Source of the DNA: a candidate division WWE3 bacterium
GTDB taxonomy: Bacteria > Patescibacteriota > WWE3 > UBA101185 > UBA10185
DNA: 64,000 bases
Assembly: GCA_052035175.1 (NCBI GenBank)
Contig: JBPOHV010000001.1
Span: forward strand, 169,569 to 233,568
Direction: 5' to 3'
Each line of letters starts with the position of its first letter. Position 1 is the stretch's first letter. This document shows, piece by piece, positions 1 to 64,000 of the stretch. The notes beneath the pieces are model-generated. The model had not been told where the DNA came from and searched no databases. It saw only the letters and a list, made by a program, of their open reading frames with translations. The position numbers were made by a program, and so were the translations under genes.

Positions 1-21
1 TCTGGTGCGAGTAAATCTAAG

Positions 22-450
22 TTGGAATACTACATTGTTGCTGAAGATCAAAACTTTGTGCCGAAAGATTACCCGTCGAACATTAATATCCATTTTCATC
101 CATTTGCTAAGCTTATCAAAGGTTTAAATAACACAATTGTCTACATAACTCCTCCCGAATTGGAAGGTCCATTAAAAAAGATTACTTCGAACTCTACAAA
201 GAAAGCAATGATGATTTTGATGGGATTACCCATCAGAGATAAAACTATTTCGCAAGATAATTTTGATTATCTTTTGAACGCACGGGCTTCGATAGAAATA
301 TCTCATCTTGGTGAACTTATGGCCGAAATGAGTCATTTAATTTCGAAACTAATTGATGAAGGTATACAAGAGTATAAGACAGGAAAAATAAATTTATCCG
401 ATTTTGATTATACGAAAGCTATATTAAAGCGTGATAGCAATAATTTATGA
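22..450 (+). CDS. hypothetical protein
   Basis: Clean 142-aa ORF with no recognisable motif. Confidence 0.35.
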   Translation: MEYYIVAEDQNFVPKDYPSNINIHFHPFAKLIKGLNNTIVYITPPELEGPLKKITSNSTKKAMMILMGLPIRDKTISQDNFDYLLNARASIEISHLGELMAEMSHLISKLIDEGIQEYKTGKINLSDFDYTKAILKRDSNNL

Positions 451-503
451 ATAGCCAATATTTACACGAAGTGGCGGTGTTAGGCGGTAAATTGGAAACA
501 CGC

Positions 504-1184
504 TTAATTTTTTGGTAACAGGCTTAACAACTTTGCTGCACGTTTTGGGTCGCCTCGGCCTACAGGAAAATAACAAGGAATAATTTTGAAACTTTTATCT
601 TTTATATTTAGCGGAAATGTTTCTAGAATATTTTGTTGCATACATTTTTCAAAATAATCTTTGAGTTTGATTTGTTCATTGGTCAATGCATTAAATGGTA
701 TTAGTCCAAAAGTCACGATGTATTTTGGATTAACGATTTCGATTTCACGTAAAAGAATTGGTAAAAAAGTTTTAACTTTGTGCGTATCAGGCAAGTCGCC
801 ATTTTCTCCTGTCCACTTTACAATATTTGTAAAATAGAAATCACGGTCTTCTAAATGTTTATAAACTTTATCTGCAAAATCAACATCCCAGACTTTCTTT
901 TTTGAAATCTCGTATAGTAAAGCATTATCAAAATGTCCAGCATTGTTAAATATTTTCCAAATATATTTTGTACCTGTCCATGGTCTACGCTTGCCTTCCC
1001 AAGCTGGATCAGAAGAAATATTTTTGTGTGTAGGATTTATAAAAACAAACATGAACTTTGGACTTTGCAATTTCCCTCCTGCCAGAATGGGGGAGAGTTT
1101 GTTTTGTGGGAAAAGTGAATCGTGTAATTCTTTTGTATATTCCCAAAGTTCTTCTAATGTGTTTACGGCTGAAAGTTCTTTCAT
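504..1184 (-). CDS. uracil-DNA glycosylase superfamily protein (divergent family-4-like)
   Basis: Has 'FVFINPT' (motif-A position), 'YFTNIVKW' (cf. family-4 'TNVVKC') and a C-terminal 'FPVGRG' loop. Motifs are divergent, so this is a tentative call. Confidence 0.4.
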   Translation of the reverse strand: MKELSAVNTLEELWEYTKELHDSLFPQNKLSPILAGGKLQSPKFMFVFINPTHKNISSDPAWEGKRRPWTGTKYIWKIFNNAGHFDNALLYEISKKKVWDVDFADKVYKHLEDRDFYFTNIVKWTGENGDLPDTHKVKTFLPILLREIEIVNPKYIVTFGLIPFNALTNEQIKLKDYFEKCMQQNILETFPLNIKDKSFKIIPCYFPVGRGDPKRAAKLLSLLPKN

Positions 1185-1213
1185 ATAAATGTAAATATAT
1201 CATTTAGAAAATA

Positions 1214-1262
1214 GTCAAAAAAGAAGGTTCCCCCTGATTTCAGATAAACTGATCTCAGGGGG
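1214..1262 (-). terminator. rho-independent terminator downstream of the 1327..2124 gene
   Basis: Inverted repeat CCCCCTGA(1230-1237)/TCAGGGGG(1255-1262), followed on the minus strand by the T-tract TTCTTTTTTG. Confidence 0.5.
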
Positions 1263-1326
1263 TTCCAACTCCCAAATTGTAATCGCGATTAATTAATTAT
1301 TCTGAGCATGCCTGCGAAGAACCTCT

Positions 1327-2124
1327 TCACTTTTGACACAGAAAAAGCATGCGTCCAGATTGTTCTCCAAATGATGCTCGATCAAACGAGCCCCACTTTT
1401 CTACAATATTAAACCCAGCTTTTTCAAGCAAAAGTTCCCATTCGCCTGGGAATACAACGCGGATCTCAAAAGGTGACCAGTAAGTATTAAGTAACTTTCG
1501 GTCTCCTTTTGACTCAAAAATCTGATAAATCCAAGTTGCAGTCACCAACTGTTGATGTGGTATATATCCAAATGATCCGCTACGGATCAAAGTGATACCT
1601 TCTTCTTCAATTGCCATGACCTTTTCCATATCTATCCAAGACGGCCCCATATTTCTTGCAAGTCGCTCGACATTTGGCAGAAAGATATCGGCCATGAAAT
1701 ATCCGCCAGCTTTAAGATGCTTGTAAGCATTGGTTAAGGCTGCAAGTTGGTCTTGCGGTGTAGTCATATGCATAAAACTGTTGAATGGAATCAAAGCCAA
1801 ATCAAATTGGCTATGTCCAACGGTAACATTCCGCATATCGCCGTCTATCAATTGCAGGCGCTCTTGCACGTCCATCGGCAAAAGACTGGCTTTTTGTCTT
1901 GCGATATTCAACATCGCCGGTGTGATGTCTACACCTGTAACGTTAAAACCAGCATTTACTAATGGTAATGTAATGCGCCCAGTTCCAGCACAAAACTCTA
2001 GAATTTTGCCATTTGGAGCAAAGTCTTTTGCGAGGCCGACATTAAACTCAATGTCAGCTGTCAGGTCGCGGTATTCATAATCGTAATGTGGTGCATTACG
2101 ATAGTGATCTTGAATTGTGGTCAT
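1327..2124 (-). CDS. class I SAM-dependent methyltransferase
   Basis: 'ILEFCAGTGRITLPL' glycine-rich SAM-binding motif I, then acidic-loop motifs. Confidence 0.7.
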   Translation of the reverse strand: MTTIQDHYRNAPHYDYEYRDLTADIEFNVGLAKDFAPNGKILEFCAGTGRITLPLVNAGFNVTGVDITPAMLNIARQKASLLPMDVQERLQLIDGDMRNVTVGHSQFDLALIPFNSFMHMTTPQDQLAALTNAYKHLKAGGYFMADIFLPNVERLARNMGPSWIDMEKVMAIEEEGITLIRSGSFGYIPHQQLVTATWIYQIFESKGDRKLLNTYWSPFEIRVVFPGEWELLLEKAGFNIVEKWGSFDRASFGEQSGRMLFLCQK

Positions 2125-2408
2125 TGTGATCTCCTATTAAATTTTATTGTGCGATTCCAACTTTGGGAGTTGGTGACCGCACGTTAGGAGAATACTTATA
2201 GTTTAAAATCTGAGTTTAAAAAAGCGTATTTACATAAAAAGCAATCATCAGCTACCAAAATAGGCAATATTTTAGCTGCACCTTTTTCACAAGGCTGATT
2301 AGAGATATTTAACTTTTGGTTATGTTTGTAACTGCTTATTAACATGGGCGTATTATATGCTATAGGTCCTCATACTGCAAGGATGTATGTGGGGGTATAA
2401 TTCATTTA

Positions 2409-2867
2409 ATGTCTGATCACGTTGCTATATTAAGAAAATCAAATATAAAATCCAAAGATAACTTGTTGGGAGACATTTTGGCAGGTACGAAAACAATTGA
2501 ATCCAGATGGTATGTGAATAAAGTAGCTCCTTGGGGCAAAGTGTTTGCAGGCGATACTGTTTATTTCAAAGAATCAGGGCAGCCTGTCACAGCTAGTGCG
2601 CTTGTTTCAAAAGTATTGCAATTTGAAGATTTAAATAGGCAGGCAATATTAGAAATAATTGATGCATACGGTACACAAATTGCACCTAATACATCGCGTG
2701 AAGAGTTTATAAGTTGGACTAGTACCAAACCAAAAATCAAATATTGCATTCTAGTCTTTTTAAAAGATGTAAAAAAGCTACAGCCGTTTCAAATAAATAA
2801 AAAAGGTTTTGGCATTTCTAGCGCTTGGCTTGCAGTAGGAGATATAGAAAAAGTCAAAATATCTTAA
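2409..2867 (+). CDS. ASCH domain protein
   Basis: N-terminal 'HVAILRKSN...ILAGTKTIESRW' pattern typical of the ASCH/PUA-like fold; ~150 aa. Confidence 0.5.
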   Translation: MSDHVAILRKSNIKSKDNLLGDILAGTKTIESRWYVNKVAPWGKVFAGDTVYFKESGQPVTASALVSKVLQFEDLNRQAILEIIDAYGTQIAPNTSREEFISWTSTKPKIKYCILVFLKDVKKLQPFQINKKGFGISSAWLAVGDIEKVKIS

Positions 2868-3574
2868 CCTGCTGCATTAGTCCATCTACCAGAGTTTATT
2901 GGCAGATAAGCTCCAGCAATGCTTCGGGTTTCCAAAAGTAGAAATGCAAGCTTTGATACTTCATCTGTAGAAACAGGTTGCTTTGTTGGAATGCGATTTA
3001 AAATATCAGGTCTGTTTGCAATTGCTTCTTTACCCATCGGTGTATCCATCAACCCCGGGCCAATTATATTTATACATATGCCATCTTTTGTATATTCTCT
3101 CGATAAACCTGATAGTGCACTTTCGGTTGCGCTTTTTGCACTGTGGTAGAGAATTTCATGTGGGGATGTTGTGCGCGTGGCGACTGAGCTTATATAAACA
3201 ATATTGCCTTTGTGATTTCTTTTTAGCCAACTAGAGATCAGCTTTTGTGCGATTGAAATGCTCGATATGCAATTTACTCTCATAGATTCGCAAAACAAAG
3301 CGATATCCAGGTCGAGCGGGTTTGTATTGTACATTTGTCCATGGCAAATTATTGCGCTGTCTATGGTTGTATAATCAATTTCTAGTGTTGGATCATCTGT
3401 GAAGTCTTTTTTTACGATTATTAAGCTTTTTTCTGGTAGAGTTTCATTTATAAGATTGTGCGCATTATGCGTGTTTACTTGGGCAGTTATTTGATATCCT
3501 TTTTTAAACGCGTGCTCAAGTAATATTGTTCCTAAACCTCCACTTGCTCCTGTTATTAATATTCTTTTTTCCAT
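2864..3574 (-). CDS. SDR family NAD(P)-dependent oxidoreductase
   Basis: 'ITGASGGLG' (TGxxxGxG) cofactor motif and 'YHSAKSA' (YxxxK) catalytic motif. Confidence 0.75.
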   Translation of the reverse strand: MEKRILITGASGGLGTILLEHAFKKGYQITAQVNTHNAHNLINETLPEKSLIIVKKDFTDDPTLEIDYTTIDSAIICHGQMYNTNPLDLDIALFCESMRVNCISSISIAQKLISSWLKRNHKGNIVYISSVATRTTSPHEILYHSAKSATESALSGLSREYTKDGICINIIGPGLMDTPMGKEAIANRPDILNRIPTKQPVSTDEVSKLAFLLLETRSIAGAYLPINSGRWTNAAG

Positions 3575-3654
3575 ATTTACTGGGCTAATTAGAGTAAATC
3601 ATATTTTGCTGATTTCTCATAGACCCAGATCTATATGTGTGTTTTCTTTGGATT

Positions 3655-4341
3655 CTATATGACAGCGTTTTTGATGAATTCAAGTTCTTTTTGTACTTCA
3701 TCCCAATCGTCGCAAACGCTTTCTATTATTATTGGGTAGTGTTTCCATGATTTGAGCGCATTAATTAGTGCGGGTTGTATTGTCTTGTGGATGGGGTGGT
3801 GAAGGAATTGATTGTGATACCCGCTGAAATGTATCTGATTTATTTGTGAAAATTTTTTGAATTCATTTGCAAGCAACATATCTTTGTCGTGTGTGTATAC
3901 ATGTTGTAAGTCTAATACCATGTTACATTTCATTTTTCCAAACAGATTTTCGAAAAAGTCTGGTCTGTGTCCTGCTATTTTTAATTCATCCATATTTTCT
4001 ATCGCCCAAGGCACTTTACATTCCAAGATAGTATCCCAGTCGGTTATATTGTCAGGGTGCAAAACTATATTGTTAGGTTTTAATATTTCGACTATTTCTA
4101 TTAATGTATTGAATATCTCATTACCTTTTGCATAGCTTTCTTTTGGTGGTGTATGAATAGAAACAAATTCAAATTTTTTGGTTACTTCACGACTTATGTT
4201 TTTAAGCTTTTGCAATTGTTGGTTATCGTGTGCGTGAATCTCGACAGCATTTGCCCCAATGTCTAAATATTTTAATAGTGTTTCGTTTGTAAGGCTATCT
4301 ACAAACTTATATGAGCATCCTGTACTGAAACCAAGGATCAT
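3655..4341 (-). CDS. xylose-isomerase-like TIM-barrel / sugar phosphate isomerase-epimerase family protein
   Basis: Alternating beta/alpha pattern with conserved acidic/His positions ('VEIHAH', 'VLHPD', 'AIENM') reminiscent of AP-endonuclease-2/xylose-isomerase-like barrels. Start moved to the internal Met 'MILGFSTG'. Confidence 0.35.
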   Translation of the reverse strand: MILGFSTGCSYKFVDSLTNETLLKYLDIGANAVEIHAHDNQQLQKLKNISREVTKKFEFVSIHTPPKESYAKGNEIFNTLIEIVEILKPNNIVLHPDNITDWDTILECKVPWAIENMDELKIAGHRPDFFENLFGKMKCNMVLDLQHVYTHDKDMLLANEFKKFSQINQIHFSGYHNQFLHHPIHKTIQPALINALKSWKHYPIIIESVCDDWDEVQKELEFIKNAVI

Positions 4342-4445
4342 TTCACTATTATACACGCGTTGTGTACATTTGACCCAGCGCACTATAGGGTGTATAATCC
4401 TGCTGATTCTAGTTTAGTAATATTTTCTGCCTGATTGGAGTATTT

Positions 4446-5279
4446 ATGAAATCATTTATTTCCTTTATCGTAATAGTATTTCTTTTTAGTCTCAACACAG
4501 CGATCTTTGCAGCGGTTCCACAATTACCTTCTGATAATTTATTAAAAAATCCATGGTTTAGAGACAGCTTGAATAAACCTAGTTTGCAAGATTGGGTAGA
4601 TGCTACAGGTCCTTTGGGGCATTGGGTAGCTTCTGATAAACCTGGTAATCCTTCACCTGATAATGCTGTTGGTACTTCAGCTAGAATTTCTGTTGGTGAA
4701 GAGGGTGGTTTGGCAGCAACTATTCCTGTAAATTATCCTGCTTATTTGTATCAAGTTGTGCCAGCAGATCCATCAAAGAAAACTTTAAAGTTTGATATGT
4801 ATTGGGTTACTCATACAGTAAAACCTGTTACCGTGACTGTATATGGCAGTAATTCTGCAAATGGCCCTTGGACACAAGTTTGGGTACCGTTTAACAAAAC
4901 TTTCACACAAGCCTATGTGCCACCTGCTGGGTCTGGTCCAGCCAATGCCTATCTTTGGAATTACTATTCCAATATGACCGACATGGTTTCAACTACGATA
5001 TCAACAGGCTATCCATATTATAAATTACAAGTCTATGCAGTTTTGCCAGATGAGGCCGGTGGGTTAAAACTAACTGGTATGTATTTTGCGAATGGTAGCG
5101 CGCCAATAGTTCCAAATCCTGATCCAGACCCAGATCCTATTCCAGTACCTGATCCTATAAGACCAGGTGATACTGATCCTAGACCTACAACTGGTGGGCA
5201 TAGCGGTTCACACAATAAACGTTCTGGTGAGACTTTGATTCGCAAAGTTTCTCAAGCTATACGAACTTTTGTTAAATAA
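4446..5279 (+). CDS. secreted hypothetical protein with Pro/Asp repeat linker
   Basis: N-terminal signal peptide (MKSFISFIVIVFLFSLNTAIFAA). C-terminal 'PDPDPDPIPVPDPIRPGDTDPRP' low-complexity linker. Confidence 0.5.
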   Translation: MKSFISFIVIVFLFSLNTAIFAAVPQLPSDNLLKNPWFRDSLNKPSLQDWVDATGPLGHWVASDKPGNPSPDNAVGTSARISVGEEGGLAATIPVNYPAYLYQVVPADPSKKTLKFDMYWVTHTVKPVTVTVYGSNSANGPWTQVWVPFNKTFTQAYVPPAGSGPANAYLWNYYSNMTDMVSTTISTGYPYYKLQVYAVLPDEAGGLKLTGMYFANGSAPIVPNPDPDPDPIPVPDPIRPGDTDPRPTTGGHSGSHNKRSGETLIRKVSQAIRTFVK

Positions 5280-5286
5280 CTTTTCT

Positions 5287-5313
5287 GGGCTTCCTGGCGA
5301 TGCCAGGAAGCCC
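5287..5313 (+). terminator. stem-loop downstream of secreted-protein gene
   Basis: Perfect inverted repeat GGGCTTCCTGGC/GCCAGGAAGCCC with a 3-nt loop. No clear U-tract. Confidence 0.35.
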
Positions 5314-5350
5314 ATCAAACATACCTTGCTTCTAGTGGTAAAATCCATGC

Positions 5351-5845
5351 ATGGTTGAATACCACAAAACAGTTTCACAAATAAAAGATTTATTAATTCA
5401 AAATAATGCTTGGTTCGAGGTATTTGAGCATGAGCCTGTACGTACTAGTGCAGAAGCTGCTCTTGTGCGTACTGGGTATACACTTGATCAAGGAGCGAAA
5501 GCTTTATTGATAGAAGTTCTTTATAAACTCACAAAAGAAAAAGAAATATTGATGTGTGTGATACCTGGCAGTGCCAGATTACACAATAGTAAATTAAAAC
5601 AAATTCTCAATATCAAAGAATATCGATTTGTTTCTGAAGATCAAGTAAAAGAAATTACTTCTGGTGTTGAGCCTGGTGGTGTACCTCCATTTGGAAATCT
5701 TTTTGGGTTGAAGGTGTTTGTTGATAAAACTTTACTTGAAAATGACAAAATGATTTTTAATGCTGGTGACAAAAGATTTTCTATTGCTATGACGACAGCC
5801 GATTACAAAGATATTGTTAAGCCTCAAGTTGTGGATATTATTTAG
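5351..5845 (+). CDS. YbaK/ProX-type aminoacyl-tRNA deacylase domain protein
   Basis: 'GAKALLIEV', 'GVEPGGVPPFG' and 'FNAGDKRFSI' motifs are characteristic of YbaK/ProX deacylases. Confidence 0.6.
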   Translation: MVEYHKTVSQIKDLLIQNNAWFEVFEHEPVRTSAEAALVRTGYTLDQGAKALLIEVLYKLTKEKEILMCVIPGSARLHNSKLKQILNIKEYRFVSEDQVKEITSGVEPGGVPPFGNLFGLKVFVDKTLLENDKMIFNAGDKRFSIAMTTADYKDIVKPQVVDII

Positions 5846-5849
5846 TCAC

Positions 5850-5925
5850 CGGAGTGTGGCGCAGTTGGTAGCGCGCAGCGTTCGGGACGCTGAGGCCGTG
5901 CGTTCGAGTCGCACCACTCCGACCA
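5850..5925 (+). tRNA. tRNA-Pro (anticodon CGG)
   Basis: 76-nt cloverleaf. Acceptor CGGAGTG/CACTCCG, anticodon stem CAGCG/CGCTG with loop TTCGGGA, T-arm GTGCG-TTCGAGT-CGCAC, encoded CCA. Confidence 0.85.
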
Positions 5926-5963
5926 GATAGCAGACACATTTTTGAAAAAAATCACTCTTCATG

Positions 5964-6695
5964 TCAAAACTTTTGAAAAACGAGTATCGAGTAATTGGGA
6001 AGTCTTAGCATTTTTTGTAAAAATGGACCCCCAATCCCTGTTGCATCTTCAACCGGTTTGCACTCGTCCAAATATACTAAATGCATAGATGACGCCATAC
6101 AGACAGTTAAATAATCGCTCAATTGCCAATGATAATCTTCAAATGTAAATTTCACCCCTTCAATTTCTCGATGCACAACATATTTGGTAGGGGAAGCATA
6201 ATATCCTTTGAACTCAGTCTCAACATCTTCTCTATCAAAAAGCATCTTTTGCATGTATCCATCAAAACATGGGTTCATAATTGTAGCTATGAAATATCCA
6301 TTTTGCTTTAGAACACGGGCAACTTCAGTAAAAATACCTTTAAAAGTTTTGAAGTTACTCACAGAAGGGAAAAGCATGTTTGATATTACGAAATCGAAAT
6401 CTTTACCCACTTCTGCAGGAAACTGACTTCCATTGCCTACTACAAAATTCCCTGTAGGATTTTTCACTAGTGCCTGAGCAATCATATCGGAAGAGATATC
6501 CATGCCTGTGTAATTAAAGCCACCAGACTCAAAAAACATTGAATAGAGAACACCATCCCCACAACCTAAATCAAGCACTTTTTTAGATTGTAACGATAAA
6601 TTTTTTATAATCCTGTCTATAGCAGGAAATAAACGCACATACTTGTCAGGGGGTTGTCGATAGTTCTTTGCATTTTTTCCATAGTATTCCTGCAT
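5964..6695 (-). CDS. class I SAM-dependent methyltransferase
   Basis: 'VLDLGCGDGVL' motif I. Confidence 0.65.
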   Translation of the reverse strand: MQEYYGKNAKNYRQPPDKYVRLFPAIDRIIKNLSLQSKKVLDLGCGDGVLYSMFFESGGFNYTGMDISSDMIAQALVKNPTGNFVVGNGSQFPAEVGKDFDFVISNMLFPSVSNFKTFKGIFTEVARVLKQNGYFIATIMNPCFDGYMQKMLFDREDVETEFKGYYASPTKYVVHREIEGVKFTFEDYHWQLSDYLTVCMASSMHLVYLDECKPVEDATGIGGPFLQKMLRLPNYSILVFQKF

Positions 6696-6764
6696 ATACT
6701 TATAATTATAAATACAAATTGGAGGATTAACAAAACTGGTAATAGCAGCTGATATAATTTCATT

Positions 6765-7418
6765 ATGTTACCGGTCGATCTCGTCCAAGAATATTTATTA
6801 ATCGCTAAACATACAAAACGTAAACATGCAAAGATTGCACCGCCGCAATCTTGGTGTGTAGGGGATAAAGGTCATATAATTATCATTCCCGGTTGGCATG
6901 GATCTTACCATTCGCTTTTCACACTAGCAGATGCGCTAAATAAAGAAGGTTTTTGTATCCATACGCTTCAAAATGTTCATACAACAGATAAAATTTCAGC
7001 TATGGCCGAAGCGTTATATCAGATGATCATCTCTTTGCCGAAAGGCGAGGTAACATTAATAGCTCACAGTAAAGGAGGAATTGTAGAAAAATATTTGTTA
7101 GACAATTTTCCTGATATTGTGTCAAGTGTGAAAAATATAATTTCAATCGCAACGCCATTTAAAGGTACTGTGTTTGGTAATTTGAAATTTCACAATGTCG
7201 AGGAGTTAAAACCAGACTCTGACATCATTAAAAATTTAAAAAGAGAACGTATATACACAAATTATTATAATTTTTATCCAACGTGGGATAATCATGTGTT
7301 GCCAAATGAGAGTTTGCTTTTGGAAGGCGCGCACAATATCCAAATAAATATAAATGGCCATACACGTGTGTTAGAATCGCCAGAGCTTATAGACAAAATA
7401 AAAGCGGTTTTAGCTTAG
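6765..7418 (+). CDS. alpha/beta hydrolase (lipase/esterase-like)
   Basis: Nucleophile elbow 'AHSKGG' (GxSxG-like) in an alpha/beta-fold context. Confidence 0.5.
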   Translation: MLPVDLVQEYLLIAKHTKRKHAKIAPPQSWCVGDKGHIIIIPGWHGSYHSLFTLADALNKEGFCIHTLQNVHTTDKISAMAEALYQMIISLPKGEVTLIAHSKGGIVEKYLLDNFPDIVSSVKNIISIATPFKGTVFGNLKFHNVEELKPDSDIIKNLKRERIYTNYYNFYPTWDNHVLPNESLLLEGAHNIQININGHTRVLESPELIDKIKAVLA

Positions 7419-7425
7419 TGATAAA

Positions 7426-7845
7426 ATGAGATTGATGATCAAGAAAAAAGCAATAATATTCTATTCCTTGGTTACCATAGTGACCTTACTGTCGTGGAAG
7501 TTTGGATTCTTTGCAGATAGTTTGTTCACTGTTATATACATATCTGGTTGGGTTATGGTATTTAGACTTTCGTTTTCACAACACCCTTTTGCCAGGTCAG
7601 ATAGCAGAACTCAATTTAAGAGGCGTGATTCGGTTTTATTGCTAAAACGTATTCTTACATCCTATATAAGCTATTATGTGCTTTTAACTGGTGTAATTTT
7701 TATATTAAATCGGCCAGCTTTTGAATGGTCTGTCATATTCTCATTTGGATTCTTTTTACTAGTAACCTTGCATGTAACTGTATTCTGGCTGGTCTTTCTT
7801 ATTATCAAAGCTATTTTACAGACTATTAAAAACGATTGGTCATAA
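7426..7845 (+). CDS. membrane protein, unknown function
   Basis: Four predicted hydrophobic helices. Lies immediately upstream of the sugar transferase, separated by a 1-nt gap. Confidence 0.35.
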   Translation: MRLMIKKKAIIFYSLVTIVTLLSWKFGFFADSLFTVIYISGWVMVFRLSFSQHPFARSDSRTQFKRRDSVLLLKRILTSYISYYVLLTGVIFILNRPAFEWSVIFSFGFFLLVTLHVTVFWLVFLIIKAILQTIKNDWS

Positions 7846-7846
7846 A

Positions 7847-8491
7847 ATGTTAATAAACATACTTATCGCAATTTTACTTTTACCATTTGTTCTAAAGCTA
7901 TCTTTTATAGTTTCGCTAATAATATTGCTTGTCGACAAGTATAGCCCATTTTGGATAACAACTCGTGTAGGTCAAGCTGGTAAAGAATTTAAAATAATAA
8001 AGTTTCAAACATTAAAACCACCCAAGAATGTCAACGAAATAAGTAATAAAGTAAATGATCAAACTCGTCTTACGCCATTGGGTGTATTTATACGAGATCA
8101 TGGTATTGATGAGTTGCTACAAATATTCAATGTTTTTACAGGAGACATGTACTTGATTGGACCACGCCCATTTGAACCATCTGATTGGCAGCGCATCTAT
8201 AATACTAACCCAGAATTAAAAGATGAAATTGATATATGGAAAAAAGCGCGTGAACAAATAAAACCTGGTATAACAGGTTGGGCACAAATACATTCTCGCG
8301 GACCACATATATTGACATTAGATAACGAGTTTCTTGCTGATCCTAACGTGTATAAAATTTTGAAAATTGTTATTTGTACTTTATTGATATTTATTCTTGG
8401 TAAAGAATTGTATTTTAAGACATTTTTTACACCAGAAGTTGCAAACGAGATGAATAATCCTTTGGTGAATGTATATGATAATTTGCTTTAA
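7847..8491 (+). CDS. PglC/WbaP-type phosphoglycosyl transferase (bacterial sugar transferase)
   Basis: N-terminal re-entrant helix, then the hallmark 'DELLQIFNVFTGDMYLIGPRP' motif. Confidence 0.7.
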   Translation: MLINILIAILLLPFVLKLSFIVSLIILLVDKYSPFWITTRVGQAGKEFKIIKFQTLKPPKNVNEISNKVNDQTRLTPLGVFIRDHGIDELLQIFNVFTGDMYLIGPRPFEPSDWQRIYNTNPELKDEIDIWKKAREQIKPGITGWAQIHSRGPHILTLDNEFLADPNVYKILKIVICTLLIFILGKELYFKTFFTPEVANEMNNPLVNVYDNLL

Positions 8492-8527
8492 TATCAGACT
8501 TTAGTATCAAATGTTAAAATTAGACAA

Positions 8528-9076
8528 ATGAATTTATACGACACACTAGAACAACCTCAAACTAATGAAGAAAAGTTCACAGAGCTTTATCATCGATATC
8601 AAGTATTGCATCAGCAAGAAAAAACACAGTTACTAGTGGGATATTCCGATTTACCGGAAACAGAAAATGAATATCGAGACCAACAGCATTTATCAGAAAT
8701 AACCAGACCAGTTCTGCAAGAGAAATATGAGCTTAGTGAATTAGAGTTTACGCATCTTGAAGAGTTTTTTACTTCAGGTGGCTTTATGCGAGTTGAGCTA
8801 TTGGATCATACTATTCTTATGTACAACGAAGAGGTTATGAACGCAGATGTACCAGACTTAGAAACTAAGTTTTTATCTTTAATAACTCGAGCATCTTTTT
8901 GGGTAGACATGTTTTATTTTGGATCAGATATTGGTCCGCATATAAGTGGTCCTAATGTTGCATCTGAACCAGAATTATTAGCTGCTGTACGTAGCTTGTC
9001 TCCTAAACAAATAGCACGCACAGGGTTTAAGAGTATGATGCAAGTTTTGGCAGCTGCTTACAAAGTAGAACATTAA
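8528..9076 (+). CDS. hypothetical protein
   Basis: Acidic 182-aa ORF, no motif. Confidence 0.35.
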   Translation: MNLYDTLEQPQTNEEKFTELYHRYQVLHQQEKTQLLVGYSDLPETENEYRDQQHLSEITRPVLQEKYELSELEFTHLEEFFTSGGFMRVELLDHTILMYNEEVMNADVPDLETKFLSLITRASFWVDMFYFGSDIGPHISGPNVASEPELLAAVRSLSPKQIARTGFKSMMQVLAAAYKVEH

Positions 9077-9083
9077 AGCCGAG

Positions 9084-9308
9084 GTGTATAATAGCTATAT
9101 GAAGTATATAGAAAAACTCAAAAGTTTGAATGAAAAGCAAAAGCATTTATATAATGCAGTTTTTATGTTTTGGCTAGTAGTTATGTATTTGATGTTTATG
9201 GTTGGTGATCTAATTTTTAATAGTAGTACCAGTATGAGTCCATTTTTTGTCGTTGCATTCTTTTTTATTGGTACATTTTACCTTTATAAATATTTTGTTA
9301 CCGACTAA
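9084..9308 (+). CDS. small membrane protein
   Basis: 74 aa with two hydrophobic helices. Confidence 0.3.
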   Translation: MYNSYMKYIEKLKSLNEKQKHLYNAVFMFWLVVMYLMFMVGDLIFNSSTSMSPFFVVAFFFIGTFYLYKYFVTD

Positions 9309-9314
9309 GCATAG

Positions 9315-10178
9315 ATGCCAGAAGGTCCAGAAGTCAGAACATTAGTCGACGAATTAAATCAAAAAGTTGTTGGCAAGAAAATACAAAGCATTATATTTGC
9401 AAGTACAGCAGATAAGTTAATTGCAAATCTACCACAACAAGACTTCATAAACTTATTTACTTCACAAACAATTTCACAAGTACAGCGTCATGGAAAATAT
9501 ATTGATTTCAAATTCAGCAATGACTTTCATGTAATTTTGCACTTGTTAATTACAGGTCGCTTATCTTTATTAATGTCAGATGATACAAATTACCCACGCT
9601 ATTTTAGATGTGCTTTTGTATTTGAAGATGGTACAAAATTATGTCTGGGTGATCGTAGACAATGGACAAAGCTGCATGTTGTGCAAGATATCGAAATAGA
9701 AACCTATGAGCGTTTCGCAAGCCAAGGTGTCGATGTTTTTTCAGATGAATTTGATGAAGCAATACTGTCTCAAATTTTAAAAAAGTCACAAGCTATTCAT
9801 GCGCTTTTGCTAGATCAGAAAAAGATTTCTGGTTTGGGTAATATTTATGTAAATGAAGTATTATTCTTGACCGGTATACATCCACAAGCAAAAGCGCAAT
9901 CTGTCATACGAGAAAAGATTTCAACTTTATATCAACATATAAAAGATATTATGCAATTGGCCTTTGATGAACGTGGTACTACAATAGAAGCTTTTTTAGA
10001 AAGAGATTCCGGTGCTGTTGGTTGGCATACACTCGATGGTAAACCTGGTAACTTTTGGAAACATGTAAAGATTTTTCAAAAAGAAGGAAAGCCTTGTCCA
10101 AATTGCGGAACACTTATTAAGCGTACAACTGTCGGAAGCAGAAGTGCTTTCTTTTGTGAAATCTGCCAACCACTTTGA
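9315..10178 (+). CDS. Fpg/Nei family DNA glycosylase/AP lyase
   Basis: N-terminal 'MPEGPEV' (catalytic Pro2/Glu3). C-terminal zinc finger 'CPNCG...x16...CEIC'. Confidence 0.8.
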   Translation: MPEGPEVRTLVDELNQKVVGKKIQSIIFASTADKLIANLPQQDFINLFTSQTISQVQRHGKYIDFKFSNDFHVILHLLITGRLSLLMSDDTNYPRYFRCAFVFEDGTKLCLGDRRQWTKLHVVQDIEIETYERFASQGVDVFSDEFDEAILSQILKKSQAIHALLLDQKKISGLGNIYVNEVLFLTGIHPQAKAQSVIREKISTLYQHIKDIMQLAFDERGTTIEAFLERDSGAVGWHTLDGKPGNFWKHVKIFQKEGKPCPNCGTLIKRTTVGSRSAFFCEICQPL

Positions 10179-10191
10179 CAAAAGAATTTTT

Positions 10192-11910
10192 TTAACCGAA
10201 AGTGAATGCAAATACTTTTATTCCTGACCCTTTGAATATCAATTTTAATAAATGCGTTTTGGCAGCAGTTTGTGTATTTACTAGTTCGTACAATCCATCT
10301 CTATTAATAGTTACAATTCCGTTTACGACATCTGATCCTGCATTTTCTGCGGATATTAATTTGTCGTCTAAATAAACTTCGACAAGTTGATTTTCGGAGA
10401 CGGGTGACATTACCAAAAATACTTTTTGACCTTTATAGGCGAGTATGAGTTCTGCATCTTCTTGTGAAGTTTGTGCATATTCATTAGAAAGATTCCAAAT
10501 CCCTGAATATGCAAATTCATCTTGTCCGATAGTTTGATCGTAAGAATACTTTGCAACCCCTTTTACAGGTAGTTCATTTGAAGTGAATCTTTCCATACGA
10601 GCCAAGCCTAGATAAGTTTCAGGCGTAGTTTGATATTTTGGTAATTCATTTATATCAGCGATTTCTTGTTGTTGTGTGTTACCTGCTTCTGCCAACAATG
10701 TTTGTATAGCGCTTTCCATTTCTGCATATCCACCTTCACCAAAATGCACTTTACGTATGTAGCCGTTTGCATCTATCAAATAATGTGCAGGCCAATATCT
10801 ATTGTTATACGCTTGCCAAGTTTTGTAATCGTTGTCTTGTGCTACTGGGTAATTTATCTTGTACATTTCTAACGCGTTCTGCACATTTGATGTTTCTTTT
10901 TCAAATGCAAATTCTGGTGTATGCACTCCTACTACAACAAGCCCTTGATCTTTGTATTTTTCATACCAAGCAGTTACATACGGCAAAGTGCGGATACAAT
11001 TTATGCATGTATATGTCCAAAAATCTACTAAAACAACTTTTCCTTTCAAATCATTCATGGTCAAAGGTGATTCTGTATTTAGCCAGTTATTTATTCCGGT
11101 AAATTCTGGTGCTTTGAATTTAGCTTTATCAAGCTGTGCATTTATTTGCGGTTTATTATTTGTAAGTAAGTCGAGTTGGTTTTGTACTTTGGCATTATCT
11201 TCTAGGTTAAAAACAAAATCTGAGTATGCTGGGAATTTATCTAACAAGTATGTTTGTAAGACTTTGTCATAATTTGTATAAATCGCGAGTGCAGTTGCTA
11301 TCATAATTGCTCCAAAGATTTGTTGAATAATTTTTGTATATTTGTTTAAGACTTTGGCTTTTGCAAAGATCGAAGTTCCCAAAGATGCAAATATAAATAA
11401 TGGAATACCCACTCCAAGTACATACGCAAATGTAACTAATACTATAGAGAAATTCACGCTTTGTGTAGCTGCAAGTGTAGCTATTGTCGCTAATATTGGC
11501 CCTGCGCATGGTGTCCATACCAAACCTAATGCAAGACCTGTAAGCATTCCTGACCAATATCCTTCGCTTTGTGCGTTTGTGGAAATGTTTAATTTGTTTG
11601 TAAGAAAGCTAACGACACTTTCGAGCTTTTGTCCTAAATATGGAATTACTAGAGTTAGCCCAAGCAGGCCGATAATAAGGACAGCAAATATCCTGAGTGT
11701 ATTTGGATCGAATGAAAATATTCTTACTAAATATGAAATCGCCAATGTAGAAATTCCGAAACTTAGCATTAACCCAAAAGTTATTCCCAATGGTTTTCTT
11801 TTACCGCCAGATGTAGTCGATGACAATATAATAGGTAAAAGTGGCCATATGCACGGAGCTAAGATTGTAATAAGCCCTGATATAAATGCAAATATTAATA
11901 GCGTTGCCAT
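10192..11910 (-). CDS. DipZ-like fusion: CcdA/DsbD-family transmembrane thiol-disulfide transporter + thioredoxin-like domain
   Basis: N-terminal polytopic domain ('ILAPCIWPLLP', second Cys 'WTPCAGPIL'), then a redoxin domain with 'WTYTCINC' (CxxC). Confidence 0.65.
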   Translation of the reverse strand: MATLLIFAFISGLITILAPCIWPLLPIILSSTTSGGKRKPLGITFGLMLSFGISTLAISYLVRIFSFDPNTLRIFAVLIIGLLGLTLVIPYLGQKLESVVSFLTNKLNISTNAQSEGYWSGMLTGLALGLVWTPCAGPILATIATLAATQSVNFSIVLVTFAYVLGVGIPLFIFASLGTSIFAKAKVLNKYTKIIQQIFGAIMIATALAIYTNYDKVLQTYLLDKFPAYSDFVFNLEDNAKVQNQLDLLTNNKPQINAQLDKAKFKAPEFTGINNWLNTESPLTMNDLKGKVVLVDFWTYTCINCIRTLPYVTAWYEKYKDQGLVVVGVHTPEFAFEKETSNVQNALEMYKINYPVAQDNDYKTWQAYNNRYWPAHYLIDANGYIRKVHFGEGGYAEMESAIQTLLAEAGNTQQQEIADINELPKYQTTPETYLGLARMERFTSNELPVKGVAKYSYDQTIGQDEFAYSGIWNLSNEYAQTSQEDAELILAYKGQKVFLVMSPVSENQLVEVYLDDKLISAENAGSDVVNGIVTINRDGLYELVNTQTAAKTHLLKLIFKGSGIKVFAFTFG

Positions 11911-11911
11911 A

Positions 11912-12418
11912 TTATAAGTCGCCCAAGTTGGTTGTTACATCGGTTGCTTCCCATGCTTCGATTTTGTTTAACAAAATCTTTTGCTGTGGGTCTAATAACA
12001 CTTTTGTATGTTGATATGTCACTTTGTATTGTTTCGCCAGTGCTTTTTCTACTTCGTCAGTTTCAGGATCGTTATAGTTAACTCTAAATGCGCTTACGTT
12101 TGGGTTGTTTAATATTTTAAAGCCTTCTTTGATTCGTGGCTCTTCGGCTCTGCAAATAGGACACCAACTAGCATAAAAATTCAGTAAAATGTATTTACCG
12201 TCGCTTTGTGCTTGGGCAAAGTCTTTTTCATTAAATTCTACGTAATTTTTATCTTCTTTCTGTACTACTCTTTCTTTATTTTCCATATCTTCATTTTCCA
12301 TGTATGGTGCGTCTGTGAAGTTTTGCGTGTTTTTACTCACAAAAGCGTTGAGTATAAAGAATCCTATAATGCCAAGCAGTGCAATACCGGTAATTATTAA
12401 AAATGCTTTGTTTTTCAT
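11912..12418 (-). CDS. membrane-anchored TlpA-like thioredoxin
   Basis: Signal anchor, then 'FYASWCPICRAE' CxxC thioredoxin motif. Confidence 0.65.
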   Translation of the reverse strand: MKNKAFLIITGIALLGIIGFFILNAFVSKNTQNFTDAPYMENEDMENKERVVQKEDKNYVEFNEKDFAQAQSDGKYILLNFYASWCPICRAEEPRIKEGFKILNNPNVSAFRVNYNDPETDEVEKALAKQYKVTYQHTKVLLDPQQKILLNKIEAWEATDVTTNLGDL

Positions 12419-12452
12419 TTATATAGTTTATCAGAAGTAGGTTGCTTTTGAC

Positions 12453-13070
12453 TTATTCCAAGATCTTACCAAGCTCTTTTAGTGAATTAATTTCTACACA
12501 CCTTTTTGTATTTGTTTTTTGAGTATTTCTATTGAGGTATACTGGCTGGAATTCATTTGCGACTAGTAGCAATTCGATTATTTCAATATTATCATCTACA
12601 ATGAAGCATCTGTCTGGCAGCTTTGATAAAAACTCTGGTGTACGCTTTGTTTGTTCAATAAACACTAGATCGCTATTTATATATTTATCAATTCTCAGGT
12701 TTTTGAGTTTCACGCGTTGGAAACTAGGAGTTCCTTCAGAAAAGATACCAATTTGGTAATTTACAGATTGTAGATAATTCAAAGCTGGTATTACATCGGG
12801 ATACTTTGGATACAAATCAGAATTATTTTCATATTCATTAGCAAGCATTTCATATTGTTGCTTTGTAGCTGGAAGTAATTTCATAAAGTCTAAAAAGTTA
12901 TAATGATAAAGGTCTTCTATAGTTTTTACGTATTCATCATCGACGCGGGTTATCTCAGCTTTACTTATATTAAGTGTTTTGCTAATTAATTCATCAGTTT
13001 TTATAACAAATTCGTCTGTATTAAAAAGTGTGCGATCAATGTCTAGTAATACGATCTTGCTATGTGCCAT
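12453..13070 (-). CDS. HAD superfamily hydrolase
   Basis: N-terminal 'LLDIDRTLF' (DxD motif I). Downstream 'S/T' and 'K...DD' motifs ('FIVDDN'). Confidence 0.55.
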   Translation of the reverse strand: MAHSKIVLLDIDRTLFNTDEFVIKTDELISKTLNISKAEITRVDDEYVKTIEDLYHYNFLDFMKLLPATKQQYEMLANEYENNSDLYPKYPDVIPALNYLQSVNYQIGIFSEGTPSFQRVKLKNLRIDKYINSDLVFIEQTKRTPEFLSKLPDRCFIVDDNIEIIELLLVANEFQPVYLNRNTQKTNTKRCVEINSLKELGKILE

Positions 13071-13084
13071 GCGGACATTTTAGC

Positions 13085-14236
13085 ATGCAGTATAATCATG
13101 CTATGGAAGAAATAGTTTCTATAAACCCTGATGAACATGAGTATTTAGCTTATGAGCCTACCAATAGCCTCAACGAACTTCAGGATAAATTAAAAACCAA
13201 AGAAGGTCAGTTAGAATTTGCCAAAAAAGGAGTTGCAGGCGCTATTACTTTGGTGGCGCGTGGTCTTGTAAAACCTGAAGACGAAGAAGAGATATTATTG
13301 TTAGCGATTCAAAGCGAAGAATTAGAAAGAGAACGATTTGTTACGCCAACTGCTGCTAAGCATTTACAGTTATTTAAAGAAACTGTGCAAGATGCTCAAA
13401 AGCGTAAAGCATTTATAGAAAAAACAAACGAGGCCTTAACAGAAACAAATAAGTTTGCTCATAGCGCTGCTTCGCGTTTTTTTACTAAAAGTAAAACGTT
13501 ATTTGAAAAATGGGGCGCCAATGTTGAGGTTGAAAATACAAAAGGGAAAATAGCATTCTTAACGGTACCTGAAATCCAACTTCTTTTAGAACAAGTAGGT
13601 TATGTAGCGGCACATGGAAATAATTTACCTGCTGAATTTGTGATTGATACGACAAGAGATACAGCTGGCAAAGTAGTTTCGCGATTACTTACTGAAATAA
13701 AGTTTGATGATACTACTGGTATTGCGTTGTCTTTTTCTTATAATAAAAATACTTTGGAACACGAGGTAATACATTTATTAGCTCAGCAATCATCGAAAAC
13801 CAAAGTTTACACCCCAGAAGGTACAAAGGCTCCTGTTACTGTCGTATCACGTGGTTTTATGCCAAAAGCGTATAAATTAGATGGTGAAATAGACACGGAC
13901 GAGACATTAAAGCTTATATCTGGTACCAAAGACAAAAAGCAGCTATATGATTTAAAAATATTAGACGAAGCAGCAACCACTTTGATTCATGCGGTTTTGG
14001 AAGGCAACTGGACATTTGATTCTGCAGAAAATGTATTGTCGCGTAATACAGTAGGAACATTTGATTCTATCGAAAACGTACAGTGGGCACTAAAGCTTGT
14101 ACGTAAGCTGCATGGTGTTACACATCATGAGCAATTTATAAAAAGATATGTTGCAGGTGACTTGGATGGTTTTATCTCAGATTTAGAAGATTCAAGATTG
14201 TCGTTATATGAATTAATGTGGGCTATAGAACATTGA
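13085..14236 (+). CDS. hypothetical protein
   Basis: Long cytoplasmic ORF. Start placed at an internal Met to avoid overlap with the convergent HAD gene. Confidence 0.4.
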   Translation: MQYNHAMEEIVSINPDEHEYLAYEPTNSLNELQDKLKTKEGQLEFAKKGVAGAITLVARGLVKPEDEEEILLLAIQSEELERERFVTPTAAKHLQLFKETVQDAQKRKAFIEKTNEALTETNKFAHSAASRFFTKSKTLFEKWGANVEVENTKGKIAFLTVPEIQLLLEQVGYVAAHGNNLPAEFVIDTTRDTAGKVVSRLLTEIKFDDTTGIALSFSYNKNTLEHEVIHLLAQQSSKTKVYTPEGTKAPVTVVSRGFMPKAYKLDGEIDTDETLKLISGTKDKKQLYDLKILDEAATTLIHAVLEGNWTFDSAENVLSRNTVGTFDSIENVQWALKLVRKLHGVTHHEQFIKRYVAGDLDGFISDLEDSRLSLYELMWAIEH

Positions 14237-14274
14237 TCACTGCAACTTCTGTGTCTTGGCTGTACAATTAACTT

Positions 14275-15672
14275 ATGTATACTGCAAAGTTCTTTTTAAA
14301 AAACATTTTCTTAGTTTTCGGATTGTTATTTGTGTCGTTTTCATTTTGGTACTCGTTTCATCCAGTATATAAAACAACAACGCAAAATACACTCTCGTTA
14401 CCAAGTGAACCTCTGCCACCACTTACAGAAAAGGCATTTATTGGGACAATCCCAATGCCTGAAGTAAACAAGAAGCAGGCTTATATAGATACTGTTAATG
14501 GTAAATTCTTTTTGGATAGTGTCGTATATGATCCAATCGATCAAAATAAACCTATATTATTTTCCGATTTAGACGAAGCTCTACATGAAATGGGAGATTA
14601 TATATTTTATGCGCAAGCCAATAAAATAACGCGTTACAACAAAGTCACTAAAGAAATAGAAGATATAAGTTTACCTGTTGAAATGGGTAGCTATTCAGTT
14701 GCAGGTGTATCTCCATTAACAGAAACAAGAGCCATAATCAATTTTTATGGTGGTACTTATGGCTCAGATGTCCTTACGTATATATATTCTATAGACACGC
14801 AAATTTATGAGCAAATAAATTTGTTCGACGCTTGTAAAGTTGTATATTGTGGTGGGCCTTTTGTTTATGGTGAGCTTTCTTCAAAAGAGTTTATCGTAAG
14901 ACAAGGTGGCGGTGATGGTTGCGGTGGTGGAGGTTTTATATACAAATTTAATATTGAAACAATGACAAAAGAACTTATTTCAAAATACGCTGGTGGTTGT
15001 GGGCCAGACGCCCCAGCTTTTATAGGCACGGCAGACGGAAAGGTATTGATGAGCGATTATCATTATGATGAGACGCTTGGTAGTATGCATGATAATATTT
15101 TTTCGATTGATCCTTATACATTGGCAAAAAAAGATATAGTTTCCAAAGGAAAATTACCGAATAACATTTCTGATATAACTGTAAGTACTTCTAACACAAA
15201 TGACTTAATATTATATGATTATGTTTCTAGTAAAGTTTATACATTTAATTTCAGTACAATGCTTGTTACAAAAATCCAACCACTAAAAGAATACAAACTA
15301 GCACAAGATACTAGAGAAAGATCACTATACAAAATAGAAAGTACTAACTATCAGATGGATCGGATCACATCGGCATGGGAAAATAAATCTGATGAGGCAA
15401 CTGCTATCTTTGTACAAGATCTCAACGGTAATGTTAAAGATTATTTGACATTTGAAACGTGGAGAACTTTTTACAATAAGTTTTTTGGAAAGACTCTTGT
15501 TGATAAACAATGTGCTATAAATGGAAGTTATGGTTTTGCCAATGTAAATCTTGTTGGTGCAAAGTTGACATTTACTGTCTACTATTATTGCCCTGGAAGT
15601 ACGTCTACAACTTATCACATTTTACACGAAGTTGATGTCACAAATGGCGAGCTTTATGTGCTGCCAAAGTAG
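14275..15672 (+). CDS. membrane-anchored extracellular hypothetical protein
   Basis: N-terminal TM helix. Gly/Cys-rich 'GGGDGCGGGGF' segment. Predicted mostly beta. Confidence 0.4.
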   Translation: MYTAKFFLKNIFLVFGLLFVSFSFWYSFHPVYKTTTQNTLSLPSEPLPPLTEKAFIGTIPMPEVNKKQAYIDTVNGKFFLDSVVYDPIDQNKPILFSDLDEALHEMGDYIFYAQANKITRYNKVTKEIEDISLPVEMGSYSVAGVSPLTETRAIINFYGGTYGSDVLTYIYSIDTQIYEQINLFDACKVVYCGGPFVYGELSSKEFIVRQGGGDGCGGGGFIYKFNIETMTKELISKYAGGCGPDAPAFIGTADGKVLMSDYHYDETLGSMHDNIFSIDPYTLAKKDIVSKGKLPNNISDITVSTSNTNDLILYDYVSSKVYTFNFSTMLVTKIQPLKEYKLAQDTRERSLYKIESTNYQMDRITSAWENKSDEATAIFVQDLNGNVKDYLTFETWRTFYNKFFGKTLVDKQCAINGSYGFANVNLVGAKLTFTVYYYCPGSTSTTYHILHEVDVTNGELYVLPK

Positions 15673-15820
15673 GTTTTCGTACTAATTTCTTGCACCACAA
15701 AGGCTACAAATGGTTCCTTTTTCAGTACCTTTTCTGCAATCCTTGCATGAGATTACTTCTGGTTGATTAATTGAGGCGTCCATAATGTCATTAATACCTT
15801 TCGTAGAAAAAATTATTACA

Positions 15821-17134
15821 CTAGTTATAGCTAGCTGTCGAATTTACAGGAATTAGACTATTTGTGTTCAAATCTACAACATAGTTACTCATTATTTGGC
15901 TAGCACCAATATTTAATTGCAAAATAACAGAGTCTGTACCTTTATATTCAAAAGGTATCATGGTAATTAAGTGGTGTATTTTGGATGTATCCACGCCAGA
16001 GGCGCTAGTGTAGTCAAAGGTAAAGAGCTCTTTGGTTGTGCCTGTCTTTAAATTGTAGACAAACAGTTTGTCAATTGAAGAAATTACCTGAAACCTTGAG
16101 TTATCATTGTTGCATGAATATTTACCACTCAATGGGCTTGATTCTATAGTGTAAAACAAATTATCTCCACTAACGGCACCTTTAAAACTATTGGTGTTTT
16201 TCGGAAAGCTTATAACATATTTTTCATCACCGCCTGGTGTTACTAAATAATATCCTGTTTGCTTATTTATCTCTGAGTTCGAGTATCTGCTGATGACTAC
16301 CTGGTTGTTATACCAACCTACTGTACTCTCATAGGTTGTAAAGCTTTTGTTAGGAAATGGGACAAATTGCTTTTTATTCAAATCATAAACTATGAATTCG
16401 CCGCCTTCATAATATCCTTTTAGAATTAACACTTTAGAGTTGTCTGCAGAAAAAATTGGTCTACGGTAAACGAATCTATCGCCTTTTAGTGGTTCTGTAT
16501 TTGAAAACTGCAATTGAGCTGGCGCACTTTCTGCGCTATCAATATCATATGTATAAAATTCATTGGTAGTGGCAATTCCAAGTAATTTTCCATTTGGTGA
16601 AAAACTAATATCTGATACTGATTCATGTGTTGTAGCAGTAGGGTAGCTTTTTTCTAAGACCGTCGTAAACTCTGCGTTTTTACTTGTGTCAGTTATATAT
16701 ACTTTGAACTCATTTTTACCATTATGATCGTATACACCTAATAAAAGAGCTACATATTTAGTTTGTTCAGAGTAAGCAACTCTTATAATTTTCATAACTG
16801 ATAAATCAATCTTTTGTAACAATGGTTTAAATCTTTCATCGACACTGCCGTTATCCAGTAATAAAGCAGATACATCTACACTTTCATTACCTACAGAAAA
16901 CTTCGATTGATAAACGTATGGATCGGTTATTTGACAACTTTTGACAGTGTTAGAGTTGTGTGATGTTGCGTCGGTATTCATAGTAGTTTTTGTAGTTTTA
17001 AGTTTATAAAACAAGGTTATTACTGCTAGAACTAGTAGCACTATAAGACCTGTTAGTATTAAGGTCTTTTTATTTAAAGAGACTAATTTTTTAGGCTCGG
17101 GTTGTATATTATCGTTTACAGTTGGGTTTTCCAT
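15821..17134 (-). CDS. membrane-anchored extracellular hypothetical protein (beta-propeller-like)
   Basis: N-terminal TM helix (LTGLIVLLVLAVITLF). Repetitive beta-rich body. Confidence 0.4.
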   Translation of the reverse strand: MENPTVNDNIQPEPKKLVSLNKKTLILTGLIVLLVLAVITLFYKLKTTKTTMNTDATSHNSNTVKSCQITDPYVYQSKFSVGNESVDVSALLLDNGSVDERFKPLLQKIDLSVMKIIRVAYSEQTKYVALLLGVYDHNGKNEFKVYITDTSKNAEFTTVLEKSYPTATTHESVSDISFSPNGKLLGIATTNEFYTYDIDSAESAPAQLQFSNTEPLKGDRFVYRRPIFSADNSKVLILKGYYEGGEFIVYDLNKKQFVPFPNKSFTTYESTVGWYNNQVVISRYSNSEINKQTGYYLVTPGGDEKYVISFPKNTNSFKGAVSGDNLFYTIESSPLSGKYSCNNDNSRFQVISSIDKLFVYNLKTGTTKELFTFDYTSASGVDTSKIHHLITMIPFEYKGTDSVILQLNIGASQIMSNYVVDLNTNSLIPVNSTASYN

Positions 17135-17230
17135 AAGTCAACTATACTCCAATAGAGTTTGAGGGTGAAGTACCCGCTAAATTTAGAAATCGACCTAATA
17201 TTAAAGGTTGGGATATATTACAATAGCATT

Positions 17231-17962
17231 ATGGAAAATACGACAGCTGATATTGAAACAAGTTGTGATAGTCTTTTGGAAACTTTACTTGATGGAAAGC
17301 AACCAGCAGAAAATCCGGTTTTCTTTTATATAGCGGGTGGATTTAAGACTAGAAAAAGATTTTTGCAAGGTATAATTTTAAATCCTGAAGTTTATAACTC
17401 AGATTGGGTCAGCAACGTTCGTATCAACGAAACTGTTGTGATTGACTTGGGCGCTTTGATCGAACTTTTACACATCTCTGAATCTGATAAACCCATGCAA
17501 CACCCTGAGAAACTTAATAAATACAAGAGTTCATATCTTAACGCCATTAACTATATCGTGGCTCAACTTCTAGAAACAAAAACAAATATAGTTTTTGCTG
17601 ATCACGGAGATGACCTTGGTCATACTGAAAATCTAGTAAAACAAGCAAGATCTTCAGGTTATACAACACAATTAGTAGTCCTAACAATTCCACAAACCCT
17701 GCTGTTAGAGATATTGAATAACAATCAATCTAAAAAACGCGGTAGACTGGTTGATCGGGAAATTGCAGTGAGTATTGCAAAAATCGTTGATCTGAACACA
17801 CCTAAGCTAATAACTATGTTTGATTTTGCTCAAGTTTTTTCCACTGAAAATGAATTAGAACTAATAGGAGAATACGGTAAACTTAAAAACGACAATGCTA
17901 GCTTTGTAATTGATGAGACTATAATACATCGTTTTTACGAAGCCTTAATTGGGTTGCCTTGA
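17231..17962 (+). CDS. hypothetical protein
   Basis: ORF immediately left of the putative island junction. Possible degenerate P-loop 'AGGFKTRK'. Start placed at 'MENTTAD'. Confidence 0.3.
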   Translation: MENTTADIETSCDSLLETLLDGKQPAENPVFFYIAGGFKTRKRFLQGIILNPEVYNSDWVSNVRINETVVIDLGALIELLHISESDKPMQHPEKLNKYKSSYLNAINYIVAQLLETKTNIVFADHGDDLGHTENLVKQARSSGYTTQLVVLTIPQTLLLEILNNNQSKKRGRLVDREIAVSIAKIVDLNTPKLITMFDFAQVFSTENELELIGEYGKLKNDNASFVIDETIIHRFYEALIGLP

Positions 17963-17972
17963 CTAAAACCTT

Positions 17973-17984
17973 TGGTGAGCCCAC
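17973..17984. other. candidate attL remnant (displaced tRNA-Glu 3' end)
   Basis: TGGTGAGCCCAC matches 11/12 positions of the tRNA-Glu 3' terminus TGGTGACCCCAC (45827-45838). Same orientation, in an intergenic position. A match this short could be chance. Confidence 0.2.
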
Positions 17985-18106
17985 TGTCCCCATTTTGGAA
18001 CACCTCTTCGAGAGCTTAATACGTACTTCTGAAAGACTCCAAGAGTTAGGCTTTACCTATTATAATGGAAAAGTGACTGTTATTGAAACTCAAGAGGAGG
18101 GAAACA

Positions 18107-18547
18107 ATGGATAACTCCTCTCTTTTTGACGAAAGGACATTTTATAAGCAATTTATACCCGATTTACTTCGATGTGATCATGAGGTTATTATCGAAAGTC
18201 CATTCATAACTAGTGAACGAATGGCTACTTTGTATCCTGTTTTTGAAAAACTAGTGAACCAAGGTGTAAAGGTTTATATCATAACCAGAGATCCTAAAGA
18301 ACACTCTAATGGCTATGAAATACAATCTGAAGCTGAAATACAGCGTTTCGAACAGTTGGGTGTACAAGTTTTCCTTTGCATAGGCAACCATCACCGCAAA
18401 TTAGCAATCCTTGATAGAAATATCCTATGGGAAGGTAGTCTCAATATTCTTTCTCAAATACAAAGTAGGGAAATCATGAGACGAATTGAAGCTAAAAGCG
18501 CAGCAGTTGAAATGTTTAATTATTTGAAGCTGGGGAGGTTTTTATAG
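18107..18547 (+). CDS. single-HKD phospholipase-D-family nuclease (Nuc-like)
   Basis: 'GNHHRKLAILD' HxKxxxxD motif. ~146 aa like plasmid Nuc. Strong AGGAGG Shine-Dalgarno 8 nt before the ATG at 18107. The ORF track began it at an upstream TTG. Confidence 0.6.
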   Translation: MDNSSLFDERTFYKQFIPDLLRCDHEVIIESPFITSERMATLYPVFEKLVNQGVKVYIITRDPKEHSNGYEIQSEAEIQRFEQLGVQVFLCIGNHHRKLAILDRNILWEGSLNILSQIQSREIMRRIEAKSAAVEMFNYLKLGRFL

Positions 18548-18550
18548 TCT

Positions 18551-18811
18551 ATGTTATACTCCAACCATATGACCAAGAAGTTTACAGGCTACGAAATCAA
18601 TGAAAAAGATATTGAGGCAACGCTACGCTATCTCATAACTGAAAAGGGTATGAAGAACGCGACACGGGAAGATGCAATTAGCTTTTTGGAGGAACATCAG
18701 GATCTTGCGCATCTTATGGCTCATAAAATAGTTGAGGATGAAAAAAGTGGAAAAATTAAACCAGTAAAACTTGAATCTGATAAGGAAAAGCAGAAAATTG
18801 GATCAAAATGA
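18551..18811 (+). CDS. hypothetical small protein
   Basis: 86-aa charged ORF abutting the nuclease gene. Confidence 0.3.
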   Translation: MLYSNHMTKKFTGYEINEKDIEATLRYLITEKGMKNATREDAISFLEEHQDLAHLMAHKIVEDEKSGKIKPVKLESDKEKQKIGSK

Positions 18812-19027
18812 CAAAATGTCAGAAGATTTTACTTTAAGTATCTTGAGTATATTCTGGAATATTTTCAACGAAGGATTCACTTCATCCCTTTCTATACGAG
18901 CATAGTAATTGGAATTAATCCCAGCCTTTTTGGCAACATCGGACTGTTTTAGTCCAAGTTCTTGTCTGGCTTCTTTTAATTTTTTCCCAATTTTTGTTTT
19001 TGGCGGCATAGTGAGATTATAAGCCAT
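18803..19027 (-). CDS. XRE-family helix-turn-helix transcriptional regulator
   Basis: 'LKQSDVAKKAGINSNYYARIERDEVNPSL' is a canonical HTH_XRE. Confidence 0.7.
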   Translation of the reverse strand: MAYNLTMPPKTKIGKKLKEARQELGLKQSDVAKKAGINSNYYARIERDEVNPSLKIFQNILKILKVKSSDILSF

Positions 19028-19164
19028 TTCATGATCTTCTGCCTAGAAACAATGTTTTTAGAATTTCAGAGTCTGAAAACCCTCTCAGGAAAGCAACTGA
19101 GTAATAAGTCTTTAATTCCTCACACTCAAACGAAGGAAATATACAATTTTTGCAACTTTTTACC

Positions 19165-21378
19165 TTATGTTTGGACCTGTATTTCTAATGTTGGTTTCAA
19201 GATCTCGAGAACTGTTCGGAACCTACTAAATACCTGGTTATACAAATTTACCTCCCTTGGAGCACTAACCTCAACTACTAGTGCATAAGGAATCTCTTGA
19301 GCTTCTCTCGATTTATTACCACCATCTCTGGCAATATAGTGAACATTAAATTCAGGATTTTTAAGACTTTTTCCAAGCATAGACCGTGAGGAAGAAACAG
19401 TGGGTTCCCACCTATGGGAATCGTACCTCTTGTCGTCCCCATCAAGGCCCTTGTAAAGCCTAGAAGAAGAAAAGAATGGTTTTGAATCTGGGTACTCCTG
19501 GTTAGGATCCTTCTTTTTGTCTTCATGAGGTCTAAAAACCATTTCAAGACCACTTTGGGTATAGTTCGCTGAATCCTGTGGGTCAGTAGAAGTGGCATAA
19601 CACATAGTGGCCTTAACTAGAACCTTTCCTCTTATTTGAGTGTTTGGAAGAGGAACCGGAATTCTCATCCATTCCCCAGGACTCAATTTACCCTGGTAGA
19701 CTACCTTTACACAGTGATCATCACATGAAGTTATTAAACCAATATCGGAGTTTAATTTTCCCCATCCTACATCCGCTATATCGTGATTTTCCTTTTCACT
19801 AGAATGGATAAGTAGTGTCTTTATTGCAAGTGGATTCAAGTTGCTGCCAAATAGTGCACGGACACCGACTGCTCCTCTCAGTACCAAAGGAGCTGCAAAG
19901 CTAGTTCCCTGTACTGGAATCGAAAAACCGGCATTATCATTATCTACGACCCAGAAAAACTCCTTGGTTGAACCACCAAATCCAAGCAAATCAGGTTTTA
20001 TATATCCAGGAAGTCTACCAGGACCAATACAACTATAGCTTGCTTTTTGCCAATTATCGCCTTGACTATCCGCAGCACCGATACATAACCCGTTAACACA
20101 ATCTGATGGAGGTTGAATACGAGCATTTCCAGAAGCTCTATCCAAATGACCATTATTACCTGCAGCTAATGTTGCCAATATTGCTCCGTCAGAGAAAACT
20201 TCATCTAGTACCGAAGTCCATGCGTGCACATCACTATCCTCAACAGGTATGTCTGGACCACAGCTTATATTGACGAAATTATAGTTAGTAGAAGTAAGAA
20301 TATCCTTGATTCTTTTAAGCACTTTTATTAGGTTGGCATCGACATTGTCACTGGCGTCAAAAACTCTATATAGATCAACGTATGAGTAGGGTTGAGGTGA
20401 TTGGACACCATCTTGCAGTGAGCCGAAAAGAAAAGCCGATGATACCCATTGTCCATGATTTACTCCATGTGCAATTGGTTGGCTTAATTTCCCAATTTCC
20501 TTTTTATCTACCCACTTTGACAAAGAACTGTTGTCGGGAAACCCACCGTCAAATATTGCAACTTTCAAATTAGGGTCAACAGGTTTTACATCTGGCAAAT
20601 TAATAGGGAAATTTATACCAGTTGAACGCAAAGCTGGTTCGAAACCACGCAGTTTGGGCATTTCTCTTAGCACTCTCAAGAAAGAGTATTCAGCAATTTC
20701 TTGCGCTTTAGTTTTTGGGGCTTCAAGTGACAAAAAACATAAACCTTTTGAAAAAATAAGATCACCAATGGTCGAGTCCCCTTCAAGGGAATCCAAATAT
20801 TTTTTAAATCCATTTACGAGATAAGATTCATCAGCTGAGGCATGTAAGACTGCTTCAAACGTCAACCGATTTTTTTCCGTATGTATTGGAATCAATTTTT
20901 CCGAAATATTCAAAGGCTTAATCATTTCTATCTTCGATAATTCCACTCCTTCGATTGAATTAGGAATGGTTCTTACCAAAAGTTCAGGTAGTGCTTCTAA
21001 TTTTGTTTTCTCTCCGGCAACGAATATTTCTGTTGTTACTACGTCGGTGGTATCTCTCTTTTTCGTCCACTTTTCCGGTTTTATCTTTGTCATCCTGCTT
21101 CCAACTTGTTCTAAATTCCACGAGCGAAATAAAGATTCTGGATAATATGATTTTGCTGTAAATTCTGGATGCAAAACGAAAGAAACCACAGTTTGGTTTT
21201 CGGGACAAGCCAAATCGGGCAAAGATTGAACAGATTTTAAAGTCTGACCAATTTGGACCCCAAGCCTTTTCACGGATTCCTCAAAAGAATATGGCATGCT
21301 CTTATTCAAAGCAGTCTTTGGAGGATCCATTTTTTCTGTTAATCGTTCACCAAAACCGAGGAGGAAATTTCTTGGCAT
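19165..21378 (-). CDS. S8 family subtilisin-like serine peptidase (IetS-like)
   Basis: Subtilase catalytic Ser motif 'GTSFAAPLV'. 'HGVNHGQ' His region. 'AAGNNGHLD' oxyanion/Asn region. Sits 2 nt downstream of the AAA+ gene. Confidence 0.7.
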   Translation of the reverse strand: MPRNFLLGFGERLTEKMDPPKTALNKSMPYSFEESVKRLGVQIGQTLKSVQSLPDLACPENQTVVSFVLHPEFTAKSYYPESLFRSWNLEQVGSRMTKIKPEKWTKKRDTTDVVTTEIFVAGEKTKLEALPELLVRTIPNSIEGVELSKIEMIKPLNISEKLIPIHTEKNRLTFEAVLHASADESYLVNGFKKYLDSLEGDSTIGDLIFSKGLCFLSLEAPKTKAQEIAEYSFLRVLREMPKLRGFEPALRSTGINFPINLPDVKPVDPNLKVAIFDGGFPDNSSLSKWVDKKEIGKLSQPIAHGVNHGQWVSSAFLFGSLQDGVQSPQPYSYVDLYRVFDASDNVDANLIKVLKRIKDILTSTNYNFVNISCGPDIPVEDSDVHAWTSVLDEVFSDGAILATLAAGNNGHLDRASGNARIQPPSDCVNGLCIGAADSQGDNWQKASYSCIGPGRLPGYIKPDLLGFGGSTKEFFWVVDNDNAGFSIPVQGTSFAAPLVLRGAVGVRALFGSNLNPLAIKTLLIHSSEKENHDIADVGWGKLNSDIGLITSCDDHCVKVVYQGKLSPGEWMRIPVPLPNTQIRGKVLVKATMCYATSTDPQDSANYTQSGLEMVFRPHEDKKKDPNQEYPDSKPFFSSSRLYKGLDGDDKRYDSHRWEPTVSSSRSMLGKSLKNPEFNVHYIARDGGNKSREAQEIPYALVVEVSAPREVNLYNQVFSRFRTVLEILKPTLEIQVQT

Positions 21379-21379
21379 A

Positions 21380-22471
21380 TTAATCTCCTTTAATCTTCTT
21401 GCTTAGAGTAGTTCTGCTGATACCAACCATCTCACTGGCACTTCTTTGAGAACTACCTAAGCTAACCATTAATTTAGCTACTTTCAATTTTGATTCTTTA
21501 TCTAATTTATCAATGTGTTGCGTGAAATATTCAACAACAGCATTATCTAATTTAATTTTTTTTATCACTGACTGTTTTCTAATTGATAACACAGCCCTTT
21601 CAATATCGCTAAAAGACAAAGAATTTAAAAGTGATACCAAATAATTTTTAACCTCTTTTGACTCAATTTTCTCTTTTCCCAAATAAAGGTCTACAGCCTT
21701 AACAACTTGCTCTGTTAAAGGCATTGGAAATTCAATCTCTAAATCAAATCTTCTCCATACTGCTGGGTCTAACAATGAAGCATGGTTTGTCGCAGCAATT
21801 AATAAACTATGCTCTGGCCACTCATCTATCTCTTGAAGAATGACTGTTACTAATCTCTTAAGTTCTCCAACATCTGCATTGTCATCTCTTTTTTTAGCAA
21901 TAGCATCAATTTCATCCAAAAGTAAAACACATTCCATACCCTTTGCGTAATCAAGTACATTTCTAATATTTGAGCCAGTGCGACCCAAAAAACTGCTCAT
22001 GACAGCGGATAAATCAAGTACCAAGAGGGGCATGCCTAATTTATAGGCAACCCATTTTGCTGCTAATGATTTACCGACACCAGGCTTTCCAGTAAATATA
22101 ATTGATTTTGTTGCTTGTAAACCATGCTCTCTTAATTTTCTTTTCTGTGTTCTTTCTACAATTACCTGATTAAAAATTTTTTGAATGGAATTTTCCCAAA
22201 TTGGCTCAAAGTCTAAAATGGGTTTATGAAACATACGAACCAGCTCTAGTCTAGTATCTAAGTCTACTGGGATATTGGCCATTTTTGTGTTTCTAAAACC
22301 ACTTACATTTCCTTTGTGAAATATATTTAATTTATTACTCAAATCTGGATAGTTTTCTTTAAGAACTTTGTGATGACGCTTGAGGTACATCTGCAAATCT
22401 TCAGACTTATTTTCAGCAGACAATCTTATTAGCTGGTACAGAATTTCTTGTATGTTCTTTTTTTGAGCCAT
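21380..22471 (-). CDS. AAA+ ATPase with C-terminal Fis-type HTH (IetA-like)
   Basis: Walker A 'GKPGVGKS'. Walker B 'LLLDEID'. Sensor-1/Arg-finger region 'ATNHASLLDPAVWRRFD'. C-terminal 'GISRTTLSKKIK' Fis/NtrC-type HTH. Confidence 0.7.
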   Translation of the reverse strand: MAQKKNIQEILYQLIRLSAENKSEDLQMYLKRHHKVLKENYPDLSNKLNIFHKGNVSGFRNTKMANIPVDLDTRLELVRMFHKPILDFEPIWENSIQKIFNQVIVERTQKRKLREHGLQATKSIIFTGKPGVGKSLAAKWVAYKLGMPLLVLDLSAVMSSFLGRTGSNIRNVLDYAKGMECVLLLDEIDAIAKKRDDNADVGELKRLVTVILQEIDEWPEHSLLIAATNHASLLDPAVWRRFDLEIEFPMPLTEQVVKAVDLYLGKEKIESKEVKNYLVSLLNSLSFSDIERAVLSIRKQSVIKKIKLDNAVVEYFTQHIDKLDKESKLKVAKLMVSLGSSQRSASEMVGISRTTLSKKIKGD

Positions 22472-22584
22472 TTTAATTACCTTATTATTATCTTGAATAT
22501 AATTAGATTATTACTTTCTGGAACAGAAATCAATAGTCTCGTTTGGAAATGTGCCAGTTAAATGAGGACCTTTTAATATTAAAG

Positions 22585-22610
22585 TTTTCTCTTTTTTGTA
22601 GAAGAGAAAA
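22585..22610 (-). terminator. rho-independent terminator after the M23 peptidase / T4SS operon
   Basis: 9-bp inverted repeat TTTTCTCTT/AAGAGAAAA with a 7-nt loop, followed on the minus strand by U-rich sequence. Confidence 0.4.
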
Positions 22611-22619
22611 CCTTCTTAA

Positions 22620-23228
22620 TTAATGCAAAAACACCATGGGATCTACTGGCAACCCAAACACGCGTATTTCAAAATGTAAATGTGGTCCGGTTGCCCAACC
22701 AGTCTCACCCATTTTGCCTATTACATCTCCTAGTTTTACTTCCTGGCCTTTAAATACATAAATTTTGTCAAGATGTGCATAGACCGAGCTAATGTTGTTG
22801 CCATTGTCAATAATAATATGCTTGCCATATCCCCAGAAGATTTCACCTGCATAGATGACTTTCCCATCCATAAAAGCAATCACTGGATCACCAATTTTTC
22901 CTTGAGGATTAGCAATATCCAGCCCCGTATGAAATACCTGATACAGACTTGATTCACCAAACTTTAGAGTAACAACTCCTTGTGCTGGCCATGCAAATGG
23001 ACCTGGTACTTCTGCAAAAACACTTCCATCTTTGGGATTGAGAACTTGGATGGTACTGGTATTAACCTCAACATCAACCAGTGCATCAGACACAATATTG
23101 ATACCCGTGTGCATGAGGATGAATACGGCAATAACCGGAAGTGATAAAACAATCAGGAATGAAAAGAGGACAAGCTTCAGTTCGTTACGAAATGACCAAA
23201 TTGTACTAGCAGTAAATAGTGGATGCAT
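22620..23228 (-). CDS. M23 family metallopeptidase (T4SS-associated cell-wall hydrolase)
   Basis: N-terminal TM anchor. 'HTGLDI' and 'GPHLHFEI' zinc-ligand motifs of LytM/M23. Last gene of the conjugation operon. Confidence 0.75.
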   Translation of the reverse strand: MHPLFTASTIWSFRNELKLVLFSFLIVLSLPVIAVFILMHTGINIVSDALVDVEVNTSTIQVLNPKDGSVFAEVPGPFAWPAQGVVTLKFGESSLYQVFHTGLDIANPQGKIGDPVIAFMDGKVIYAGEIFWGYGKHIIIDNGNNISSVYAHLDKIYVFKGQEVKLGDVIGKMGETGWATGPHLHFEIRVFGLPVDPMVFLH

Positions 23229-23232
23229 TCAT

Positions 23233-25062
23233 TTATGTATAGATCTCCCTCGGATCAGTGGTTAAAAGGGGATGCTCTTTCTCTGAAGCAACTACTTTCA
23301 CCGCCACATGGTTTTGATCGGCTATAACCAGAGCTTCTCCACGATCACAAGTCAATAGAAAATGCTGTTCATATTCACTCAAATGAAACTCTTGGGCTAC
23401 TTTTTTAATGGTTGTTGTATCCTGCTTCATAAGAATCCTCAGCGAGGATTGTGATGCAACTGCACGACCATAATCTTGATTTAAAAAGTCATTGGCCTGT
23501 TGGCTGATAATCGTTACTCCCAAGTAATATTTTCTGGCTCTGCGAACGAGTCCTGCCACAAACCTCGCACTTTCCTCATGTTGCAGGAGTAGCCAGCCCT
23601 CATCGATGACGAGGATTCTCTTTTGTGGATGTGATTTGACTTGTGAATGCACAAAGTTGGCAATCGTGAGCATCATGACTTGTCTTAATGATTCATCCAA
23701 ATCTTTAATATCAAATACCACCAATCGATTATCAAGTTTTACATTGGTTTGTGAATCAAAAACAGATGAGAGTGAACCTGTCACAAACTTATCAAGCCGG
23801 TGGCATAACTCTTTTTGATTCATAGCTTTGAGTTCTTTATAAAAATCTTTCAATTGAGGCATAGTGACGTTTTTGCTTCTATTCTCTTTCTTCATGGTAA
23901 TTCCGACTTTCTTGTACGTTTGGATAAGGGCTTTATCAACCACTGCCTTTTCTTCATCTGAGAGTGAACCAGCCATCAGAGAAATAATTTCAGTAAGGTC
24001 TTGGATATGTTCAGCTAAGGCATTTTCACCAGTTGCCGTATGCAATGAAAAATCAAAGGGATTGATCTTTTCGTGGGAAGTTGCTGATAATTTGATGTAT
24101 GTACCTTTAACAGATTTCGCCAGTTGCTTGTACTCCCGTTCGGGGTCAATGACGATTACCTTGGTGCCTTGCATGAGCTGGCGCAAGATTTCAACTTTTG
24201 CGGTATAACTTTTACCACTGCCTGATTGGGCAAAGATAATTGAGTTAGCATTGTTTAGTGAGAATCGATCCACAATAACGAGCGAATTGTTTGACCTATT
24301 AATCCCATACAATATCCCTGATTCTTGTACTAACTCTGAAGATACAAACGGGAATGTTAAAGCAGCTGACGAACTATCAAGATTTCTTCTCTGCCCTAAT
24401 TGATTCTCTCCTCGAGGAAGAACTGACTGTAAGCCTTCGAGTTGTTGGAAGGTAGCAGTTTTAAGATAAAAGAGTCTGGTGGACATGACTGTTTCTAAAA
24501 TGGTAGTGGTTTTATCGAGTTCAGTTAAGGAATCTGCTGTAATCGTCATGTAGATTGAGATTTGGAATAGTTTTTCTTGGCCTCGTTGGATTTTGTCTTT
24601 TAACTCCATTGCCGACTCCAAAGGGTCAGTAATTTCTGAACCAATCACTTTACCCGCTTTGAGCATTGAGCGCTTGGTTGATTCAAGCTCAGTGATTTTT
24701 CTATTTAGTTTTGGTAATGCTAAGAGTGGATCAACGTGTTCAATGTGATACGAAATATCAATATTGTGGTTAAAGTTAATCAGCATATTGAGCCAACCCA
24801 CAGATGCTACATATGGATAACCGGAGATGAAAAGTGTTCGAACACATTTATCTCCCACTTTAAGATATGAAGATTCTTCTGACAGTCCGGAATATGAAAT
24901 GAGGTCAACTTGATCTTGTTCACCAAAATGAAACTCAACTGCTTTCTTGGTGATTTCTTTAGTAGTAGCTTTTCGCTTTCTTTTCTTTAGTTTAGGAAAT
25001 TTAAAAGTTAATCTACTAAGTGGCAGTTTTTGTAATAATTGTGGTGTTGGGATATTAAACAT
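23233..25062 (-). CDS. VirB4/TrsE-type conjugative transfer ATPase (ATPase portion)
   Basis: Walker A 'AQSGSGKSYTAK'. Walker B 'LVIDEGW'. Matches VirB4 size and layout once combined with the upstream ORF. Confidence 0.75.
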   Translation of the reverse strand: MFNIPTPQLLQKLPLSRLTFKFPKLKKRKRKATTKEITKKAVEFHFGEQDQVDLISYSGLSEESSYLKVGDKCVRTLFISGYPYVASVGWLNMLINFNHNIDISYHIEHVDPLLALPKLNRKITELESTKRSMLKAGKVIGSEITDPLESAMELKDKIQRGQEKLFQISIYMTITADSLTELDKTTTILETVMSTRLFYLKTATFQQLEGLQSVLPRGENQLGQRRNLDSSSAALTFPFVSSELVQESGILYGINRSNNSLVIVDRFSLNNANSIIFAQSGSGKSYTAKVEILRQLMQGTKVIVIDPEREYKQLAKSVKGTYIKLSATSHEKINPFDFSLHTATGENALAEHIQDLTEIISLMAGSLSDEEKAVVDKALIQTYKKVGITMKKENRSKNVTMPQLKDFYKELKAMNQKELCHRLDKFVTGSLSSVFDSQTNVKLDNRLVVFDIKDLDESLRQVMMLTIANFVHSQVKSHPQKRILVIDEGWLLLQHEESARFVAGLVRRARKYYLGVTIISQQANDFLNQDYGRAVASQSSLRILMKQDTTTIKKVAQEFHLSEYEQHFLLTCDRGEALVIADQNHVAVKVVASEKEHPLLTTDPREIYT

Positions 25063-25675
25063 AGTGATGTTCCAGTAACCTTTCTATGGTTTGACCTTTG
25101 AGCGCCTGAGTTTTTATTTGGGACGGGTTGTAGAAACTGTAGAAAAGATCCAGAATTTCTAAACTATCCAGTTGTCTGGCTTTCATCCCCAGTTTATCCA
25201 ATCCCTTCATTACTAAATCACGGGTTAAATGGAGTTGTTCCTTTACTAACTCTCTATCAGGATGTTTGTCTTCTGAATGGTGGGGAATGACAACGTAGAA
25301 ATGTCTGGAGAGAATTTTATTACCACTTACCAAATTTCGAATGAAGTCACAGTAGGCTTGGATTTGTAGTTTATAGACCGTCTCTTTTTCCTTCTCTTTT
25401 GTCTGAAGAATTTGACCCACATAATCGTCAATATCTAGTTCCCGTACTCGAATGAGAATTTGGAGTTTGCAAGGAAGAGCGTTTAAGAAGTTTTGGAAGC
25501 TATCAATTAACACATCCTGCTCATCTTCACTTTTCAACTCAAAATTAACCGATGAAGAAGCCAACACAAGCCTATATTCGTTATTAGGAAGGGTTAAGAT
25601 ACCATCCTGCACTTCCTTAATGGCAATCTGTCTTCGTGAACTCACCTTATTTTGCGATTTCTTGAAAAGCCACAT
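25055..25675 (-). CDS. VirB4 N-terminal domain ORF (split from the ATPase portion)
   Basis: Resembles N-terminal domains of Gram-positive VirB4 homologues. Its stop overlaps the start of the ATPase ORF at the 8-nt 'ATGTTTAA' overlap, in a different frame. Confidence 0.45.
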   Translation of the reverse strand: MWLFKKSQNKVSSRRQIAIKEVQDGILTLPNNEYRLVLASSSVNFELKSEDEQDVLIDSFQNFLNALPCKLQILIRVRELDIDDYVGQILQTKEKEKETVYKLQIQAYCDFIRNLVSGNKILSRHFYVVIPHHSEDKHPDRELVKEQLHLTRDLVMKGLDKLGMKARQLDSLEILDLFYSFYNPSQIKTQALKGQTIERLLEHHYV

Positions 25676-26165
25676 TTAAGCCTCCTTTCTTTGCAACACG
25701 GAACTTCAAATCAAATTTTTTATTGGTCAATGCATACTCCAGTTTGATTGCGTCAGATATATGTAATGTCGACAGTTTAGTTTCTACTGTTTCCTTTACT
25801 ACTTTCTTTTTAAAAGTGAATCGTGGTTTGGTAACTATCTTGGGAAGGTCAAGTAGGCGCTGATAGGTATCGTTTTTGTTGAAGACATAGAATCGCGGTC
25901 GCAGATTGTATCGAAATAGAATTATTAACCATTGTGCAACAACTACACCTTCAATTCGTAAGGAGAGAAAAATACATATAAGCGTAATTACGATCGTTAA
26001 TGCTAGTTTGTAGACAACCAACTGCATGCTTGGTGGAAACAAGACGTAAATGATTGTCGCGAGACACACTGGAGAAATGAGGATCATTATTTGGGTTAGG
26101 CTCAAGTTACCTGCGATCTTGTCTTCTACGGTAGTTATTTGTGCTGGGATGACTTTGGTTCTCAT
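25647..26165 (-). CDS. VirB3-like small membrane protein
   Basis: Two hydrophobic helices near the N-terminus. Position between the VirB6-like and VirB4 genes. Confidence 0.35.
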   Translation of the reverse strand: MRTKVIPAQITTVEDKIAGNLSLTQIMILISPVCLATIIYVLFPPSMQLVVYKLALTIVITLICIFLSLRIEGVVVAQWLIILFRYNLRPRFYVFNKNDTYQRLLDLPKIVTKPRFTFKKKVVKETVETKLSTLHISDAIKLEYALTNKKFDLKFRVAKKGGLNVAFQEIAK

Positions 26166-27451
26166 GCGTTTATGACCTTTCTCGGTGTTTTGGCGATTCC
26201 TTGTGCTACAGCTCTGGTTGCAGACGATGAATTGTCAGCACTCATCACATTCATGATTTGGTTCCCGAGCTTTTTAAATGTTCCTGTTCTTGAAGTATAA
26301 AAAGCCATGCCCATCATGTAGGAGGGAATTTTAAGGAGGGTAAAAAATAGTCCAATCGCAACGGCAATAGAAATTAAAGAATTCTCAGTATGTGCAGGCA
26401 GGGCAAGAAATGAAGCAGCCAGTTGAATGACGACGACATGCACAAAAGCCATGAAGACTGTAACAAAGTACGTTTTGACAGCAATACTAGCCATATCAGA
26501 AAACTTAGGTAAGGTTGAGAGTAAAAAGATAAAGGGTGACAGCACTGCTCCCAGAGAAATGAGAATCAATCGGCTGATGTACATAAGAAGCAGGACAATC
26601 GAGAGAATCAAAAACAGAACTAAAAATACCAAAGTAATAAGCGGTGTAGCACCAGTAATAAATGCAGCTGGATTAATTGCATCCATGATCCAGGCTTGAT
26701 TGAGTCCACCGGTTGAATTGAGAACTGCCGCAACTAGAGCGTTGCAGGTAATAATCACGTAGTCGGCTAAGAATAAGGAGGTATTGGCTCCTAGAAACGC
26801 GAGTCCAAGTTTCGGAAGCAACACTTTGAGTTCCACTTCTTCAAAACCAAAAGTACTCGCACTCATAACTTGGAGGCCAAGCAGGGCTACGACGAGGACA
26901 AATAACGTATCGACAATCCCCAGACTTACCAGCCAGAAGTTTCTCACCACAGTGTTATTTAACAGTGTAGGAGTGGTCGTAAGATAGCCAATAACGCCAT
27001 TCACAATGGGAGCGGTGGAACTTTCTACGATATTTTGGATAAAACCGGAAACAGCATCAATTAGGACTTGAGTCAGACCTTCACTTGGTTCGACGCTTTC
27101 AATAGGAACAAGTTCAATCGGAATACTTCCACTAGGATTTTCTGTAGGTGTGAGTGCTTGAGTAAAGACAGAAACAATCAGATTGGCTGAAAGAACGAGG
27201 AGTAATCCGATCAGGGCATTCTTGATCGTGTGTTTGGCAGATTCCAAGGCATCAGGTCTACCTGTTGAGGTTATATAGGTGTAGCCACCCTTAATCAGGA
27301 AAAAGACTGAAGACAAAGAAGCGATGAGAGTTAAAATTTGCAGTGTGTTGTTGGTGTAATCAACTAACCCGGAATCAGCGGCAAAGGTATGAGAAGGAAA
27401 TAAAAAGAGACACAATATTATTACAAATAGGATGCATATACGCCTTATCAT
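26162..27451 (-). CDS. VirB6/TrbL-like polytopic membrane protein with N-terminal pilin-like segment
   Basis: Signal peptide plus at least six TM helices. The N-terminal segment 'GGYTYITSTGRPDALESAKHTIKNALIGLLLVL' is paralogous to the upstream VirB2-like pilin. Confidence 0.55.
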   Translation of the reverse strand: MIRRICILFVIILCLFLFPSHTFAADSGLVDYTNNTLQILTLIASLSSVFFLIKGGYTYITSTGRPDALESAKHTIKNALIGLLLVLSANLIVSVFTQALTPTENPSGSIPIELVPIESVEPSEGLTQVLIDAVSGFIQNIVESSTAPIVNGVIGYLTTTPTLLNNTVVRNFWLVSLGIVDTLFVLVVALLGLQVMSASTFGFEEVELKVLLPKLGLAFLGANTSLFLADYVIITCNALVAAVLNSTGGLNQAWIMDAINPAAFITGATPLITLVFLVLFLILSIVLLLMYISRLILISLGAVLSPFIFLLSTLPKFSDMASIAVKTYFVTVFMAFVHVVVIQLAASFLALPAHTENSLISIAVAIGLFFTLLKIPSYMMGMAFYTSRTGTFKKLGNQIMNVMSADNSSSATRAVAQGIAKTPRKVINA

Positions 27452-27482
27452 GAATGGATGCTTTCACTTTAGGCAGTGACAC

Positions 27483-27818
27483 TTACTGACCAGATCCGAA
27501 TGCTGTTGTTGCAAGTTGACTGATGACATTAGACAGTACAAAAGCAGCCAACACGATAGTTAATCCAACCGCTGAATACAAAATGGTCTTCTTTGATTTA
27601 TCCAGTGCTTCAGGACTCCCAGAACTCGTAATATATCCAAATCCTCCCCAGACCAGAAAACCTGCGGCAACTAAGCCCGAGAGAGTGACAAGAACTTGAA
27701 TAATACTCTGGATGAATGTTTGAATTTTAGAAACATCAGCGGACTCGGCAAAGGCTGGAGGAGCGGCGATAAGAAGTAAGGTGAGAATTATTGCTTGTGT
27801 GTAGATAAATTTTTTCAT
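27483..27818 (-). CDS. VirB2/TrbC-like pilin
   Basis: 111 aa. Signal peptide (AFA cleavage-like) followed by two hydrophobic segments. First gene of the T4SS operon. Confidence 0.5.
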   Translation of the reverse strand: MKKFIYTQAIILTLLLIAAPPAFAESADVSKIQTFIQSIIQVLVTLSGLVAAGFLVWGGFGYITSSGSPEALDKSKKTILYSAVGLTIVLAAFVLSNVISQLATTAFGSGQ

Positions 27819-27876
27819 ATTCCACCCCCTTTAGGTAAGTGTTTATACTTGGGGCAGAAATGAAACCTGATTTATA

Positions 27877-27899
27877 CAAAAAAACTGCCAAGGTGGCAG
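27877..27899 (-). terminator. possible terminator after uppP
   Basis: CTGCCA-AGG-TGGCAG hairpin, followed on the minus strand by a T7 tract. Confidence 0.3.
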
Positions 27900-27980
27900 C
27901 AGGTTGTTCAATTACTTGAACTGAGGAGATTATAGCAATCCAGATAGTAAAGTCAATTGGTTTGTACTAACCGTTTATTT

Positions 27981-28745
27981 TTAATAGTACAATAGAAAGC
28001 ATACTCCCAAAAATATTCTATAGTACCCAAAAATAGCAAAACCGTTCTTTTCTATGAGATTTAGAAACAGTTTAACTGCAATCCAAGCTGAAATAAAAGA
28101 AATGACACTGCCTATCCCAAGTAGTAAAAACTCGTAGTTTGAGAGAGAAGCTGACGTTTTGAGTAAGTCAAAACCGGTTGCGGCAAGCACGGTGGGAACT
28201 GCAAGTAAAAAGGAGAACTCCGTTGCCTGCTTTTTTGAAAGACCAGTATACATCCCTCCCAGTATTGTTGCAGCAGCTCGAGAAACTCCTGGGATTACAG
28301 AGATACTTTGGGTCAAACCAATAATAAACGCGTTCTTGTATGAAATACTCTCAATCTCTACGTCCTTGCTTATGTGTAGCGATTTATTTTTATCAACGAT
28401 GACCAGTACTATTCCTCCTAAGATAAGAGCAATAGAAACAACGAGTGGATTAAATAAAAATATTTTGATGGTTTTGTAGAATAAAAAACCAATTATGGCC
28501 GTAGGCACAAATGCTACAGCCAACTTTTTGTAGATTTGAATACTACTAAGGAAGCTTTTTGCATATAAACAAACGACTGCAAGAATCGCTCCAAGCTGAA
28601 TAGCAATCTCAAAGGTCTTCACAAATTCCTGATTTGATAACTGCAAAACAGAAGACGCCAAAATCATATGGCCTGTAGAAGAAATTGGTAGAAATTCTGT
28701 GAAACCTTCGATGATGCCTAAAATAGTTACATCAAAAAAGTTCAT
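27981..28745 (-). CDS. uppP: undecaprenyl-diphosphatase (BacA/UppP, bacitracin resistance)
   Basis: 'EGFTEFLPISSTGHMIL' N-terminal signature. 8 TM helices. Length 254 aa. Confidence 0.85.
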   Translation of the reverse strand: MNFFDVTILGIIEGFTEFLPISSTGHMILASSVLQLSNQEFVKTFEIAIQLGAILAVVCLYAKSFLSSIQIYKKLAVAFVPTAIIGFLFYKTIKIFLFNPLVVSIALILGGIVLVIVDKNKSLHISKDVEIESISYKNAFIIGLTQSISVIPGVSRAAATILGGMYTGLSKKQATEFSFLLAVPTVLAATGFDLLKTSASLSNYEFLLLGIGSVISFISAWIAVKLFLNLIEKNGFAIFGYYRIFLGVCFLLYY

Positions 28746-28746
28746 G

Positions 28747-29235
28747 CTATTGAATTACTTCAACTTGCCCTTTCATCCATGGATGAGGTGAACAATGGTA
28801 AGGGTTATTGGAAGAGTTAAGAAATGTAAAAGAATAACTTTCTCCTTTTGCCAAAAGCGGTCCTTCAAACTTACTGGGATCGTCTCCCAGTTTTGCATCA
28901 TGAGGTTTGTCCGAGTCTTCATGATCAAGCATGACGTTATGTTTCATATCATCTTCGTTCGTCCAAGTGACTGTAGTTCCAGCTTGAATTCTTATTTTTT
29001 TGGGAACGTATTCAAAGTTCTTAATTACCACTTTTACTTCTTTTGATGCAGTGAAATCTACCATATCATTGCTTTGAGCTTGAGTTGGAGTAGTAAGAAC
29101 CTCATCATTTATATGTGTTGAAGTAGGTATAATAGAAGTTGTATAGTAGTTCTTGTTTATATTATAACCTAATAACATTACACCAATCCCAAGAAACACT
29201 AGAATTACAAGTCCAATAAGAAGTGGCTTTTTCAT
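28747..29235 (-). CDS. secreted cupredoxin (plastocyanin/azurin-like blue copper protein)
   Basis: Signal anchor. Type-1 copper ligand pattern: H ('HNVM'), then C-terminal 'YHCSPHPWM' (C-x2-H-x2-M). Confidence 0.6.
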   Translation of the reverse strand: MKKPLLIGLVILVFLGIGVMLLGYNINKNYYTTSIIPTSTHINDEVLTTPTQAQSNDMVDFTASKEVKVVIKNFEYVPKKIRIQAGTTVTWTNEDDMKHNVMLDHEDSDKPHDAKLGDDPSKFEGPLLAKGESYSFTFLNSSNNPYHCSPHPWMKGQVEVIQ

Positions 29236-29308
29236 TTTTGTAGTTTAACAAAAAATTAGTTTGAAAACAAAAAATTTAATATATTTAGTTCCTAACCAAT
29301 ATTTACAC

Positions 29309-29773
29309 CTAAGTGAAATTTTCCAAATATTTTTTTATATTCTCACCTTCGTCTTGAATATGTTTCTTGGCAACGTCGGTCTTCACAAAGAACTGAAAAA
29401 TTTTATCTATTAAGCCCGCCCGATTGCCATACTCAACGTACGCAGTCAGTTTGGATGTATTTTTTGAAACACTTTCTATAGAAAAATATCCCATCCCAAA
29501 GTTGAATAAAGAGAAAGGAAACGCTGGTTCATATTCAATATACTCATTCTTTTTTATTTTTGTGACTTTAAGGATTAAATAAAGAGGAAAACCACCGATT
29601 TTCTCCAAAAAGTGGAAAACACACCCACGCTGATTCAAATCTTGAAAGATCACTTTACAAAAAACATGATCTTTAGGATGCCAGGTTTTGTAAAGAGTAT
29701 CTATACGAGTAAGAAAGTTAAAAACGCTTTGAGTATTGGCATTAATAATTGTTTCTTGTTTGATGATTATCAT
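29309..29773 (-). CDS. hypothetical protein
   Basis: 154-aa ORF, no motif. Confidence 0.3.
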   Translation of the reverse strand: MIIIKQETIINANTQSVFNFLTRIDTLYKTWHPKDHVFCKVIFQDLNQRGCVFHFLEKIGGFPLYLILKVTKIKKNEYIEYEPAFPFSLFNFGMGYFSIESVSKNTSKLTAYVEYGNRAGLIDKIFQFFVKTDVAKKHIQDEGENIKKYLENFT

Positions 29774-31683
29774 GTGCTTATGTTATTTTTATCAGTACCA
29801 AAATGAAATAACCTCAGACTATTAGCCACTACAACTACAGTCATCCCTACATCTGCAAATATTGCCAGTGCAATGTTACCCATTCCAGAAAGAGCAAGTA
29901 TAAGAAATATTATTTTAACTCCAACTGAAGCCACAATATTTACTCTGATAGTCCGAACAGAAGCTCTACCAAGTTTAACTAGAAAAGGAATAAGCTGTAG
30001 ATTGTTATTCATAAGTGCTATATCAGCATTTTCAACAGCCACTTCTGAACCTATGGCACCCATAGCAATACCCACCGATGCAATAGTTAGTGCTGGAGCA
30101 TCATTGACACCATCACCAACCATAGCAACATGTGTATATTTCTTAAGCAAGTTTGACAGCTGAACCACTTTGTCATCAGGAAGAAGATTAGCGTGAATTT
30201 CATCAACTCCAACTTCTTGAGCAACATAATTAGCTGCAGAGACATTATCACCAGTAAGCATTGCCGTTTTTACTTTTAATTGATGTAGAATTTTAATGGT
30301 GGTCGCGCTTTCTGGACGAATTGTATCAACAACTCCAATAACACCCTTAATTTTCTTCTCATCGCAAACGACAATAGCTGTCTTACCTTCTTTTTCAAAT
30401 CCCTCAACGATTTCGACTACACGCTTATCCACATCGTGTTCCTCCATAACAAACCGTAAGGTGCCTATGCAGTGGTGTCTGTCGACACAGACCAGACACT
30501 CACCACTGATACCTTTACCCATGGTAGCTTTGAAGTTTGTGTACTTGTGCATTTCCCCCGCAATTTTATGAGCACTTTCAACGATGCTTTTGGCAATTGG
30601 ATGTTCAGAAAACGCTTCAGCACCTGCCATACAAATAAGAAGCTCTTCTTTAGAAACACCGTTGAGTGGTATAACATCAGAAACTGTTGGTTCGCCTTTG
30701 GTTAAAGTTCGCGTTTTATCAAAAGCAATGGCTTTGATCCTACCAATTTCTTCTAAAAACTGCCCACCTTTAATGAGAATTCCACGTCTAGTGGCATTGC
30801 CAATAGCGGAAAAGATGGTAATAGGAGTGGAAATGACAAGTGCACAAGGACAAGCAATAAGAAGAAGAGTTAAGCTCTGGGTAAACCAGAATGTAAACGG
30901 TTGACCAAAGATAACCACTGGCACTACGGTAAGGAAGATAGCAAATGCAAACATGGTTGGCGTGTAGTAGGAAGAAAATTTTTCTATGAATTTAGCGGCC
31001 TGAGATTTACGTTCCGCAGCCTGGAAGGTTAGATCGACAATCTTCGCAAGTGTTGTGTCTTTAGAAACTTTAGTTACTTTTATTTCTAAATACCCCTGGC
31101 TATTGAGAGTTCCGGCAAATACCAGTTCACCTGTATATTTATTTTTCGGAAGTGGCTCCCCGGTGATGGTGCTTTCATCAACCAGCGACTCCCCGTTAAC
31201 AACTATGCCATCTAGAGGAATGTAATCCCCAGGTTTAACCATTACAATATCTCCGATAGTGATCTGTTCGATTGAAATTTTCTCTTTCTGTCCCTTAACC
31301 AGTGCTGTTTTGGGGGTCTTTTCAACCAATTCTTCAAGAGCGTTTTGGCTTTTGGTAATACCAAATTCCTCAAGTGCTTCACTTACTGCAAAAAGAACGA
31401 TGACAATGACTGCTTCTTCTAATTCACCTAAGTACAATGCACCAAAAGTAGCAACAGTCATCAATAAATTGATGTTAGAAAAGTGCAAATTTACAAAACT
31501 CTTAAACCCATTAATGATTACATTTCTACCAAAGAAAAAAATAATAGCACCGAAAACAGGTATCTCAATAAATTGAGGTAAATGAATTGAGAATAGAGAC
31601 AAAATCTCAAAAGGAATAACAAGAAGTAACGTTAGCGCCAATCTTTTAAATTTATTGTCTTTTAGTAAATCATAAACAAGCAT
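29770..31683 (-). CDS. P1B-type heavy-metal translocating ATPase (ZntA/CadA-like, no N-terminal metal-binding domain)
   Basis: TM6 'CPC'. TM7 Lys and TM8 'ADVGMT' (Asp-x-Gly), the Zn/Cd/Pb subgroup pattern. 'MLTGDN' and 'GDGVNDAPAL' motifs. Phosphorylation motif reads 'DKTRTLT' instead of DKTGT. Confidence 0.7.
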   Translation of the reverse strand: MLVYDLLKDNKFKRLALTLLLVIPFEILSLFSIHLPQFIEIPVFGAIIFFFGRNVIINGFKSFVNLHFSNINLLMTVATFGALYLGELEEAVIVIVLFAVSEALEEFGITKSQNALEELVEKTPKTALVKGQKEKISIEQITIGDIVMVKPGDYIPLDGIVVNGESLVDESTITGEPLPKNKYTGELVFAGTLNSQGYLEIKVTKVSKDTTLAKIVDLTFQAAERKSQAAKFIEKFSSYYTPTMFAFAIFLTVVPVVIFGQPFTFWFTQSLTLLLIACPCALVISTPITIFSAIGNATRRGILIKGGQFLEEIGRIKAIAFDKTRTLTKGEPTVSDVIPLNGVSKEELLICMAGAEAFSEHPIAKSIVESAHKIAGEMHKYTNFKATMGKGISGECLVCVDRHHCIGTLRFVMEEHDVDKRVVEIVEGFEKEGKTAIVVCDEKKIKGVIGVVDTIRPESATTIKILHQLKVKTAMLTGDNVSAANYVAQEVGVDEIHANLLPDDKVVQLSNLLKKYTHVAMVGDGVNDAPALTIASVGIAMGAIGSEVAVENADIALMNNNLQLIPFLVKLGRASVRTIRVNIVASVGVKIIFLILALSGMGNIALAIFADVGMTVVVVANSLRLFHFGTDKNNIST

Positions 31684-31707
31684 AGGTCCATTTTACACAG
31701 ATATTAA

Positions 31708-32352
31708 TCAATAATTTACATAATAATTAATTTTTGCATCAGCTTTGAGAGAAGCAATCCATGATGGAGCTTCCTGACTTAGTTTTTGGCTTTTTAGCTG
31801 TTGTGCTATTTGGTTTTTTATTTCAGTTTCCTTACCATCTACCAATTCAACCTTATTGTCCTGGATGTATTTGTTTATCTCCTCATCTGTTACTTGGATT
31901 TTATCCGCAAGAACTTTCTCAATTTTCTTTTGAACTAATAAATGCTTTTTCAAAGCTTCTTTAGTCATTCCTTGTTGGAGTAGTGCAGCATCAAGCGTGC
32001 TTCCCTGCTGGATAATTGATACTTCAATGTTTTTTATTTCCAGATCAATTTCATCACTGGTTACAGTGATACCTTTCTTCTTAGCTTCGTTGTCAATTAA
32101 CTTCTCGGTAATAAGGGCATCTAAGGTGTTTTTACCACCTTGCTTTTCCAATTCTTGAATAACACTTAATCTTGTTACCGGGCGCCCGTTTACCATAGCT
32201 GCGACAAAAGCACCTTTAAAATAAAACAACGATCCAAAAACAATCCCAATAAGTACAATGGATAAAAGTAATTTTCTACTTTTCAATAGCCTGAATTTTT
32301 CTGCTTTTGGCTGCTCAAAATTAGCTTCTGACTTAGTTATTTTTTCATTCAT
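31708..32352 (-). CDS. SurA N-terminal-domain-like membrane-anchored chaperone
   Basis: N-terminal TM anchor, then a helical domain resembling the SurA/PrsA N-terminal chaperone domain. Confidence 0.4.
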   Translation of the reverse strand: MNEKITKSEANFEQPKAEKFRLLKSRKLLLSIVLIGIVFGSLFYFKGAFVAAMVNGRPVTRLSVIQELEKQGGKNTLDALITEKLIDNEAKKKGITVTSDEIDLEIKNIEVSIIQQGSTLDAALLQQGMTKEALKKHLLVQKKIEKVLADKIQVTDEEINKYIQDNKVELVDGKETEIKNQIAQQLKSQKLSQEAPSWIASLKADAKINYYVNY

Positions 32353-32455
32353 ACGTTTCCTCTATTAAATTTTTATACCTTAAAATCTCCCATACACAAA
32401 TTTTCTAACTTCTACTATACCGATGCGTATTTGACCACTCACTTTCTAATGATAG

Positions 32456-32935
32456 CTATTCTACAATTAGCTTTCCTTCCATTTCTTTATGCCCTTGACC
32501 ACAGAAAAGACTACAATAAAATCTAAACGTACCCTTTTTAGTTGCAGTAAATTCAACAACTGTTGTGCCAACAGGAAGGTCCTTTTTGATACCTAATTCG
32601 TCGATTGCAAACCCATGGGGCACATCAAGATTGTTGACGGTAAGCTTAATATTATCTCCTTCCGAAACTGTAATAGTTGCTGGAGAAAAATCAAACTTTT
32701 TGGCAGTCATTGTAAATTCTTTGACACCATTTGTTACTGGGGTATTTGTAGCATCTGGCTGAATTGTAACTGATGGACTTTGAGTTACAGAGCTTCTAGT
32801 TTGGGAAGTAGCATCTTTATTTCCAAATAATGCATATACACCGACTAGTACAATGCCAATCACTACAACGCCTATAATCATAGGATTCATAGCTTGCTTT
32901 GGTTGATCGTTTTGATTTGTTATATGTTCATCCAT
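32456..32935 (-). CDS. membrane-anchored cupredoxin with CuA-like centre (COX2-like)
   Basis: TM anchor. C-terminal 'H...FYCSLFCGQGHKEM' = C-x3-C-G-x2-H-x2-M CuA-type ligand set. Confidence 0.5.
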   Translation of the reverse strand: MDEHITNQNDQPKQAMNPMIIGVVVIGIVLVGVYALFGNKDATSQTRSSVTQSPSVTIQPDATNTPVTNGVKEFTMTAKKFDFSPATITVSEGDNIKLTVNNLDVPHGFAIDELGIKKDLPVGTTVVEFTATKKGTFRFYCSLFCGQGHKEMEGKLIVE

Positions 32936-32951
32936 ACAATATCACCCCCTT

Positions 32952-34139
32952 TCAACAATCTGTTCCAAGTCCACCAACACAATTTTCAGTTGGTGGTGTT
33001 CCTCGCTCTGGACATTTCTCCGAATACATACACGCTATATCTGTTACCGAGTCGATCTGCTTTTGCATCGTTGCTTGATCTTCTGAACCATATGAAATAA
33101 CGATTCTATCAAGGTCAGTAAATTCATACTCACCCAACTTATCGTTTAGTTTGCCATTCACGTATAATTTCAACGTATTTTTTTCATCACTGCAATACTG
33201 CTTTTTATCATCAGTCACAAAACAATTCTTGTCAAAGCCAATGCCAATAGTTTTGAAGAAATACCCAAGCGTTACACCCTGGCGATGCTTGTGCGTAACG
33301 TCTCCATTACCATCATGCAAATGAGCATAAGGGTCTAGAGGTGCTTCCTTTGAATCTTGATATTTGGCCGAGGTGAAATCAAAAGCTTTTCCATTAAGAT
33401 ATACCTTAAAATCAGCATGCTCATGAACCTTGTCCCCAAGTACTGGTTCACCAAGTTTCGGAGCTTTGAGAATTGCAGCTTTAATGAGAGTCTTAAAATC
33501 GTCAGGAGTCTTTGGATTTTGGATTTTCTCACCGTTTAGGAAAAATGTTGGTGTCCCAGTGTTACCGAGTTTTTCTCCAGATGCCTTGTCTCGCTCAACC
33601 CTATCTTTCACTTCCTTTGAGACCACATCTTTTTTAAATTGTTCAATATTTAATCCAATTTGTTTGGCGAAGCCTTCAAAAATGGCTGGATCAGCTACTG
33701 GTTTCTCACCCCAAGTTTTTTGATTGTCAAACACAATATTGTGCATCTCCCAGTACTTTCCTTGACGGCTTGCGGCTTCTACAGACAAAGCTGCCTGCAT
33801 ACCATTTTTGTGTCCAGGAAGGGGAAAGTATCGATTTACAAACCGAACATCATTTTTGAACTCTTCTGAGAGTTGTTTCATAAGTGGATAGTATGCTCCA
33901 CAGGCTTCACACTCAAAGTCAAGATATTCAATGAGGGTAACTGACGCGTCTTTATTTCCTTTAATATATTCGTCAGCAGCAACCTCTAGTAGTTGCTTTT
34001 TATCATCAGAAAGTACAGCTTGGCCGGTTGGTGCATTACTGCTTGTTAAATTAGACTTGTTGGCAAAGAAAATAATTCCAGCAAATATTGCAATAGTAAT
34101 GCCAACTACACTTAAAATAAATTTCCTATCACTTGTCAT
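32952..34139 (-). CDS. DsbA-like thiol-disulfide oxidoreductase with Cys-rich C-terminal extension
   Basis: TM anchor. 'FECEACGAYYP' CxxC in a thioredoxin-fold context. Extra C-terminal ~150 aa with five Cys. Confidence 0.5.
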   Translation of the reverse strand: MTSDRKFILSVVGITIAIFAGIIFFANKSNLTSSNAPTGQAVLSDDKKQLLEVAADEYIKGNKDASVTLIEYLDFECEACGAYYPLMKQLSEEFKNDVRFVNRYFPLPGHKNGMQAALSVEAASRQGKYWEMHNIVFDNQKTWGEKPVADPAIFEGFAKQIGLNIEQFKKDVVSKEVKDRVERDKASGEKLGNTGTPTFFLNGEKIQNPKTPDDFKTLIKAAILKAPKLGEPVLGDKVHEHADFKVYLNGKAFDFTSAKYQDSKEAPLDPYAHLHDGNGDVTHKHRQGVTLGYFFKTIGIGFDKNCFVTDDKKQYCSDEKNTLKLYVNGKLNDKLGEYEFTDLDRIVISYGSEDQATMQKQIDSVTDIACMYSEKCPERGTPPTENCVGGLGTDC

Positions 34140-36451
34140 ATTTTCTTTCCTTTCAGGCGCAGTGAATTAGTTACAACAGATACACTACTAAGACCCATGG
34201 CAGCTCCAGCAATTGCAGGATTTAGAAGTATACCAAAAAATGGATATAAAACGCCCGCAGCAATAGGAATGCCGATGATGTTATAGAAAAATGCCCAGAA
34301 AAGATTTTGTTTGATAATATTCATTGTGGCTCGTGCCAACTTAATGGCTTTAGGAAGTTTAGAAATGTACCCACCTAAGAGTGTGATTCCCGCCGATTCA
34401 ATCGCCACATCGGTTCCAGTTCCCATTGCAATGCCTACATCAGCTGTGGCTAACGCTGGTGCATCATTGATGCCATCACCAACCATTGCGACTTTGTATC
34501 CTTCTTTCTGCAGCTTCTTGATTTCACCGGCTTTGTCGCCAGGTAATATTTCTGCAATCACTCGATCAATACCTACAAGCTTTGCGATATACTGCGCCGT
34601 ACGTTGGTTGTCTCCAGTGAGCATGGCAACTTTAATACCCTGTATATGAAGCTCTGCCACTGTTTCCTTAGCGTCATCTTTAATTGTGTCGGCAATACCA
34701 ATGTAGGCAATAACGTGCTTTTTAGTCATAAAAACGACGGGAGTCTTGCCTTGTGACGCAAAATTGTTAATTACTTCTTCGTCCACTTGTATTTTGAGAT
34801 TGGTAGTTAGTTTAAGATTACCAGCATAATATTCTGTAGCATCTATAGTTCCTTTGAGCCCTTTTCCTTCAATGGCTTCAAAATCCATCACTTTGTGAAA
34901 GCTAAGCTTTTCTTGCTTTGCTTTTTCAACGACTGCTTGAGCAAGAGGGTGCTCCGAATGACTCTCTAAGGACGCGAGGAGTTGTAAAATTTCTTTCTCA
35001 GAATAAGAGCTAGTTGTTTGAACATCGGTCACTTCCGGTGTACCTTTGGTAATTGTGCCAGTCTTATCCATTACTACAAAGTTAATTCCATCAAACTTCT
35101 CTAAACTCTCGGCATTTTTAATTAAGATTCCATTTTCTGCAGCTTTACCCACACCAACAATAATGGCGGTGGGAGTTGCCAGTCCCATGGCACATGGACA
35201 GGCAATCACCAGAATTCCAACAAAGCTCAAGATTCCCAAGGTGAGGGCTTGGGAGAATGGCATAAACTGACTGCCAACCACTAGCCACAGCACAAGGGTG
35301 AAAATCGCTAGAACGAGTACAACTGGAACAAAAATTGCTGATATTTGATCAGCCATACGTTCAATTGGCGCTTTTGAACCTTGGGCTTCCTCAACCATTT
35401 TGATGATTTGGGAAAGCATGGTATCACTTCCAATCTTTGTAACTTGAATTCTCAAAGAGCCCTGTTTATTGATAGTTGCACCGATAACAATATCTTCTGG
35501 TCCTTTGTCCACCGGAATTGATTCTCCAGTGATCATTGACTCGTCAACTGAAGATTTACCTTCAAGAATGATTCCATCAAGAGGGATCTTTTGGCCAGGT
35601 TTCACAATCACAATATCACCAACCACTACTTGCTCAATTGGTATTTCGACCTCTTTACCATTACGAATGACAAGAGCATTCTTAGCCTGCAATCCCAAAA
35701 GCTTTTCTATGGCCTCCCCAGTTTTAAGTTTGGAGCGAGCTTCTAGGAATTTTCCTAGAGTGATAAATCCGATAACAACAATCGTGACATCGTAATAAGT
35801 TTGTTGGGTATTTACATAAGGAGCGAGAACTTTATCAAATGCTGTCACAACGAAGCTATAAAGGAAAGCAACTGAGGTACCAATCCCCACTAGGGTGTCC
35901 ATGTTGGCAACTCGGTGTTTGAAGAAGCGAACCATTCCTTGCAAATACGGAACGCCTATAACGAATAATGTATATGTTGCAAAGAGGGGAAGTAGGTGGT
36001 GAAAAAATTCCATAATAGCCTCTGGCATATGAGGCAAAAGCATAAGAGGATCTGCCCCAATTTCCCAAGTCATTACAAAGATACTTAGTGCTACCATAGG
36101 TAAGACAATCTGAACGTGACGTTGTAGCTTAGCAAGGTCTTTCAGTTTTTGGGCTTTAATTGAGGCGTCAGATGAAATTGGAGTCATCATGTCATGACCC
36201 GCGTGCATGGAGCGATCCATTCCCATCGGCATGTCCATTTGGCTATCCACGAGAGAATAGCCTAACTTAGCAATTTCCTCATTCATCTGAGGAACATCTA
36301 CTTTTTGAGGATCAAATGAAACTGAAGCCTTTTCAGTACCATAGTTAACGGAGCATGACTCAACTCCATCAATTTTCTCAAGTTTTCTTTTAATAATTGA
36401 TGCGCATGAAGCGCAGTGCATTCCTTTGACAGGAAATGATTTGCTTTCCAT
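34136..36451 (-). CDS. copA: copper-translocating P1B-1 ATPase CopA
   Basis: N-terminal HMA 'GMHCASCA'. Met/His-rich stretch. 'CPC', 'DKTGTIT', 'GDGINDAP', TM7 'YN', TM8 'MGLSS'. Confidence 0.85.
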   Translation of the reverse strand: MESKSFPVKGMHCASCASIIKRKLEKIDGVESCSVNYGTEKASVSFDPQKVDVPQMNEEIAKLGYSLVDSQMDMPMGMDRSMHAGHDMMTPISSDASIKAQKLKDLAKLQRHVQIVLPMVALSIFVMTWEIGADPLMLLPHMPEAIMEFFHHLLPLFATYTLFVIGVPYLQGMVRFFKHRVANMDTLVGIGTSVAFLYSFVVTAFDKVLAPYVNTQQTYYDVTIVVIGFITLGKFLEARSKLKTGEAIEKLLGLQAKNALVIRNGKEVEIPIEQVVVGDIVIVKPGQKIPLDGIILEGKSSVDESMITGESIPVDKGPEDIVIGATINKQGSLRIQVTKIGSDTMLSQIIKMVEEAQGSKAPIERMADQISAIFVPVVLVLAIFTLVLWLVVGSQFMPFSQALTLGILSFVGILVIACPCAMGLATPTAIIVGVGKAAENGILIKNAESLEKFDGINFVVMDKTGTITKGTPEVTDVQTTSSYSEKEILQLLASLESHSEHPLAQAVVEKAKQEKLSFHKVMDFEAIEGKGLKGTIDATEYYAGNLKLTTNLKIQVDEEVINNFASQGKTPVVFMTKKHVIAYIGIADTIKDDAKETVAELHIQGIKVAMLTGDNQRTAQYIAKLVGIDRVIAEILPGDKAGEIKKLQKEGYKVAMVGDGINDAPALATADVGIAMGTGTDVAIESAGITLLGGYISKLPKAIKLARATMNIIKQNLFWAFFYNIIGIPIAAGVLYPFFGILLNPAIAGAAMGLSSVSVVTNSLRLKGKKI

Positions 36452-36479
36452 AATTACTTTCTTTCATATCCAGCAGAAC

Positions 36480-36701
36480 TTATATCTGCTCAGCAATAAC
36501 AGTTTCATAACCAAGCTTTGTGATAACGGCAATAATCTGTTCATGTTTTATTTTATCTGGGTCGTAGGTAACCACTGAAATTTGTTTGGCATAATGTGTC
36601 TTTGCTTCCTTCACTCCTGCTAAATCTTCAAGATCAAAATCAATGTTGATCGCACAACTCGTGCAGTGCATGCCGACAATTTTTAGCGTTATTGTTTTCA
36701 T
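36480..36701 (-). CDS. copZ: copper chaperone CopZ (HMA domain)
   Basis: 73 aa with 'GMHCTSCA' MxCxxC motif and ferredoxin-like length. Confidence 0.8.
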   Translation of the reverse strand: MKTITLKIVGMHCTSCAINIDFDLEDLAGVKEAKTHYAKQISVVTYDPDKIKHEQIIAVITKLGYETVIAEQI

Positions 36702-37753
36702 ATATTTGAGTTGGGAACAACATTTATTTCACCTCTAAACATTCCCATGCTGCACATAAAAGCAAGCGGACCTGGCTCTGCTGGTGTTGTAAACTCAAGC
36801 GTATCTGATTGGCCAATAGGAACAATACGTTGTAGTCCCAATTTTGGAACGGTGAGTGCTTGTGTACACCCACCTCCACCTTGGTTCACGATATTAAATT
36901 TTACCTTCGATCCGGCTCTAACATTGACAACTGCTGGCTCTGTACGATAGCCGTTTTGAGTTATAAAGATCGTTGCTTCCTTTACTGTGTTTGAAGCGGT
37001 CGCAGTAGCTGCAACTCGATTGCTATCACAAAAACTGATAGTACAATTAATATTAGTTATTACATTCTCAAAGGTGAAAGCACTGCCACTCAGTGCTAAA
37101 GCTCCATTAAAGTTATATGCGGCAATCAATATAATTGCTCCGGCTGCAACTTTGTTAAACGTTCCACTTAGTGAATTTCCTAGTTTTCTGGCTGCATAGC
37201 CAAAGAGGAAAAACAACGGTGAGGTTCCTAGTATAAAGACAAACATTGTTATTGCTCCAGCAAAAGCAGATCCGGTTGCAATTGCATATGCCATCATCGC
37301 TTGAGTGGCTCCACATGGGATGAGCACAGTCATCGCGCCTAATAATGCTGGACCAAATACCGCCTTGCTTTTTGATTGATTTTTGACCAACCTAGTCAAA
37401 AACCTTGGTGGTTGAATGATGAAATAACGAAAAATTGGATGAACCTGAAGAAGATTTAGAGCAGTACCTATCATAAAGATCACGGCAGCAAATTGCAAAG
37501 CCACACGGGCTGAAAGGGAGAGTTGGAAAACTGTTCCAATACTTCCCAACAAAAAGCCAAGAAGTGTATAGGCAATAAGACGGGTAACCAAAAAGGAGAG
37601 AATCGGTAGAAGATGTCCGAATAGTTTTATTTCTTCTTCCAGTTTGTTTTTTTCTTGCTGGGCAATTGAACTAGCAAGAAGCCCGCCTTGTACTGCCAAG
37701 CATGTTAGTCCTCCTGCAAATAGTCCTGTGACAAAGATTGATGTAATTTCCAT
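36698..37753 (-). CDS. polytopic membrane protein with C-terminal cupredoxin-like Cys/Met domain
   Basis: ~8 TM helices (TauE/DsbD-like permease feel). Soluble C-terminal beta domain with 'GGGGC' and 'FMCSMGMF'. Overlaps copZ by 4 nt. Confidence 0.4.
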   Translation of the reverse strand: MEITSIFVTGLFAGGLTCLAVQGGLLASSIAQQEKNKLEEEIKLFGHLLPILSFLVTRLIAYTLLGFLLGSIGTVFQLSLSARVALQFAAVIFMIGTALNLLQVHPIFRYFIIQPPRFLTRLVKNQSKSKAVFGPALLGAMTVLIPCGATQAMMAYAIATGSAFAGAITMFVFILGTSPLFFLFGYAARKLGNSLSGTFNKVAAGAIILIAAYNFNGALALSGSAFTFENVITNINCTISFCDSNRVAATATASNTVKEATIFITQNGYRTEPAVVNVRAGSKVKFNIVNQGGGGCTQALTVPKLGLQRIVPIGQSDTLEFTTPAEPGPLAFMCSMGMFRGEINVVPNSNI

Positions 37754-37782
37754 ATATTTTCTTTCATTTCATACTAAAAAAA

Positions 37783-38541
37783 TTAACTTTGCAAAGCCTT
37801 CTCGATCATCGGCTTTACTTGTTCAAAAGGTAAAGCACCGTTAATAAATTGTGTAGTGCCTTTCGCATCAATAATTATGGTACCTGGTGTTCCAGTTACG
37901 CCTTCTTCTGTTCCCTTAGCCATTTGATCCTTGACTTTCTGTGCCATTTCTCCCGAGTCTAAACATTGTTTAAAAGGTGCTTCATTTAATCCGAGCTCTT
38001 GGGCAAGAGGAACAAGTTTGTCTAGGGCAAAACCGGTTCCATTGCCACTTGTTCGTGCAAAAATTGCATCCGCGTATTTCCAGAAACTATCATTACCACC
38101 AAGTTTTCCGGCACACTCTGCCGCTTCTGCCTCTTTTTGAGCATTGGCGTGGAAGGAAAGCGGGTAGTGGCGATAAACCCACTTTACTTTATCACCGTAT
38201 TCCTTCATGACTTGCTGCATAGTTGGATGAAACCTAATACAAAATGGGCACTCTAAATCAGAATATTCAACCAGCACTACTTTGGCATTTTTATTACCCT
38301 TATACCAATCTACGTCCGTCACTTCTGGTTTTTTGGTCGCTTGTTTTGGAGCGGGTGGTTGAGCAGCGGCATTTCCTGCAGATGGCGCGTTTCCTTGATT
38401 TACAGCACCTGCTACCACTGCACCTTTTTCTAAATATTTCACTTTAGTTGTCAGAGAACCAATTACAAATGAAGCTCCAATAAGAAGGACAACTAGTATG
38501 GAAGGGAAATTTATAAAACTACGTTTTTTTTCTTCTGACAT
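37783..38541 (-). CDS. membrane-anchored DsbA family thiol-disulfide oxidoreductase
   Basis: TM anchor. Pro/Ala linker. 'LECPFC' CxxC. DsbA-like helical insertion. Confidence 0.65.
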   Translation of the reverse strand: MSEEKKRSFINFPSILVVLLIGASFVIGSLTTKVKYLEKGAVVAGAVNQGNAPSAGNAAAQPPAPKQATKKPEVTDVDWYKGNKNAKVVLVEYSDLECPFCIRFHPTMQQVMKEYGDKVKWVYRHYPLSFHANAQKEAEAAECAGKLGGNDSFWKYADAIFARTSGNGTGFALDKLVPLAQELGLNEAPFKQCLDSGEMAQKVKDQMAKGTEEGVTGTPGTIIIDAKGTTQFINGALPFEQVKPMIEKALQS

Positions 38542-38611
38542 ATTTTATTTCTATAATTTAATAATCTACTACAAACTGTAGTAGAACAAGGAATGATTGT
38601 CAATAAGCTAC

Positions 38612-39625
38612 TTATTTAGAAGTAAAAGCTGAGGTATAAGGAATAGAACTATTTGAGGTGCTACTCATTGGTGGTATAACTGTGGCATTTTCTCTACACC
38701 AATTAGCGCACTCACTATCGTTCATGCATACCATCATAACATCCTCGTTATTTTCATGCAGATCTATTGCATTAACTGGTGCAATTAATAATCCATACAT
38801 CATAAGTATTGATATCACACTTATTCCTATACGGAGAAATGAAACTTTTGGGTAAACTGCTCTCTGCTCAATCAAGGCTTTTATTCTCAATTCCAATGTA
38901 TCCCATTCAGCAAGAGAAGTTGCAAGTACGAATACTGGTGTGGGAGTACAACACATTAATTTCTTAAGGACTGAAACAAGTGATTCGTTTCCATTCATTG
39001 CTTGAGTAACCGCATGATCAGCGTTGACCTCTCTTTGTATTTGGTAGTGCTTGATAATATCAATCAGTATTGGAAGAAATGGGAACAGCGAGTGTGTCAT
39101 TGATGCCAATAAATGAGTCAGGCTATCTCGATGTTCTAGATGGTATTTTTCATGGTGAAGGACAGCCTCAAGTTCGCTCATGGTGGTCAATGCCAAAAGT
39201 CTAGTTGAAATATAAATTTTAGGGTTCCGGATGCCAAAACAAAATGCAAATGGTTTGTTATCGTTTATAACGAATACTTTGTTAAGTAAGTTTATCTTTT
39301 TTATTAAAGTACTGTAGCGTATAGGCAATGGTTGGGTTTGCAAGGCTTTTCTAAAGAAATAAATTCTGGTAATGGTATAAGCTAATTTAAGGAATACTAT
39401 CCCTACCATTAGGATTCCTATGATAAATATAAACGGACCAACCTCCTTGGGTATTTGAATAGAGAATGACCGAAGCATCTCTTGGCAGTAGTAAACAGTC
39501 TTATGGAGAAAAAGAGGCAGGTATTTTTGAATAATGACCTTTACTGAAAGGACTAATATCCCAAAGAGTCCAGAAAAAATAATTAAGTGCTTATGCTTTT
39601 TTATCATATTGATCCAAAAGCTCAA
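38612..39625 (-). CDS. BlaR1/MecR1-family M56 signal-transducing metalloprotease lacking a penicillin-binding sensor domain
   Basis: 4 TM helices. 'HEKYHLEHRD' HExxH gluzincin motif in the expected loop. Short Cys-containing C-terminal tail instead of a transpeptidase-like sensor. Confidence 0.6.
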   Translation of the reverse strand: MSFWINMIKKHKHLIIFSGLFGILVLSVKVIIQKYLPLFLHKTVYYCQEMLRSFSIQIPKEVGPFIFIIGILMVGIVFLKLAYTITRIYFFRKALQTQPLPIRYSTLIKKINLLNKVFVINDNKPFAFCFGIRNPKIYISTRLLALTTMSELEAVLHHEKYHLEHRDSLTHLLASMTHSLFPFLPILIDIIKHYQIQREVNADHAVTQAMNGNESLVSVLKKLMCCTPTPVFVLATSLAEWDTLELRIKALIEQRAVYPKVSFLRIGISVISILMMYGLLIAPVNAIDLHENNEDVMMVCMNDSECANWCRENATVIPPMSSTSNSSIPYTSAFTSK

Positions 39626-39971
39626 GGAAATATTTCCGTTTTGCTTCAGGCAAACTATCTACTGACTGCGCAAACGAGGCAATTGCTATATCACCAAATG
39701 AGGTAACAAGTTTTTGCATAAACGACTGGGCAATGTTTCTGCTATATCGCTCTTTTGAAACTCTCGCGCTATACATAATTGTGCCTTGGTCCTCAATTTT
39801 TTTAACCAATCCTTTGTCATGAAGTCTTTGCAAAACTGTTGCTATTGTCGTGTATGCCAGTTGTCTAGTTTGATTTATTATTTCTAATACATCTCTAACT
39901 GAGCAGTTTTCTTGCTCCCACACGACGCTCATAACTTCTTGTTCAAGGTTGCTTAATGTTTTAGCTGTCAT
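39591..39971 (-). CDS. BlaI/MecI/CopY family transcriptional repressor
   Basis: Winged-helix 'SNLEQEVMSVVWEQENCSVRDVLEII...AYTTIATVLQRLHDKGLV', typical of penicillinase-repressor/CopY family. Confidence 0.7.
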   Translation of the reverse strand: MTAKTLSNLEQEVMSVVWEQENCSVRDVLEIINQTRQLAYTTIATVLQRLHDKGLVKKIEDQGTIMYSARVSKERYSRNIAQSFMQKLVTSFGDIAIASFAQSVDSLPEAKRKYFLELLDQYDKKA

Positions 39972-40053
39972 ACTACTACAGATTGTAGTTGCTATTCAAA
40001 AAATATTCAAGTTAAGGATTATAAATGATCCTTATGACTGTTCTAATCTGCAC

Positions 40054-40827
40054 TTATGGATCTTTAGGCTCCACTTTCTGTAATGTATCTCTGGTTAGTC
40101 CTTTTGTTTTTATTAGTTCCCTTGTTGAAAGGTAAAAATGTAGCCTTGCTTCATCCTCAAGCTTCTTTCGAATCTCTTTATGCAAATAGTTTTTTGACCG
40201 ATCATCTGGGCAGACAAAAATAATTTCTGGGAATGGTTTATCAGTGTGATCCTGCCAGTACTCATTCTCGTAATAGTCAAAATATTGCTTAACTCGCTTA
40301 TAAAGAACATTTTTCGGTGGTAATTCATCAAAGATATCAAGGAAGTATCTTTTTGTTCTCCCATTTGCTTCTTCGATTGAAAAATAAGCATCGGGATTGG
40401 GCAGGATAAGATACTGCATATCATCTAAATCCACTTTGGTATAAAAATTCAGTTTGGCTTTGGTTTTGTTAGTGAGTTCAACTAAAGAAAGATAAATATC
40501 TGCTACAAACAAACAGTGGTTTTTAAACTGTGTTGATAGCGTTGGTTCCCTCCAAACTCGATCCAAAAGCTCAGGCTTCACTGTACTGAATTTGTCTGGA
40601 TTACTCTTCAAATACTTTCTGCCTTTTAATCCTAATGAATACAGAGCTGGTATGGTAACTGTTTTGGGATTGTAATAACGTCTGATGTGTCCAGATTCGG
40701 TTAGTTCGTTGAGCCAGATGATAATGCGGTTGAAGTGTTTGTGATGGAGTAGATGTTGGATGTGAATACGGTGTAAGAAACGGAAGCGATAGAGATAATT
40801 AAATATGTTGTCGTGTTGGTTGTTCAT
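40054..40827 (-). CDS. putative replication-relaxation family protein (relaxosome candidate)
   Basis: Basic/His-rich N-terminal wHTH-like region. Position immediately downstream of the coupling protein. No HUH motif seen. Confidence 0.3.
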   Translation of the reverse strand: MNNQHDNIFNYLYRFRFLHRIHIQHLLHHKHFNRIIIWLNELTESGHIRRYYNPKTVTIPALYSLGLKGRKYLKSNPDKFSTVKPELLDRVWREPTLSTQFKNHCLFVADIYLSLVELTNKTKAKLNFYTKVDLDDMQYLILPNPDAYFSIEEANGRTKRYFLDIFDELPPKNVLYKRVKQYFDYYENEYWQDHTDKPFPEIIFVCPDDRSKNYLHKEIRKKLEDEARLHFYLSTRELIKTKGLTRDTLQKVEPKDP

Positions 40828-40956
40828 AAATAAAGATAGTAAAAATAATAAATACTTAGACTTTCATTCCTTCTCCTTATATATAAGGATATAGAGGTAG
40901 TACATTTCCATATTCCAGCCTTAAAATCAACCAATTCCAGTGTAAACACGCTTACA

Positions 40957-43503
40957 CTAACTCAAGGTATCTACATCCGTATAAAGTGTAGGCTGATTAC
41001 CATGTTTCTTCTCAGTTTTTGACTCAGATCGTATCGTAGTTTGTACAACGGGACTTTTATACTCGACAGCAAAGTTCTTTCGTGAGGCTTCAATCACTTC
41101 GTTTGCTTTTTGCATATTTTCTTCAATCTTGACAGGAATAGTAACCCCCGAAAACGGCTCTTCTGGATTAAGTGCGCCAAGTCTTATATAGAAATGGTAT
41201 GAAGGTAAACTGGCTATTTCTCCTTGTTCAATATATGGCCTAAACTGTGGCAAGATCATTCGTTCGTCTTCTGGGTTTGCAGTCCTAAAACAAATAACTG
41301 TTCCTGTATTAGCCAGGGTTACATTTACAAGTGACGTTTCTTCGAGTTGTGAAGTTGTTTGATGGGCAAGGATTGCGCCTAACCTATATTTTCTTGCTTC
41401 CGAAAGAATTTGCGCAAATGCAGGTGTGGCAAAGTTTTGGAACTCGTCAACATATAAATAGAAGTCTTTTCTTTGCTCTTGAGGGATCCTAGCTCTCTTT
41501 AAAGCTGCAAGTTGAATCTTGGCCATAATCAATACTCCAAATACCTCTGAGTTATCTTCTCCAATCTTTCCTTTGGAGAGATTGCACAAGAGTATTTTGC
41601 CTTCGTTGAGAATCGTGTCAAAGTTGACAGTCGATTTACCTTGTTCAAGTATTCTCTTGGCAGTTGGAGAAAACAGAAACCGCCCAATCTTATTTGTAAT
41701 CGGAGAGATCATTTTCACTTTCTGATAATCACCAGCCTTGGCAAACTCATACTTCCAAAAGTCTTTCAGGTTTTCATCAACGATGTTTTTAGTGACCGAA
41801 TTTCTGTAGGGTGTATTGATAAGTAACTTGTAGACAGTAAACAGTGTGGCATCTGGAACTGTAAAGGCAGTATGAATAGTATTTCGGAGGATATATTCCA
41901 TTCTCGGTCCAGAGTACTTATCAGAGTAGATTTTATGGAACACAGAGATAATGCTTTCTGCAATAAATTCTTTTTCTCTCACGGCATCTTCCGCACTTAA
42001 TCCTTGGGTTAATTCGAGTAAATTAATCCCCATCGGATAGCTAATGTCGTCTGGATTAAAGTACACAACATCTGGTATTCGCTTTGTAGGAATAGTTGAT
42101 AAGGCTTGTTCTATTAAATCTCCATGCGGATCTATCACACATAGACCTTTGCCGTTATGAATATCTTGATTAATCATGGATAAGAGCATGGTTGATTTAC
42201 CTGTGCCCGTAGCTCCCAAAATATATACATGTCGCCTTCTTTCATCTAAAGATAACCCGATATTTGTACTACTTCCTCCATAGGTATTTTTGGCAAATAT
42301 AATGTCTAAATCCTGAGCACGCTTGAGTGAAACCGGAGCTGGAAGTTCTTTACTGTGCAGTTTAACCAAGTCTTCAGTTTTAGTTGTACTCGTAAATGGC
42401 AAATGATAGATATCACTTATTTCTGAAACTGAAAGAATAGAATTGCTAAAAATACCAAGCAACCTATTTCTGAAAAGAAATGTCTTTAATGTTTTTATTA
42501 ACCTCAGTTTGATGTGCAATGACGGAATGATTGCCTGATATCCAGAATTACCAAAGGAAGAAAGAGCTGAAATGAACCCTCGTTCTCTTTTGCGAATTTC
42601 AGCGTAGTTGTTTCCCACAATGAGTAAGCGAATAGAAGTAGTAAATAATTGTTGATCTAGCTTTTCTTTTACCAACTGCTCAAGCTCCATTTGATAGGGA
42701 TTATCAGTTTTCTTTTGATTTCTATTTAGGAAAAAAGACCAGAATGGTTTTCTTTTAATATTCTTCAAAAGATCACTGTTTGAATAAATAAGTTGTGAGA
42801 TTCGAGAGATATCTTTTACCAAAGATTTGGTTACTGGCGATACCACCAACTGGAAAGATACTAATTCATTTTCTTCCAGCTTGGTCATACTTCCTGTGGT
42901 GTAAGCAATGGGATCGTGTTTCTCTAAGACGGCTTGCTTCTTTAAGGGAAAGGCAAAGTGGTTTGATAATTTAAATTCTGTGATTTTAAGTAAGGACTTT
43001 CCAATGCCGCCAAAACCGTAATCATCAACTTCTTTAACACTCACTCCTGGAAGATATGAAAATAGACTCTTTTTCAGTAAGTCCGCATCTTCAGACACGA
43101 TCCGAATCAAATATCTGATTCCTTGGTCTTTTGTCGCCACAATCTCGAATGAATAGCTATTACTAAGTCCTAATACTCTCGACCAAAAAGTTCGCTGACG
43201 AGCCAGACCATGAATGAGGTTAAATAATTCCTGTGTAGTATATGGACTTTGTTCTGTGGTCTTGAGCGGTTTGACTTCAAGGATAGTGTAGTTTTGTCTC
43301 AGTTGCAGTTTTATGTGAAACAACTTAAACAGAAGGAGTAAATCGAGTGCAATAAGTAGAGCCAAGAGAAGATATACAAAAACAATAGACACAAGAGGCC
43401 AGGATCCAGAAATGTGTACTTGAGAAAGAAATGAAGAAACTTGCGGAAAAAGTTTAGAAAAAAGAATATTGTTAGTGAATAGTTCTTGTAATCCTGTATT
43501 CAT
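40957..43503 (-). CDS. type IV coupling protein (VirD4/TraG/TcpA-like)
   Basis: Two N-terminal TM helices. Walker A 'GATGTGKST'. Walker B 'LYVDEFQNF'. 'AHQTTSQL' motif typical of TraG/TrwB ATPases. Confidence 0.75.
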   Translation of the reverse strand: MNTGLQELFTNNILFSKLFPQVSSFLSQVHISGSWPLVSIVFVYLLLALLIALDLLLLFKLFHIKLQLRQNYTILEVKPLKTTEQSPYTTQELFNLIHGLARQRTFWSRVLGLSNSYSFEIVATKDQGIRYLIRIVSEDADLLKKSLFSYLPGVSVKEVDDYGFGGIGKSLLKITEFKLSNHFAFPLKKQAVLEKHDPIAYTTGSMTKLEENELVSFQLVVSPVTKSLVKDISRISQLIYSNSDLLKNIKRKPFWSFFLNRNQKKTDNPYQMELEQLVKEKLDQQLFTTSIRLLIVGNNYAEIRKRERGFISALSSFGNSGYQAIIPSLHIKLRLIKTLKTFLFRNRLLGIFSNSILSVSEISDIYHLPFTSTTKTEDLVKLHSKELPAPVSLKRAQDLDIIFAKNTYGGSSTNIGLSLDERRRHVYILGATGTGKSTMLLSMINQDIHNGKGLCVIDPHGDLIEQALSTIPTKRIPDVVYFNPDDISYPMGINLLELTQGLSAEDAVREKEFIAESIISVFHKIYSDKYSGPRMEYILRNTIHTAFTVPDATLFTVYKLLINTPYRNSVTKNIVDENLKDFWKYEFAKAGDYQKVKMISPITNKIGRFLFSPTAKRILEQGKSTVNFDTILNEGKILLCNLSKGKIGEDNSEVFGVLIMAKIQLAALKRARIPQEQRKDFYLYVDEFQNFATPAFAQILSEARKYRLGAILAHQTTSQLEETSLVNVTLANTGTVICFRTANPEDERMILPQFRPYIEQGEIASLPSYHFYIRLGALNPEEPFSGVTIPVKIEENMQKANEVIEASRKNFAVEYKSPVVQTTIRSESKTEKKHGNQPTLYTDVDTLS

Positions 43504-43581
43504 GCCTACTTTTTTTAGGGCAACATGAGCAGGCTTATATTACTGAGGGAAGTATATATCAGGGTTAGTGTATTGGCAAAA

Positions 43582-43863
43582 TTATTTGCCTGAATCAGCC
43601 CTTGATGCAATTTTTTGAATTTTTTGAGCGATTTCTTCTTCAACACCTAAATCCCTAGTTACTATTGTAAGGGCACCGTACATGAGCTCTGACCGACTCG
43701 TCTCCTCTGGAAGATTGAGCATCTGAGCTAATACTCCAAAAGAATGATCAATTAAAAATTGATTTGGAGAGTGATCAAGAAGCAATAGCATGCACTGTCC
43801 CAGTTGATGAGAGATACCTTGTGCAGGGGTTTCTGTACCTCTCCTATTTGCTTCTAATGGCAT
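43582..43863 (-). CDS. hypothetical small protein
   Basis: 93-aa ORF upstream of the coupling protein gene. Confidence 0.3.
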   Translation of the reverse strand: MPLEANRRGTETPAQGISHQLGQCMLLLLDHSPNQFLIDHSFGVLAQMLNLPEETSRSELMYGALTIVTRDLGVEEEIAQKIQKIASRADSGK

Positions 43864-43993
43864 ATTATTACCTCGTTAGCCAAGTATTATATATCCTGGT
43901 CAAAACATTTTATAGGCTCTTGACAAGGTTATCTCAAAATATTATATTATCTATATATGGATAGTGTAAATTAAAGATTTATCTGATTTTGAT

Positions 43994-44170
43994 ATGGGAA
44001 GAGCAATACGTAAGGTAACTACAACTAAAAGAAAATCTCCGAAAACCCCTACTCCTTTATTGTCTCTTGAAGAGCAACTGAAAGTTTTTGCCAATGTTAT
44101 CGTAGATAGAATCTTAGAAGAACAGCAAAACGGCAATGTTTTATTGAGTAAGGAGAAACAGCATGGATAA
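43994..44170 (+). CDS. small basic protein, possible excisionase / recombination directionality factor
   Basis: 58-aa ORF absent from the ORF track. Its stop overlaps the recombinase ATG (44163). Confidence 0.3.
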   Translation: MGRAIRKVTTTKRKSPKTPTPLLSLEEQLKVFANVIVDRILEEQQNGNVLLSKEKQHG

Positions 44171-45848
44171 TGTAGCACGCCAAGAAAATGCGGTTGCAGC
44201 AATTCGAGTATCTTCTATTAAACAAGGCCTACAAGGCGATTCTCCAGAGCACCAAAAGGAGCAGATAGAACGCTTCGCCCAGGCTCATAATATTCATATT
44301 AAGAAATTCTTTATTTTCATGGAATCGGCTTCAAAAGAGGAACAGCCAGTCCAAGAAGCTATAGATTATTGTAAAAGTTCAAAAAATAACATTCAACTTT
44401 TCGTTATCAAATCTATAGATAGATTTACCCGCGGGGGTTCATACCTCTATGACCATTTAAAGATGCAACTAGTGAAATACAACGTTCAACTAGTGGATAT
44501 TTACGGGGTAATTGGTAGTCAGGAAGTAAACACCCTTGAACATTTGGGGATTGAATATGACTGGAGTATATATAGTCCAACCAAAAAGTCAGAAATCCTT
44601 GAAGCCGAAAGAGCAAAAGATGAGATGCGAGATATTATGACCAGAATGATTGGTGCAGAAATTCGCTATGTCCGATTGGGATTTAGAGTTCGGCGTGCTC
44701 CCTACGGTTATATGAACGAAAAAGTTGAAACCTCACATGGTAAACGAGTTATTCTAAAACCCCACCCCGAAGAATCACAGTGGATTTTAAAAATGTATGA
44801 ACTTCGTTGTCGAGGTACGATGACTGATCAGCAGATTGTAGACGAAATAAATACATTGGGTTTTCGTTCTAGAAAACAATATAGACGAAATCCTCAAGAC
44901 AGGACTAAAGTCATCGGTGAAACAGGTGGAAATAAACTTATCCTTAAACAATTCTGGCGTTACGTTGAAAGTCCTATCTATGCAGGGGTAAATGTTGAGA
45001 AATGGACAAATGGTCAGCCAATAAAGGGTAAGTTTCAAGGTTTAGTACCTATTGAAATGTATAACAAAGCAAACAAAGGCAAAGTCACTCTCACAGAAGA
45101 AGCTGGTGAAGTACGATTATGGAAAAGAAAGCCAGCAGAATGGTACATAAAGAAAGATCCAAACAATCCAGCATTTCCCTATAAAAAGTATGTCACCTGC
45201 ACTCACTGTCAGAAACCTTTTTTTGGAAGTACTTCAAAGGGTAAAAGATTAAGATATTCTGCATACCATTGTAATAGGGGGCATAAATACTACCGTGTAC
45301 CAGTAAGTGAATTTAACGAAACTATTGAGACCTTCGTAAAGGGTGTAAAGCTAAATATGACCCCTGAATATATTGAAGAACTGAAAAAGTATGTTCTAGA
45401 GGCTTGGAATAGCCGTACGGAAGGAATTAAAAAGGATGCAGTAAACATTGATACAAAAATTCAGGAACTACAAATGGCATCGAAAGCTACCGCAGATAAG
45501 ATACGCTTTCTCAGTTCAGAAGTAGCCATCAAATATATGGAAGACGATTTAGTAAAGATTGATGGGGAAATAAAGCAATTAGAAGAAACAAAGGTTCAAA
45601 AAGATACAAAATCTACAAATATGGAGTTAGTGATGAAATACATAGAATACTTTTTGGAACACCTTGAAGATTTATTGCTGGGAAGCCCAAACCCTCTTAA
45701 AAGAGCTGCCTACTTTGGCCTACTCTTCGATGGACTGCCTACATATCAAGATTTGTGTTTTGGAACACCTAAATTAGCACCATATTTAGGACTAAAACAG
45801 CAGTTTGCTACTGCCTTACTCCCTAATGGTGACCCCACGGGGAGTTGA
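44163..45848 (+). CDS. large serine recombinase (integrase)
   Basis: N-terminal resolvase domain with catalytic Ser context 'AAIRVSSIKQG'. Recombinase domain, then zinc ribbon 'CTHC...YHCNRGH', then coiled-coil. The 3' end runs 22 nt into tRNA-Glu. Confidence 0.8.
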   Translation: MDNVARQENAVAAIRVSSIKQGLQGDSPEHQKEQIERFAQAHNIHIKKFFIFMESASKEEQPVQEAIDYCKSSKNNIQLFVIKSIDRFTRGGSYLYDHLKMQLVKYNVQLVDIYGVIGSQEVNTLEHLGIEYDWSIYSPTKKSEILEAERAKDEMRDIMTRMIGAEIRYVRLGFRVRRAPYGYMNEKVETSHGKRVILKPHPEESQWILKMYELRCRGTMTDQQIVDEINTLGFRSRKQYRRNPQDRTKVIGETGGNKLILKQFWRYVESPIYAGVNVEKWTNGQPIKGKFQGLVPIEMYNKANKGKVTLTEEAGEVRLWKRKPAEWYIKKDPNNPAFPYKKYVTCTHCQKPFFGSTSKGKRLRYSAYHCNRGHKYYRVPVSEFNETIETFVKGVKLNMTPEYIEELKKYVLEAWNSRTEGIKKDAVNIDTKIQELQMASKATADKIRFLSSEVAIKYMEDDLVKIDGEIKQLEETKVQKDTKSTNMELVMKYIEYFLEHLEDLLLGSPNPLKRAAYFGLLFDGLPTYQDLCFGTPKLAPYLGLKQQFATALLPNGDPTGS

Positions 45849-45901
45849 ACCCCGATTACCAGATTGAGAATCTGGTGTCCTAACCGCTAGACGATGGGGC
45901 C
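45827..45901 (-). tRNA. tRNA-Glu (anticodon CUC)
   Basis: Reverse complement folds as a cloverleaf. Acceptor GGCCCCA/UGGGGUC, D-arm GTCT..GGAC, anticodon stem CCAGA/TCTGG with loop TTCTCAA, T-arm GGGGT-TCAACTC-CCCGT (first T-stem pair G·T), encoded CCA. Confidence 0.85.
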
Positions 45902-45973
45902 AAAGCTTTGGCAGCTAATGCTTTAACAACAGGATTTTACCATATAGGCTTGTCGAGTATATAATAGTATTAC

Positions 45974-46393
45974 ATGGCACTGAGTTTTAAAAACAATATA
46001 TTAATAGTCACATTACTTTCGTGTGTATTGGCTTTGACATACGCAAATTTTTCATCATACCGCCCCAAAATACTCAAAAGAGTGCAAGAAGTAAAAGGCT
46101 CTCACACACAGATTTTGCGCACATTACCGTATCCAGAAAACTCTCAAAACATTTCTACAAATGAGAACTCAGATTCTATTCAGATGACTTTTGAAACACA
46201 ACGCACGCCCGATGCGTTGCAGCAATTTTATAAAACTATTTTGCTCGACGATGATTGGATTTTGATCTCTGAGTACATAACACAAGACTCACAAATTGCA
46301 ACGTATGAATCGGAAAATCAGAAGATTGATATCAAAGCAACTACTGCGACAGATAAATCTACAATTGCCAGCATCGAAATTGTTGGTAGGTGA
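45974..46393 (+). CDS. secreted hypothetical protein
   Basis: N-terminal signal peptide, no motif. Confidence 0.35.
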   Translation: MALSFKNNILIVTLLSCVLALTYANFSSYRPKILKRVQEVKGSHTQILRTLPYPENSQNISTNENSDSIQMTFETQRTPDALQQFYKTILLDDDWILISEYITQDSQIATYESENQKIDIKATTATDKSTIASIEIVGR

Positions 46394-46448
46394 CATTTTC
46401 AATGAAGAAATACTAATGTAAGAAAGAAATGGTTTATGTTTCAGCTAT

Positions 46449-48221
46449 TTATTTTTTAGTTCCTACCAAAAACACAGCTCTCCAAGGTTGATAGCGTGTA
46501 GTGTATGTATCTGTATTTATTGTTTCACCATCTCTAGTAACAGTGCGCGTGAAACTTACGGTTGCACCCCATGCACTAAAGTCGACTTGTTTAGTGACCC
46601 CTTTTGGTAGAGTTGGATCGTCTTGATACAACGCTTCTGGAGGAGCAGTTTGATTTGTAACAATTGGTTCTGTAAGTTCTACTTTTCTATCATCTGGTGT
46701 TCCATAAATCGTAAATTTTAAAGAATAGTCTTTGGGCTGCGCATCGGCTTGTATCAAAATATAATTTTGTGTGTCGTTTTTAAATTGAAAATCAAGCGAT
46801 GGTTGATAGACAGAAGCATCGAGTCCAAGCGGGCTTTCGATTTCATAATAACGTACGCGATATGCATGAGGGTATCTTGCTACTACTGGGAGTCCACTAT
46901 TTAACACTGCTCTAAATAATGTTGTAGATGTTTGACATACACCACCACCGTCTCCTAAAACTGTGCGTCCGTTACTTATTACATAAGCCGTAGCGTACCC
47001 TGTTGCTCTGCTGATTTCTCCCACAGATTTGTTAAAAGAGTAAGTTCCTCCTGGAGGAACCAATATTCCGTCTGTTCTTTCTGCTGCTAGTACAAGATTA
47101 TGTACGCGTTCTGTACCAGATCCTGTATATTTTGAAACACCTTCTCCTAGCTTTGCGAGTATGCCGTATTTTTCTTTTGTTGGGGCGTCAGTAGGTTTTG
47201 TCGAAATTGCAAGTGTCGCATCTTTAAAAGTTTTGAAGTATAGATCTTTGAATTCCTCTTTAAATTTGGTTTCGTCTATTTCTGTTCCTTGATCTATAAT
47301 TTCAAACTCAGTTACTTTATCGTCTTCTGTTTTTGTGACATGACCTTTGGGTAATTTGTTTACATCTTGTCCGATCAATTTTACAAATGCATCTAGCTTG
47401 GGTTTATTTATAGTGAGTAATACTTTATTATCTTTTTCTAATGTGAATTCAATAAAGTCTAACAATTGTTTTTTTTCTACTAATATCTTTTTATCATCAT
47501 AAGTTAGTGTGATAGTTTTGTTGACAATACTTTTGACATCATCGAGTAGAGGAGATATTTGTTGTTCTACAATAGTGGGGTTGTCGATATGTACTGGCAA
47601 AGTCTTTTTTGCAAAATCGAGCCTATTGTATGATTCGATTGCAATATTATATAAATCTTCTTTTGATACGCGTCGCCCGATTGTAGAAGGAGTTATTATA
47701 ATGTTTTCTTTTTCATCAAAAGCAACTTTTGAATTTTGACCTTCTTGATTTACTTCAGCCTTTATATACGAAAATTCTTTATCCAATAAATCTGTGTCAA
47801 TATCGTATCTTGTTGGTAGGTATAATGACTTGAATATTCCAGCAAATTTATCTTTTGTATCTATGAAAAAATCTTTTGTGCGGCCGACTTCAAAAGCTCG
47901 TGTAACGGCAGATTCCCAATCGTAAGAAAAGTTTACGTCTTGTGGTGTAATATCATAAGTTTTTGATTCAAATTCAAATGTAATAGTTTTGTCGAGTTGT
48001 TCTTCACTCTTCTTTAATAAATCTAGCGCTTGATAATATTTCATTCCTCCGACGTGGACATTTCCTATAACCACTCCAGGAATTATTCTTTTTGCAAATG
48101 CAGCATGATATATGCCTACCAATACTAAAACACCATAAAACAAAAAGATTGCTTTTGATACTTTTGTATTGTTAAGCGTAGTAACGCTAGGCCATTTTAT
48201 ATTAAATCTCTTTAACAACAT
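46449..48221 (-). CDS. VanW family protein
   Basis: TM anchor. C-terminal VanW-domain signature 'GGTYSFNKSVG...GDGGGVCQTSTTLFRA'. Confidence 0.65.
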   Translation of the reverse strand: MLLKRFNIKWPSVTTLNNTKVSKAIFLFYGVLVLVGIYHAAFAKRIIPGVVIGNVHVGGMKYYQALDLLKKSEEQLDKTITFEFESKTYDITPQDVNFSYDWESAVTRAFEVGRTKDFFIDTKDKFAGIFKSLYLPTRYDIDTDLLDKEFSYIKAEVNQEGQNSKVAFDEKENIIITPSTIGRRVSKEDLYNIAIESYNRLDFAKKTLPVHIDNPTIVEQQISPLLDDVKSIVNKTITLTYDDKKILVEKKQLLDFIEFTLEKDNKVLLTINKPKLDAFVKLIGQDVNKLPKGHVTKTEDDKVTEFEIIDQGTEIDETKFKEEFKDLYFKTFKDATLAISTKPTDAPTKEKYGILAKLGEGVSKYTGSGTERVHNLVLAAERTDGILVPPGGTYSFNKSVGEISRATGYATAYVISNGRTVLGDGGGVCQTSTTLFRAVLNSGLPVVARYPHAYRVRYYEIESPLGLDASVYQPSLDFQFKNDTQNYILIQADAQPKDYSLKFTIYGTPDDRKVELTEPIVTNQTAPPEALYQDDPTLPKGVTKQVDFSAWGATVSFTRTVTRDGETINTDTYTTRYQPWRAVFLVGTKK

Positions 48222-48744
48222 TTCTTGTACTCGATCGGGCTTTTCCTATCAAAAACTTTTGAGGGAGTTTTGACATATCTATTACGTAATCGGCTTCTTC
48301 AAATAATTTAGCTGACGCAGTTTTTCCAAAAGCAATTACTTCTGTGCGCACGCCTTGACTATGCGCATATTGTAAAAGGTCTACATAATCACCGTCGCCA
48401 GATACTAACACCATTACGTCTATTTTTGAAACCATTCGTACGACGTCCATGCACAACCCTACATCCCAATCGCCTTTTTTTGCACCGTCATAAAAGACCT
48501 GGAGTTCTTTTTCTTTTACTTCAAAGCCTATTTTGTAAAGTGCGTCAAAAAAATCTCTTTCTGTGCCTACGTCTGCTTTTATTACATATGCAAAAGCTCT
48601 TATAAGTTGACGATTATCTACTCCTTCGCCCAAAACAGCTCGAAAATCTACTTTGGCAGAGTAAAGGTTTTTGGCTGAGTAGTACATATTTTGAATATCT
48701 ACGAATACTGCGACTCTTTGTTGTTTGTGTCTTGTATAATCCAT
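48202..48744 (-). CDS. NYN/LabA-like (PIN-like) domain protein
   Basis: 'VAVFVDIQNMYY' N-terminal Asp. 'VLVSGDGDYVDLL' acidic cluster typical of NYN/LabA. Confidence 0.6.
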   Translation of the reverse strand: MDYTRHKQQRVAVFVDIQNMYYSAKNLYSAKVDFRAVLGEGVDNRQLIRAFAYVIKADVGTERDFFDALYKIGFEVKEKELQVFYDGAKKGDWDVGLCMDVVRMVSKIDVMVLVSGDGDYVDLLQYAHSQGVRTEVIAFGKTASAKLFEEADYVIDMSKLPQKFLIGKARSSTRNVVKEI

Positions 48745-48829
48745 GTTGTTATTTTATATCAAGTTGCCATATATACAAAACAGTGTATATTTGGTCTATA
48801 TGAACACTCTTATATCTAAAATTAAGACT

Positions 48830-48922
48830 ATGTTAAATATCGGTACCCCAGCAGCCTCAGAAGGTTGTTGTGAAGACGGCGGTTGCGAATGCGGTGGCAA
48901 TTGCGGTTGCGGTCATTGCTAA
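48830..48922 (+). CDS. metallothionein-like Cys-rich micro-protein (30 aa)
   Basis: ATG..TAA ORF translating to MLNIGTPAASEGCCEDGGCECGGNCGCGHC. It has 8 Cys and 1 His arranged as CC, CxC, CxC and CxxC. Confidence 0.35.
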   Translation: MLNIGTPAASEGCCEDGGCECGGNCGCGHC

Positions 48923-48947
48923 ATAGCATTATTTTGATTTAATCACT

Positions 48948-49997
48948 ATGCAGAAGAAAAAGGCTTATTTTGCCCTATTAATACTAGTTGTCCTTGGTTT
49001 ATTTGCTTATGTACGCTACTCAAACAAACTTGTCGATATTGCCCCTGATGTAATGGATGATCGAAAGCTTTCTGATGTACCAACAAATACTTCACCTATA
49101 CCTTTTGAAGATTTAACTGTTCCATACCTTCGGACACAATCATTTATTAGCCAATTGTCAGACTTAGACTTAGTTTCGCAGAATGGCAGTTATAAAAGCT
49201 ATCTTACGTCTTATACATCTGATAACTTGAAAATTAACGGTTTGCTAACGATTCCAGATGGTCAAAAACCAGATAATGGTTGGCCAGCGATAGTTTTTAT
49301 TCATGGTTATATACCGCCCACTTTATATAAGACACGTGGAAATTATGAAGCTTATGTTGATTATTTGGCAAAAAATGGTTTTGTCGTTTTCAAAATTGAT
49401 TTACGTGGGCACGATGCGTCAGAAGGTGAAGCAGGCGGTGCTTACTATAGTAGTGATTATATAAAAGACACTCTCAATGCTTATGCTGCTTTGCAATCTG
49501 CCGATTTTATAGATGCGTCAAAGATAGGTTTGTGGGGGCATAGCATGGCGGGAAATGTTGTTTTGCGTTCGATTGCTGTAGAAGAAAGTATTCCTGCTGC
49601 GGTGATTTGGGGTGGTGCTGTTTATTCTTATGAAGACATGCAAAAGTATGGGATTGACGATAATTCTTATCGACCCCCATCTCAAGATACAAGCAGGCAG
49701 CGCCGTCGCCAAGCATTGTTTGATGCACACGGCCAATTTGATCCAGCGAGTCCATTTTGGCAAAAAGTTGTACCGACTAATTATTTAGATAATATTTCTA
49801 CAGCTATTCAGCTCGACCATGCTGTAAACGATGATGTTGTTAATATAGGCTATAGTCGTGATTTATTTCAAATCTTGCAAACCAAAGGTATTACTAGTGA
49901 ATTAAACGAATACCCATCTGGTGGGCACAATATTACAAGTCCTAGCTTTGAAAAGGCTATGCAAGATACTGTGAGATTTTTTAATACTCATCTTTAG
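48948..49997 (+). CDS. membrane-anchored alpha/beta hydrolase (S9/dienelactone-hydrolase-like)
   Basis: TM anchor. 'GHSMAGN' GxSxG nucleophile elbow. C-terminal Asp/His region 'VNDDV...GGHN'. Confidence 0.55.
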   Translation: MQKKKAYFALLILVVLGLFAYVRYSNKLVDIAPDVMDDRKLSDVPTNTSPIPFEDLTVPYLRTQSFISQLSDLDLVSQNGSYKSYLTSYTSDNLKINGLLTIPDGQKPDNGWPAIVFIHGYIPPTLYKTRGNYEAYVDYLAKNGFVVFKIDLRGHDASEGEAGGAYYSSDYIKDTLNAYAALQSADFIDASKIGLWGHSMAGNVVLRSIAVEESIPAAVIWGGAVYSYEDMQKYGIDDNSYRPPSQDTSRQRRRQALFDAHGQFDPASPFWQKVVPTNYLDNISTAIQLDHAVNDDVVNIGYSRDLFQILQTKGITSELNEYPSGGHNITSPSFEKAMQDTVRFFNTHL

Positions 49998-50042
49998 TTG
50001 TAATTTCTGCAAATACCAATGGTTTTTGGTAAACTGTCATTG

Positions 50043-50084
50043 GTATTGGGGGATCGCCTGCCTGCGCAGGCAGGTCTAATGGTA
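50043..50084 (+). repeat. partial duplication of tRNA-Gln 5' end interrupted by an 18-bp perfect palindrome
   Basis: GTATTGGGGGATCG (50043-50056) and TCTAATGGTA (50075-50084) repeat the contiguous sequence 50098-50121. They are separated by the self-complementary CCTGCCTGCGCAGGCAGG (50057-50074). Confidence 0.55.
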
Positions 50085-50101
50085 TATGCTATACACAGTA
50101 T

Positions 50102-50175
50102 TGGGGGATCGTCTAATGGTAGGACATCGCACTCTGAATGCGGTAATTGGGGTCCGATTCCCTGTCCCCCAGCCA
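50102..50175 (+). tRNA. tRNA-Gln (anticodon CUG), slightly atypical T-arm
   Basis: U1-A72 acceptor TGGGGGA/TCCCCCA as in E. coli tRNA-Gln. D-arm GTCT..GGAC. Anticodon stem TCGCA/TGCGG with loop CTCTGAA. Ends ..CCCCCAGCCA. T-stem has two G·U pairs and C at position 55. Confidence 0.55.
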
Positions 50176-50268
50176 TGAAAATGGCCAGACTGCGTTTTTT
50201 AAACATAGTTTCAAATGGCAATCAATCTGAATGAAAGGTTATGTTAAAGTCAGTGGCTAGTTAATATT

Positions 50269-51258
50269 ATGGATAAAACACTGGAAAAGTATGTTTCTAT
50301 ACTAGGTTTAGCCGATGATGTACTTATGTTTTGTCTTAGTGCAGCATTTGATAGTTATAGCAAACACAATATTGTGGAGAAAAGCTTTCAAGTATCACCA
50401 CATGAATCTGAAAATTCCACTACAGGTATTTTAATAGTAGTAACTGGTCTAGAAAGCTTCGTAAAGAGATTAGAATATATTGTAAAGTCAACAACTGATT
50501 ATGCAAAATATATACCTATTTTTAACTATACAGTGTGCAGTAAATGTAAGCTTACTAACTTCCTTCCGCTTTATGAAAAGGCATCTCAGATTATTGGCCA
50601 AGAACTTAACTTAAAATTCGAGGGTATAACGCTTAATCGCAAAATGGTCAATAACATGCTTCAGGAGCTATCTAAGGTTAGAAATAATATTACCCATAAT
50701 TATTTGTATGAATTTACCGTCCAGTATGACGAGGAATATAATCTTAAAGACTGGAACTATACCGACATTCCAAAGAACAAAGCGGGCATAAAAAATGATA
50801 AGACAAAATATATTGGCTTCAATAAGATACCAAATCAAATTTCATTCATGGATATCCTCAAAGCGATGCTTGTGTTTGATACTGTAATAAGACTAATGGA
50901 ACTCGCCATAAAAGGCATAAATTATAGATTTGGGGGTTATCACAAGCTAAACGGTAGCTATGTGCAAAGTTTTTATCAAGTATTTAATTATTACCTACTC
51001 GAGATGATTAAGTTGGGAAAAAAAGAAGATGCGCAGGAAATAAATGATCTAATAGTAAGAATAAGTACAATTTTACAAGTTGAATCTATTGATACTGAAA
51101 GCCTAGAATCTGGTTTGTTAAAGCATTTAAATAGATCTAATTTGCTTAGAGAGACGATAATCAACCACGTCAGCCTGTGTTCTAAATGTAATACCGAAAG
51201 CTTAATGATTAACTCATATGGCACTACAAATTGCTTGAATTGTACAATTGCTGCGTAG
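50269..51258 (+). CDS. hypothetical protein
   Basis: 329-aa ORF with CxxC pairs near both ends ('CSKCK', 'CSKCN...CLNC'). Confidence 0.35.
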   Translation: MDKTLEKYVSILGLADDVLMFCLSAAFDSYSKHNIVEKSFQVSPHESENSTTGILIVVTGLESFVKRLEYIVKSTTDYAKYIPIFNYTVCSKCKLTNFLPLYEKASQIIGQELNLKFEGITLNRKMVNNMLQELSKVRNNITHNYLYEFTVQYDEEYNLKDWNYTDIPKNKAGIKNDKTKYIGFNKIPNQISFMDILKAMLVFDTVIRLMELAIKGINYRFGGYHKLNGSYVQSFYQVFNYYLLEMIKLGKKEDAQEINDLIVRISTILQVESIDTESLESGLLKHLNRSNLLRETIINHVSLCSKCNTESLMINSYGTTNCLNCTIAA

Positions 51259-51369
51259 TACCTTTTATGCTCTCTGATTTACCTAGTTTTATTCTAGAAG
51301 ATACACTAGGTATATTAGATTCCATAAAAACGTTCAATAGAAAGGCCGTGAATATACTACAATATAAAT

Positions 51370-51846
51370 ATGCAGAATAATGAAGAATACGTAAAAGATC
51401 AATTTAGAATTCTTGTTCATAGAGGACAGTTTAGAGATGTAGTAATGCATACATCGTTCATTAAAACAGTAATTAAGGACACTGCCTCAGTAACCATAAG
51501 ACCACCATTTAAAAAAGCGCTAGTGTTGTTAGGTTTAATTATTGATGACGCAGATGAAGAGAATTCATGTTATGCAGAGTCCTCGCAGCATAAAGCGAAC
51601 TACTTAGTAGAAATCAATAAGTTACGTGTTCAACGAAACAAACTTTTACATGACATTATGAGAGAGCGATTGCCACAGAAATATATAGATAACATAAGGG
51701 ACGAGATGAAAGGAAACATTTGGTTAATTTACTTTCGGTCACCACTAGTACGTAACTATTTTAAAAGTACATATGGCTATGATCCAAAGGACTTATTAAT
51801 TGTTTGGTCCAAGCATTATGGTAAATCCCAAATCATCGTGGATTAA
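51370..51846 (+). CDS. hypothetical protein
   Basis: 158-aa ORF. Confidence 0.3.
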   Translation: MQNNEEYVKDQFRILVHRGQFRDVVMHTSFIKTVIKDTASVTIRPPFKKALVLLGLIIDDADEENSCYAESSQHKANYLVEINKLRVQRNKLLHDIMRERLPQKYIDNIRDEMKGNIWLIYFRSPLVRNYFKSTYGYDPKDLLIVWSKHYGKSQIIVD

Positions 51847-51868
51847 AATCATTAGGCTTTCGATCGAC

Positions 51869-52525
51869 ATGCTCAGCCATATATCCTGGAGAAATAATGT
51901 ACAGGATAGACTTGACCTTCTACAATTAGCCACAATGACAAAAATAGAAAGTCTATTAGAATTCACTAAGTTTTGTAATAAATTCCAACAAACACAAAGG
52001 CAAATTCGAGTTGTAGGAGAAGCCCGAAAAGAGAATGATGCAGAACACAGTTTTCAAGTCGCACTCACATGTTGGTATTTGATTTCAGAATATAAACTCG
52101 ATCTGGATATAACAAAAGTTTTAAAATACGCTTTAGCCCATGATCTTCCAGAAGCTATAACTGGAGACTATTATTTCGAGCTAGATAGTCAGAAACAAAA
52201 AGAAAAAGAAGATGCAGAAAAAGTCGCAATAGATAAATTGGGCAATATGTTTCCTAACTTTGCTGAGTTAGCAAATCTATTGGAAGATTATAATAATAAA
52301 ATAGATAAAGAAGCACGCTTTGTAAATGCAACAGAAAAATTGATTCCTGTTATAAATATTTTTTTAGATAAAGGCAAAACATGGAAAGAAGAAAATATGA
52401 CTTGGGATATATTAATTCCTAATAAAGATAAAAAGATTTCTATATCAGATCTACCAAGTGAGCTATGGGAAGAATTTAAACCGATTATTGAAGAATCTGG
52501 CTTGTTACCAAAAACAAAGTCTTAG
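51869..52525 (+). CDS. HD domain phosphohydrolase (YfbR-like)
   Basis: 'AEHSFQV...ALAHDLPEAITGD' His-Asp motif. Start moved to an internal Met past the upstream ORF. Confidence 0.55.
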   Translation: MLSHISWRNNVQDRLDLLQLATMTKIESLLEFTKFCNKFQQTQRQIRVVGEARKENDAEHSFQVALTCWYLISEYKLDLDITKVLKYALAHDLPEAITGDYYFELDSQKQKEKEDAEKVAIDKLGNMFPNFAELANLLEDYNNKIDKEARFVNATEKLIPVINIFLDKGKTWKEENMTWDILIPNKDKKISISDLPSELWEEFKPIIEESGLLPKTKS

Positions 52526-52627
52526 TATTCGATAAGGAACGTATGTGCATTAACAGCGCTTTCATTTATAAAAGACTACGGTTAGAAAGAGCTAACTAAC
52601 TTCCGCAATAGTATATACTGTTATTGT

Positions 52628-53086
52628 ATGAAAGAAGTTCAAATAGATACAAACAATATTGAACAAATCGACAAGATTTTAGAAGCAGCAACGAAAGTAT
52701 TCAATCCCTCACAAGAAGAACTAGAAAAGTATCATAAGAAAGAAGTTTGGCTCAAAAAGATTTCAGATGGCGGTCTTTTAGTTTCAATAACTTTAGACAA
52801 CATGATTGTTGCTTTTGCTATATGTGAAAAGAGAAGTAATAAACTTCATATATGGAATGTTGGTGTGCTAAGCGACTATAGAAAGTTAGGTTTGTGGAAA
52901 CAAATGCACGCCTTAATCATAAAGCATGCCAAGCGGGAAGGGTTTGAAAAAATTACTTTGAATACATATAAAGAGAAATTTCCTAATATGTATACATTTG
53001 TATCAGAGCATGGTTATAAAGAAATTTCTAAAGAATTTGATGAAATGCAAAATGCAACCAAGTCCCACTTTGAGCTTATTTTATAA
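52628..53086 (+). CDS. GNAT family N-acetyltransferase
   Basis: 'IWNVGVLSDYRKLGLWKQM' acetyl-CoA-binding motif A (R/Q-x-x-G-x-G/A). Confidence 0.6.
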   Translation: MKEVQIDTNNIEQIDKILEAATKVFNPSQEELEKYHKKEVWLKKISDGGLLVSITLDNMIVAFAICEKRSNKLHIWNVGVLSDYRKLGLWKQMHALIIKHAKREGFEKITLNTYKEKFPNMYTFVSEHGYKEISKEFDEMQNATKSHFELIL

Positions 53087-53094
53087 TCCGACTA

Positions 53095-53577
53095 ATGGTT
53101 TATAATACCCATATGTATAACCACGAACCGCAAGATTATAAATGTCCTTTATGCGCTATTCGCGATGGAGTTGAAGGTGATTTCCCATACACAAAACAAG
53201 CAGATATCTTTTTTCAGGATGAAGATTTAGTTGGAATCATTGCCTCACATGGGTGGGAAACAAACAAAGGTCATGTACTAGTATTTCCAAAAAAACACAC
53301 AGAAAATATTTTTGATATTGAAGATGCACTTTTGTCTAAAATACATACCTTTGCAAAGAAAGTTGCGCAAGTATTGAAAGATGAATATAAGTGTGAAGGT
53401 ATTACAATAAGACAAAACAATGAGCAACCTGGTGACCAAGATGTGTGGCATTATCATGTCCATGTATTTCCAAGGTATATTGGAGATAATATTAATCAAA
53501 TACCAGGGTTAAGAAAGCAAAGTGATACTAAAGAACGTGCCGAGTATGCAGCTAGACTAAGAAAACATTTCTCATAA
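53095..53577 (+). CDS. HIT family hydrolase
   Basis: Histidine triad 'HYHVHVF' (HxHxHxx) near the C-terminus. Confidence 0.75.
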   Translation: MVYNTHMYNHEPQDYKCPLCAIRDGVEGDFPYTKQADIFFQDEDLVGIIASHGWETNKGHVLVFPKKHTENIFDIEDALLSKIHTFAKKVAQVLKDEYKCEGITIRQNNEQPGDQDVWHYHVHVFPRYIGDNINQIPGLRKQSDTKERAEYAARLRKHFS

Positions 53578-53595
53578 ATATACTATAATCAACAT

Positions 53596-54227
53596 ATGGC
53601 GTCAGTGTTCAAAGTAACTATCTTAGATAATTCAGCTTTACAAAACTACAAAGACAAAGCTATGGAAGAACTCGATGTGTGGTTCGAAAAAGTATGGCCT
53701 TATACTGCACCAAAGTTATTTGTCGTCGATGACAGAAAAACAATAGATGCTCTTTTGGAGCAAAAAACTGAAGATTGGGTTATGGGGTGGAGTTGGGGAA
53801 GAAACGCAGTATTTATCCTAAATCCTGCAAATATTTCTACCGAAAGCTGTCACGATGCAAGTAAATATAACTATGGACATCTAATCAACATGAGTTAGCC
53901 CATTCTTATTTTCAAATAAATTTTGGGCAATGTAATTTCGCATGGATTAATGAAGGAGTTTCTATATATGTCGCTGGGCAACTTGAAAAATATACGATGC
54001 CATTAGAATTTGATGGATTTTTGGATGACAAAAAGATATATCAAGAATCAGGAAATGCAATAAAGTTGATTGTTGATCATTTTGGGAAAGATACTCTTTT
54101 TGACTTTTTAAGAAATCAAAGCAGTATCGAAGATATATCAGAACTAAAAGAAGCTTTCAAAAAAATTTTTAATGCAGAACTGAATTATTCATTTTTTAAT
54201 ACTTTGAGAAATGAGTATTCCAAATGA
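53596..54227 (+). pseudogene. frameshifted HExxH metallopeptidase-like gene
   Basis: The frame-1 ORF (53596-53898) stops at 'HLINMS*'. An open frame-0 segment from 53871 encodes '..NQHELAHSYFQ...WINEGVSIYVAGQ' and runs into the 53997-54227 ORF. A single frameshift near 53870-53890 joins them. Confidence 0.4.
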
Positions 54228-54718
54228 ATACTAGACCTACAAAAATACTACTACTAGGTATATCGGGAGCAGGGAAGTCTACATTGGCTCCGTTGTTGGC
54301 TGAATTTTATAAACTTAATGTATATGAAGCCGATGATGAAGTAATGATAATAAACAATAATGTATGGCCACACGACGATGCAACCGTTGATAAGGGTTTT
54401 GCAATAGCAAATGAAAAAGCTTTGAATTCAGACAACATTATATTCGTTACATCTTGGCTTAATAAAAAAGATTTTCTTAAATTTGTAGAAAAAGAATTTA
54501 AAATAGTAGAACTGCACGCTGATTTAGACGAGTTAGTAGTAAGAAAACAAACGCGTGACAACTCTAGCGAAGATCACATCCTCAGATTTCGTAATGCATA
54601 TCCAGAGTACTTAGAATTAATAAATGATGCAGATCTAAAATCAAACTTTACACTAAGTGTCGATACAACACGCTTGTCTGCAGATGAACTGTTTAAATTA
54701 ATTGGCTTAAGACTTTGA
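54224..54718 (+). CDS. P-loop NTPase / nucleoside(-tide) kinase-like
   Basis: Walker A 'GISGAGKST' near the N-terminus. ~160 aa. Confidence 0.5.
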   Translation: MNTRPTKILLLGISGAGKSTLAPLLAEFYKLNVYEADDEVMIINNNVWPHDDATVDKGFAIANEKALNSDNIIFVTSWLNKKDFLKFVEKEFKIVELHADLDELVVRKQTRDNSSEDHILRFRNAYPEYLELINDADLKSNFTLSVDTTRLSADELFKLIGLRL

Positions 54719-54719
54719 G

Positions 54720-55280
54720 TTAGTTCCCAATGATTACTATATTTTTGACAACACTTTTTAAGGAGTATCCCATGAGTAAAAAATCTTCAATTATGAAATC
54801 ATGGCGCTCATCTTGGTACGAGATTACAAATGTTCTTCCTTCTTTTTGAAAAATAAATATATCTTGAAATGCAATACTTCGATCACTCATTTCTTCCTTT
54901 TTTAATGTAAAGCCTTCTATATCGTTTATTTTTACTGGGGTGTATTTGTCGTATCTTTTTAAAGTATCAGTAATATCTTCTATTTGAGATCTAACCACGA
55001 TTATTCCTATGAGCGCATCTTTTTTCTTAATCTCAAAGAATACAGTTTCATTACCATTGGGTAGATAATTATAATAACTCAAGTGTGTGTTCTGATCTGC
55101 ATTATATATGAAATGTTTGAAAGTCTCAGGATGGTATTTCCTAAAAACTCTTTGAGAAATAAGAGATACAAATGTACAACTTAGGCCGATAATAACAACA
55201 CAACAACCGACAGCAAAGAGCTTTTTGAAGATACTTTTACTATGATCTTCAGGTATCATAGCTATATTATATAGCATCAA
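54720..55280 (-). CDS. membrane-anchored hypothetical protein
   Basis: One TM helix (CCVVIIGLSCTFVSLI). Confidence 0.3.
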   Translation of the reverse strand: MMLYNIAMIPEDHSKSIFKKLFAVGCCVVIIGLSCTFVSLISQRVFRKYHPETFKHFIYNADQNTHLSYYNYLPNGNETVFFEIKKKDALIGIIVVRSQIEDITDTLKRYDKYTPVKINDIEGFTLKKEEMSDRSIAFQDIFIFQKEGRTFVISYQDERHDFIIEDFLLMGYSLKSVVKNIVIIGN

Positions 55281-55285
55281 TACTT

Positions 55286-55774
55286 TTATAAGTACTCAGG
55301 ATATAGTTTCAATCCTTCAAGTAACATCTTATGCTTGATCTCACTAGAATTAATTATTTGTTCTTTAGTTAAAGCTTGTGGGTTTTTTACATCAGCTCCG
55401 TACGGTTCCATAACTTTCTTACCTTTTGCTAAGAAAAAAAGTATGTGTCCTAACTTTGGGTATTTGTTTTTGAACTTTTCTGGCGCATCATCTTTTAAAG
55501 AGATTTCATAATAGCCAAAGTACTTCCACTGATTCAATTCTATTCCACCTTCTTCTAGTGCTTCGCGTTTCAATGCATCATCTATTGTTTCACCAGCTTC
55601 TACATGTCCGCCGATAGGCTCATTGTTCATAAGAATTACATTATTATTTTGATCAAAACACACACTAACTACACCAGTTGTATTTTTGATTAAATCTTTG
55701 TAATCTCCATTCAAATCTATATATGCCTTATAAGTTGAATGTCCCCAATCTTGTGTATCTATCAACACTTTCAT
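55286..55774 (-). CDS. NUDIX hydrolase
   Basis: Nudix box 'GGHVEAGETIDDALKREALEEGGI' (Gx5Ex7REUxEExGU). Confidence 0.7.
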   Translation of the reverse strand: MKVLIDTQDWGHSTYKAYIDLNGDYKDLIKNTTGVVSVCFDQNNNVILMNNEPIGGHVEAGETIDDALKREALEEGGIELNQWKYFGYYEISLKDDAPEKFKNKYPKLGHILFFLAKGKKVMEPYGADVKNPQALTKEQIINSSEIKHKMLLEGLKLYPEYL

Positions 55775-55884
55775 GCACTTATTGTAGCATCGCTAGTGAA
55801 TGGTTAGTTTATAATATTTCAATGAGCTTATTGTGCTATACATTTTCTACATTTCCAGATATACAGTTTATAGAAAGACATAAT

Positions 55885-56256
55885 ATGTTTGTATTTCACA
55901 AACTAAAGTCAGACTTAATTGCATTTCTATCTCTTATAGAAAAAGTACAGCCAGATATAATTGTAGGTATTGCAAAAAGCCCTAACAGCAAGTCAAGGTT
56001 TGAACGAATGGCTATCAATAAGTTTAATCGTACGAAGTTGATAAATAAATCTGGAGAACCTTCGTATAAATTAAGCTATCCTGCTGAAGGTTATAAAAAT
56101 ATTTCTTTACACAAGTCTTATACTGATAGCTTTTGTAACTGGGTAATGTACAAGCTTTCTGAGCATTTATTGGAAAAAAGTATTCCACTACAGTTCATTC
56201 ATGTAGCTCCAAAAGATATCGATATTCTAGACGAATACCTGAAGTCTCTTTCATAA
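55885..56256 (+). CDS. hypothetical protein
   Basis: ORF trimmed to an internal Met to avoid overlap with the NUDIX gene start. Confidence 0.3.
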   Translation: MFVFHKLKSDLIAFLSLIEKVQPDIIVGIAKSPNSKSRFERMAINKFNRTKLINKSGEPSYKLSYPAEGYKNISLHKSYTDSFCNWVMYKLSEHLLEKSIPLQFIHVAPKDIDILDEYLKSLS

Positions 56257-56275
56257 AATGATACTCTATTAACGT

Positions 56276-56419
56276 ATGGAATTATCCACAGATCAACAAA
56301 AAGCGTTAAACCAACTTCTGAAATGGTTTAACAATAAAAATAAAAATCAATACATCACACTCGGTGGTTATGCTGGTACAGGAAAAGGAGAGATGCGGTT
56401 ATATGTTGTAGGTATCTAA
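56276..56419 (+). pseudogene. truncated 5' copy of the RecD/Dda-like helicase gene
   Basis: Encodes MELSTDQQKALNQLLKWFNNKNKNQYITLGGYAGTGKG then stops. ~85% nt identity to 61294-61410. Confidence 0.55.
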
Positions 56420-56983
56420 TGGTTTCCATGTTTGTATTACTTTATTAGTATTTGAATCAACTATAAAATAATTACCACCATTATTTTCTGGTTGACTGTA
56501 TATAATACTTATCGTTTTTTTCAGTAAATATGACATATATAGTGCACCGACAGCACCATGACTAATTACTAAGATATCTTTATTTGAACTTTGCATAACA
56601 ATATCGGCTATTGTTTTTACTATACGCTTTTGTGCATCAGTAGCTGATTCCCATCCGCACACATTTTTCGTTGGATACTGGAAAAAGCTATTTACGTTAT
56701 GCATAAATGTCTCGTAGGGTTGGTACCCAGTAGATGTTCTATCAAATTCGCCTAATGATTTTATTTTTGTATAAGGCTTATTAAGATATGCACTTGCAAT
56801 ATCAGCGCCATCAACAGCTTTTTGTTCTTCGCTAGTAAAAATCTGATCAATTTTACTAAACCAACTTTGAAGATTAATCTTTTTAAATCTGTCTTTACCT
56901 TTTTCAGAAAGTGGCCATTTCTCAATCAATTCATTTTTATCTATTTCTACATCAGTGTGAGTTAAAAAAAATAAATATGACAT
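56399..56983 (-). CDS. histidine-phosphatase-superfamily-like protein
   Basis: C-terminal 'LVISHGAVG' resembles the phosphoglycerate-mutase-family second His motif. The N-terminal RHG motif is not canonical. Confidence 0.35.
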   Translation of the reverse strand: MSYLFFLTHTDVEIDKNELIEKWPLSEKGKDRFKKINLQSWFSKIDQIFTSEEQKAVDGADIASAYLNKPYTKIKSLGEFDRTSTGYQPYETFMHNVNSFFQYPTKNVCGWESATDAQKRIVKTIADIVMQSSNKDILVISHGAVGALYMSYLLKKTISIIYSQPENNGGNYFIVDSNTNKVIQTWKPLDTYNI

Positions 56984-57056
56984 ATGTAGTACTTTGTATG
57001 AGTATTATACATAACATAAATGCTAATTTGGTAGGTCATGGTAGAATACCACAGGT

Positions 57057-57608
57057 TTGAGTAAACATATGATTTTAACTGGTTCAAAAATAGTAGAGGA
57101 ATTACATAATGGTTATATTACTTTAGTGCCATTTGAAGAATCTTTAATTAATCCCAATAGTTATAATTATCGACTCGGCACTGAAATAGTAGAAATAACT
57201 TACGATACAACAAATATTAATACTAGTCCTCAAAAAAACACCATTGTAATTCCAAATGAAGGCTATGTCTTACAGCCCCAAAAACTTTATTTGGCTGCAA
57301 CGCATGAAATAATCGGATCCACAAAGTATGTTCCTAGTCTAATAGGCAGATCTTCTTTAGGTAGACTTGGTTTATATCTTCAAATTACTGCTGATTTGGG
57401 TCATATAGGCACCTGCCATAAATGGACTTTGGAGTTGACTGTGGTACAACCCTTACGTGTATATGCTGGTATGAGGGTAGGCCAGGTTTCTTTTTGGGTG
57501 ACTGATGGTTTAGAAATGTTAAATGGGCATGAATACAAGAGTGAAAAAAATAATTATGCAAAATTTAGTAAACCTATGCATAGTCAAGTACGAAAATTGA
57601 TGGAGTAA
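57057..57608 (+). CDS. dCTP deaminase / dUTPase (Dcd-Dut beta-clip fold) family protein
   Basis: 'ILTGSKI', 'NPNSYNYRLG' and 'GRSSLGRLGL' Dcd signatures. Confidence 0.7.
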   Translation: MSKHMILTGSKIVEELHNGYITLVPFEESLINPNSYNYRLGTEIVEITYDTTNINTSPQKNTIVIPNEGYVLQPQKLYLAATHEIIGSTKYVPSLIGRSSLGRLGLYLQITADLGHIGTCHKWTLELTVVQPLRVYAGMRVGQVSFWVTDGLEMLNGHEYKSEKNNYAKFSKPMHSQVRKLME

Positions 57609-58139
57609 TTGATGATATTAACAGGACCAAGAATTAAAGAAGAGTTTAAAAAGGGCAATATATTCATTGCACCTTTTAAAGACGATCAAATTAATCCTAA
57701 TTCTTATGATCTCAGACTAGGTAATGTTTTAAAAACATACAAATCTTTTGAATTAGATACTAAAAAAGAAAATGAAACTGACACTATAAATTTAACAGAA
57801 GCTGGGATAGTACTTTATCCTGATAAATTATACTTAGGGCATTCTCTCGAGACTGTTGGAAGTGATGTATATGTACCAGTGATTAGAGGAAAGTCTTCCA
57901 CTGGCAGACTAGGGTTGTTTGTACATATAACTGCTGACTTAATAGATATTGGATATAAAGGAACATACACGCTAATGCTACATGCCGTGCAGCCTGTTAG
58001 AGTTTTTCCTGGGATGCGGATTGGACAAGTTACCTTTTGGAAAGTATTTGGTGATATCAAATTGTATAAAGGGAAATATCAGGGCAGTACTGAACCATCT
58101 GCATCTCAAGTTTATAAGGACTTTAATTTGGAAGGTTAG
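57609..58139 (+). CDS. dCTP deaminase / dUTPase family paralog
   Basis: 'ILTGPRI', 'NPNSYDLRLG' and 'GKSSTGRLGL'. Its start overlaps the upstream paralog's stop (TAATTGATG). Confidence 0.7.
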   Translation: MMILTGPRIKEEFKKGNIFIAPFKDDQINPNSYDLRLGNVLKTYKSFELDTKKENETDTINLTEAGIVLYPDKLYLGHSLETVGSDVYVPVIRGKSSTGRLGLFVHITADLIDIGYKGTYTLMLHAVQPVRVFPGMRIGQVTFWKVFGDIKLYKGKYQGSTEPSASQVYKDFNLEG

Positions 58140-58150
58140 CTTTTAATTTT

Positions 58151-59260
58151 ATGAAAATCTTAACTGGTATAGATATACCTTTCCATCCTTTTGGCGGAAG
58201 TCCTTTAATATGTAATGATTGGTATTCAGATCTACCTTCTGATACTGAAGTAAAATTTTTGGCACTCAAGCCGACAGATATGCAACTTGATAATTGGTGG
58301 TCCATTAAAGATGTAACTTTCTTAGAAACTTTGAAAACTAAAAATGCTGATGAATATCAAAACTATATTAAAAGCTTATACGAGGAGGTATCTAAAATAG
58401 TTGAGGATTTTAAACCCGATGTTATTCATGCACAACACTTAAACTTTGGACTTTCTCGAGTATTCGCGGATTTGAGTAAAGATATACCTAAATTAGGCAT
58501 ATGTCATGGTACAGATGTTCAATGGGCCATGAAAGAAAAGTTCTTTGAGGAAAACCTGATATATATTTCAGATAACTTAGATAAATTACTTTTTCCAGCA
58601 GAAAACATGGCGAAAGACTTTTTTAAAATATATAAAAAAGAGAAGCCTTATGTAATTAATCCTCATGGAATACCTGATAATTACTATGTAAATACTTTGA
58701 TAAATCCTTCTTATGATGGAAAAGATCCATTAAAGGTATTATACGCTGGCAGATTATTATCTATAAAAGGAGCACATATAGTAGTTGAATCTCTTGCACA
58801 TACTAGAAATGCTGTTGAATTAACAATCATTGGGAATGAAGATGAGAAAGGTTATAAGGGCTTATTAAAAGCCATAGTAAAAAAGCATAATTTAACAAAT
58901 GTTATTTTCAAGGATCAAATTTCTAGAAGCAATTTAATTAATAGCTTCAAAAACTATGATTTAGTTGTATTCCCATCTATTGCTATAGAAGCTTTTTCTT
59001 TAACATCTATAGAAGCACAGGCTTCAGGTTTACCTGTAGCATATGCTGAAGCTGGTGGAATAGCTGATGCGGTAGGGGGTTCAGGTATTATCATCAGTCC
59101 AAATACACCACAAGCACTAGCAAAGATTTTTGATGGTATTTTCATCGACCCACTACTTTTAAAGCAATACCAGTTACTAGGTTATGAAAATGCGAAAAAA
59201 TTTAAACTATCCGAAAAAAAGGATAAATTATTCAAGATTACCGCTGATCTTTTGAGGTAG
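58151..59260 (+). CDS. GT-B glycosyltransferase (GT4/group-1-like)
   Basis: C-terminal 'FPSIAIEAFSLTSIEAQASGLPV' E-x7-E motif region. Confidence 0.65.
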   Translation: MKILTGIDIPFHPFGGSPLICNDWYSDLPSDTEVKFLALKPTDMQLDNWWSIKDVTFLETLKTKNADEYQNYIKSLYEEVSKIVEDFKPDVIHAQHLNFGLSRVFADLSKDIPKLGICHGTDVQWAMKEKFFEENLIYISDNLDKLLFPAENMAKDFFKIYKKEKPYVINPHGIPDNYYVNTLINPSYDGKDPLKVLYAGRLLSIKGAHIVVESLAHTRNAVELTIIGNEDEKGYKGLLKAIVKKHNLTNVIFKDQISRSNLINSFKNYDLVVFPSIAIEAFSLTSIEAQASGLPVAYAEAGGIADAVGGSGIIISPNTPQALAKIFDGIFIDPLLLKQYQLLGYENAKKFKLSEKKDKLFKITADLLR

Positions 59261-59265
59261 ATCTT

Positions 59266-59970
59266 TTATATTGGAAAGGTTTTATATACTTTGAAGTTTT
59301 TTTCAGACTCGTTTTTTATTACCATTGTGAGGGAGTTCATCTCTAGTTTTACCGATGTGTCAAATAATTCTGAAATATTTTTCTCGAGTGCGGGCATTTC
59401 TGAGTCTTCAATAAAAACAGGATTTAATAGTGTAAAGTGTGGTTTAAAATGTTCAAAAATGTATGGTGCATAAAACATCTTTATCTTTTTGACCTGGTCA
59501 GGCAAGTACTTAATATCATTTTCTGCAGTTTGTTTTTCTAGAAGATTTACATATAGTGAACCTCTTCCTAGTATTTGTATTGTACTAACTAACACATCAT
59601 GAAGAGTTTTCACATTATCATTAGGTATTAACCTAATAGCTAATTGAGTTTTATTTTTTGGCCAAAATCCAATTTCTTCTACATTGAGTGTCAGTTCTAA
59701 GTTCTTAGAAAATGTGTTTAGAACATTTTGTATCTTTTGTTCTATTACAGGTAAATCACTTTCATTTATAGTTACTGCATCAGTCATAGTCATATGAAAT
59801 CCGTAAACACTGGACTCTGTTACCCAGGCTTTTTTTATAAATGAATTTAAATTTATATGCTTTTGGTTAAGAATGTCGTAGCCTATTATTTCTGACCCCG
59901 TTTTATAATAATCTGTTTCAAATGGGATATAATATAATCCAAATAGCATTTGCATATTATTATGACACAA
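59266..59970 (-). CDS. 2H phosphoesterase superfamily protein (LigT-like)
   Basis: Two H-x-T-x motifs ('FHMTM', 'PHFTL') about 100 aa apart. Confidence 0.45.
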   Translation of the reverse strand: MCHNNMQMLFGLYYIPFETDYYKTGSEIIGYDILNQKHINLNSFIKKAWVTESSVYGFHMTMTDAVTINESDLPVIEQKIQNVLNTFSKNLELTLNVEEIGFWPKNKTQLAIRLIPNDNVKTLHDVLVSTIQILGRGSLYVNLLEKQTAENDIKYLPDQVKKIKMFYAPYIFEHFKPHFTLLNPVFIEDSEMPALEKNISELFDTSVKLEMNSLTMVIKNESEKNFKVYKTFPI

Positions 59971-60879
59971 AGACGTATAAAAAAAGCACTTATTTCAGAT
60001 GCTGGTATGGCAAGCAGATATTTACCAGTTCTTAAAGCTTCCCCTAAGGGATTACTACCATTACTTAATAGGTCAATAATGGATTGGGTATTACTTGAAT
60101 GCAAAGAGGCAGGAATTGAAGAAATAATTATTGTTACAAGTGTTAACAATGTTGAGAAATATGAGCAGTATTATCATGACTCTGCACAACACATTAAGGA
60201 TGCATTACAAAAACAAAACAAACTTGAAAGATATGACGGTATAGTTGAGTTATTTTCATTGCCAAAGATAACTATAATAGCCCAATCTGTAGATTTACCA
60301 TACGGAACAGCTGCGCCACTAGTTACTGCTCGCCAATTTTTAGATAAAGAAGAAGGGTTTGTTTTTTGTCAGGGAGATGATGTGATTTTGGGTAAACATA
60401 AAGATGTAGCAAAGATGATAGAGTTGTTTAACAGCAACGCTGACCTTGCAGGTGTAATAATGACACAGGCGACTCCCGAAAACGAACTACATAACTATGG
60501 TGTAGTTAAGCTGAGGAATTCTGGTCTTTTAGAAGAGATTGTCGAGCGACCATCGAAAGGCAGTGCTCCCTCCAGATTAGTGTCTTATGGAAGATATTTG
60601 TTAACTCCTGAAATCTTTAAATATACTGAAGAAAGAAAGAGTAACCCTAATACTGGAGAATTTATGTTAGTTGACGCAATTACAAGTCTTGCTGTTAATC
60701 ATGATGTGTTAGTTGGCAAAACTGATGGTTTATGGCTTACAACAGGCGATCCAGTTAATCATTTAAAAGCACAAATAGCATTTGCATTGAATGATGAAAA
60801 ATATAAACATTCTATACAAGATTTTATTGATATTGAGTTAAAAAAGCTCTATGCGACCTCATTACCAGTGCACAAATGA
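59950..60879 (+). CDS. sugar-1-phosphate nucleotidyltransferase (GalU-like)
   Basis: N-terminal 'KALISDAGMASRYLPVLKASPKGLLPL' (G-x-G-T-R-x-LP-x-TK-like pyrophosphorylase motif). Confidence 0.6.
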   Translation: MHIIMTQRRIKKALISDAGMASRYLPVLKASPKGLLPLLNRSIMDWVLLECKEAGIEEIIIVTSVNNVEKYEQYYHDSAQHIKDALQKQNKLERYDGIVELFSLPKITIIAQSVDLPYGTAAPLVTARQFLDKEEGFVFCQGDDVILGKHKDVAKMIELFNSNADLAGVIMTQATPENELHNYGVVKLRNSGLLEEIVERPSKGSAPSRLVSYGRYLLTPEIFKYTEERKSNPNTGEFMLVDAITSLAVNHDVLVGKTDGLWLTTGDPVNHLKAQIAFALNDEKYKHSIQDFIDIELKKLYATSLPVHK

Positions 60880-61226
60880 AAATGAAGTTGATTAACTTCT
60901 TGGCGATTACCACCATTAATTAATAAAGTATATTCTTGCCATTCTAATTCTTTTACCAGTTCTTTTACTATCATGAATACTTCGTTGATATAAGTCATAT
61001 CTTCTTGCTCTAATGAGACTATATTCTTAATTTTCTTTTTAGGTACGATTAAAATATGTTTGTCCCAAAATGGCTTTGGATGCCAAAATGCGACTACTAG
61101 GTCATTTTCAAAAACTTTTTTTACAGGTAATACCTTACTAAAAGATTCAAAGGTTGTGCCTACTATAAAATCACCAATAGGTGTCTTAGCCATAGTGAAT
61201 AAAAATTTGCTCAGCTTCATAGACAA
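60849..61226 (-). CDS. HIT-like protein
   Basis: Partial histidine triad 'QLHFHLC'. HIT-like size and position. Confidence 0.4.
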   Translation of the reverse strand: MSMKLSKFLFTMAKTPIGDFIVGTTFESFSKVLPVKKVFENDLVVAFWHPKPFWDKHILIVPKKKIKNIVSLEQEDMTYINEVFMIVKELVKELEWQEYTLLINGGNRQEVNQLHFHLCTGNEVA

Positions 61227-61293
61227 ATTTTACCATAGTGGTTAGTTGTAATTTCATATAAAAGTAAAAACTGATGTATTATCAAATTACACT

Positions 61294-62454
61294 ATGGAAT
61301 TATCCACAGATCAACAAAAAGCACTAAACCAACTATTGAAATGGTTTAACAACAATCACAAACCTCAATTCATAACACTCGGTGGATATGCTGGTACGGG
61401 TAAGACGACATTAATTTCAATTTTCAAAAATGAATTAATTAAAATAGATAAAAAGATGACAATCGCGTTTTGTAGTTATACCGGGCGTGCAGCGCAAAAC
61501 TTGAAAAATAAATTAAAAGAACACAAAGCGATTTCGTCAAAAGATACAATCAGTACAATACACGGATTAATTTATAATCCTATCGAAAATTCAAATGCAG
61601 AAATTGTCGGGTGGGAAAAGAAAGAATTACTCGAGCATAGCCTTATTATAGTAGATGAAGCGTCGATGATAGACGAAGTTATTTGGAGAGACTTACTTTC
61701 TTATAATGTGCCGATCGTGGCAGTAGGGGATCATGGTCAGTTACCTCCTATAAAAGGCAAGTTTAATCTCATGGAAAATCCAGAAATCTTGTTAATAGAA
61801 ATACACAGACAAGCTAGAGATAATCCGATAATCAAAGTTTCAGAATACGCACGTACATCTGGAATTGTACCAGCACAAGAATTTGATACAAATGTAGCAA
61901 AGTATTCTCGAGAAGATCCTTATGTGCAATCAATCAGTAATGAATTGTTAGAAAATTACACAACAGATACACTGATATTGTGTGGCTATAATTCGACACG
62001 TACAAAGCTGAACCAGTATATTAGAAATAATCTAGGCTTTGAAAGTGCATTACCAGAATCTGGTGATAGAGTTATTTGTTTACGAAATAATAATAAAAAA
62101 GGAATATATAACGGAATGCTTGGGACAATTACTAATATAAATCTTAAAGAAACAGATTGGTACGACGCAGAAATCCAAATGGATGATAATACGAGACCGT
62201 ATGCCGGTCTCATTTACGCTCCTCAATTTGGTGCAACTACTGCAATTAATTTTACCGAAAATCGAAAGCACGCGATGAAAGGCGACTTATTTGATTTTGG
62301 TTATGCAATGACAGTCCACAAAGCACAAGGTAGTCAAGCAAAGCGTGTGATTATGTTTGAAGAAAGATTTAAACAAATGGACGACGATATGTGGAAGCGT
62401 TGGTTGTATACAGGTATAACACGCGCACAAGAAGAATTATTTTTGTTTGGTTAA
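61294..62454 (+). CDS. RecD/Dda-like superfamily-1 DNA helicase (AAA_30 + UvrD_C-like)
   Basis: Walker A 'GYAGTGKTT'. Walker B 'LIIVDEASMI'. C-terminal 'TVHKAQGSQ' motif. Confidence 0.7.
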   Translation: MELSTDQQKALNQLLKWFNNNHKPQFITLGGYAGTGKTTLISIFKNELIKIDKKMTIAFCSYTGRAAQNLKNKLKEHKAISSKDTISTIHGLIYNPIENSNAEIVGWEKKELLEHSLIIVDEASMIDEVIWRDLLSYNVPIVAVGDHGQLPPIKGKFNLMENPEILLIEIHRQARDNPIIKVSEYARTSGIVPAQEFDTNVAKYSREDPYVQSISNELLENYTTDTLILCGYNSTRTKLNQYIRNNLGFESALPESGDRVICLRNNNKKGIYNGMLGTITNINLKETDWYDAEIQMDDNTRPYAGLIYAPQFGATTAINFTENRKHAMKGDLFDFGYAMTVHKAQGSQAKRVIMFEERFKQMDDDMWKRWLYTGITRAQEELFLFG

Positions 62455-63929
62455 TAAGCAGCAATCCGCTTATAAAAATAGACTTTTGGATTTATATAAA
62501 TATTGAAGGGGTACTCAATAATTTTTTCTTCAAGAAGTAGATATTTATCTTTGTATCGACCATTAACTTCTGGTGAATCATAAGAGAATTCATATAAGTA
62601 TTTTCTTTCTTCATTTTTGTAATTCAATTTCCACGCGTTTGTGCCAAGTACAAGCACTGGGTTGATACGTTCATTGTTTACAGTTTGAACTGATTTATTC
62701 CAGATATATTTATTTACTAATACAAAGTCCATTGTCATCTGATAAGTGAAAAAGCCTATGAATGCTATAAAAGTACATATTAAAAGTTTATTGATTTTGG
62801 AAAGTTCGATACTTTTGATAAAAAATAAAATCGCAAATGGAATTATTGTAAGTAAGTATCTGTCATAAAAAGTTTCAGAAAGTATCATCAGCCCGAGATA
62901 TAGCGTGACAAATATTATATTGAAATCGATATATCTTCTCTTATATATAACTACTGCGATTGCAGGTAAAGACAAACTTATTAATATTTTTGACATTTGA
63001 TCCCAATATCTATATAAATCGTAATTCCATCTGAATTGATATTTCGTCCCTATCACGCCACGTGGGTATAGCCCTGTGCGCTCCCAAATGTTTTCAAAAT
63101 ATGGAAACTCGCCCCATGAGACTTTCATTGGTTGAAACTGTGAGTTTAAAAAATAGAGACACATTATGCCACATACCACTATTAAAACGATGTTTCTTTT
63201 TGATAGTTTAGTGTATGTGTTTAAAATAAATGCAATTATTAATGGCATCAGCAGTGCATATATCACAATCAATGATCCATACACCAATGCGAATGAATAG
63301 TCACGGTCAAATAAATGCGCCGTTTGCAATGGCTTCTCAAACATTTCAGCAGTTCGTGGAAATAACCACATATAATACCCATATAGAGTCAAGAAAAGGG
63401 AAGTAAACAAAAAACAATTTTTATAATCTCGTTTAAACATGTAAAAGATAGCCAAAGCCACGATAAATACAAGAGCTGCTTGCTTTACAAAAAAAGCTGC
63501 AATCAGACTTACACATAGAGTTAACAATACTTTTGGATTATTATTCTTTTCTTGTTCATATAAATGAAAAGCATATGTTGCGACAAGTAAAAAAAATAAC
63601 AAATAATTTTCTGTCATAAACCCAATCGAAGAATATGAGAACCATGGATTAAATAACAACAGCAATCCTACGACAAAGCCCCAAAAAATATTTTTTAAAT
63701 AGAATTTATTCAGAATAGCAACGAATACTAGATACGTGCTTATAGATATAATAAGAGTTAGTATTGGAAGACTATATAAACCAAAAAGCTTCGCAAATAA
63801 ATATGCCAAAAGACCTTGCACATAAAATGTAGGAGCAACCAAAGAGTTTAACGAAAAGTCGCCTCGTAAGAAGCTCTCAACAGTTTTGTAGTAGATCCAG
63901 TCGTCATTTTGCATAAAAGAGATAAACAT
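62451..63929 (-). CDS. GT-C family polytopic membrane glycosyltransferase (ArnT/PMT-like)
   Basis: ~12 TM helices with an N-terminal-loop acidic motif. Typical length. Confidence 0.45.
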   Translation of the reverse strand: MFISFMQNDDWIYYKTVESFLRGDFSLNSLVAPTFYVQGLLAYLFAKLFGLYSLPILTLIISISTYLVFVAILNKFYLKNIFWGFVVGLLLLFNPWFSYSSIGFMTENYLLFFLLVATYAFHLYEQEKNNNPKVLLTLCVSLIAAFFVKQAALVFIVALAIFYMFKRDYKNCFLFTSLFLTLYGYYMWLFPRTAEMFEKPLQTAHLFDRDYSFALVYGSLIVIYALLMPLIIAFILNTYTKLSKRNIVLIVVCGIMCLYFLNSQFQPMKVSWGEFPYFENIWERTGLYPRGVIGTKYQFRWNYDLYRYWDQMSKILISLSLPAIAVVIYKRRYIDFNIIFVTLYLGLMILSETFYDRYLLTIIPFAILFFIKSIELSKINKLLICTFIAFIGFFTYQMTMDFVLVNKYIWNKSVQTVNNERINPVLVLGTNAWKLNYKNEERKYLYEFSYDSPEVNGRYKDKYLLLEEKIIEYPFNIYINPKVYFYKRIAAY

Positions 63930-64000
63930 ATGTTGTAATGATATAATATTTTTGTATGTTTAAGCACGTGCGTGCGCATTATCCTTTGGTTTTATTTTTG

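Follow-up and report, generated by a model that had tools for sequence, protein, structure and literature searches.

A predicted two-promoter, PetR/PetP-like proteolytic switch over a copper and thiol defence regulon on a mobile-looking element of a candidate-phyla bacterium

A small-genome candidate-phyla (CPR) bacterium (genome of 925 kb) encodes a minus-strand island of copper/zinc export and thiol-handling genes, headed by a BlaI-family repressor and an M56 metalloprotease without a beta-lactam sensor domain, which raises the question of how this gene run is controlled and which signal the pair responds to. A sequence-only reading had proposed that a BlaI/CopY-family repressor with such a protease controls a cargo of metal and thiol-redox genes, and this core was supported by the present analysis of the 64-kb stretch of DNA that contains the island (referred to here as the window). 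The arrangement is interpreted, with a probability of roughly 60%, as a two-promoter, PetR/PetP-like proteolytic switch that would be activated by copper and would drive a copper/thiol defence regulon.

The island spans positions 27981-40010 of the window and encodes the repressor and the M56 protease and, downstream of them, DsbA, the DsbD-cupredoxin fusion, CopZ, CopA, extended DsbA, two cupredoxins, a Zn/Cd-type ATPase and UppP. All twelve minus-strand open reading frames of the sequence-only reading were recovered in place, with Pfam and NCBIfam matches backing their assignments. The island boundary had been drawn too short, at 28747, as the run goes on to a gene for the undecaprenyl-diphosphatase UppP/BacA (27981..28745, minus strand; Pfam BacA, E=4.2e-72), which is separated by 1 nt from the type-1 cupredoxin gene, represents the last co-directional gene and is followed on its 3' side by a terminator-like hairpin (27884-27902; terminator scan).

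Type IV secretion genes flank the island on its low-coordinate side, while its high-coordinate flank holds genes for a Replic_Relax protein, a coupling protein and a serine recombinase, as well as tRNA-Glu. Mating-pair formation genes (VirB4/TraG-like, PrgI, a T4SS_pilin-domain membrane protein and a pilin) are present together with the coupling protein (TrwB/TraG-D), which adjoins the Replic_Relax protein (PF13814, E=9.7e-10), the sole relaxase candidate, whose nicking activity is putative. The large serine recombinase gene abuts tRNA-Glu, and a search for an attachment repeat of at least 13 nt matching the tRNA region returned none. The copper island appears to be carried by a mobile-looking, ICE-like, conjugation-type gene cluster.

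The first regulated gene (37783..38541, minus strand, as for all cargo genes below) encodes a membrane-anchored DsbA-like thioredoxin-fold protein with a CPFC motif (Pfam Thioredoxin_4/DSBA). It is followed by a gene for a fusion of a DsbD_2 protein (CcdA-like thiol-reductant transporter) with a cupredoxin-like domain that faces outward (36698..37753; Pfam DsbD_2, E=1.3e-33, and Cupredoxin_1, E=5.8e-10), in which Cys and Met residues are conserved among 13 homologues (GGC ... FMCSMGMF). The gene for a CopZ-type HMA copper chaperone (36480..36701; Pfam HMA, E=9.3e-15) overlaps this preceding gene and leads to that of the Cu(I) P1B-1 ATPase CopA (34136..36451), which has a single HMA domain (Pfam HMA, E=2.2e-16), scored 601.6 bits against NCBIfam IB1_Cu (TIGR01511; cut-off 397) and displays CPC, YN and MxxSS motifs in its translation. 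The next gene (32952..34139) encodes a DsbA-like domain (CEAC), to which the Pfam match is confined (residues 58-221), and a 170-aa His/Cys-rich extension. This extension matched no Pfam family, and a structure search of the AF2 model (pLDDT 90.5) yielded no PDB match below E=0.001; DPANN archaea encode it as a separate protein (50-60% identity), and it conserves HxH..HxHD..HxH as well as six Cys residues.

Further downstream, genes were identified for a membrane-anchored cupredoxin with a CuA-like CxxxCxxxHxxM motif (32456..32935; Pfam Cupredoxin_1, E=4.7e-14, and COX2, E=3.6e-07), a SurA_N-like putative chaperone with an N-terminal anchor (31708..32352; Pfam SurA_N_3, E=9.1e-10) and a P1B-2 ATPase of the Zn/Cd/Pb type (29770..31683). 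The latter scored 496.8 bits against NCBIfam IB2_Cd (TIGR01512; cut-off 313.5) and remained under the ZntA equivalog cut-offs, its translation containing CPC, the TM5 Lys and the TM6 DxG; no HMA match was obtained, in agreement with the earlier view that it has no N-terminal metal-binding domain. An open reading frame for a 154-aa protein (29309..29773) overlaps the ATPase gene by 4 nt and was without a Pfam or NCBIfam match, apart from a faint Polyketide_cyc2 hit (E=0.076). The type-1 (amicyanin-like) cupredoxin (28747..29235; CxPHPxM) is membrane-anchored or secreted, and matched Pfam Copper-bind (E=1.7e-17) and, under its cut-off, NCBIfam amicyanin (E=1.8e-16).

The presence of CuA and blue-copper proteins had been deemed unexpected in a likely fermentative host. 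Both cupredoxins are indeed encoded, but they recur in the same regulon elsewhere and are better read as copper-handling than as respiratory proteins. Given their full type-1 and CuA-type ligand sets, and since cupredoxins have been proposed as electron donors of NirK in some CPR genomes (PMC5581439), they might instead shuttle electrons in a respiratory or nitrite-reducing chain that has gone unrecognised and arrived with the element. This is considered unlikely, as the island and its flanks contain no oxidase, NirK, NosZ or cytochrome gene, and as the cupredoxins travel with the CopA/DsbA regulon, a homologue of the type-1 protein in one related locus (L016) being itself preceded by the operator described below. 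Moreover, homologues of the CuA-like cupredoxin were found in nine related loci, some with a mononuclear type-1-like site instead, such that the site type flips between binuclear and mononuclear.

To return to the control of these genes, the exact pattern CTACANNNTGTAG was matched twice in the window (38569-38581 and 39976-39988), compared with 0.07 matches expected by chance from shuffles, none of 100 of which gave two matches. The predicted operators take the form CTACA-N3-TGTAG and overlap, at both sites, the -10 box of a sigma-70-like promoter. Operator 1 (ACTACAATCTGTAGTAG; 39973..39989; pattern search) is located 1-2 nt before the repressor ATG and includes the -10 box of the predicted promoter for the repressor and protease genes (TTGAAT, 17 nt, TACAAT; 39982..40010, minus strand; promoter scan 9/12). 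As the ATG lies only a few nt past this -10 box, the transcript would be nearly leaderless, and as one operator-bearing promoter drives both genes, the repressor-M56 pair would be autoregulated. Operator 2, a perfect 8-3-8 palindrome (CTACTACAGTTTGTAGTAG; 38566..38584; pattern search), lies past the M56 stop codon and ahead of the dsbA start, and includes the -10 box of the cargo promoter (TTGACA, 17 nt, TACAGT; 38575..38603, minus strand; promoter scan 10/12). Operator, promoter and terminator scans detected no internal operator or intergenic terminator within the cargo run, so that the cargo promoter probably reaches on to uppP; these two operators are the only ones in the window, and control beyond copA is deduced from the lack of detected terminators or promoters. 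TACAnnTGTA-like dyads, which had been proposed as a feature to look for, are thus present at both promoters and are kept in about 40 related loci, although their spacer measures 3 nt and that of the CopY cop box 2 nt.

The gene nearest to operator 1 (39591..39971, minus strand) encodes a 126-aa winged-helix repressor of the BlaI family (Pfam Penicillinase_R, E=4.3e-26) with homology to BlaI (PDB 1SD4, E=1e-9). Alignment to this Staphylococcus aureus protein placed Ser99-Phe100 at the Asn101-Phe102 cleavage site of BlaI, and the sequence 'ASFAES', including 'SFA', is near-invariant across 37 repressor homologues; the BlaI cleavage motif is retained. Of the former designation BlaI/CopY-type, family membership stands, but the protein is BlaI-like and not CopY-like. 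CopY_TcrY (TIGR02698) represents its best NCBIfam match, at 53.7 bits (cut-off 121.95) and across profile positions 2-86 of 130, i.e. the DNA-binding N-terminal half only, while repressor and protease both fell far under the NCBIfam BlaI and BlaR1 cut-offs. The C-terminal CxCx4CxC motif of CopY was found in 0 of 37 sequences (the window repressor and its homologues), and most homologues possess a single Cys, located in the winged helix. It is therefore considered highly improbable that the repressor senses copper itself in the manner of CopY, with CopZ delivering Cu(I) and the M56 protein acting as a housekeeping or turnover protease. The CopZ gene in the regulon, the CopY_TcrY match and the resemblance of the operator to the cop box consensus TACAnnTGTA (PMC10141476) would fit such direct sensing, whereas the restricted sub-cut-off match, the missing Cys motif, the 3-nt spacer, and the overlap of the repressor and M56 genes argue against it, as does the co-occurrence of these two genes in every complete locus.

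This co-occurrence was established in a comparison set of 43 related Microgenomates-type loci, with flanks of up to 10 kb fetched on each side. The repressor-M56 pairing was observed in 38 of these loci, the remainder being cut by contig ends. Of the evaluable loci, 33 of 39 carry the dyad in front of the repressor gene, and 40 of 42 in the interval from the M56 stop codon to the gene that follows; this following gene was nearly always dsbA, a DsbA homologue directly following M56 in 37/43 loci. CopA was encoded within the fetched flank in 27/43 loci, and the adjacency of the DsbD-cupredoxin fusion and CopZ was seen in 11. All conserved operator sites have a 3-nt spacer, with TTGACA occurring 16-18 nt upstream of the TACAnT half-site in 38 of 71 sites (background 0.14%). 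Gene content and operator-promoter layout are conserved in about 40 genomes. Furthermore, additional operator copies precede genes for multicopper oxidases, CsoR-type repressors, CopA, a type-1 cupredoxin, DsbD and extended DsbA, and unbiased clustering of the neighbourhoods added DUF305, YtkA-like and Met-rich proteins. Outside this set, on a Salmonella IncC plasmid, genes for a BlaI protein and a short M56 protein, whose loop and tail are rich in His, immediately precede a TolC-MFP-CusA/CzcA operon. A Shewanella plasmid carries a similar M56 gene.

The same set bears on whether the pair might constitute a cell-envelope stress system resembling Clostridioides difficile CenIR or the mycobacterial sensor-less BlaR, responding to damage of the wall or lipid carrier, with the copper genes as mere neighbours. 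The signals of most M56 proteins without a transpeptidase domain are unknown and non-beta-lactam (PMC13492132), and UppP/BacA closes the gene run in the window. Conversely, UppP was found beside the repressor-M56 pair in 0/43 related loci, and the operator-fronted genes are, genome after genome, copper and thiol genes, which renders an envelope-stress role very unlikely.

The M56 zinc metalloprotease (38612..39607, minus strand; Pfam M56/M48; PF05569, E=3.2e-12) most likely starts at the ATG at 39607 rather than at 39625 (337 aa) as formerly assumed, which gives a protein of 331 aa, equal in length to the Logan gene call and within the range of its homologues (330-335 aa), and a 17-nt overlap with the repressor gene. 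Its HExxH motif corresponds to residues 152-156 (39140-39154), and H152, E153, H156 and E193 were invariant in homologue alignments. Four transmembrane helices had been counted; hydropathy analysis revealed three strongly hydrophobic segments only (residues 6-28, 52-85 and 255-283), that at 166-185 being weak. The predicted topology comprises three membrane helices, with the N-terminus inside, the C-terminus outside and the protease domain in the cytoplasm. A profile of the M56 family matched residues 99-323 of BlaR1 (8EXP; E=1e-9), ending at residue 323 of 585, and the AF2 model (pLDDT 80) retrieved BlaR1 structures 8EXQ, 8EXP and 8EXR as its best Foldseek matches; against NCBIfam blaR1_generic, the protein scored 40.9 bits (cut-off 400).

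For the 54 residues past the last M56 helix, searches of Pfam and NCBIfam and the family-profile comparison identified no penicillin-binding or other known sensor domain, as the sequence-only reading had supposed. A transpeptidase domain is found in only about 6% of M56 proteins, and a short undefined C-terminus is their commonest architecture (PMC13492132), so that this feature by itself is not unusual here. The term 'sensor-less' is nevertheless a misnomer, as an outward loop and the tail, with conserved Cys, His and Met residues, likely form the sensor. The loop between helices 1 and 2 (residues 29-51, motif HHTxYYCQ; 39455..39523, minus strand; homologue alignment) conserves His35/36 and Cys41 (39485-39487), the latter in 91/91 close homologues and 104/104 diverse representatives; M44 occurs in just 35/91, and there is no Met pair. 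The outward C-terminal tail (residues 278-331; 38615..38776, minus strand), a candidate sensor, displays in alignments the motif ELHxxxxDVMMxCx5Cx3C (H-x9-C-x5-C-x3-C), with H284, C294, C300 and C304 present in 75, 88, 79 and 76, respectively, of the 91 close homologues, and the three Cys in 95, 86 and 83 of the 104 diverse representatives; C-x5-C-x3-C is conserved down to 28% identity. AF2 confidence is low for the tail and for residues 44-52 beside Cys41, which is itself placed in a predicted helix within a block of pLDDT about 47-59.

The sequence-only reading had suggested metal- or redox-triggered de-repression, and the nature of the signal may be approached through these residues. Judged by sequence, the conserved His and Met-Met next to the first tail Cys resemble ligands of copper. 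Among homologues, loop and tail together contain an even number of Cys (1+3 or 1+1) in 91/91 close and 90/104 diverse sequences, a pattern that disulfides, structural or regulatory, would explain no less well than a metal site. The same circuit might accordingly be tuned to the thiol-redox state of the envelope: DsbA would form disulfides in loop and tail, and their reduction or mis-pairing would switch on the protease and raise DsbA in a homeostatic feedback, copper being one stress among several. DsbA, as the gene that follows the operator, is steadier than CopA or any other copper gene, so that thiol redox rather than copper could be the primary signal, and DsbD-like reductant transporters are frequent in the regulon. 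Against this, other operator-fronted genes specify copper proteins in particular (multicopper oxidase, CsoR, CopA and cupredoxins), the potential ligands resemble those of copper, and PetP, the sole characterised analogue, acts in a copper-dependent manner. Redox sensing of this kind is regarded as plausible, if rather doubtful.

In the preferred, copper-activated reading, a dimeric BlaI-type repressor would, at rest, occupy the 8-3-8 palindrome CTACTACA-N3-TGTAGTAG, whose left half doubles as the -10 box in both of the strong predicted sigma-70-type promoters, the second of which would drive dsbA, the dsbD-cupredoxin fusion, copZ and copA. Copper, most likely as Cu(I), would bind the outward thiols of M56 (loop Cys and His/Met/Cys tail) and activate the protease, which would cleave the dimerisation helix of the repressor at its conserved Ser-Phe-Ala, thereby releasing both promoters. 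The induced CopZ and CopA would export cytoplasmic Cu(I), and the second ATPase Zn/Cd; the DsbA-like proteins, supplied with reductant via the DsbD-like transporter as in Scs, would maintain and repair envelope thiols, and the cupredoxins and His-rich domain would bind copper outside the cell.

If this reading is true, a type of copper switch hitherto demonstrated in cyanobacteria alone extends to CPR bacteria. More tentatively, and as a possibility judged less likely than not, short M56 proteases may represent a broad, unrecognised class of extracytoplasmic metal/thiol sensors with ligands tuned to the adjacent resistance genes: Met for copper in cyanobacterial PetP, a His-rich loop and tail in the plasmid-borne proteobacterial copies that precede a heavy-metal efflux pump of the CusA/CzcA family, and a Cys pair or quartet bridging loop and tail in the CPR M56 family. 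The CPR thiols might then act as a copper-closed, DsbA-reset switch spread on a conjugative element; a single sensor would integrate copper load with oxidative folding in the envelope, and the element would disseminate copper defence among Microgenomates.

Among known systems, compared here by description, PetR/PetP of Synechocystis sp. PCC 6803 (Garcia-Canas et al. 2021) likewise comprises a BlaI-family regulator and an M56/M48 protease without a beta-lactam or other sensor domain, encoded by overlapping genes, that of the protease running into the end of the regulator gene (bioRxiv 10.1101/2020.07.31.226407; PMC7896320), and PetR degradation requires PetP and copper (bioRxiv 10.1101/2020.07.31.226407). 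Both regulators retain a Phe where BlaI is cleaved (F100 here, BlaI F102), the binding site, predicted in the CPR case, is an inverted repeat whose halves are 3 nt apart (GACA-N3-TGTC for PetR, TACA-N3-TGTA for the CPR repressor), and the targets are copper proteins, including a cupredoxin. PetP differs in having four helices and two conserved Met, the proposed ligands, in a 14-residue outward loop, whereas the CPR M56 protein has three helices, a loop Cys and a Cys-rich tail. The PetR regulon consists of four genes that serve the plastocyanin/cytochrome c6 swap, while the CPR regulon includes copper export, thiol-redox proteins and oxidases, is predicted to be autoregulated and resides on a mobile-looking element.

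BlaI/BlaR1 and MecI/MecR1 of staphylococci and Bacillus share the homologous repressor and protease core, the repressor-then-protease order and TACA/TGTA-type dyads over promoters; the CPR M56 protein lacks the penicillin-binding domain and first helix of BlaR1, and the regulated genes do not encode beta-lactamase or PBP2a. CopY/CopZ/CopA of Enterococcus hirae and streptococci resemble the CPR system in repressor superfamily, TACA..TGTA box and regulation of CopZ and CopA, but the CPR repressor has no CxCx4CxC Zn/Cu site, its operator spacer is 3 nt instead of 2 nt, and the CPR repressor always comes with the gene of a dedicated protease. In Salmonella and Proteus, ScsABCD (suppressor of copper sensitivity) combines a DsbA-like protein with a DsbD-like reductant transporter in copper tolerance and is regulated by CpxR/CueR; by general knowledge of that system, the CPR locus differs in its DsbD_2-type transporter fused to a cupredoxin-like domain and in its BlaI/M56 regulation. 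Finally, CenIR of C. difficile and other non-canonical BlaIR systems also pair a BlaI-like repressor with an M56 protein whose short, poorly modelled C-terminus belongs to no Pfam family; the CenIR regulon consists of cell-wall proteins, whereas the content of the CPR regulon suggests copper and thiols, and the CPR M56 protein has a tail of conserved sequence.

The island comprises thirteen closely spaced genes on the minus strand, from 39971 down to 27981 of the window, and their identities as obtained by Pfam and NCBIfam searches bear out the gene list of the sequence-only reading, from which UppP/BacA was absent. The run opens with a BlaI-family repressor (39591-39971) and a metalloprotease of the M56/M48 type (38612-39607/39625). 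A DsbA-like protein, a fusion of DsbD_2 with a cupredoxin domain, CopZ and CopA, the last a Cu-type P1B ATPase that carries an HMA domain, come next, followed by a further DsbA-like protein extended by 170 aa, a cupredoxin whose metal site is of the CuA type (CxxxCxxxHxxM) and a SurA_N-like protein. The remaining genes encode a Zn/Cd-type P1B ATPase lacking a metal-binding domain, a 154-aa protein of no assigned function, an amicyanin-like type-1 cupredoxin and, as the last gene, ending at 27981, UppP/BacA. The G+C content along the island and its flanking stretch is slightly above that of the outer sequence, and the source contig is 925 kb long. The closest relatives of the island genes are found in Woese-, Gottesman-, Levy-, Roizman- and Collierbacteria assemblies, which makes a CPR host of the Microgenomates type very probable. 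Outside the island, a second thiol-reductant system was observed at 10192-11910, a 572-aa fusion of DsbD_TM, AhpC/TSA-redoxin and Thioredoxin_10, in which we see the probable chromosomal equivalent of the DsbD-like protein encoded by the island.

The operator anticipated by the sequence-only reading was found to be present twice, as the same dyad (CTACA-N3-TGTAG) was read in both intergenic regions around the regulator pair, i.e. the repressor and protease genes. Operator 1, ACTACAATCTGTAGTAG, is located at 39973-39989 and ends directly before the repressor ATG, while operator 2, CTACTACAGTTTGTAGTAG, represents a perfect 8-3-8 palindrome at 38566-38584, between the protease stop codon and dsbA. 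Within the 64-kb window the core CTACANNNTGTAG is confined to these two operators, compared with 0.07 matches expected by shuffling, and none of 100 shuffles gave two core matches. A promoter scan detected a sigma-70-like promoter at each operator, with the left half-site serving as its -10 box: TTGAAT-17-TACAAT at operator 1 and TTGACA-17-TACAGT at operator 2, the latter being the promoter of the cargo operon (P_dsbA). Scanning of positions 27400-40200 with up to two mismatches identified no extra operator in the other intergenic gaps of the island, all two-mismatch matches being intragenic. In a terminator scan, the first intergenic terminator-like hairpin was encountered at 27884-27902, beyond uppP, so that the placement of the genes past copA in the second transcription unit is one that we infer. 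An Rfam search of the window returned three tRNAs and nothing else, and an explanation by a riboswitch or leader RNA therefore does not apply. The gap between uppP and the adjacent pilin gene (27884-27956) also contains a site resembling a strong promoter, TTGACT-16-TATAAT with an upstream TG, after which come the G+C-rich hairpin and a T-run approximately 65 nt before the pilin start; these elements may terminate the cargo run, act as a leader or attenuator for the pilin gene, or do both.

To compare this arrangement with that of related genomes, 43 Microgenomates-type loci (numbered from L001) were gathered from species-representative genomes with a protease-family profile, and their called ORFs were compared with the window proteins. 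The order repressor-protease-DsbA was observed in 37 of the 43 loci, most of the others being truncated by contig ends, CopA was present in 27 of 43 within the fetched flank (up to 10 kb on each side), and DsbD-cupredoxin followed by CopZ occurred in eleven. With one mismatch allowed, 33 of 39 evaluable loci have the dyad upstream of their repressor gene, and 40 of 42 have it between the protease stop codon and the next gene. Of 71 exact sites, 38 show a perfect TTGACA, and 51 at least a 5/6 match to it, 16-18 nt before the TACAnT half-site (backgrounds, 0.14% and 2%, respectively). Extra operators precede two- and three-domain multicopper oxidases (L001, L008, L011, L026 and L027), CsoR-type repressors (L023, L032 and L035), CopA (L015), a type-1 cupredoxin (L016), DsbD-type proteins (L007, L028 and L040) and the extended DsbA (L017 and L024), while unbiased clustering of neighbouring genes added DUF305, YtkA-like, Met-rich, DUF3105, DUF302 and rhodanese proteins and a two-component pair. 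The theme of the regulon across these loci is consistently copper and envelope thiols.

The locus itself is a mosaic. Its dsbA-to-copA block (34164-38605) exhibits ~75% DNA identity to L019 and L024, with similarity beginning at the promoter-operator of P_dsbA, but the regulator pairs of these two loci share only 38-48% protein identity with that of the window; the window regulator pair (38612-39996) is closest to L001 and L002, at 63-64% DNA identity. The position of the junction at or near a conserved operator suggests that modules are exchanged there. Furthermore, one Collierbacteria contig (L028, 2533-5396) carries two regulator-protease pairs. The second pair is divergent, at 21-33% identity; operator copies of its own accompany it, and DsbD and CopA, in place of DsbA, come after it. 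This arrangement suggests duplication and subdivision of the regulon.

The repressor aligns over its full length with BlaI and MecI of S. aureus. Its Ser99-Phe100 is aligned to BlaI Asn101-Phe102, the known BlaI cleavage site (bioRxiv 10.1101/2020.07.31.226407), and the surrounding ASFAES is near-invariant in 37 repressor homologues. The C-terminal cysteine motif of CopY is absent from all 37, and the CopY/TcrY model matched the DNA-binding half only, far under its cut-off; direct copper sensing by the repressor is thus unlikely, and inactivation by proteolysis is expected. CopY-type direct sensing was rejected on these motif and domain tests.

The protease probably starts at ATG 39607, yielding 331 aa, in line with its homologues (330-335 aa) and with one independent gene call (331 aa). 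With this start its gene overlaps the repressor gene by 17 nt, similar to the overlap of petP with petR, which encode the M56 protease and BlaI-family regulator of the closest known system, that of Synechocystis. A phmmer search of the single M56 sequence against the PDB returned a weak HtpX match only, BlaR1 being reached by the family profile, which matches BlaR1 residues 99-323 (E=1e-9); the AF2 model (pLDDT 80) has the BlaR1 cryo-EM structures as its best fold matches. Hydropathy analysis revealed three strong membrane segments and, combined with the positive-inside rule, predicts that the N-terminus and protease domain lie inside, and that a loop (residues 29-51) and a 54-residue tail lie outside. 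Pfam and NCBIfam searches found no known domain after the last helix, and beta-lactam sensing was likewise rejected on motif and domain tests. A 2026 survey reported a transpeptidase domain in only ~6% of M56 proteins, short undefined C-termini being the commonest architecture (PMC13492132). A tail without a known domain is ordinary by itself; what stands out is the conservation of the outward residues.

In an exhaustive search, the number of representatives was 115 at a cut-off of E<=1e-30 and rose to 785 at E<=1e-10. Loop residue Cys41 is conserved without exception among close homologues (91/91) and among representatives with identities as low as 28% (104/104), and the tail contains the motif H-x9-C-x5-C-x3-C, preceded by Met-Met, whose cysteines C294, C300 and C304 are present in 95, 86 and 83 of the 104 representatives, respectively. 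The loop and tail cysteines occur as 1+3 or 1+1, their number being even in 91/91 close homologues and 90/104 representatives. This even count favours the main rival explanation, which we regard as rather unlikely, namely that the two or four cysteines act as a disulfide switch that reports the redox state of the envelope, with DsbA closing a feedback loop; the primacy of DsbA as the most constant target points the same way, whereas the His/Met context of the cysteines and the copper-specific members of the regulon favour copper. The two readings may be a single mechanism, since copper attacks exactly such thiols. As AF2 pLDDT is <60 for the tail and for residues 44-52 beside Cys41, the geometry of the sensor is not readable from the model. 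A further cysteine, Cys123 (39239-39241), is cytoplasmic and belongs to FAFCFG, a strand motif that immediately precedes the HExxH helix. It is present in 89/91 and 98/104 homologues; HtpX-type proteases, with their related motif NAFATG, have Thr/Ala in its place. A role as a cysteine switch or as an inner metal ligand near the catalytic zinc is conceivable.

The best-supported model, to which we assign a probability of roughly 0.6, is that copper triggers a PetR/PetP-type switch in which a protease serves as anti-repressor. The Synechocystis factor, also of the BlaI family, recognizes a GACA-N3-TGTC repeat, and its degradation requires both the sensor-less M56 protein PetP and copper (PMC7896320; bioRxiv 10.1101/2020.07.31.226407). 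By analogy, copper would bind a candidate site formed by the outward thiols, His and Met of the M56 protease, which would activate cleavage of the repressor and open the two strong promoters. The outputs would then include export of cytoplasmic Cu(I) by CopZ and CopA, export of Zn/Cd by the second ATPase, the DsbA-like and DsbD-like pair and, completing the defence set, outward copper-binding proteins. The DsbA-like/DsbD-like pair would parallel the Scs copper-tolerance system.

Homologues of the CuA-like cupredoxin were identified in nine related loci, in some of which a mononuclear type-1-like site replaces the binuclear motif, and the operator-preceded cupredoxin of L016 is a homologue of the type-1 cupredoxin of the island. 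No oxidase, NirK or NosZ partner was found near the cupredoxins in the island and its flanks. These proteins are read as copper-handling members of the regulon in preference to a respiratory chain, an electron-transfer role being possible. In the extended DsbA (395 aa), the C-terminal 170 aa (32952-33464) form a separate domain without a Pfam family, which stands alone (~190 aa) in DPANN archaea (Micrarchaeota and Aenigmarchaeota) at 50-60% identity and conserves HxH..HxHD..HxH and six cysteines. Its AF2 model (pLDDT 90.5) had no PDB fold match at E<0.001 and a weak likeness to beta-grasp/transcobalamin beta-domains; it is probably an outward metal-binding domain common to CPR and DPANN.

The flanking genes on one side belong to type IV secretion and encode a VirB4-like protein, PrgI, a membrane protein with a T4SS_pilin domain and a pilin; those on the other encode a Replic_Relax protein (PF13814), a coupling protein and a large serine recombinase, the gene of which adjoins tRNA-Glu. 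The whole has the look of a complete conjugative element (19165-45901) with the island inside it. A search for candidate attachment repeats, as 13-mers of the tRNA-Glu region that recur elsewhere in the window, gave nothing useful. The Replic_Relax and coupling-protein pair also accompanies copper cargo in L002, L007, L016 and L023; in L035 only the coupling protein and a VirB4-like gene are present. According to a 2025 survey, most T4SS clusters of Patescibacteria lack a relaxase, and the Replic_Relax family is unmentioned there, which makes the Replic_Relax protein a candidate for the missing relaxase. The position of the island between the T4SS genes and the Replic_Relax/coupling/recombinase module bears on whether such clusters can be true cargo-carrying conjugative elements.

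Short M56 proteases were also encountered on plasmids. On a Salmonella IncC plasmid (L044, NZ_CP100354.1, 5150-12221), a BlaI-family gene and a 326-aa M56 protein with a His-rich loop and C-terminus are located directly upstream of a TolC-adaptor-CusA/CzcA operon, and a similar M56 gene is present, by annotation alone, on Shewanella plasmid NZ_CP051530.1. On a Bacillus plasmid (L045, 5276-6507), a 276-aa M56 protein whose loop is Cys-rich is encoded close to a metal ATPase, ArsR regulators and bacA. These copies are possible metal-sensing variants outside CPR and cyanobacteria, and hint, as a lead and not a result, that short M56 proteases were recruited to metal sensing repeatedly.

Overall, the interpretation of the sequence-only reading was essentially right and the finding is real, with signal and cleavage standing as proposals. 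The regulatory logic is already known from PetR/PetP, and sensor-less M56 proteins are common; the literature searched contained no description of a cysteine-based candidate sensor, a DsbA-first copper regulon, a base-level operator-promoter definition across a CPR lineage or the ICE-like setting. With operator and promoter known to the base and conserved in ~40 genomes, the circuit can be rebuilt and directly tested in a model host, which is rare in CPR biology, and it offers a concrete signal hypothesis for part of the large M56 pool without a known sensor domain. PetR/PetP is the sole experimentally shown case of copper sensing by regulated proteolysis and controls a swap of photosynthetic proteins, whereas here a switch of this type seems to govern an entire regulon for copper resistance and thiol repair in small-genome bacteria that have not been cultivated; its candidate sensor, an invariant loop cysteine together with a Cys-rich tail, is a different one and is highly conserved.

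Follow-up and report, generated by a model that had tools for sequence, protein, structure and literature searches.

The locus considered here lies in a window of 64,000 nucleotides, by which we mean the whole stretch of DNA that was analysed, and it raises the question of which event placed a block of about 5 kb between two copies of the 5′ end of a helicase gene. A sequence-only reading had described the copies as ~85% identical direct repeats, the upstream one being a 47-codon stub and the downstream one the start of a full RecD/Dda-like helicase, and had explained them by insertion or recombination at the helicase gene start with duplication of the target.

The two helicase 5′ ends and their boundaries

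The repeats are real. Alignment, the repeat search, and blastn all located an upstream copy at 56268–56385 and a downstream copy at 61286–61403, both on the forward strand. The repeat search returned them as one direct-repeat family with a length of 118 nt, an identity of 85%, and a spacing of 5018, and blastn between the copies gave 86.5% identity over 111 nt (E = 7.6e-33). The 64-kb window contains these two copies only. Because the next-longest direct repeats between 50 and 64 kb are at most 39 nt long, with identities of 67–83%, the 118-nt repeat is far beyond chance. Both copies open with the same 29 nt, ATGGAATTATCCACAGATCAACAAAAAGC. The flanks upstream of the two copies do not align, and the similarity begins essentially at the ATG; it stops at codon 37/38, within the Walker A motif, between GTGK and the following T. 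The true repeat therefore ends at about 56388 and 61406, and not at 56390 and 61410 as given in the earlier reading.

The downstream copy continues, as had been proposed, into a complete open reading frame of 386 aa (61294–62454, forward strand). Its product carries AAA_19, AAA_30, UvrD_C_2, and SH3_13 domains and has the features of an SF1B Dda/RecD2-like helicase, namely the Walker A motif GYAGTGKT, the SF1 core, an SH3-like insert, and a C-terminal UvrD_C_2 domain. It matches RecD2 (3e1s) and Dda (3upu) in the PDB and is 35–37% identical over its full length to phage Dda-like helicases. The 67-nt intergenic region in front of this gene (61227–61293), delimited by sequence and alignment, shows no relationship to the sequence preceding the stub and contains a weak promoter-like match at 61253–61282.

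The upstream copy is indeed a stub of 47 codons, as the open-reading-frame call (56276–56419, forward strand) and the alignment with the intact helicase both indicate. Its codons 1–37 are helicase-like (MELSTDQQKALNQLLKWFNNKNKNQYITLGGYAGTGK) and are followed by nine unrelated codons and a stop; the exact 47-aa product is absent from the protein collection. The junction is abrupt: the helicase similarity breaks off, ~10 nt of non-homologous sequence follow (56389–56398), and then comes the stop codon of a histidine phosphatase gene that is itself full length. On the left, the ATG of the stub lies 19 nt after the stop codon of a gene encoding 144 aa (P0121 in the protein collection; 55822–56256, forward strand), which shows only a weak, sub-threshold match to Peptidase_C15. 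Homologues of this gene at two other loci (L011 and L012) have no helicase adjoining.

Divergence between the copies

The repeat is a mosaic in which nucleotides 1–29 are 100% identical and nucleotides 30–111 are 80.5% identical, and the clustering of the differences along it has a P value of 0.005. Over nucleotides 30–111, orthologues from other organisms match the stub no less well than its partner copy does, L007 with 81.7% identity and L009 with 80.5%. In the 111 nt to which the following values are confined, 11 of the 16 differences between the copies are synonymous (Sd = 11, Nd = 5), corresponding to dS = 0.81, dN = 0.06, and dN/dS = 0.07, and a fully neutral null model of the divergence gives P = 5e-5. 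The stub keeps all conserved helicase residues, and its variable patch, NNKNKNQY, resembles the NNKDKNQF of the relatives L007 and L009. The codon-by-codon comparison with the relatives shows that the derived changes K21N, D22H, and N24P sit in the full copy, and that the majority of the amino-acid changes are derived there and not in the stub. Such ortholog-level and mostly synonymous divergence indicates that the copies come from two once-functional helicase genes and not from a copied target. On these sequence grounds, each copy is the 5′ end of its own helicase gene, the two genes having diverged when neither had yet lost its function, and the stub is the relic, ~37–38 codons long, of a second helicase allele.

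In a true target-site duplication, the 5′ 115 nt would have been copied in situ at insertion and the stub would have been decaying since, which would account for direct repeats that flank the insert exactly. However, the null of an in-situ duplication with a neutrally decaying stub and a full copy changing synonymously only is rejected (P = 0.003). In addition, 47% of the simulated decaying stubs acquire a stop codon, whereas the 37 helicase-like codons of the actual stub are free of stops. The excess of derived non-synonymous changes in the full copy, and the equal distance of the stub from foreign orthologues and from its partner beyond the first 29 nt, also count against such a duplication, as does the lack of a transposase and of terminal inverted repeats. 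We regard it as extremely improbable, and the identity over nucleotides 30–111, the proximity of the stub to L007 and L009, the low dN/dS, and the rejected null together speak against the duplication of the target postulated in the earlier reading.

Insertion of a transposon or IS element was considered separately. The target-site duplications of such elements are 2–15 bp long and identical. The present locus shares with them the direct repeats around the inserted DNA, but its repeat is 118 nt long, 85% identical, and diverged at the ortholog level. The domain search found no integrase or transposase in 56399–61226, where all seven genes encode metabolic enzymes, and the repeat search found no inverted-repeat pair linking ~56.39 kb with ~61.29 kb. 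Such an insertion was rejected because the repeats are not short and identical and because neither a transposase nor inverted repeats are present.

A metagenome assembly that had fused two strains or species into a chimera would agree with the strain- or species-level difference between the copies; the source, a contig of 925,229 bp without cultured relatives, is probably a genome derived from a metagenome, and the closest relatives of the helicase are from uncultured MAGs. However, graph mis-joins at shared sequence can be reasoned to yield one hybrid helicase, and a mis-join would not give a stub at a non-homologous junction beside an intact gene plus a complete copy 5 kb away. The flanking genes are all intact, and the gene order of the block agrees with independent assemblies. 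An assembly artefact is thus considered highly unlikely.

The seven-gene cassette

The interval 56399–61226 is exactly a cassette of seven genes. The first gene (56399–56983, reverse strand) encodes a histidine phosphatase of branch 1 (PF00300, E = 3e-13) that is full length, with 194 aa compared with 193–195 aa in relatives, and orthologues with 50–55% identity occupy the same position in L013–L019 and L034. The second and third genes encode dCTP-deaminase-fold paralogues: DCD1 (57057–57608, forward strand; PF22769, E = 4e-29), whose true start is probably an ATG ~12 nt downstream of 57057, and DCD2 (57609–58139, forward strand; PF22769, E = 3e-40), which scores 108 bits against TIGR02274, above the cut-off. 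The fourth gene (58151–59260, forward strand) encodes a glycosyltransferase of the GT-B fold that matches Pfam Glycos_transf_1. The fifth (59266–59970, reverse strand) encodes a DUF1045-like 2H phosphoesterase (PF06299, E = 4.5e-8) with two HxT motifs, FHMTM and PHFTL, read from the translation, and a match to TIGR03223 (E = 5e-11) that is below the cut-off. The sixth (59950–60879, forward strand) encodes a GalU-like sugar-1-phosphate nucleotidyltransferase (PF00483, E = 1e-25), whose match to TIGR01099 galU (E = 2e-42) is also below the cut-off, and the seventh (60849–61226, reverse strand), divergent from the helicase gene, encodes a HIT-family protein (PF01230, E = 8e-15) with orthologues of 70–73% identity at the same position and on the same strand in L018, L025, and L034. 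The gene list of the sequence-only reading agrees with these assignments except for the glycosyltransferase, which had been called GT1, whereas Glycos_transf_1 corresponds to family GT4 of CAZy.

This gene order recurs in about 15 other contigs; in L013–L025 and L034 the orientation is likewise kept, with 50–79% amino-acid identity and in unrelated neighbourhoods, as the flanks of the cassette differ between those loci. The DCD-DCD-GT4 core is present in ~40 other contigs, and no recombinase accompanies it across these ~40 loci. The codon usage of the cassette is native-like (r = 0.95 relative to the genes at 0–19 kb), and its composition shows no sign of recent import.

Origin of the arrangement at the helicase gene start

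The earlier proposal that recombination at the start of the helicase gene put the ~5-kb block in place is supported, and the bracketed DNA corresponds exactly to the seven-gene unit that is conserved elsewhere in unrelated neighbourhoods. The explanation that we favor, to which we give an even chance, is that the repeat is the scar of a recombinase-free acquisition of the cassette via homology with the helicase 5′ end, either by a Campbell-type single crossover or by homology-facilitated illegitimate recombination (HFIR). A truncated and an intact copy lie in direct orientation around the insert, the truncated one ends at a non-homologous junction, and the copies have the divergence expected of different alleles. 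One of them would be the resident helicase allele and the other would have arrived with the cassette; which of the two was resident, the recombination route (Campbell-type or HFIR), and a donor in which the cassette adjoined a helicase are what we infer.

When a circle that carries the 5′ part of a gene integrates by a single crossover, the upstream copy is left truncated and the downstream copy intact, and this Campbell-type product has the layout seen here. By this route, circular DNA containing the cassette, an upstream intergenic stretch, and ~115 nt from the start of a helicase gene would cross over with the resident helicase inside the first ~29 nt. The product would consist of a truncated upstream copy ending where the carried fragment ends, the insert, and the full gene behind a new upstream region, which would make it the natural counterpart of laboratory insertion-duplication using a cloned 5′ gene fragment. 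By the HFIR route, a linear fragment comprising the cassette and a helicase would be anchored by homology inside or beyond the helicase, with an illegitimate join to the resident gene at its codon 38; gene conversion would homogenise the first 29 nt afterwards. HFIR is the integration of foreign DNA with one-sided homology (PMC3240628), as envisaged here. Both processes are known mainly from laboratory work with naturally competent bacteria or suicide plasmids, whereas here the process is deduced from a scar that arose in nature, in a Patescibacteria/Saccharibacteria-like genome. No helicase was found beside the cassette at any of the ~40 cassette loci, among which close relatives are poorly sampled, and this weakens the Campbell/HFIR model but does not overturn it. 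The native-like codon usage of the cassette also counts against the model.

The helicase loci of 13 relatives (52–83% identity) lie in 13 different neighbourhoods, with no stub and no common flanking genes. None is an empty site in which the 144-aa gene is directly followed by the helicase; neither flank is common to any relative examined, and a metagenome scan with the left-flank protein gave no match. These loci bear on the possibility that two full helicases, either old paralogues or a resident gene and an earlier xenologue, stood around the cassette until a deletion removed the upstream gene from codon 38 to the stop codon of the histidine phosphatase, the identical 29 nt resulting from gene conversion. 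A relic of this kind also accounts for the abrupt junction and for copies that differ at the ortholog level, mostly by synonymous changes, and the native-like codon usage of the cassette fits a long residence. However, it requires that selection maintained two redundant helicases in a genome with a source contig of only 925 kb, and no second helicase copy or fragment occurs at the 13 relatives' loci. It also leaves unexplained why the deletion should end within ~10 nt of the outer cassette gene and spare exactly the conserved unit. We therefore consider it rather unlikely.

The architecture can also be compared with that of dusA-specific genomic islands, which encode a tyrosine integrase of their own beside the target gene and rely on a semiconserved att site of 21 bp (Farrugia et al. 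2015, PMC4482086). As in the present locus, these islands insert at the 5′ end of a protein-coding gene, a new 5′ end beside the insert keeps the gene intact, the displaced 5′ end is left as a stub at the far boundary, and the direct repeats on either side, though imperfect, share a conserved core (PMC4482086). Here, the orphan 5′ end is at 56276–56388, the intact gene at 61294–62454, and the 29-nt identical core lies within diverged repeats. The differences are a repeat of ~115 nt, a Dda/RecD2-like helicase as the target, a single conserved metabolic operon as the cargo, and the lack of any recombinase in the 5-kb unit. An island of this type would need an integrase that was lost or acted in trans, for example the large serine recombinase encoded at 44163–45848 in the window. 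However, no integrase lies in or adjoining the unit, and the serine recombinase, which is the nearest recombinase, is outside it, 10 kb off and next to a separate T4SS region. About 20 other cassette loci with both flanks available have neither a helicase nor equivalent att-like repeats, except L039 and L040, whose repeat has a third copy nearby. Serine recombinases, whose crossover sites are very short, are not known to leave gene-end repeats of 115 nt. An integrase island is thus regarded as unlikely.

If the acquisition scar is the correct explanation, the locus would represent a natural, datable record of how an ultra-small genome of the Patescibacteria/Saccharibacteria-like kind gained genes without a recombinase; ~115 nt of homology to a conserved gene would then have been enough to install a 5-kb operon with the target gene kept intact. 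This would bear on how metabolic modules are exchanged among reduced genomes with few classical mobile elements.

Predicted chemistry of the cassette

The cassette stands out independently of its origin. Alignment to PDB 2qxx shows that DCD1 has retained the deaminase Glu (WTLEL) but not the dUTPase-type Asp (LGHIG), and that DCD2 has retained the Asp (LIDIGY) but not the Glu (TLML). This pattern of one residue each holds family-wide, in ~25 loci. In the bifunctional enzyme, the Glu presumably serves deamination and the Asp triphosphate hydrolysis, and the corresponding roles are predicted for DCD1 and DCD2. The DCD-DCD-GT4(-2H) core is tightly conserved across phyla, and no described pathway or function of this composition was found in the literature searched. 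Together with the complementary predicted active-site losses and a natural DCD2-GT4 fusion (P0181), this makes the cassette a concrete candidate for biochemical characterisation. A more far-reaching proposal, which we consider quite improbable, is that an undescribed DCD1-DCD2-GT4-2H pathway converts a pyrimidine (deoxy)nucleotide into a glycosylated metabolite and spread here without a recombinase of its own, using the surrogate 5′ end of a widely shared, highly conserved helicase gene as a homologous landing pad; the flanking repeats would then allow a reversible pop-out that restores a hybrid helicase.

The glycosyltransferase also scores 40.8 bits against PF20706 (cut-off 26), a GT4 family of conflict systems, with Glycos_transf_1 scoring higher over the same stretch. 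The source of PF20706 is a study of Death-like and TRADD-N conflict systems (PMC8195603). No conflict-system partners of that kind were seen here, and the PADLOC defence models gave no match to the cassette proteins beyond noise.

The cassette GT4 belongs to a discrete family of ~95 proteins (E ≤ 1e-41), and its best PDB relatives are sucrose-phosphate synthase (6kih), MshA of mycothiol synthesis (3c4q), and BshA of bacillithiol synthesis (5d00). The pathways of the sucrose-phosphate synthase/phosphatase, MshA, and BshA types combine a GT4 enzyme with a dedicated phosphatase, and the cassette likewise has its histidine phosphatase; its nucleotidyltransferase could make the NDP-sugar donor for the GT4. 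Unlike in those pathways, the cassette GT4 is tightly coupled to two complementary dCTP-deaminase-fold paralogues, to the point of fusion in P0181, and also to a 2H phosphoesterase.

Divergence of the two helicase copies

The direct repeats that the sequence-only reading placed at the helicase start were recovered at 56268-56385 and 61286-61403, with a length of 118 nt, an identity of 85% and a spacing of 5,018 nt. With blastn, the pair aligned at 86.5% identity across 111 nt (E = 7.6e-33), no third copy was found in the 64-kb window, and the remaining direct repeats in 50-64 kb were at most 39 nt long and 67-83% identical. As that reading had described, the downstream copy begins a complete helicase (ORF 61294-62454, 386 aa, SF1B, Dda/RecD2 type), and the upstream copy is a 47-codon stub (ORF 56276-56419), whose exact 47-aa product corresponds to no called protein anywhere in the protein collection. 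The first 29 nt from the ATG are identical between the stub and the full copy, and the DNA 5' of the two ATGs gave no alignment between them. The similarity stops at codon 37/38, within the Walker A motif, where the stub reads GYAGTGK-GEMRLYVVGI-stop and the full gene reads GYAGTGK-TTLISIF.... An assembly chimera is a very improbable source of this structure, because the stub terminates at a non-homologous junction and not in shared sequence.

Across the 37 shared codons the copies differ at 16 nucleotides; by the Nei-Gojobori method, 11 of these differences are synonymous and 5 are non-synonymous, which gives a dS of 0.81, a dN of 0.06 and a dN/dS of 0.07 for the stub against the full copy, each calculated from 111 nt only. 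When 16 substitutions were placed at random in these 111 nt, a mean of 12.7 was non-synonymous, and the probability of five or fewer was 5e-5. A null model of in-situ duplication, with neutral decay of the stub and only synonymous change in the full gene, was rejected by simulation over the same 111 nt (P = 0.003). Approximately 47% of the stubs simulated under this null gained a stop codon, and the real stub contains none in its helicase-like part.

The differences are spread unevenly along the repeat (clustering P = 0.005). At nt 1-29 the copies are identical, although the relatives' locus L007 departs from both at 4 positions, and at nt 30-111 they are 80.5% identical. Over the latter range, the stub is 81.7% identical to L007 and 80.5% identical to a second relative's locus, L009, values comparable to that obtained with its partner. 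When the differences were polarised by eye against the codons of L007 and L009, three of the non-synonymous changes (K21N, D22H and N24P) were derived in the full copy, and the stub had kept a clade-typical patch (NNKNKNQY, versus NNKDKNQF in L007).

The selection pattern and the ortholog-level divergence indicate that the copies stem from two distinct helicase genes. Judging from these codons, the two genes are diverged to approximately the level of different genera and were both under purifying selection during that time, and the stub was truncated recently compared with their divergence. The repeats are thus read as two alleles, and the earlier suggestion that the target had been duplicated was abandoned; a true target-site duplication is hardly credible given the synonymous-dominated, ortholog-level divergence. 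The selection pattern would also be accounted for by two long-resident helicase paralogues, one of which was recently deleted, but this would need redundant helicases in a 0.9-Mb genome, the source contig being 925,229 bp long, and a second helicase copy was found in none of the 13 relatives' loci; we regard this explanation as unlikely.

These 13 helicase loci (L001-L010 and L055-L057, 52-83% amino-acid identity) served as an empty-site comparison; none shares a flanking gene with the window, and none carries the stub. A 36-aa ORF located 5' of the helicase in L009 does not resemble the helicase. The closest helicase relatives are from uncultured Saccharibacteria and other Patescibacteria. 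The helicase has roughly 7,400 homologues. The family of the 386-aa helicase (P0002-P0120) retains 64-83% identity across Saccharibacteria, WWE3, Woesebacteria and Elusimicrobia, and the gene neighbourhood differs in almost all of the relatives' loci that were examined; L055 and L056 have the same protein and a downstream gene in common. The high identity and the varied neighbourhoods suggest frequent horizontal movement or rearrangement of the helicase gene. On the left flank, a 144-aa gene gave no match in a metagenome scan; it has four non-self homologues, 35-51% identical, and the two contexts examined, those in L011 and L012, are unrelated to the window locus.

The seven-gene cassette between the copies

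Seven genes fill 56399-61226, namely those for a His-phosphatase (-), the tandem dCTP-deaminase-fold paralogues DCD1 (+) and DCD2 (+), the glycosyltransferase GT4 (+), a 2H/DUF1045 phosphoesterase (-), a GalU-like nucleotidyltransferase (+) and a HIT protein (-). Every gene listed in the sequence-only reading is present, but the glycosyltransferase matches Pfam Glycos_transf_1, which we take to be CAZy GT4, and not GT1 as stated there. A search with this protein returned a discrete family of approximately 95 proteins with E values of 1e-41 or better, and proteins of Verrucomicrobia and Myxococcota are among the wider family. In the contigs of the closest family members (L013-L025 and L034), all seven genes are present, arranged and oriented as in the window, with identities of 50-55% for the His-phosphatase, 69-79% for the DCDs, 68-71% for GT4, 54-57% for the 2H protein, 59-67% for the nucleotidyltransferase and 70-73% for HIT. 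The DCD1-DCD2-GT4 core occurs in approximately 40 loci (those with sequence), in most cases with an oppositely oriented 2H gene next to it on the GT4 side, and the lowest GT4 identity among them is 34%. The flanks of the cassette vary from lineage to lineage, and a helicase adjoins it in none of these approximately 40 loci.

The left junction lies at most about 10 nt from the stop codon of the full-length His-phosphatase gene, and on the right side there are 67 nt of intergenic DNA between the HIT gene and the helicase ATG. As the bracketed interval matches the seven-gene set kept elsewhere, the segment is exactly one conserved unit. No recombinase or transposase was found among the seven cassette proteins, and no inverted repeats at the ends of the unit. 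The architecturally closest known system is that of the dusA islands, in which the target gene receives a new 5' end from the element and its own 5' end is left behind at the opposite boundary (PMC4482086). The stub at the far boundary of the unit matches this architecture. However, the integrase that defines dusA islands is absent from the unit, and the other copies of the cassette are not located at helicase genes, so that an island of this type is quite improbable here.

The codon usage and GC3 of the cassette are native-like and a foreign signature is absent, which indicates either that the donor was compositionally similar or that the event was not very recent on the scale of amelioration. 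Promoter-like matches were fewer than in shuffled sequence, and terminator-like matches were approximately at the expected number. No copy of the cassette was found in viral contigs; an origin from a phage or plasmid was rejected because both the helicase and GT4 are without relatives in viral contigs and the matches of the helicase to phage and plasmid records are all below 40% identity.

Flanking repeats were also considered as a general property of the cassette and rejected, being seen only in L039 and L040, with a third copy nearby. In these two loci, a five-gene version (DCD1, DCD2, GT4, 2H and His-phosphatase) lies between direct repeats of 68-78 nt and 91-95% identity (L039, 7120-7197 and 10848-10925; L040, 7025-7092, 10754-10821 and 13099-13131). 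The left copy coincides with the 3' end of a 440-aa ORF, and the third copy in L040 is 33 nt long and 2.3 kb further on; because of this nearby third copy, the repeats may represent a dispersed intergenic repeat rather than the scar of an insertion. In L034, a duplication of approximately 500 nt (5000-5509 and 7247-7750, 75-77% identity) just 5' of the cassette has produced a pair of paralogous genes of 167 aa each, separated by 2.2 kb.

Proposed recombination at the helicase start

The explanation that we favour, at about an even chance, is recombination via homology at the helicase 5' end, either by a Campbell single crossover or by homology-facilitated illegitimate recombination (HFIR), the two routes being taken jointly. 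A single crossover between a chromosome and a circle bearing a 5' gene fragment yields a truncated 5' copy, the insert, a new upstream region and an intact gene (insertion-duplication), and the layout at the helicase locus is that of such a product, as the Campbell-type route would give. The circle would have borne nt 1-115 of the helicase together with the cassette and the intergenic region, and would have crossed over with the resident helicase in or beside the 29-nt identical tract, which would represent the crossover or heteroduplex region. Nucleotides 30-115 of the stub would then derive from the element, and the resident helicase would have supplied the body of the intact gene.

HFIR combines a homologous anchor on one side with an illegitimate join on the other (PMC3240628). 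By this route, a linear fragment would have been anchored and joined in that manner, the stub would be resident, the start of the intact gene would have arrived with the fragment, and the 29 identical nt would need later gene conversion. The proposal that insertion or recombination at the helicase start installed the block is kept, without a copied target. Compared with known island-boundary scars, the structure is a variant that is unusual in having no recombinase at all and in carrying a conserved, uncharacterised enzyme cassette as cargo.

Possible function and surroundings of the cassette

DCD1 and DCD2 were aligned to the bifunctional dCTP deaminase-dUTPase of M. tuberculosis (PDB 2qxx). 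DCD1 has kept the Glu of ...TLEL and has His where ...IDPG has Asp; DCD2 has kept the Asp and has Met or Gln where the Glu stands. The corresponding motifs are LGH(I/L)G...WTLE in DCD1 versus LIDIG...TL(M/Q)L in DCD2 (window 57057-58139; L013-L054), and the complementary loss is found in all of approximately 25 diverse DCD-pair loci. The Glu presumably serves deamination and the Asp triphosphate hydrolysis, and the alignments suggest that DCD1 and DCD2 form an obligate pair or hetero-oligomer. In P0181, a metagenomic protein of 583 aa, a DCD2-like domain is naturally fused to GT4, which indicates that the two activities are functionally linked. GT4 variants of 609-616 aa (P0164, P0170, P0175 and P0187) have a C-terminal extension of approximately 240 aa with no Pfam match; its assignment as a 2H domain was rejected, as no similarity to the 2H protein could be detected. 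The nearest solved relatives of GT4 are sucrose-phosphate synthase, MshA and BshA, whose acceptors are small and mostly phosphorylated.

A scheme for the whole cassette is plausible, with low confidence. The DCD pair would convert a cytidine-type (deoxy)nucleoside triphosphate into a uridine-type monophosphate, the GalU-like enzyme would supply an NDP-sugar donor, GT4 would glycosylate a phosphorylated acceptor, and the His-phosphatase, 2H and HIT enzymes would trim phosphate or nucleotidyl groups. Distant cores (L048, L050, L052 and L053) lie in larger same-strand clusters with genes for calcineurin-like phosphoesterase, radical SAM/SPASM, FGE-sulfatase-like, PIG-L deacetylase, GT28, a second nucleotidyltransferase, kinase, WbqC-like, EPSP-synthase-like and beta-lactamase-like proteins, and by gene content these clusters look like small-molecule biosynthesis. 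PADLOC matched no known defence system among the cassette proteins, and no description of this gene combination was found in the literature searched. The match to PF20706 ("GT4-conflict") is weaker than that to the generic GT4 domain over the same stretch and is thus not to be read as membership in a conflict system.

A short way 5' of the stub, 51800-55774 encodes HD-type 5'-deoxynucleotidase-like, GNAT, HIT (53095-53577), P-loop kinase and NUDIX proteins. Homologues of this HIT type adjoin DCD1 in L027 and L043, and the nucleotide-handling genes of this stretch may therefore belong functionally with the cassette. The NUDIX gene was rejected as an orthologue of the cassette-adjoining NUDIX in L018, because only the Nudix box is common to them. 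Further upstream, the GC content falls to 0.31-0.35 after tRNA-Gln(CTG) (50102-50175) and stays there up to the window end, and this tRNA gene onward could be an island boundary; 3' of it are genes for a 329-aa protein with no family match and a weakly SLATT-like 158-aa protein. On the other side, a gene for a 492-aa multi-pass membrane protein with no Pfam match (62451-63929, -) converges on the helicase gene, with a 4-nt overlap with its stop codon, and has the most atypical codon usage of the gene sets compared.

Separate from the helicase and cassette finding, 19165-45901 contains genes for a VirB4/TraG-like ATPase of T4SS type (23233-25062, -), two heavy-metal P-type ATPases (29770-31683 and 34136-36451), a type IV coupling protein (40957-43503, -) and a 561-aa large serine recombinase (44163-45848, +), the last overlapping tRNA-Glu (45827-45901, -). 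By its gene content, this region looks like an integrated conjugative element, and its GC content is 0.39 versus 0.32-0.36 elsewhere in the window.
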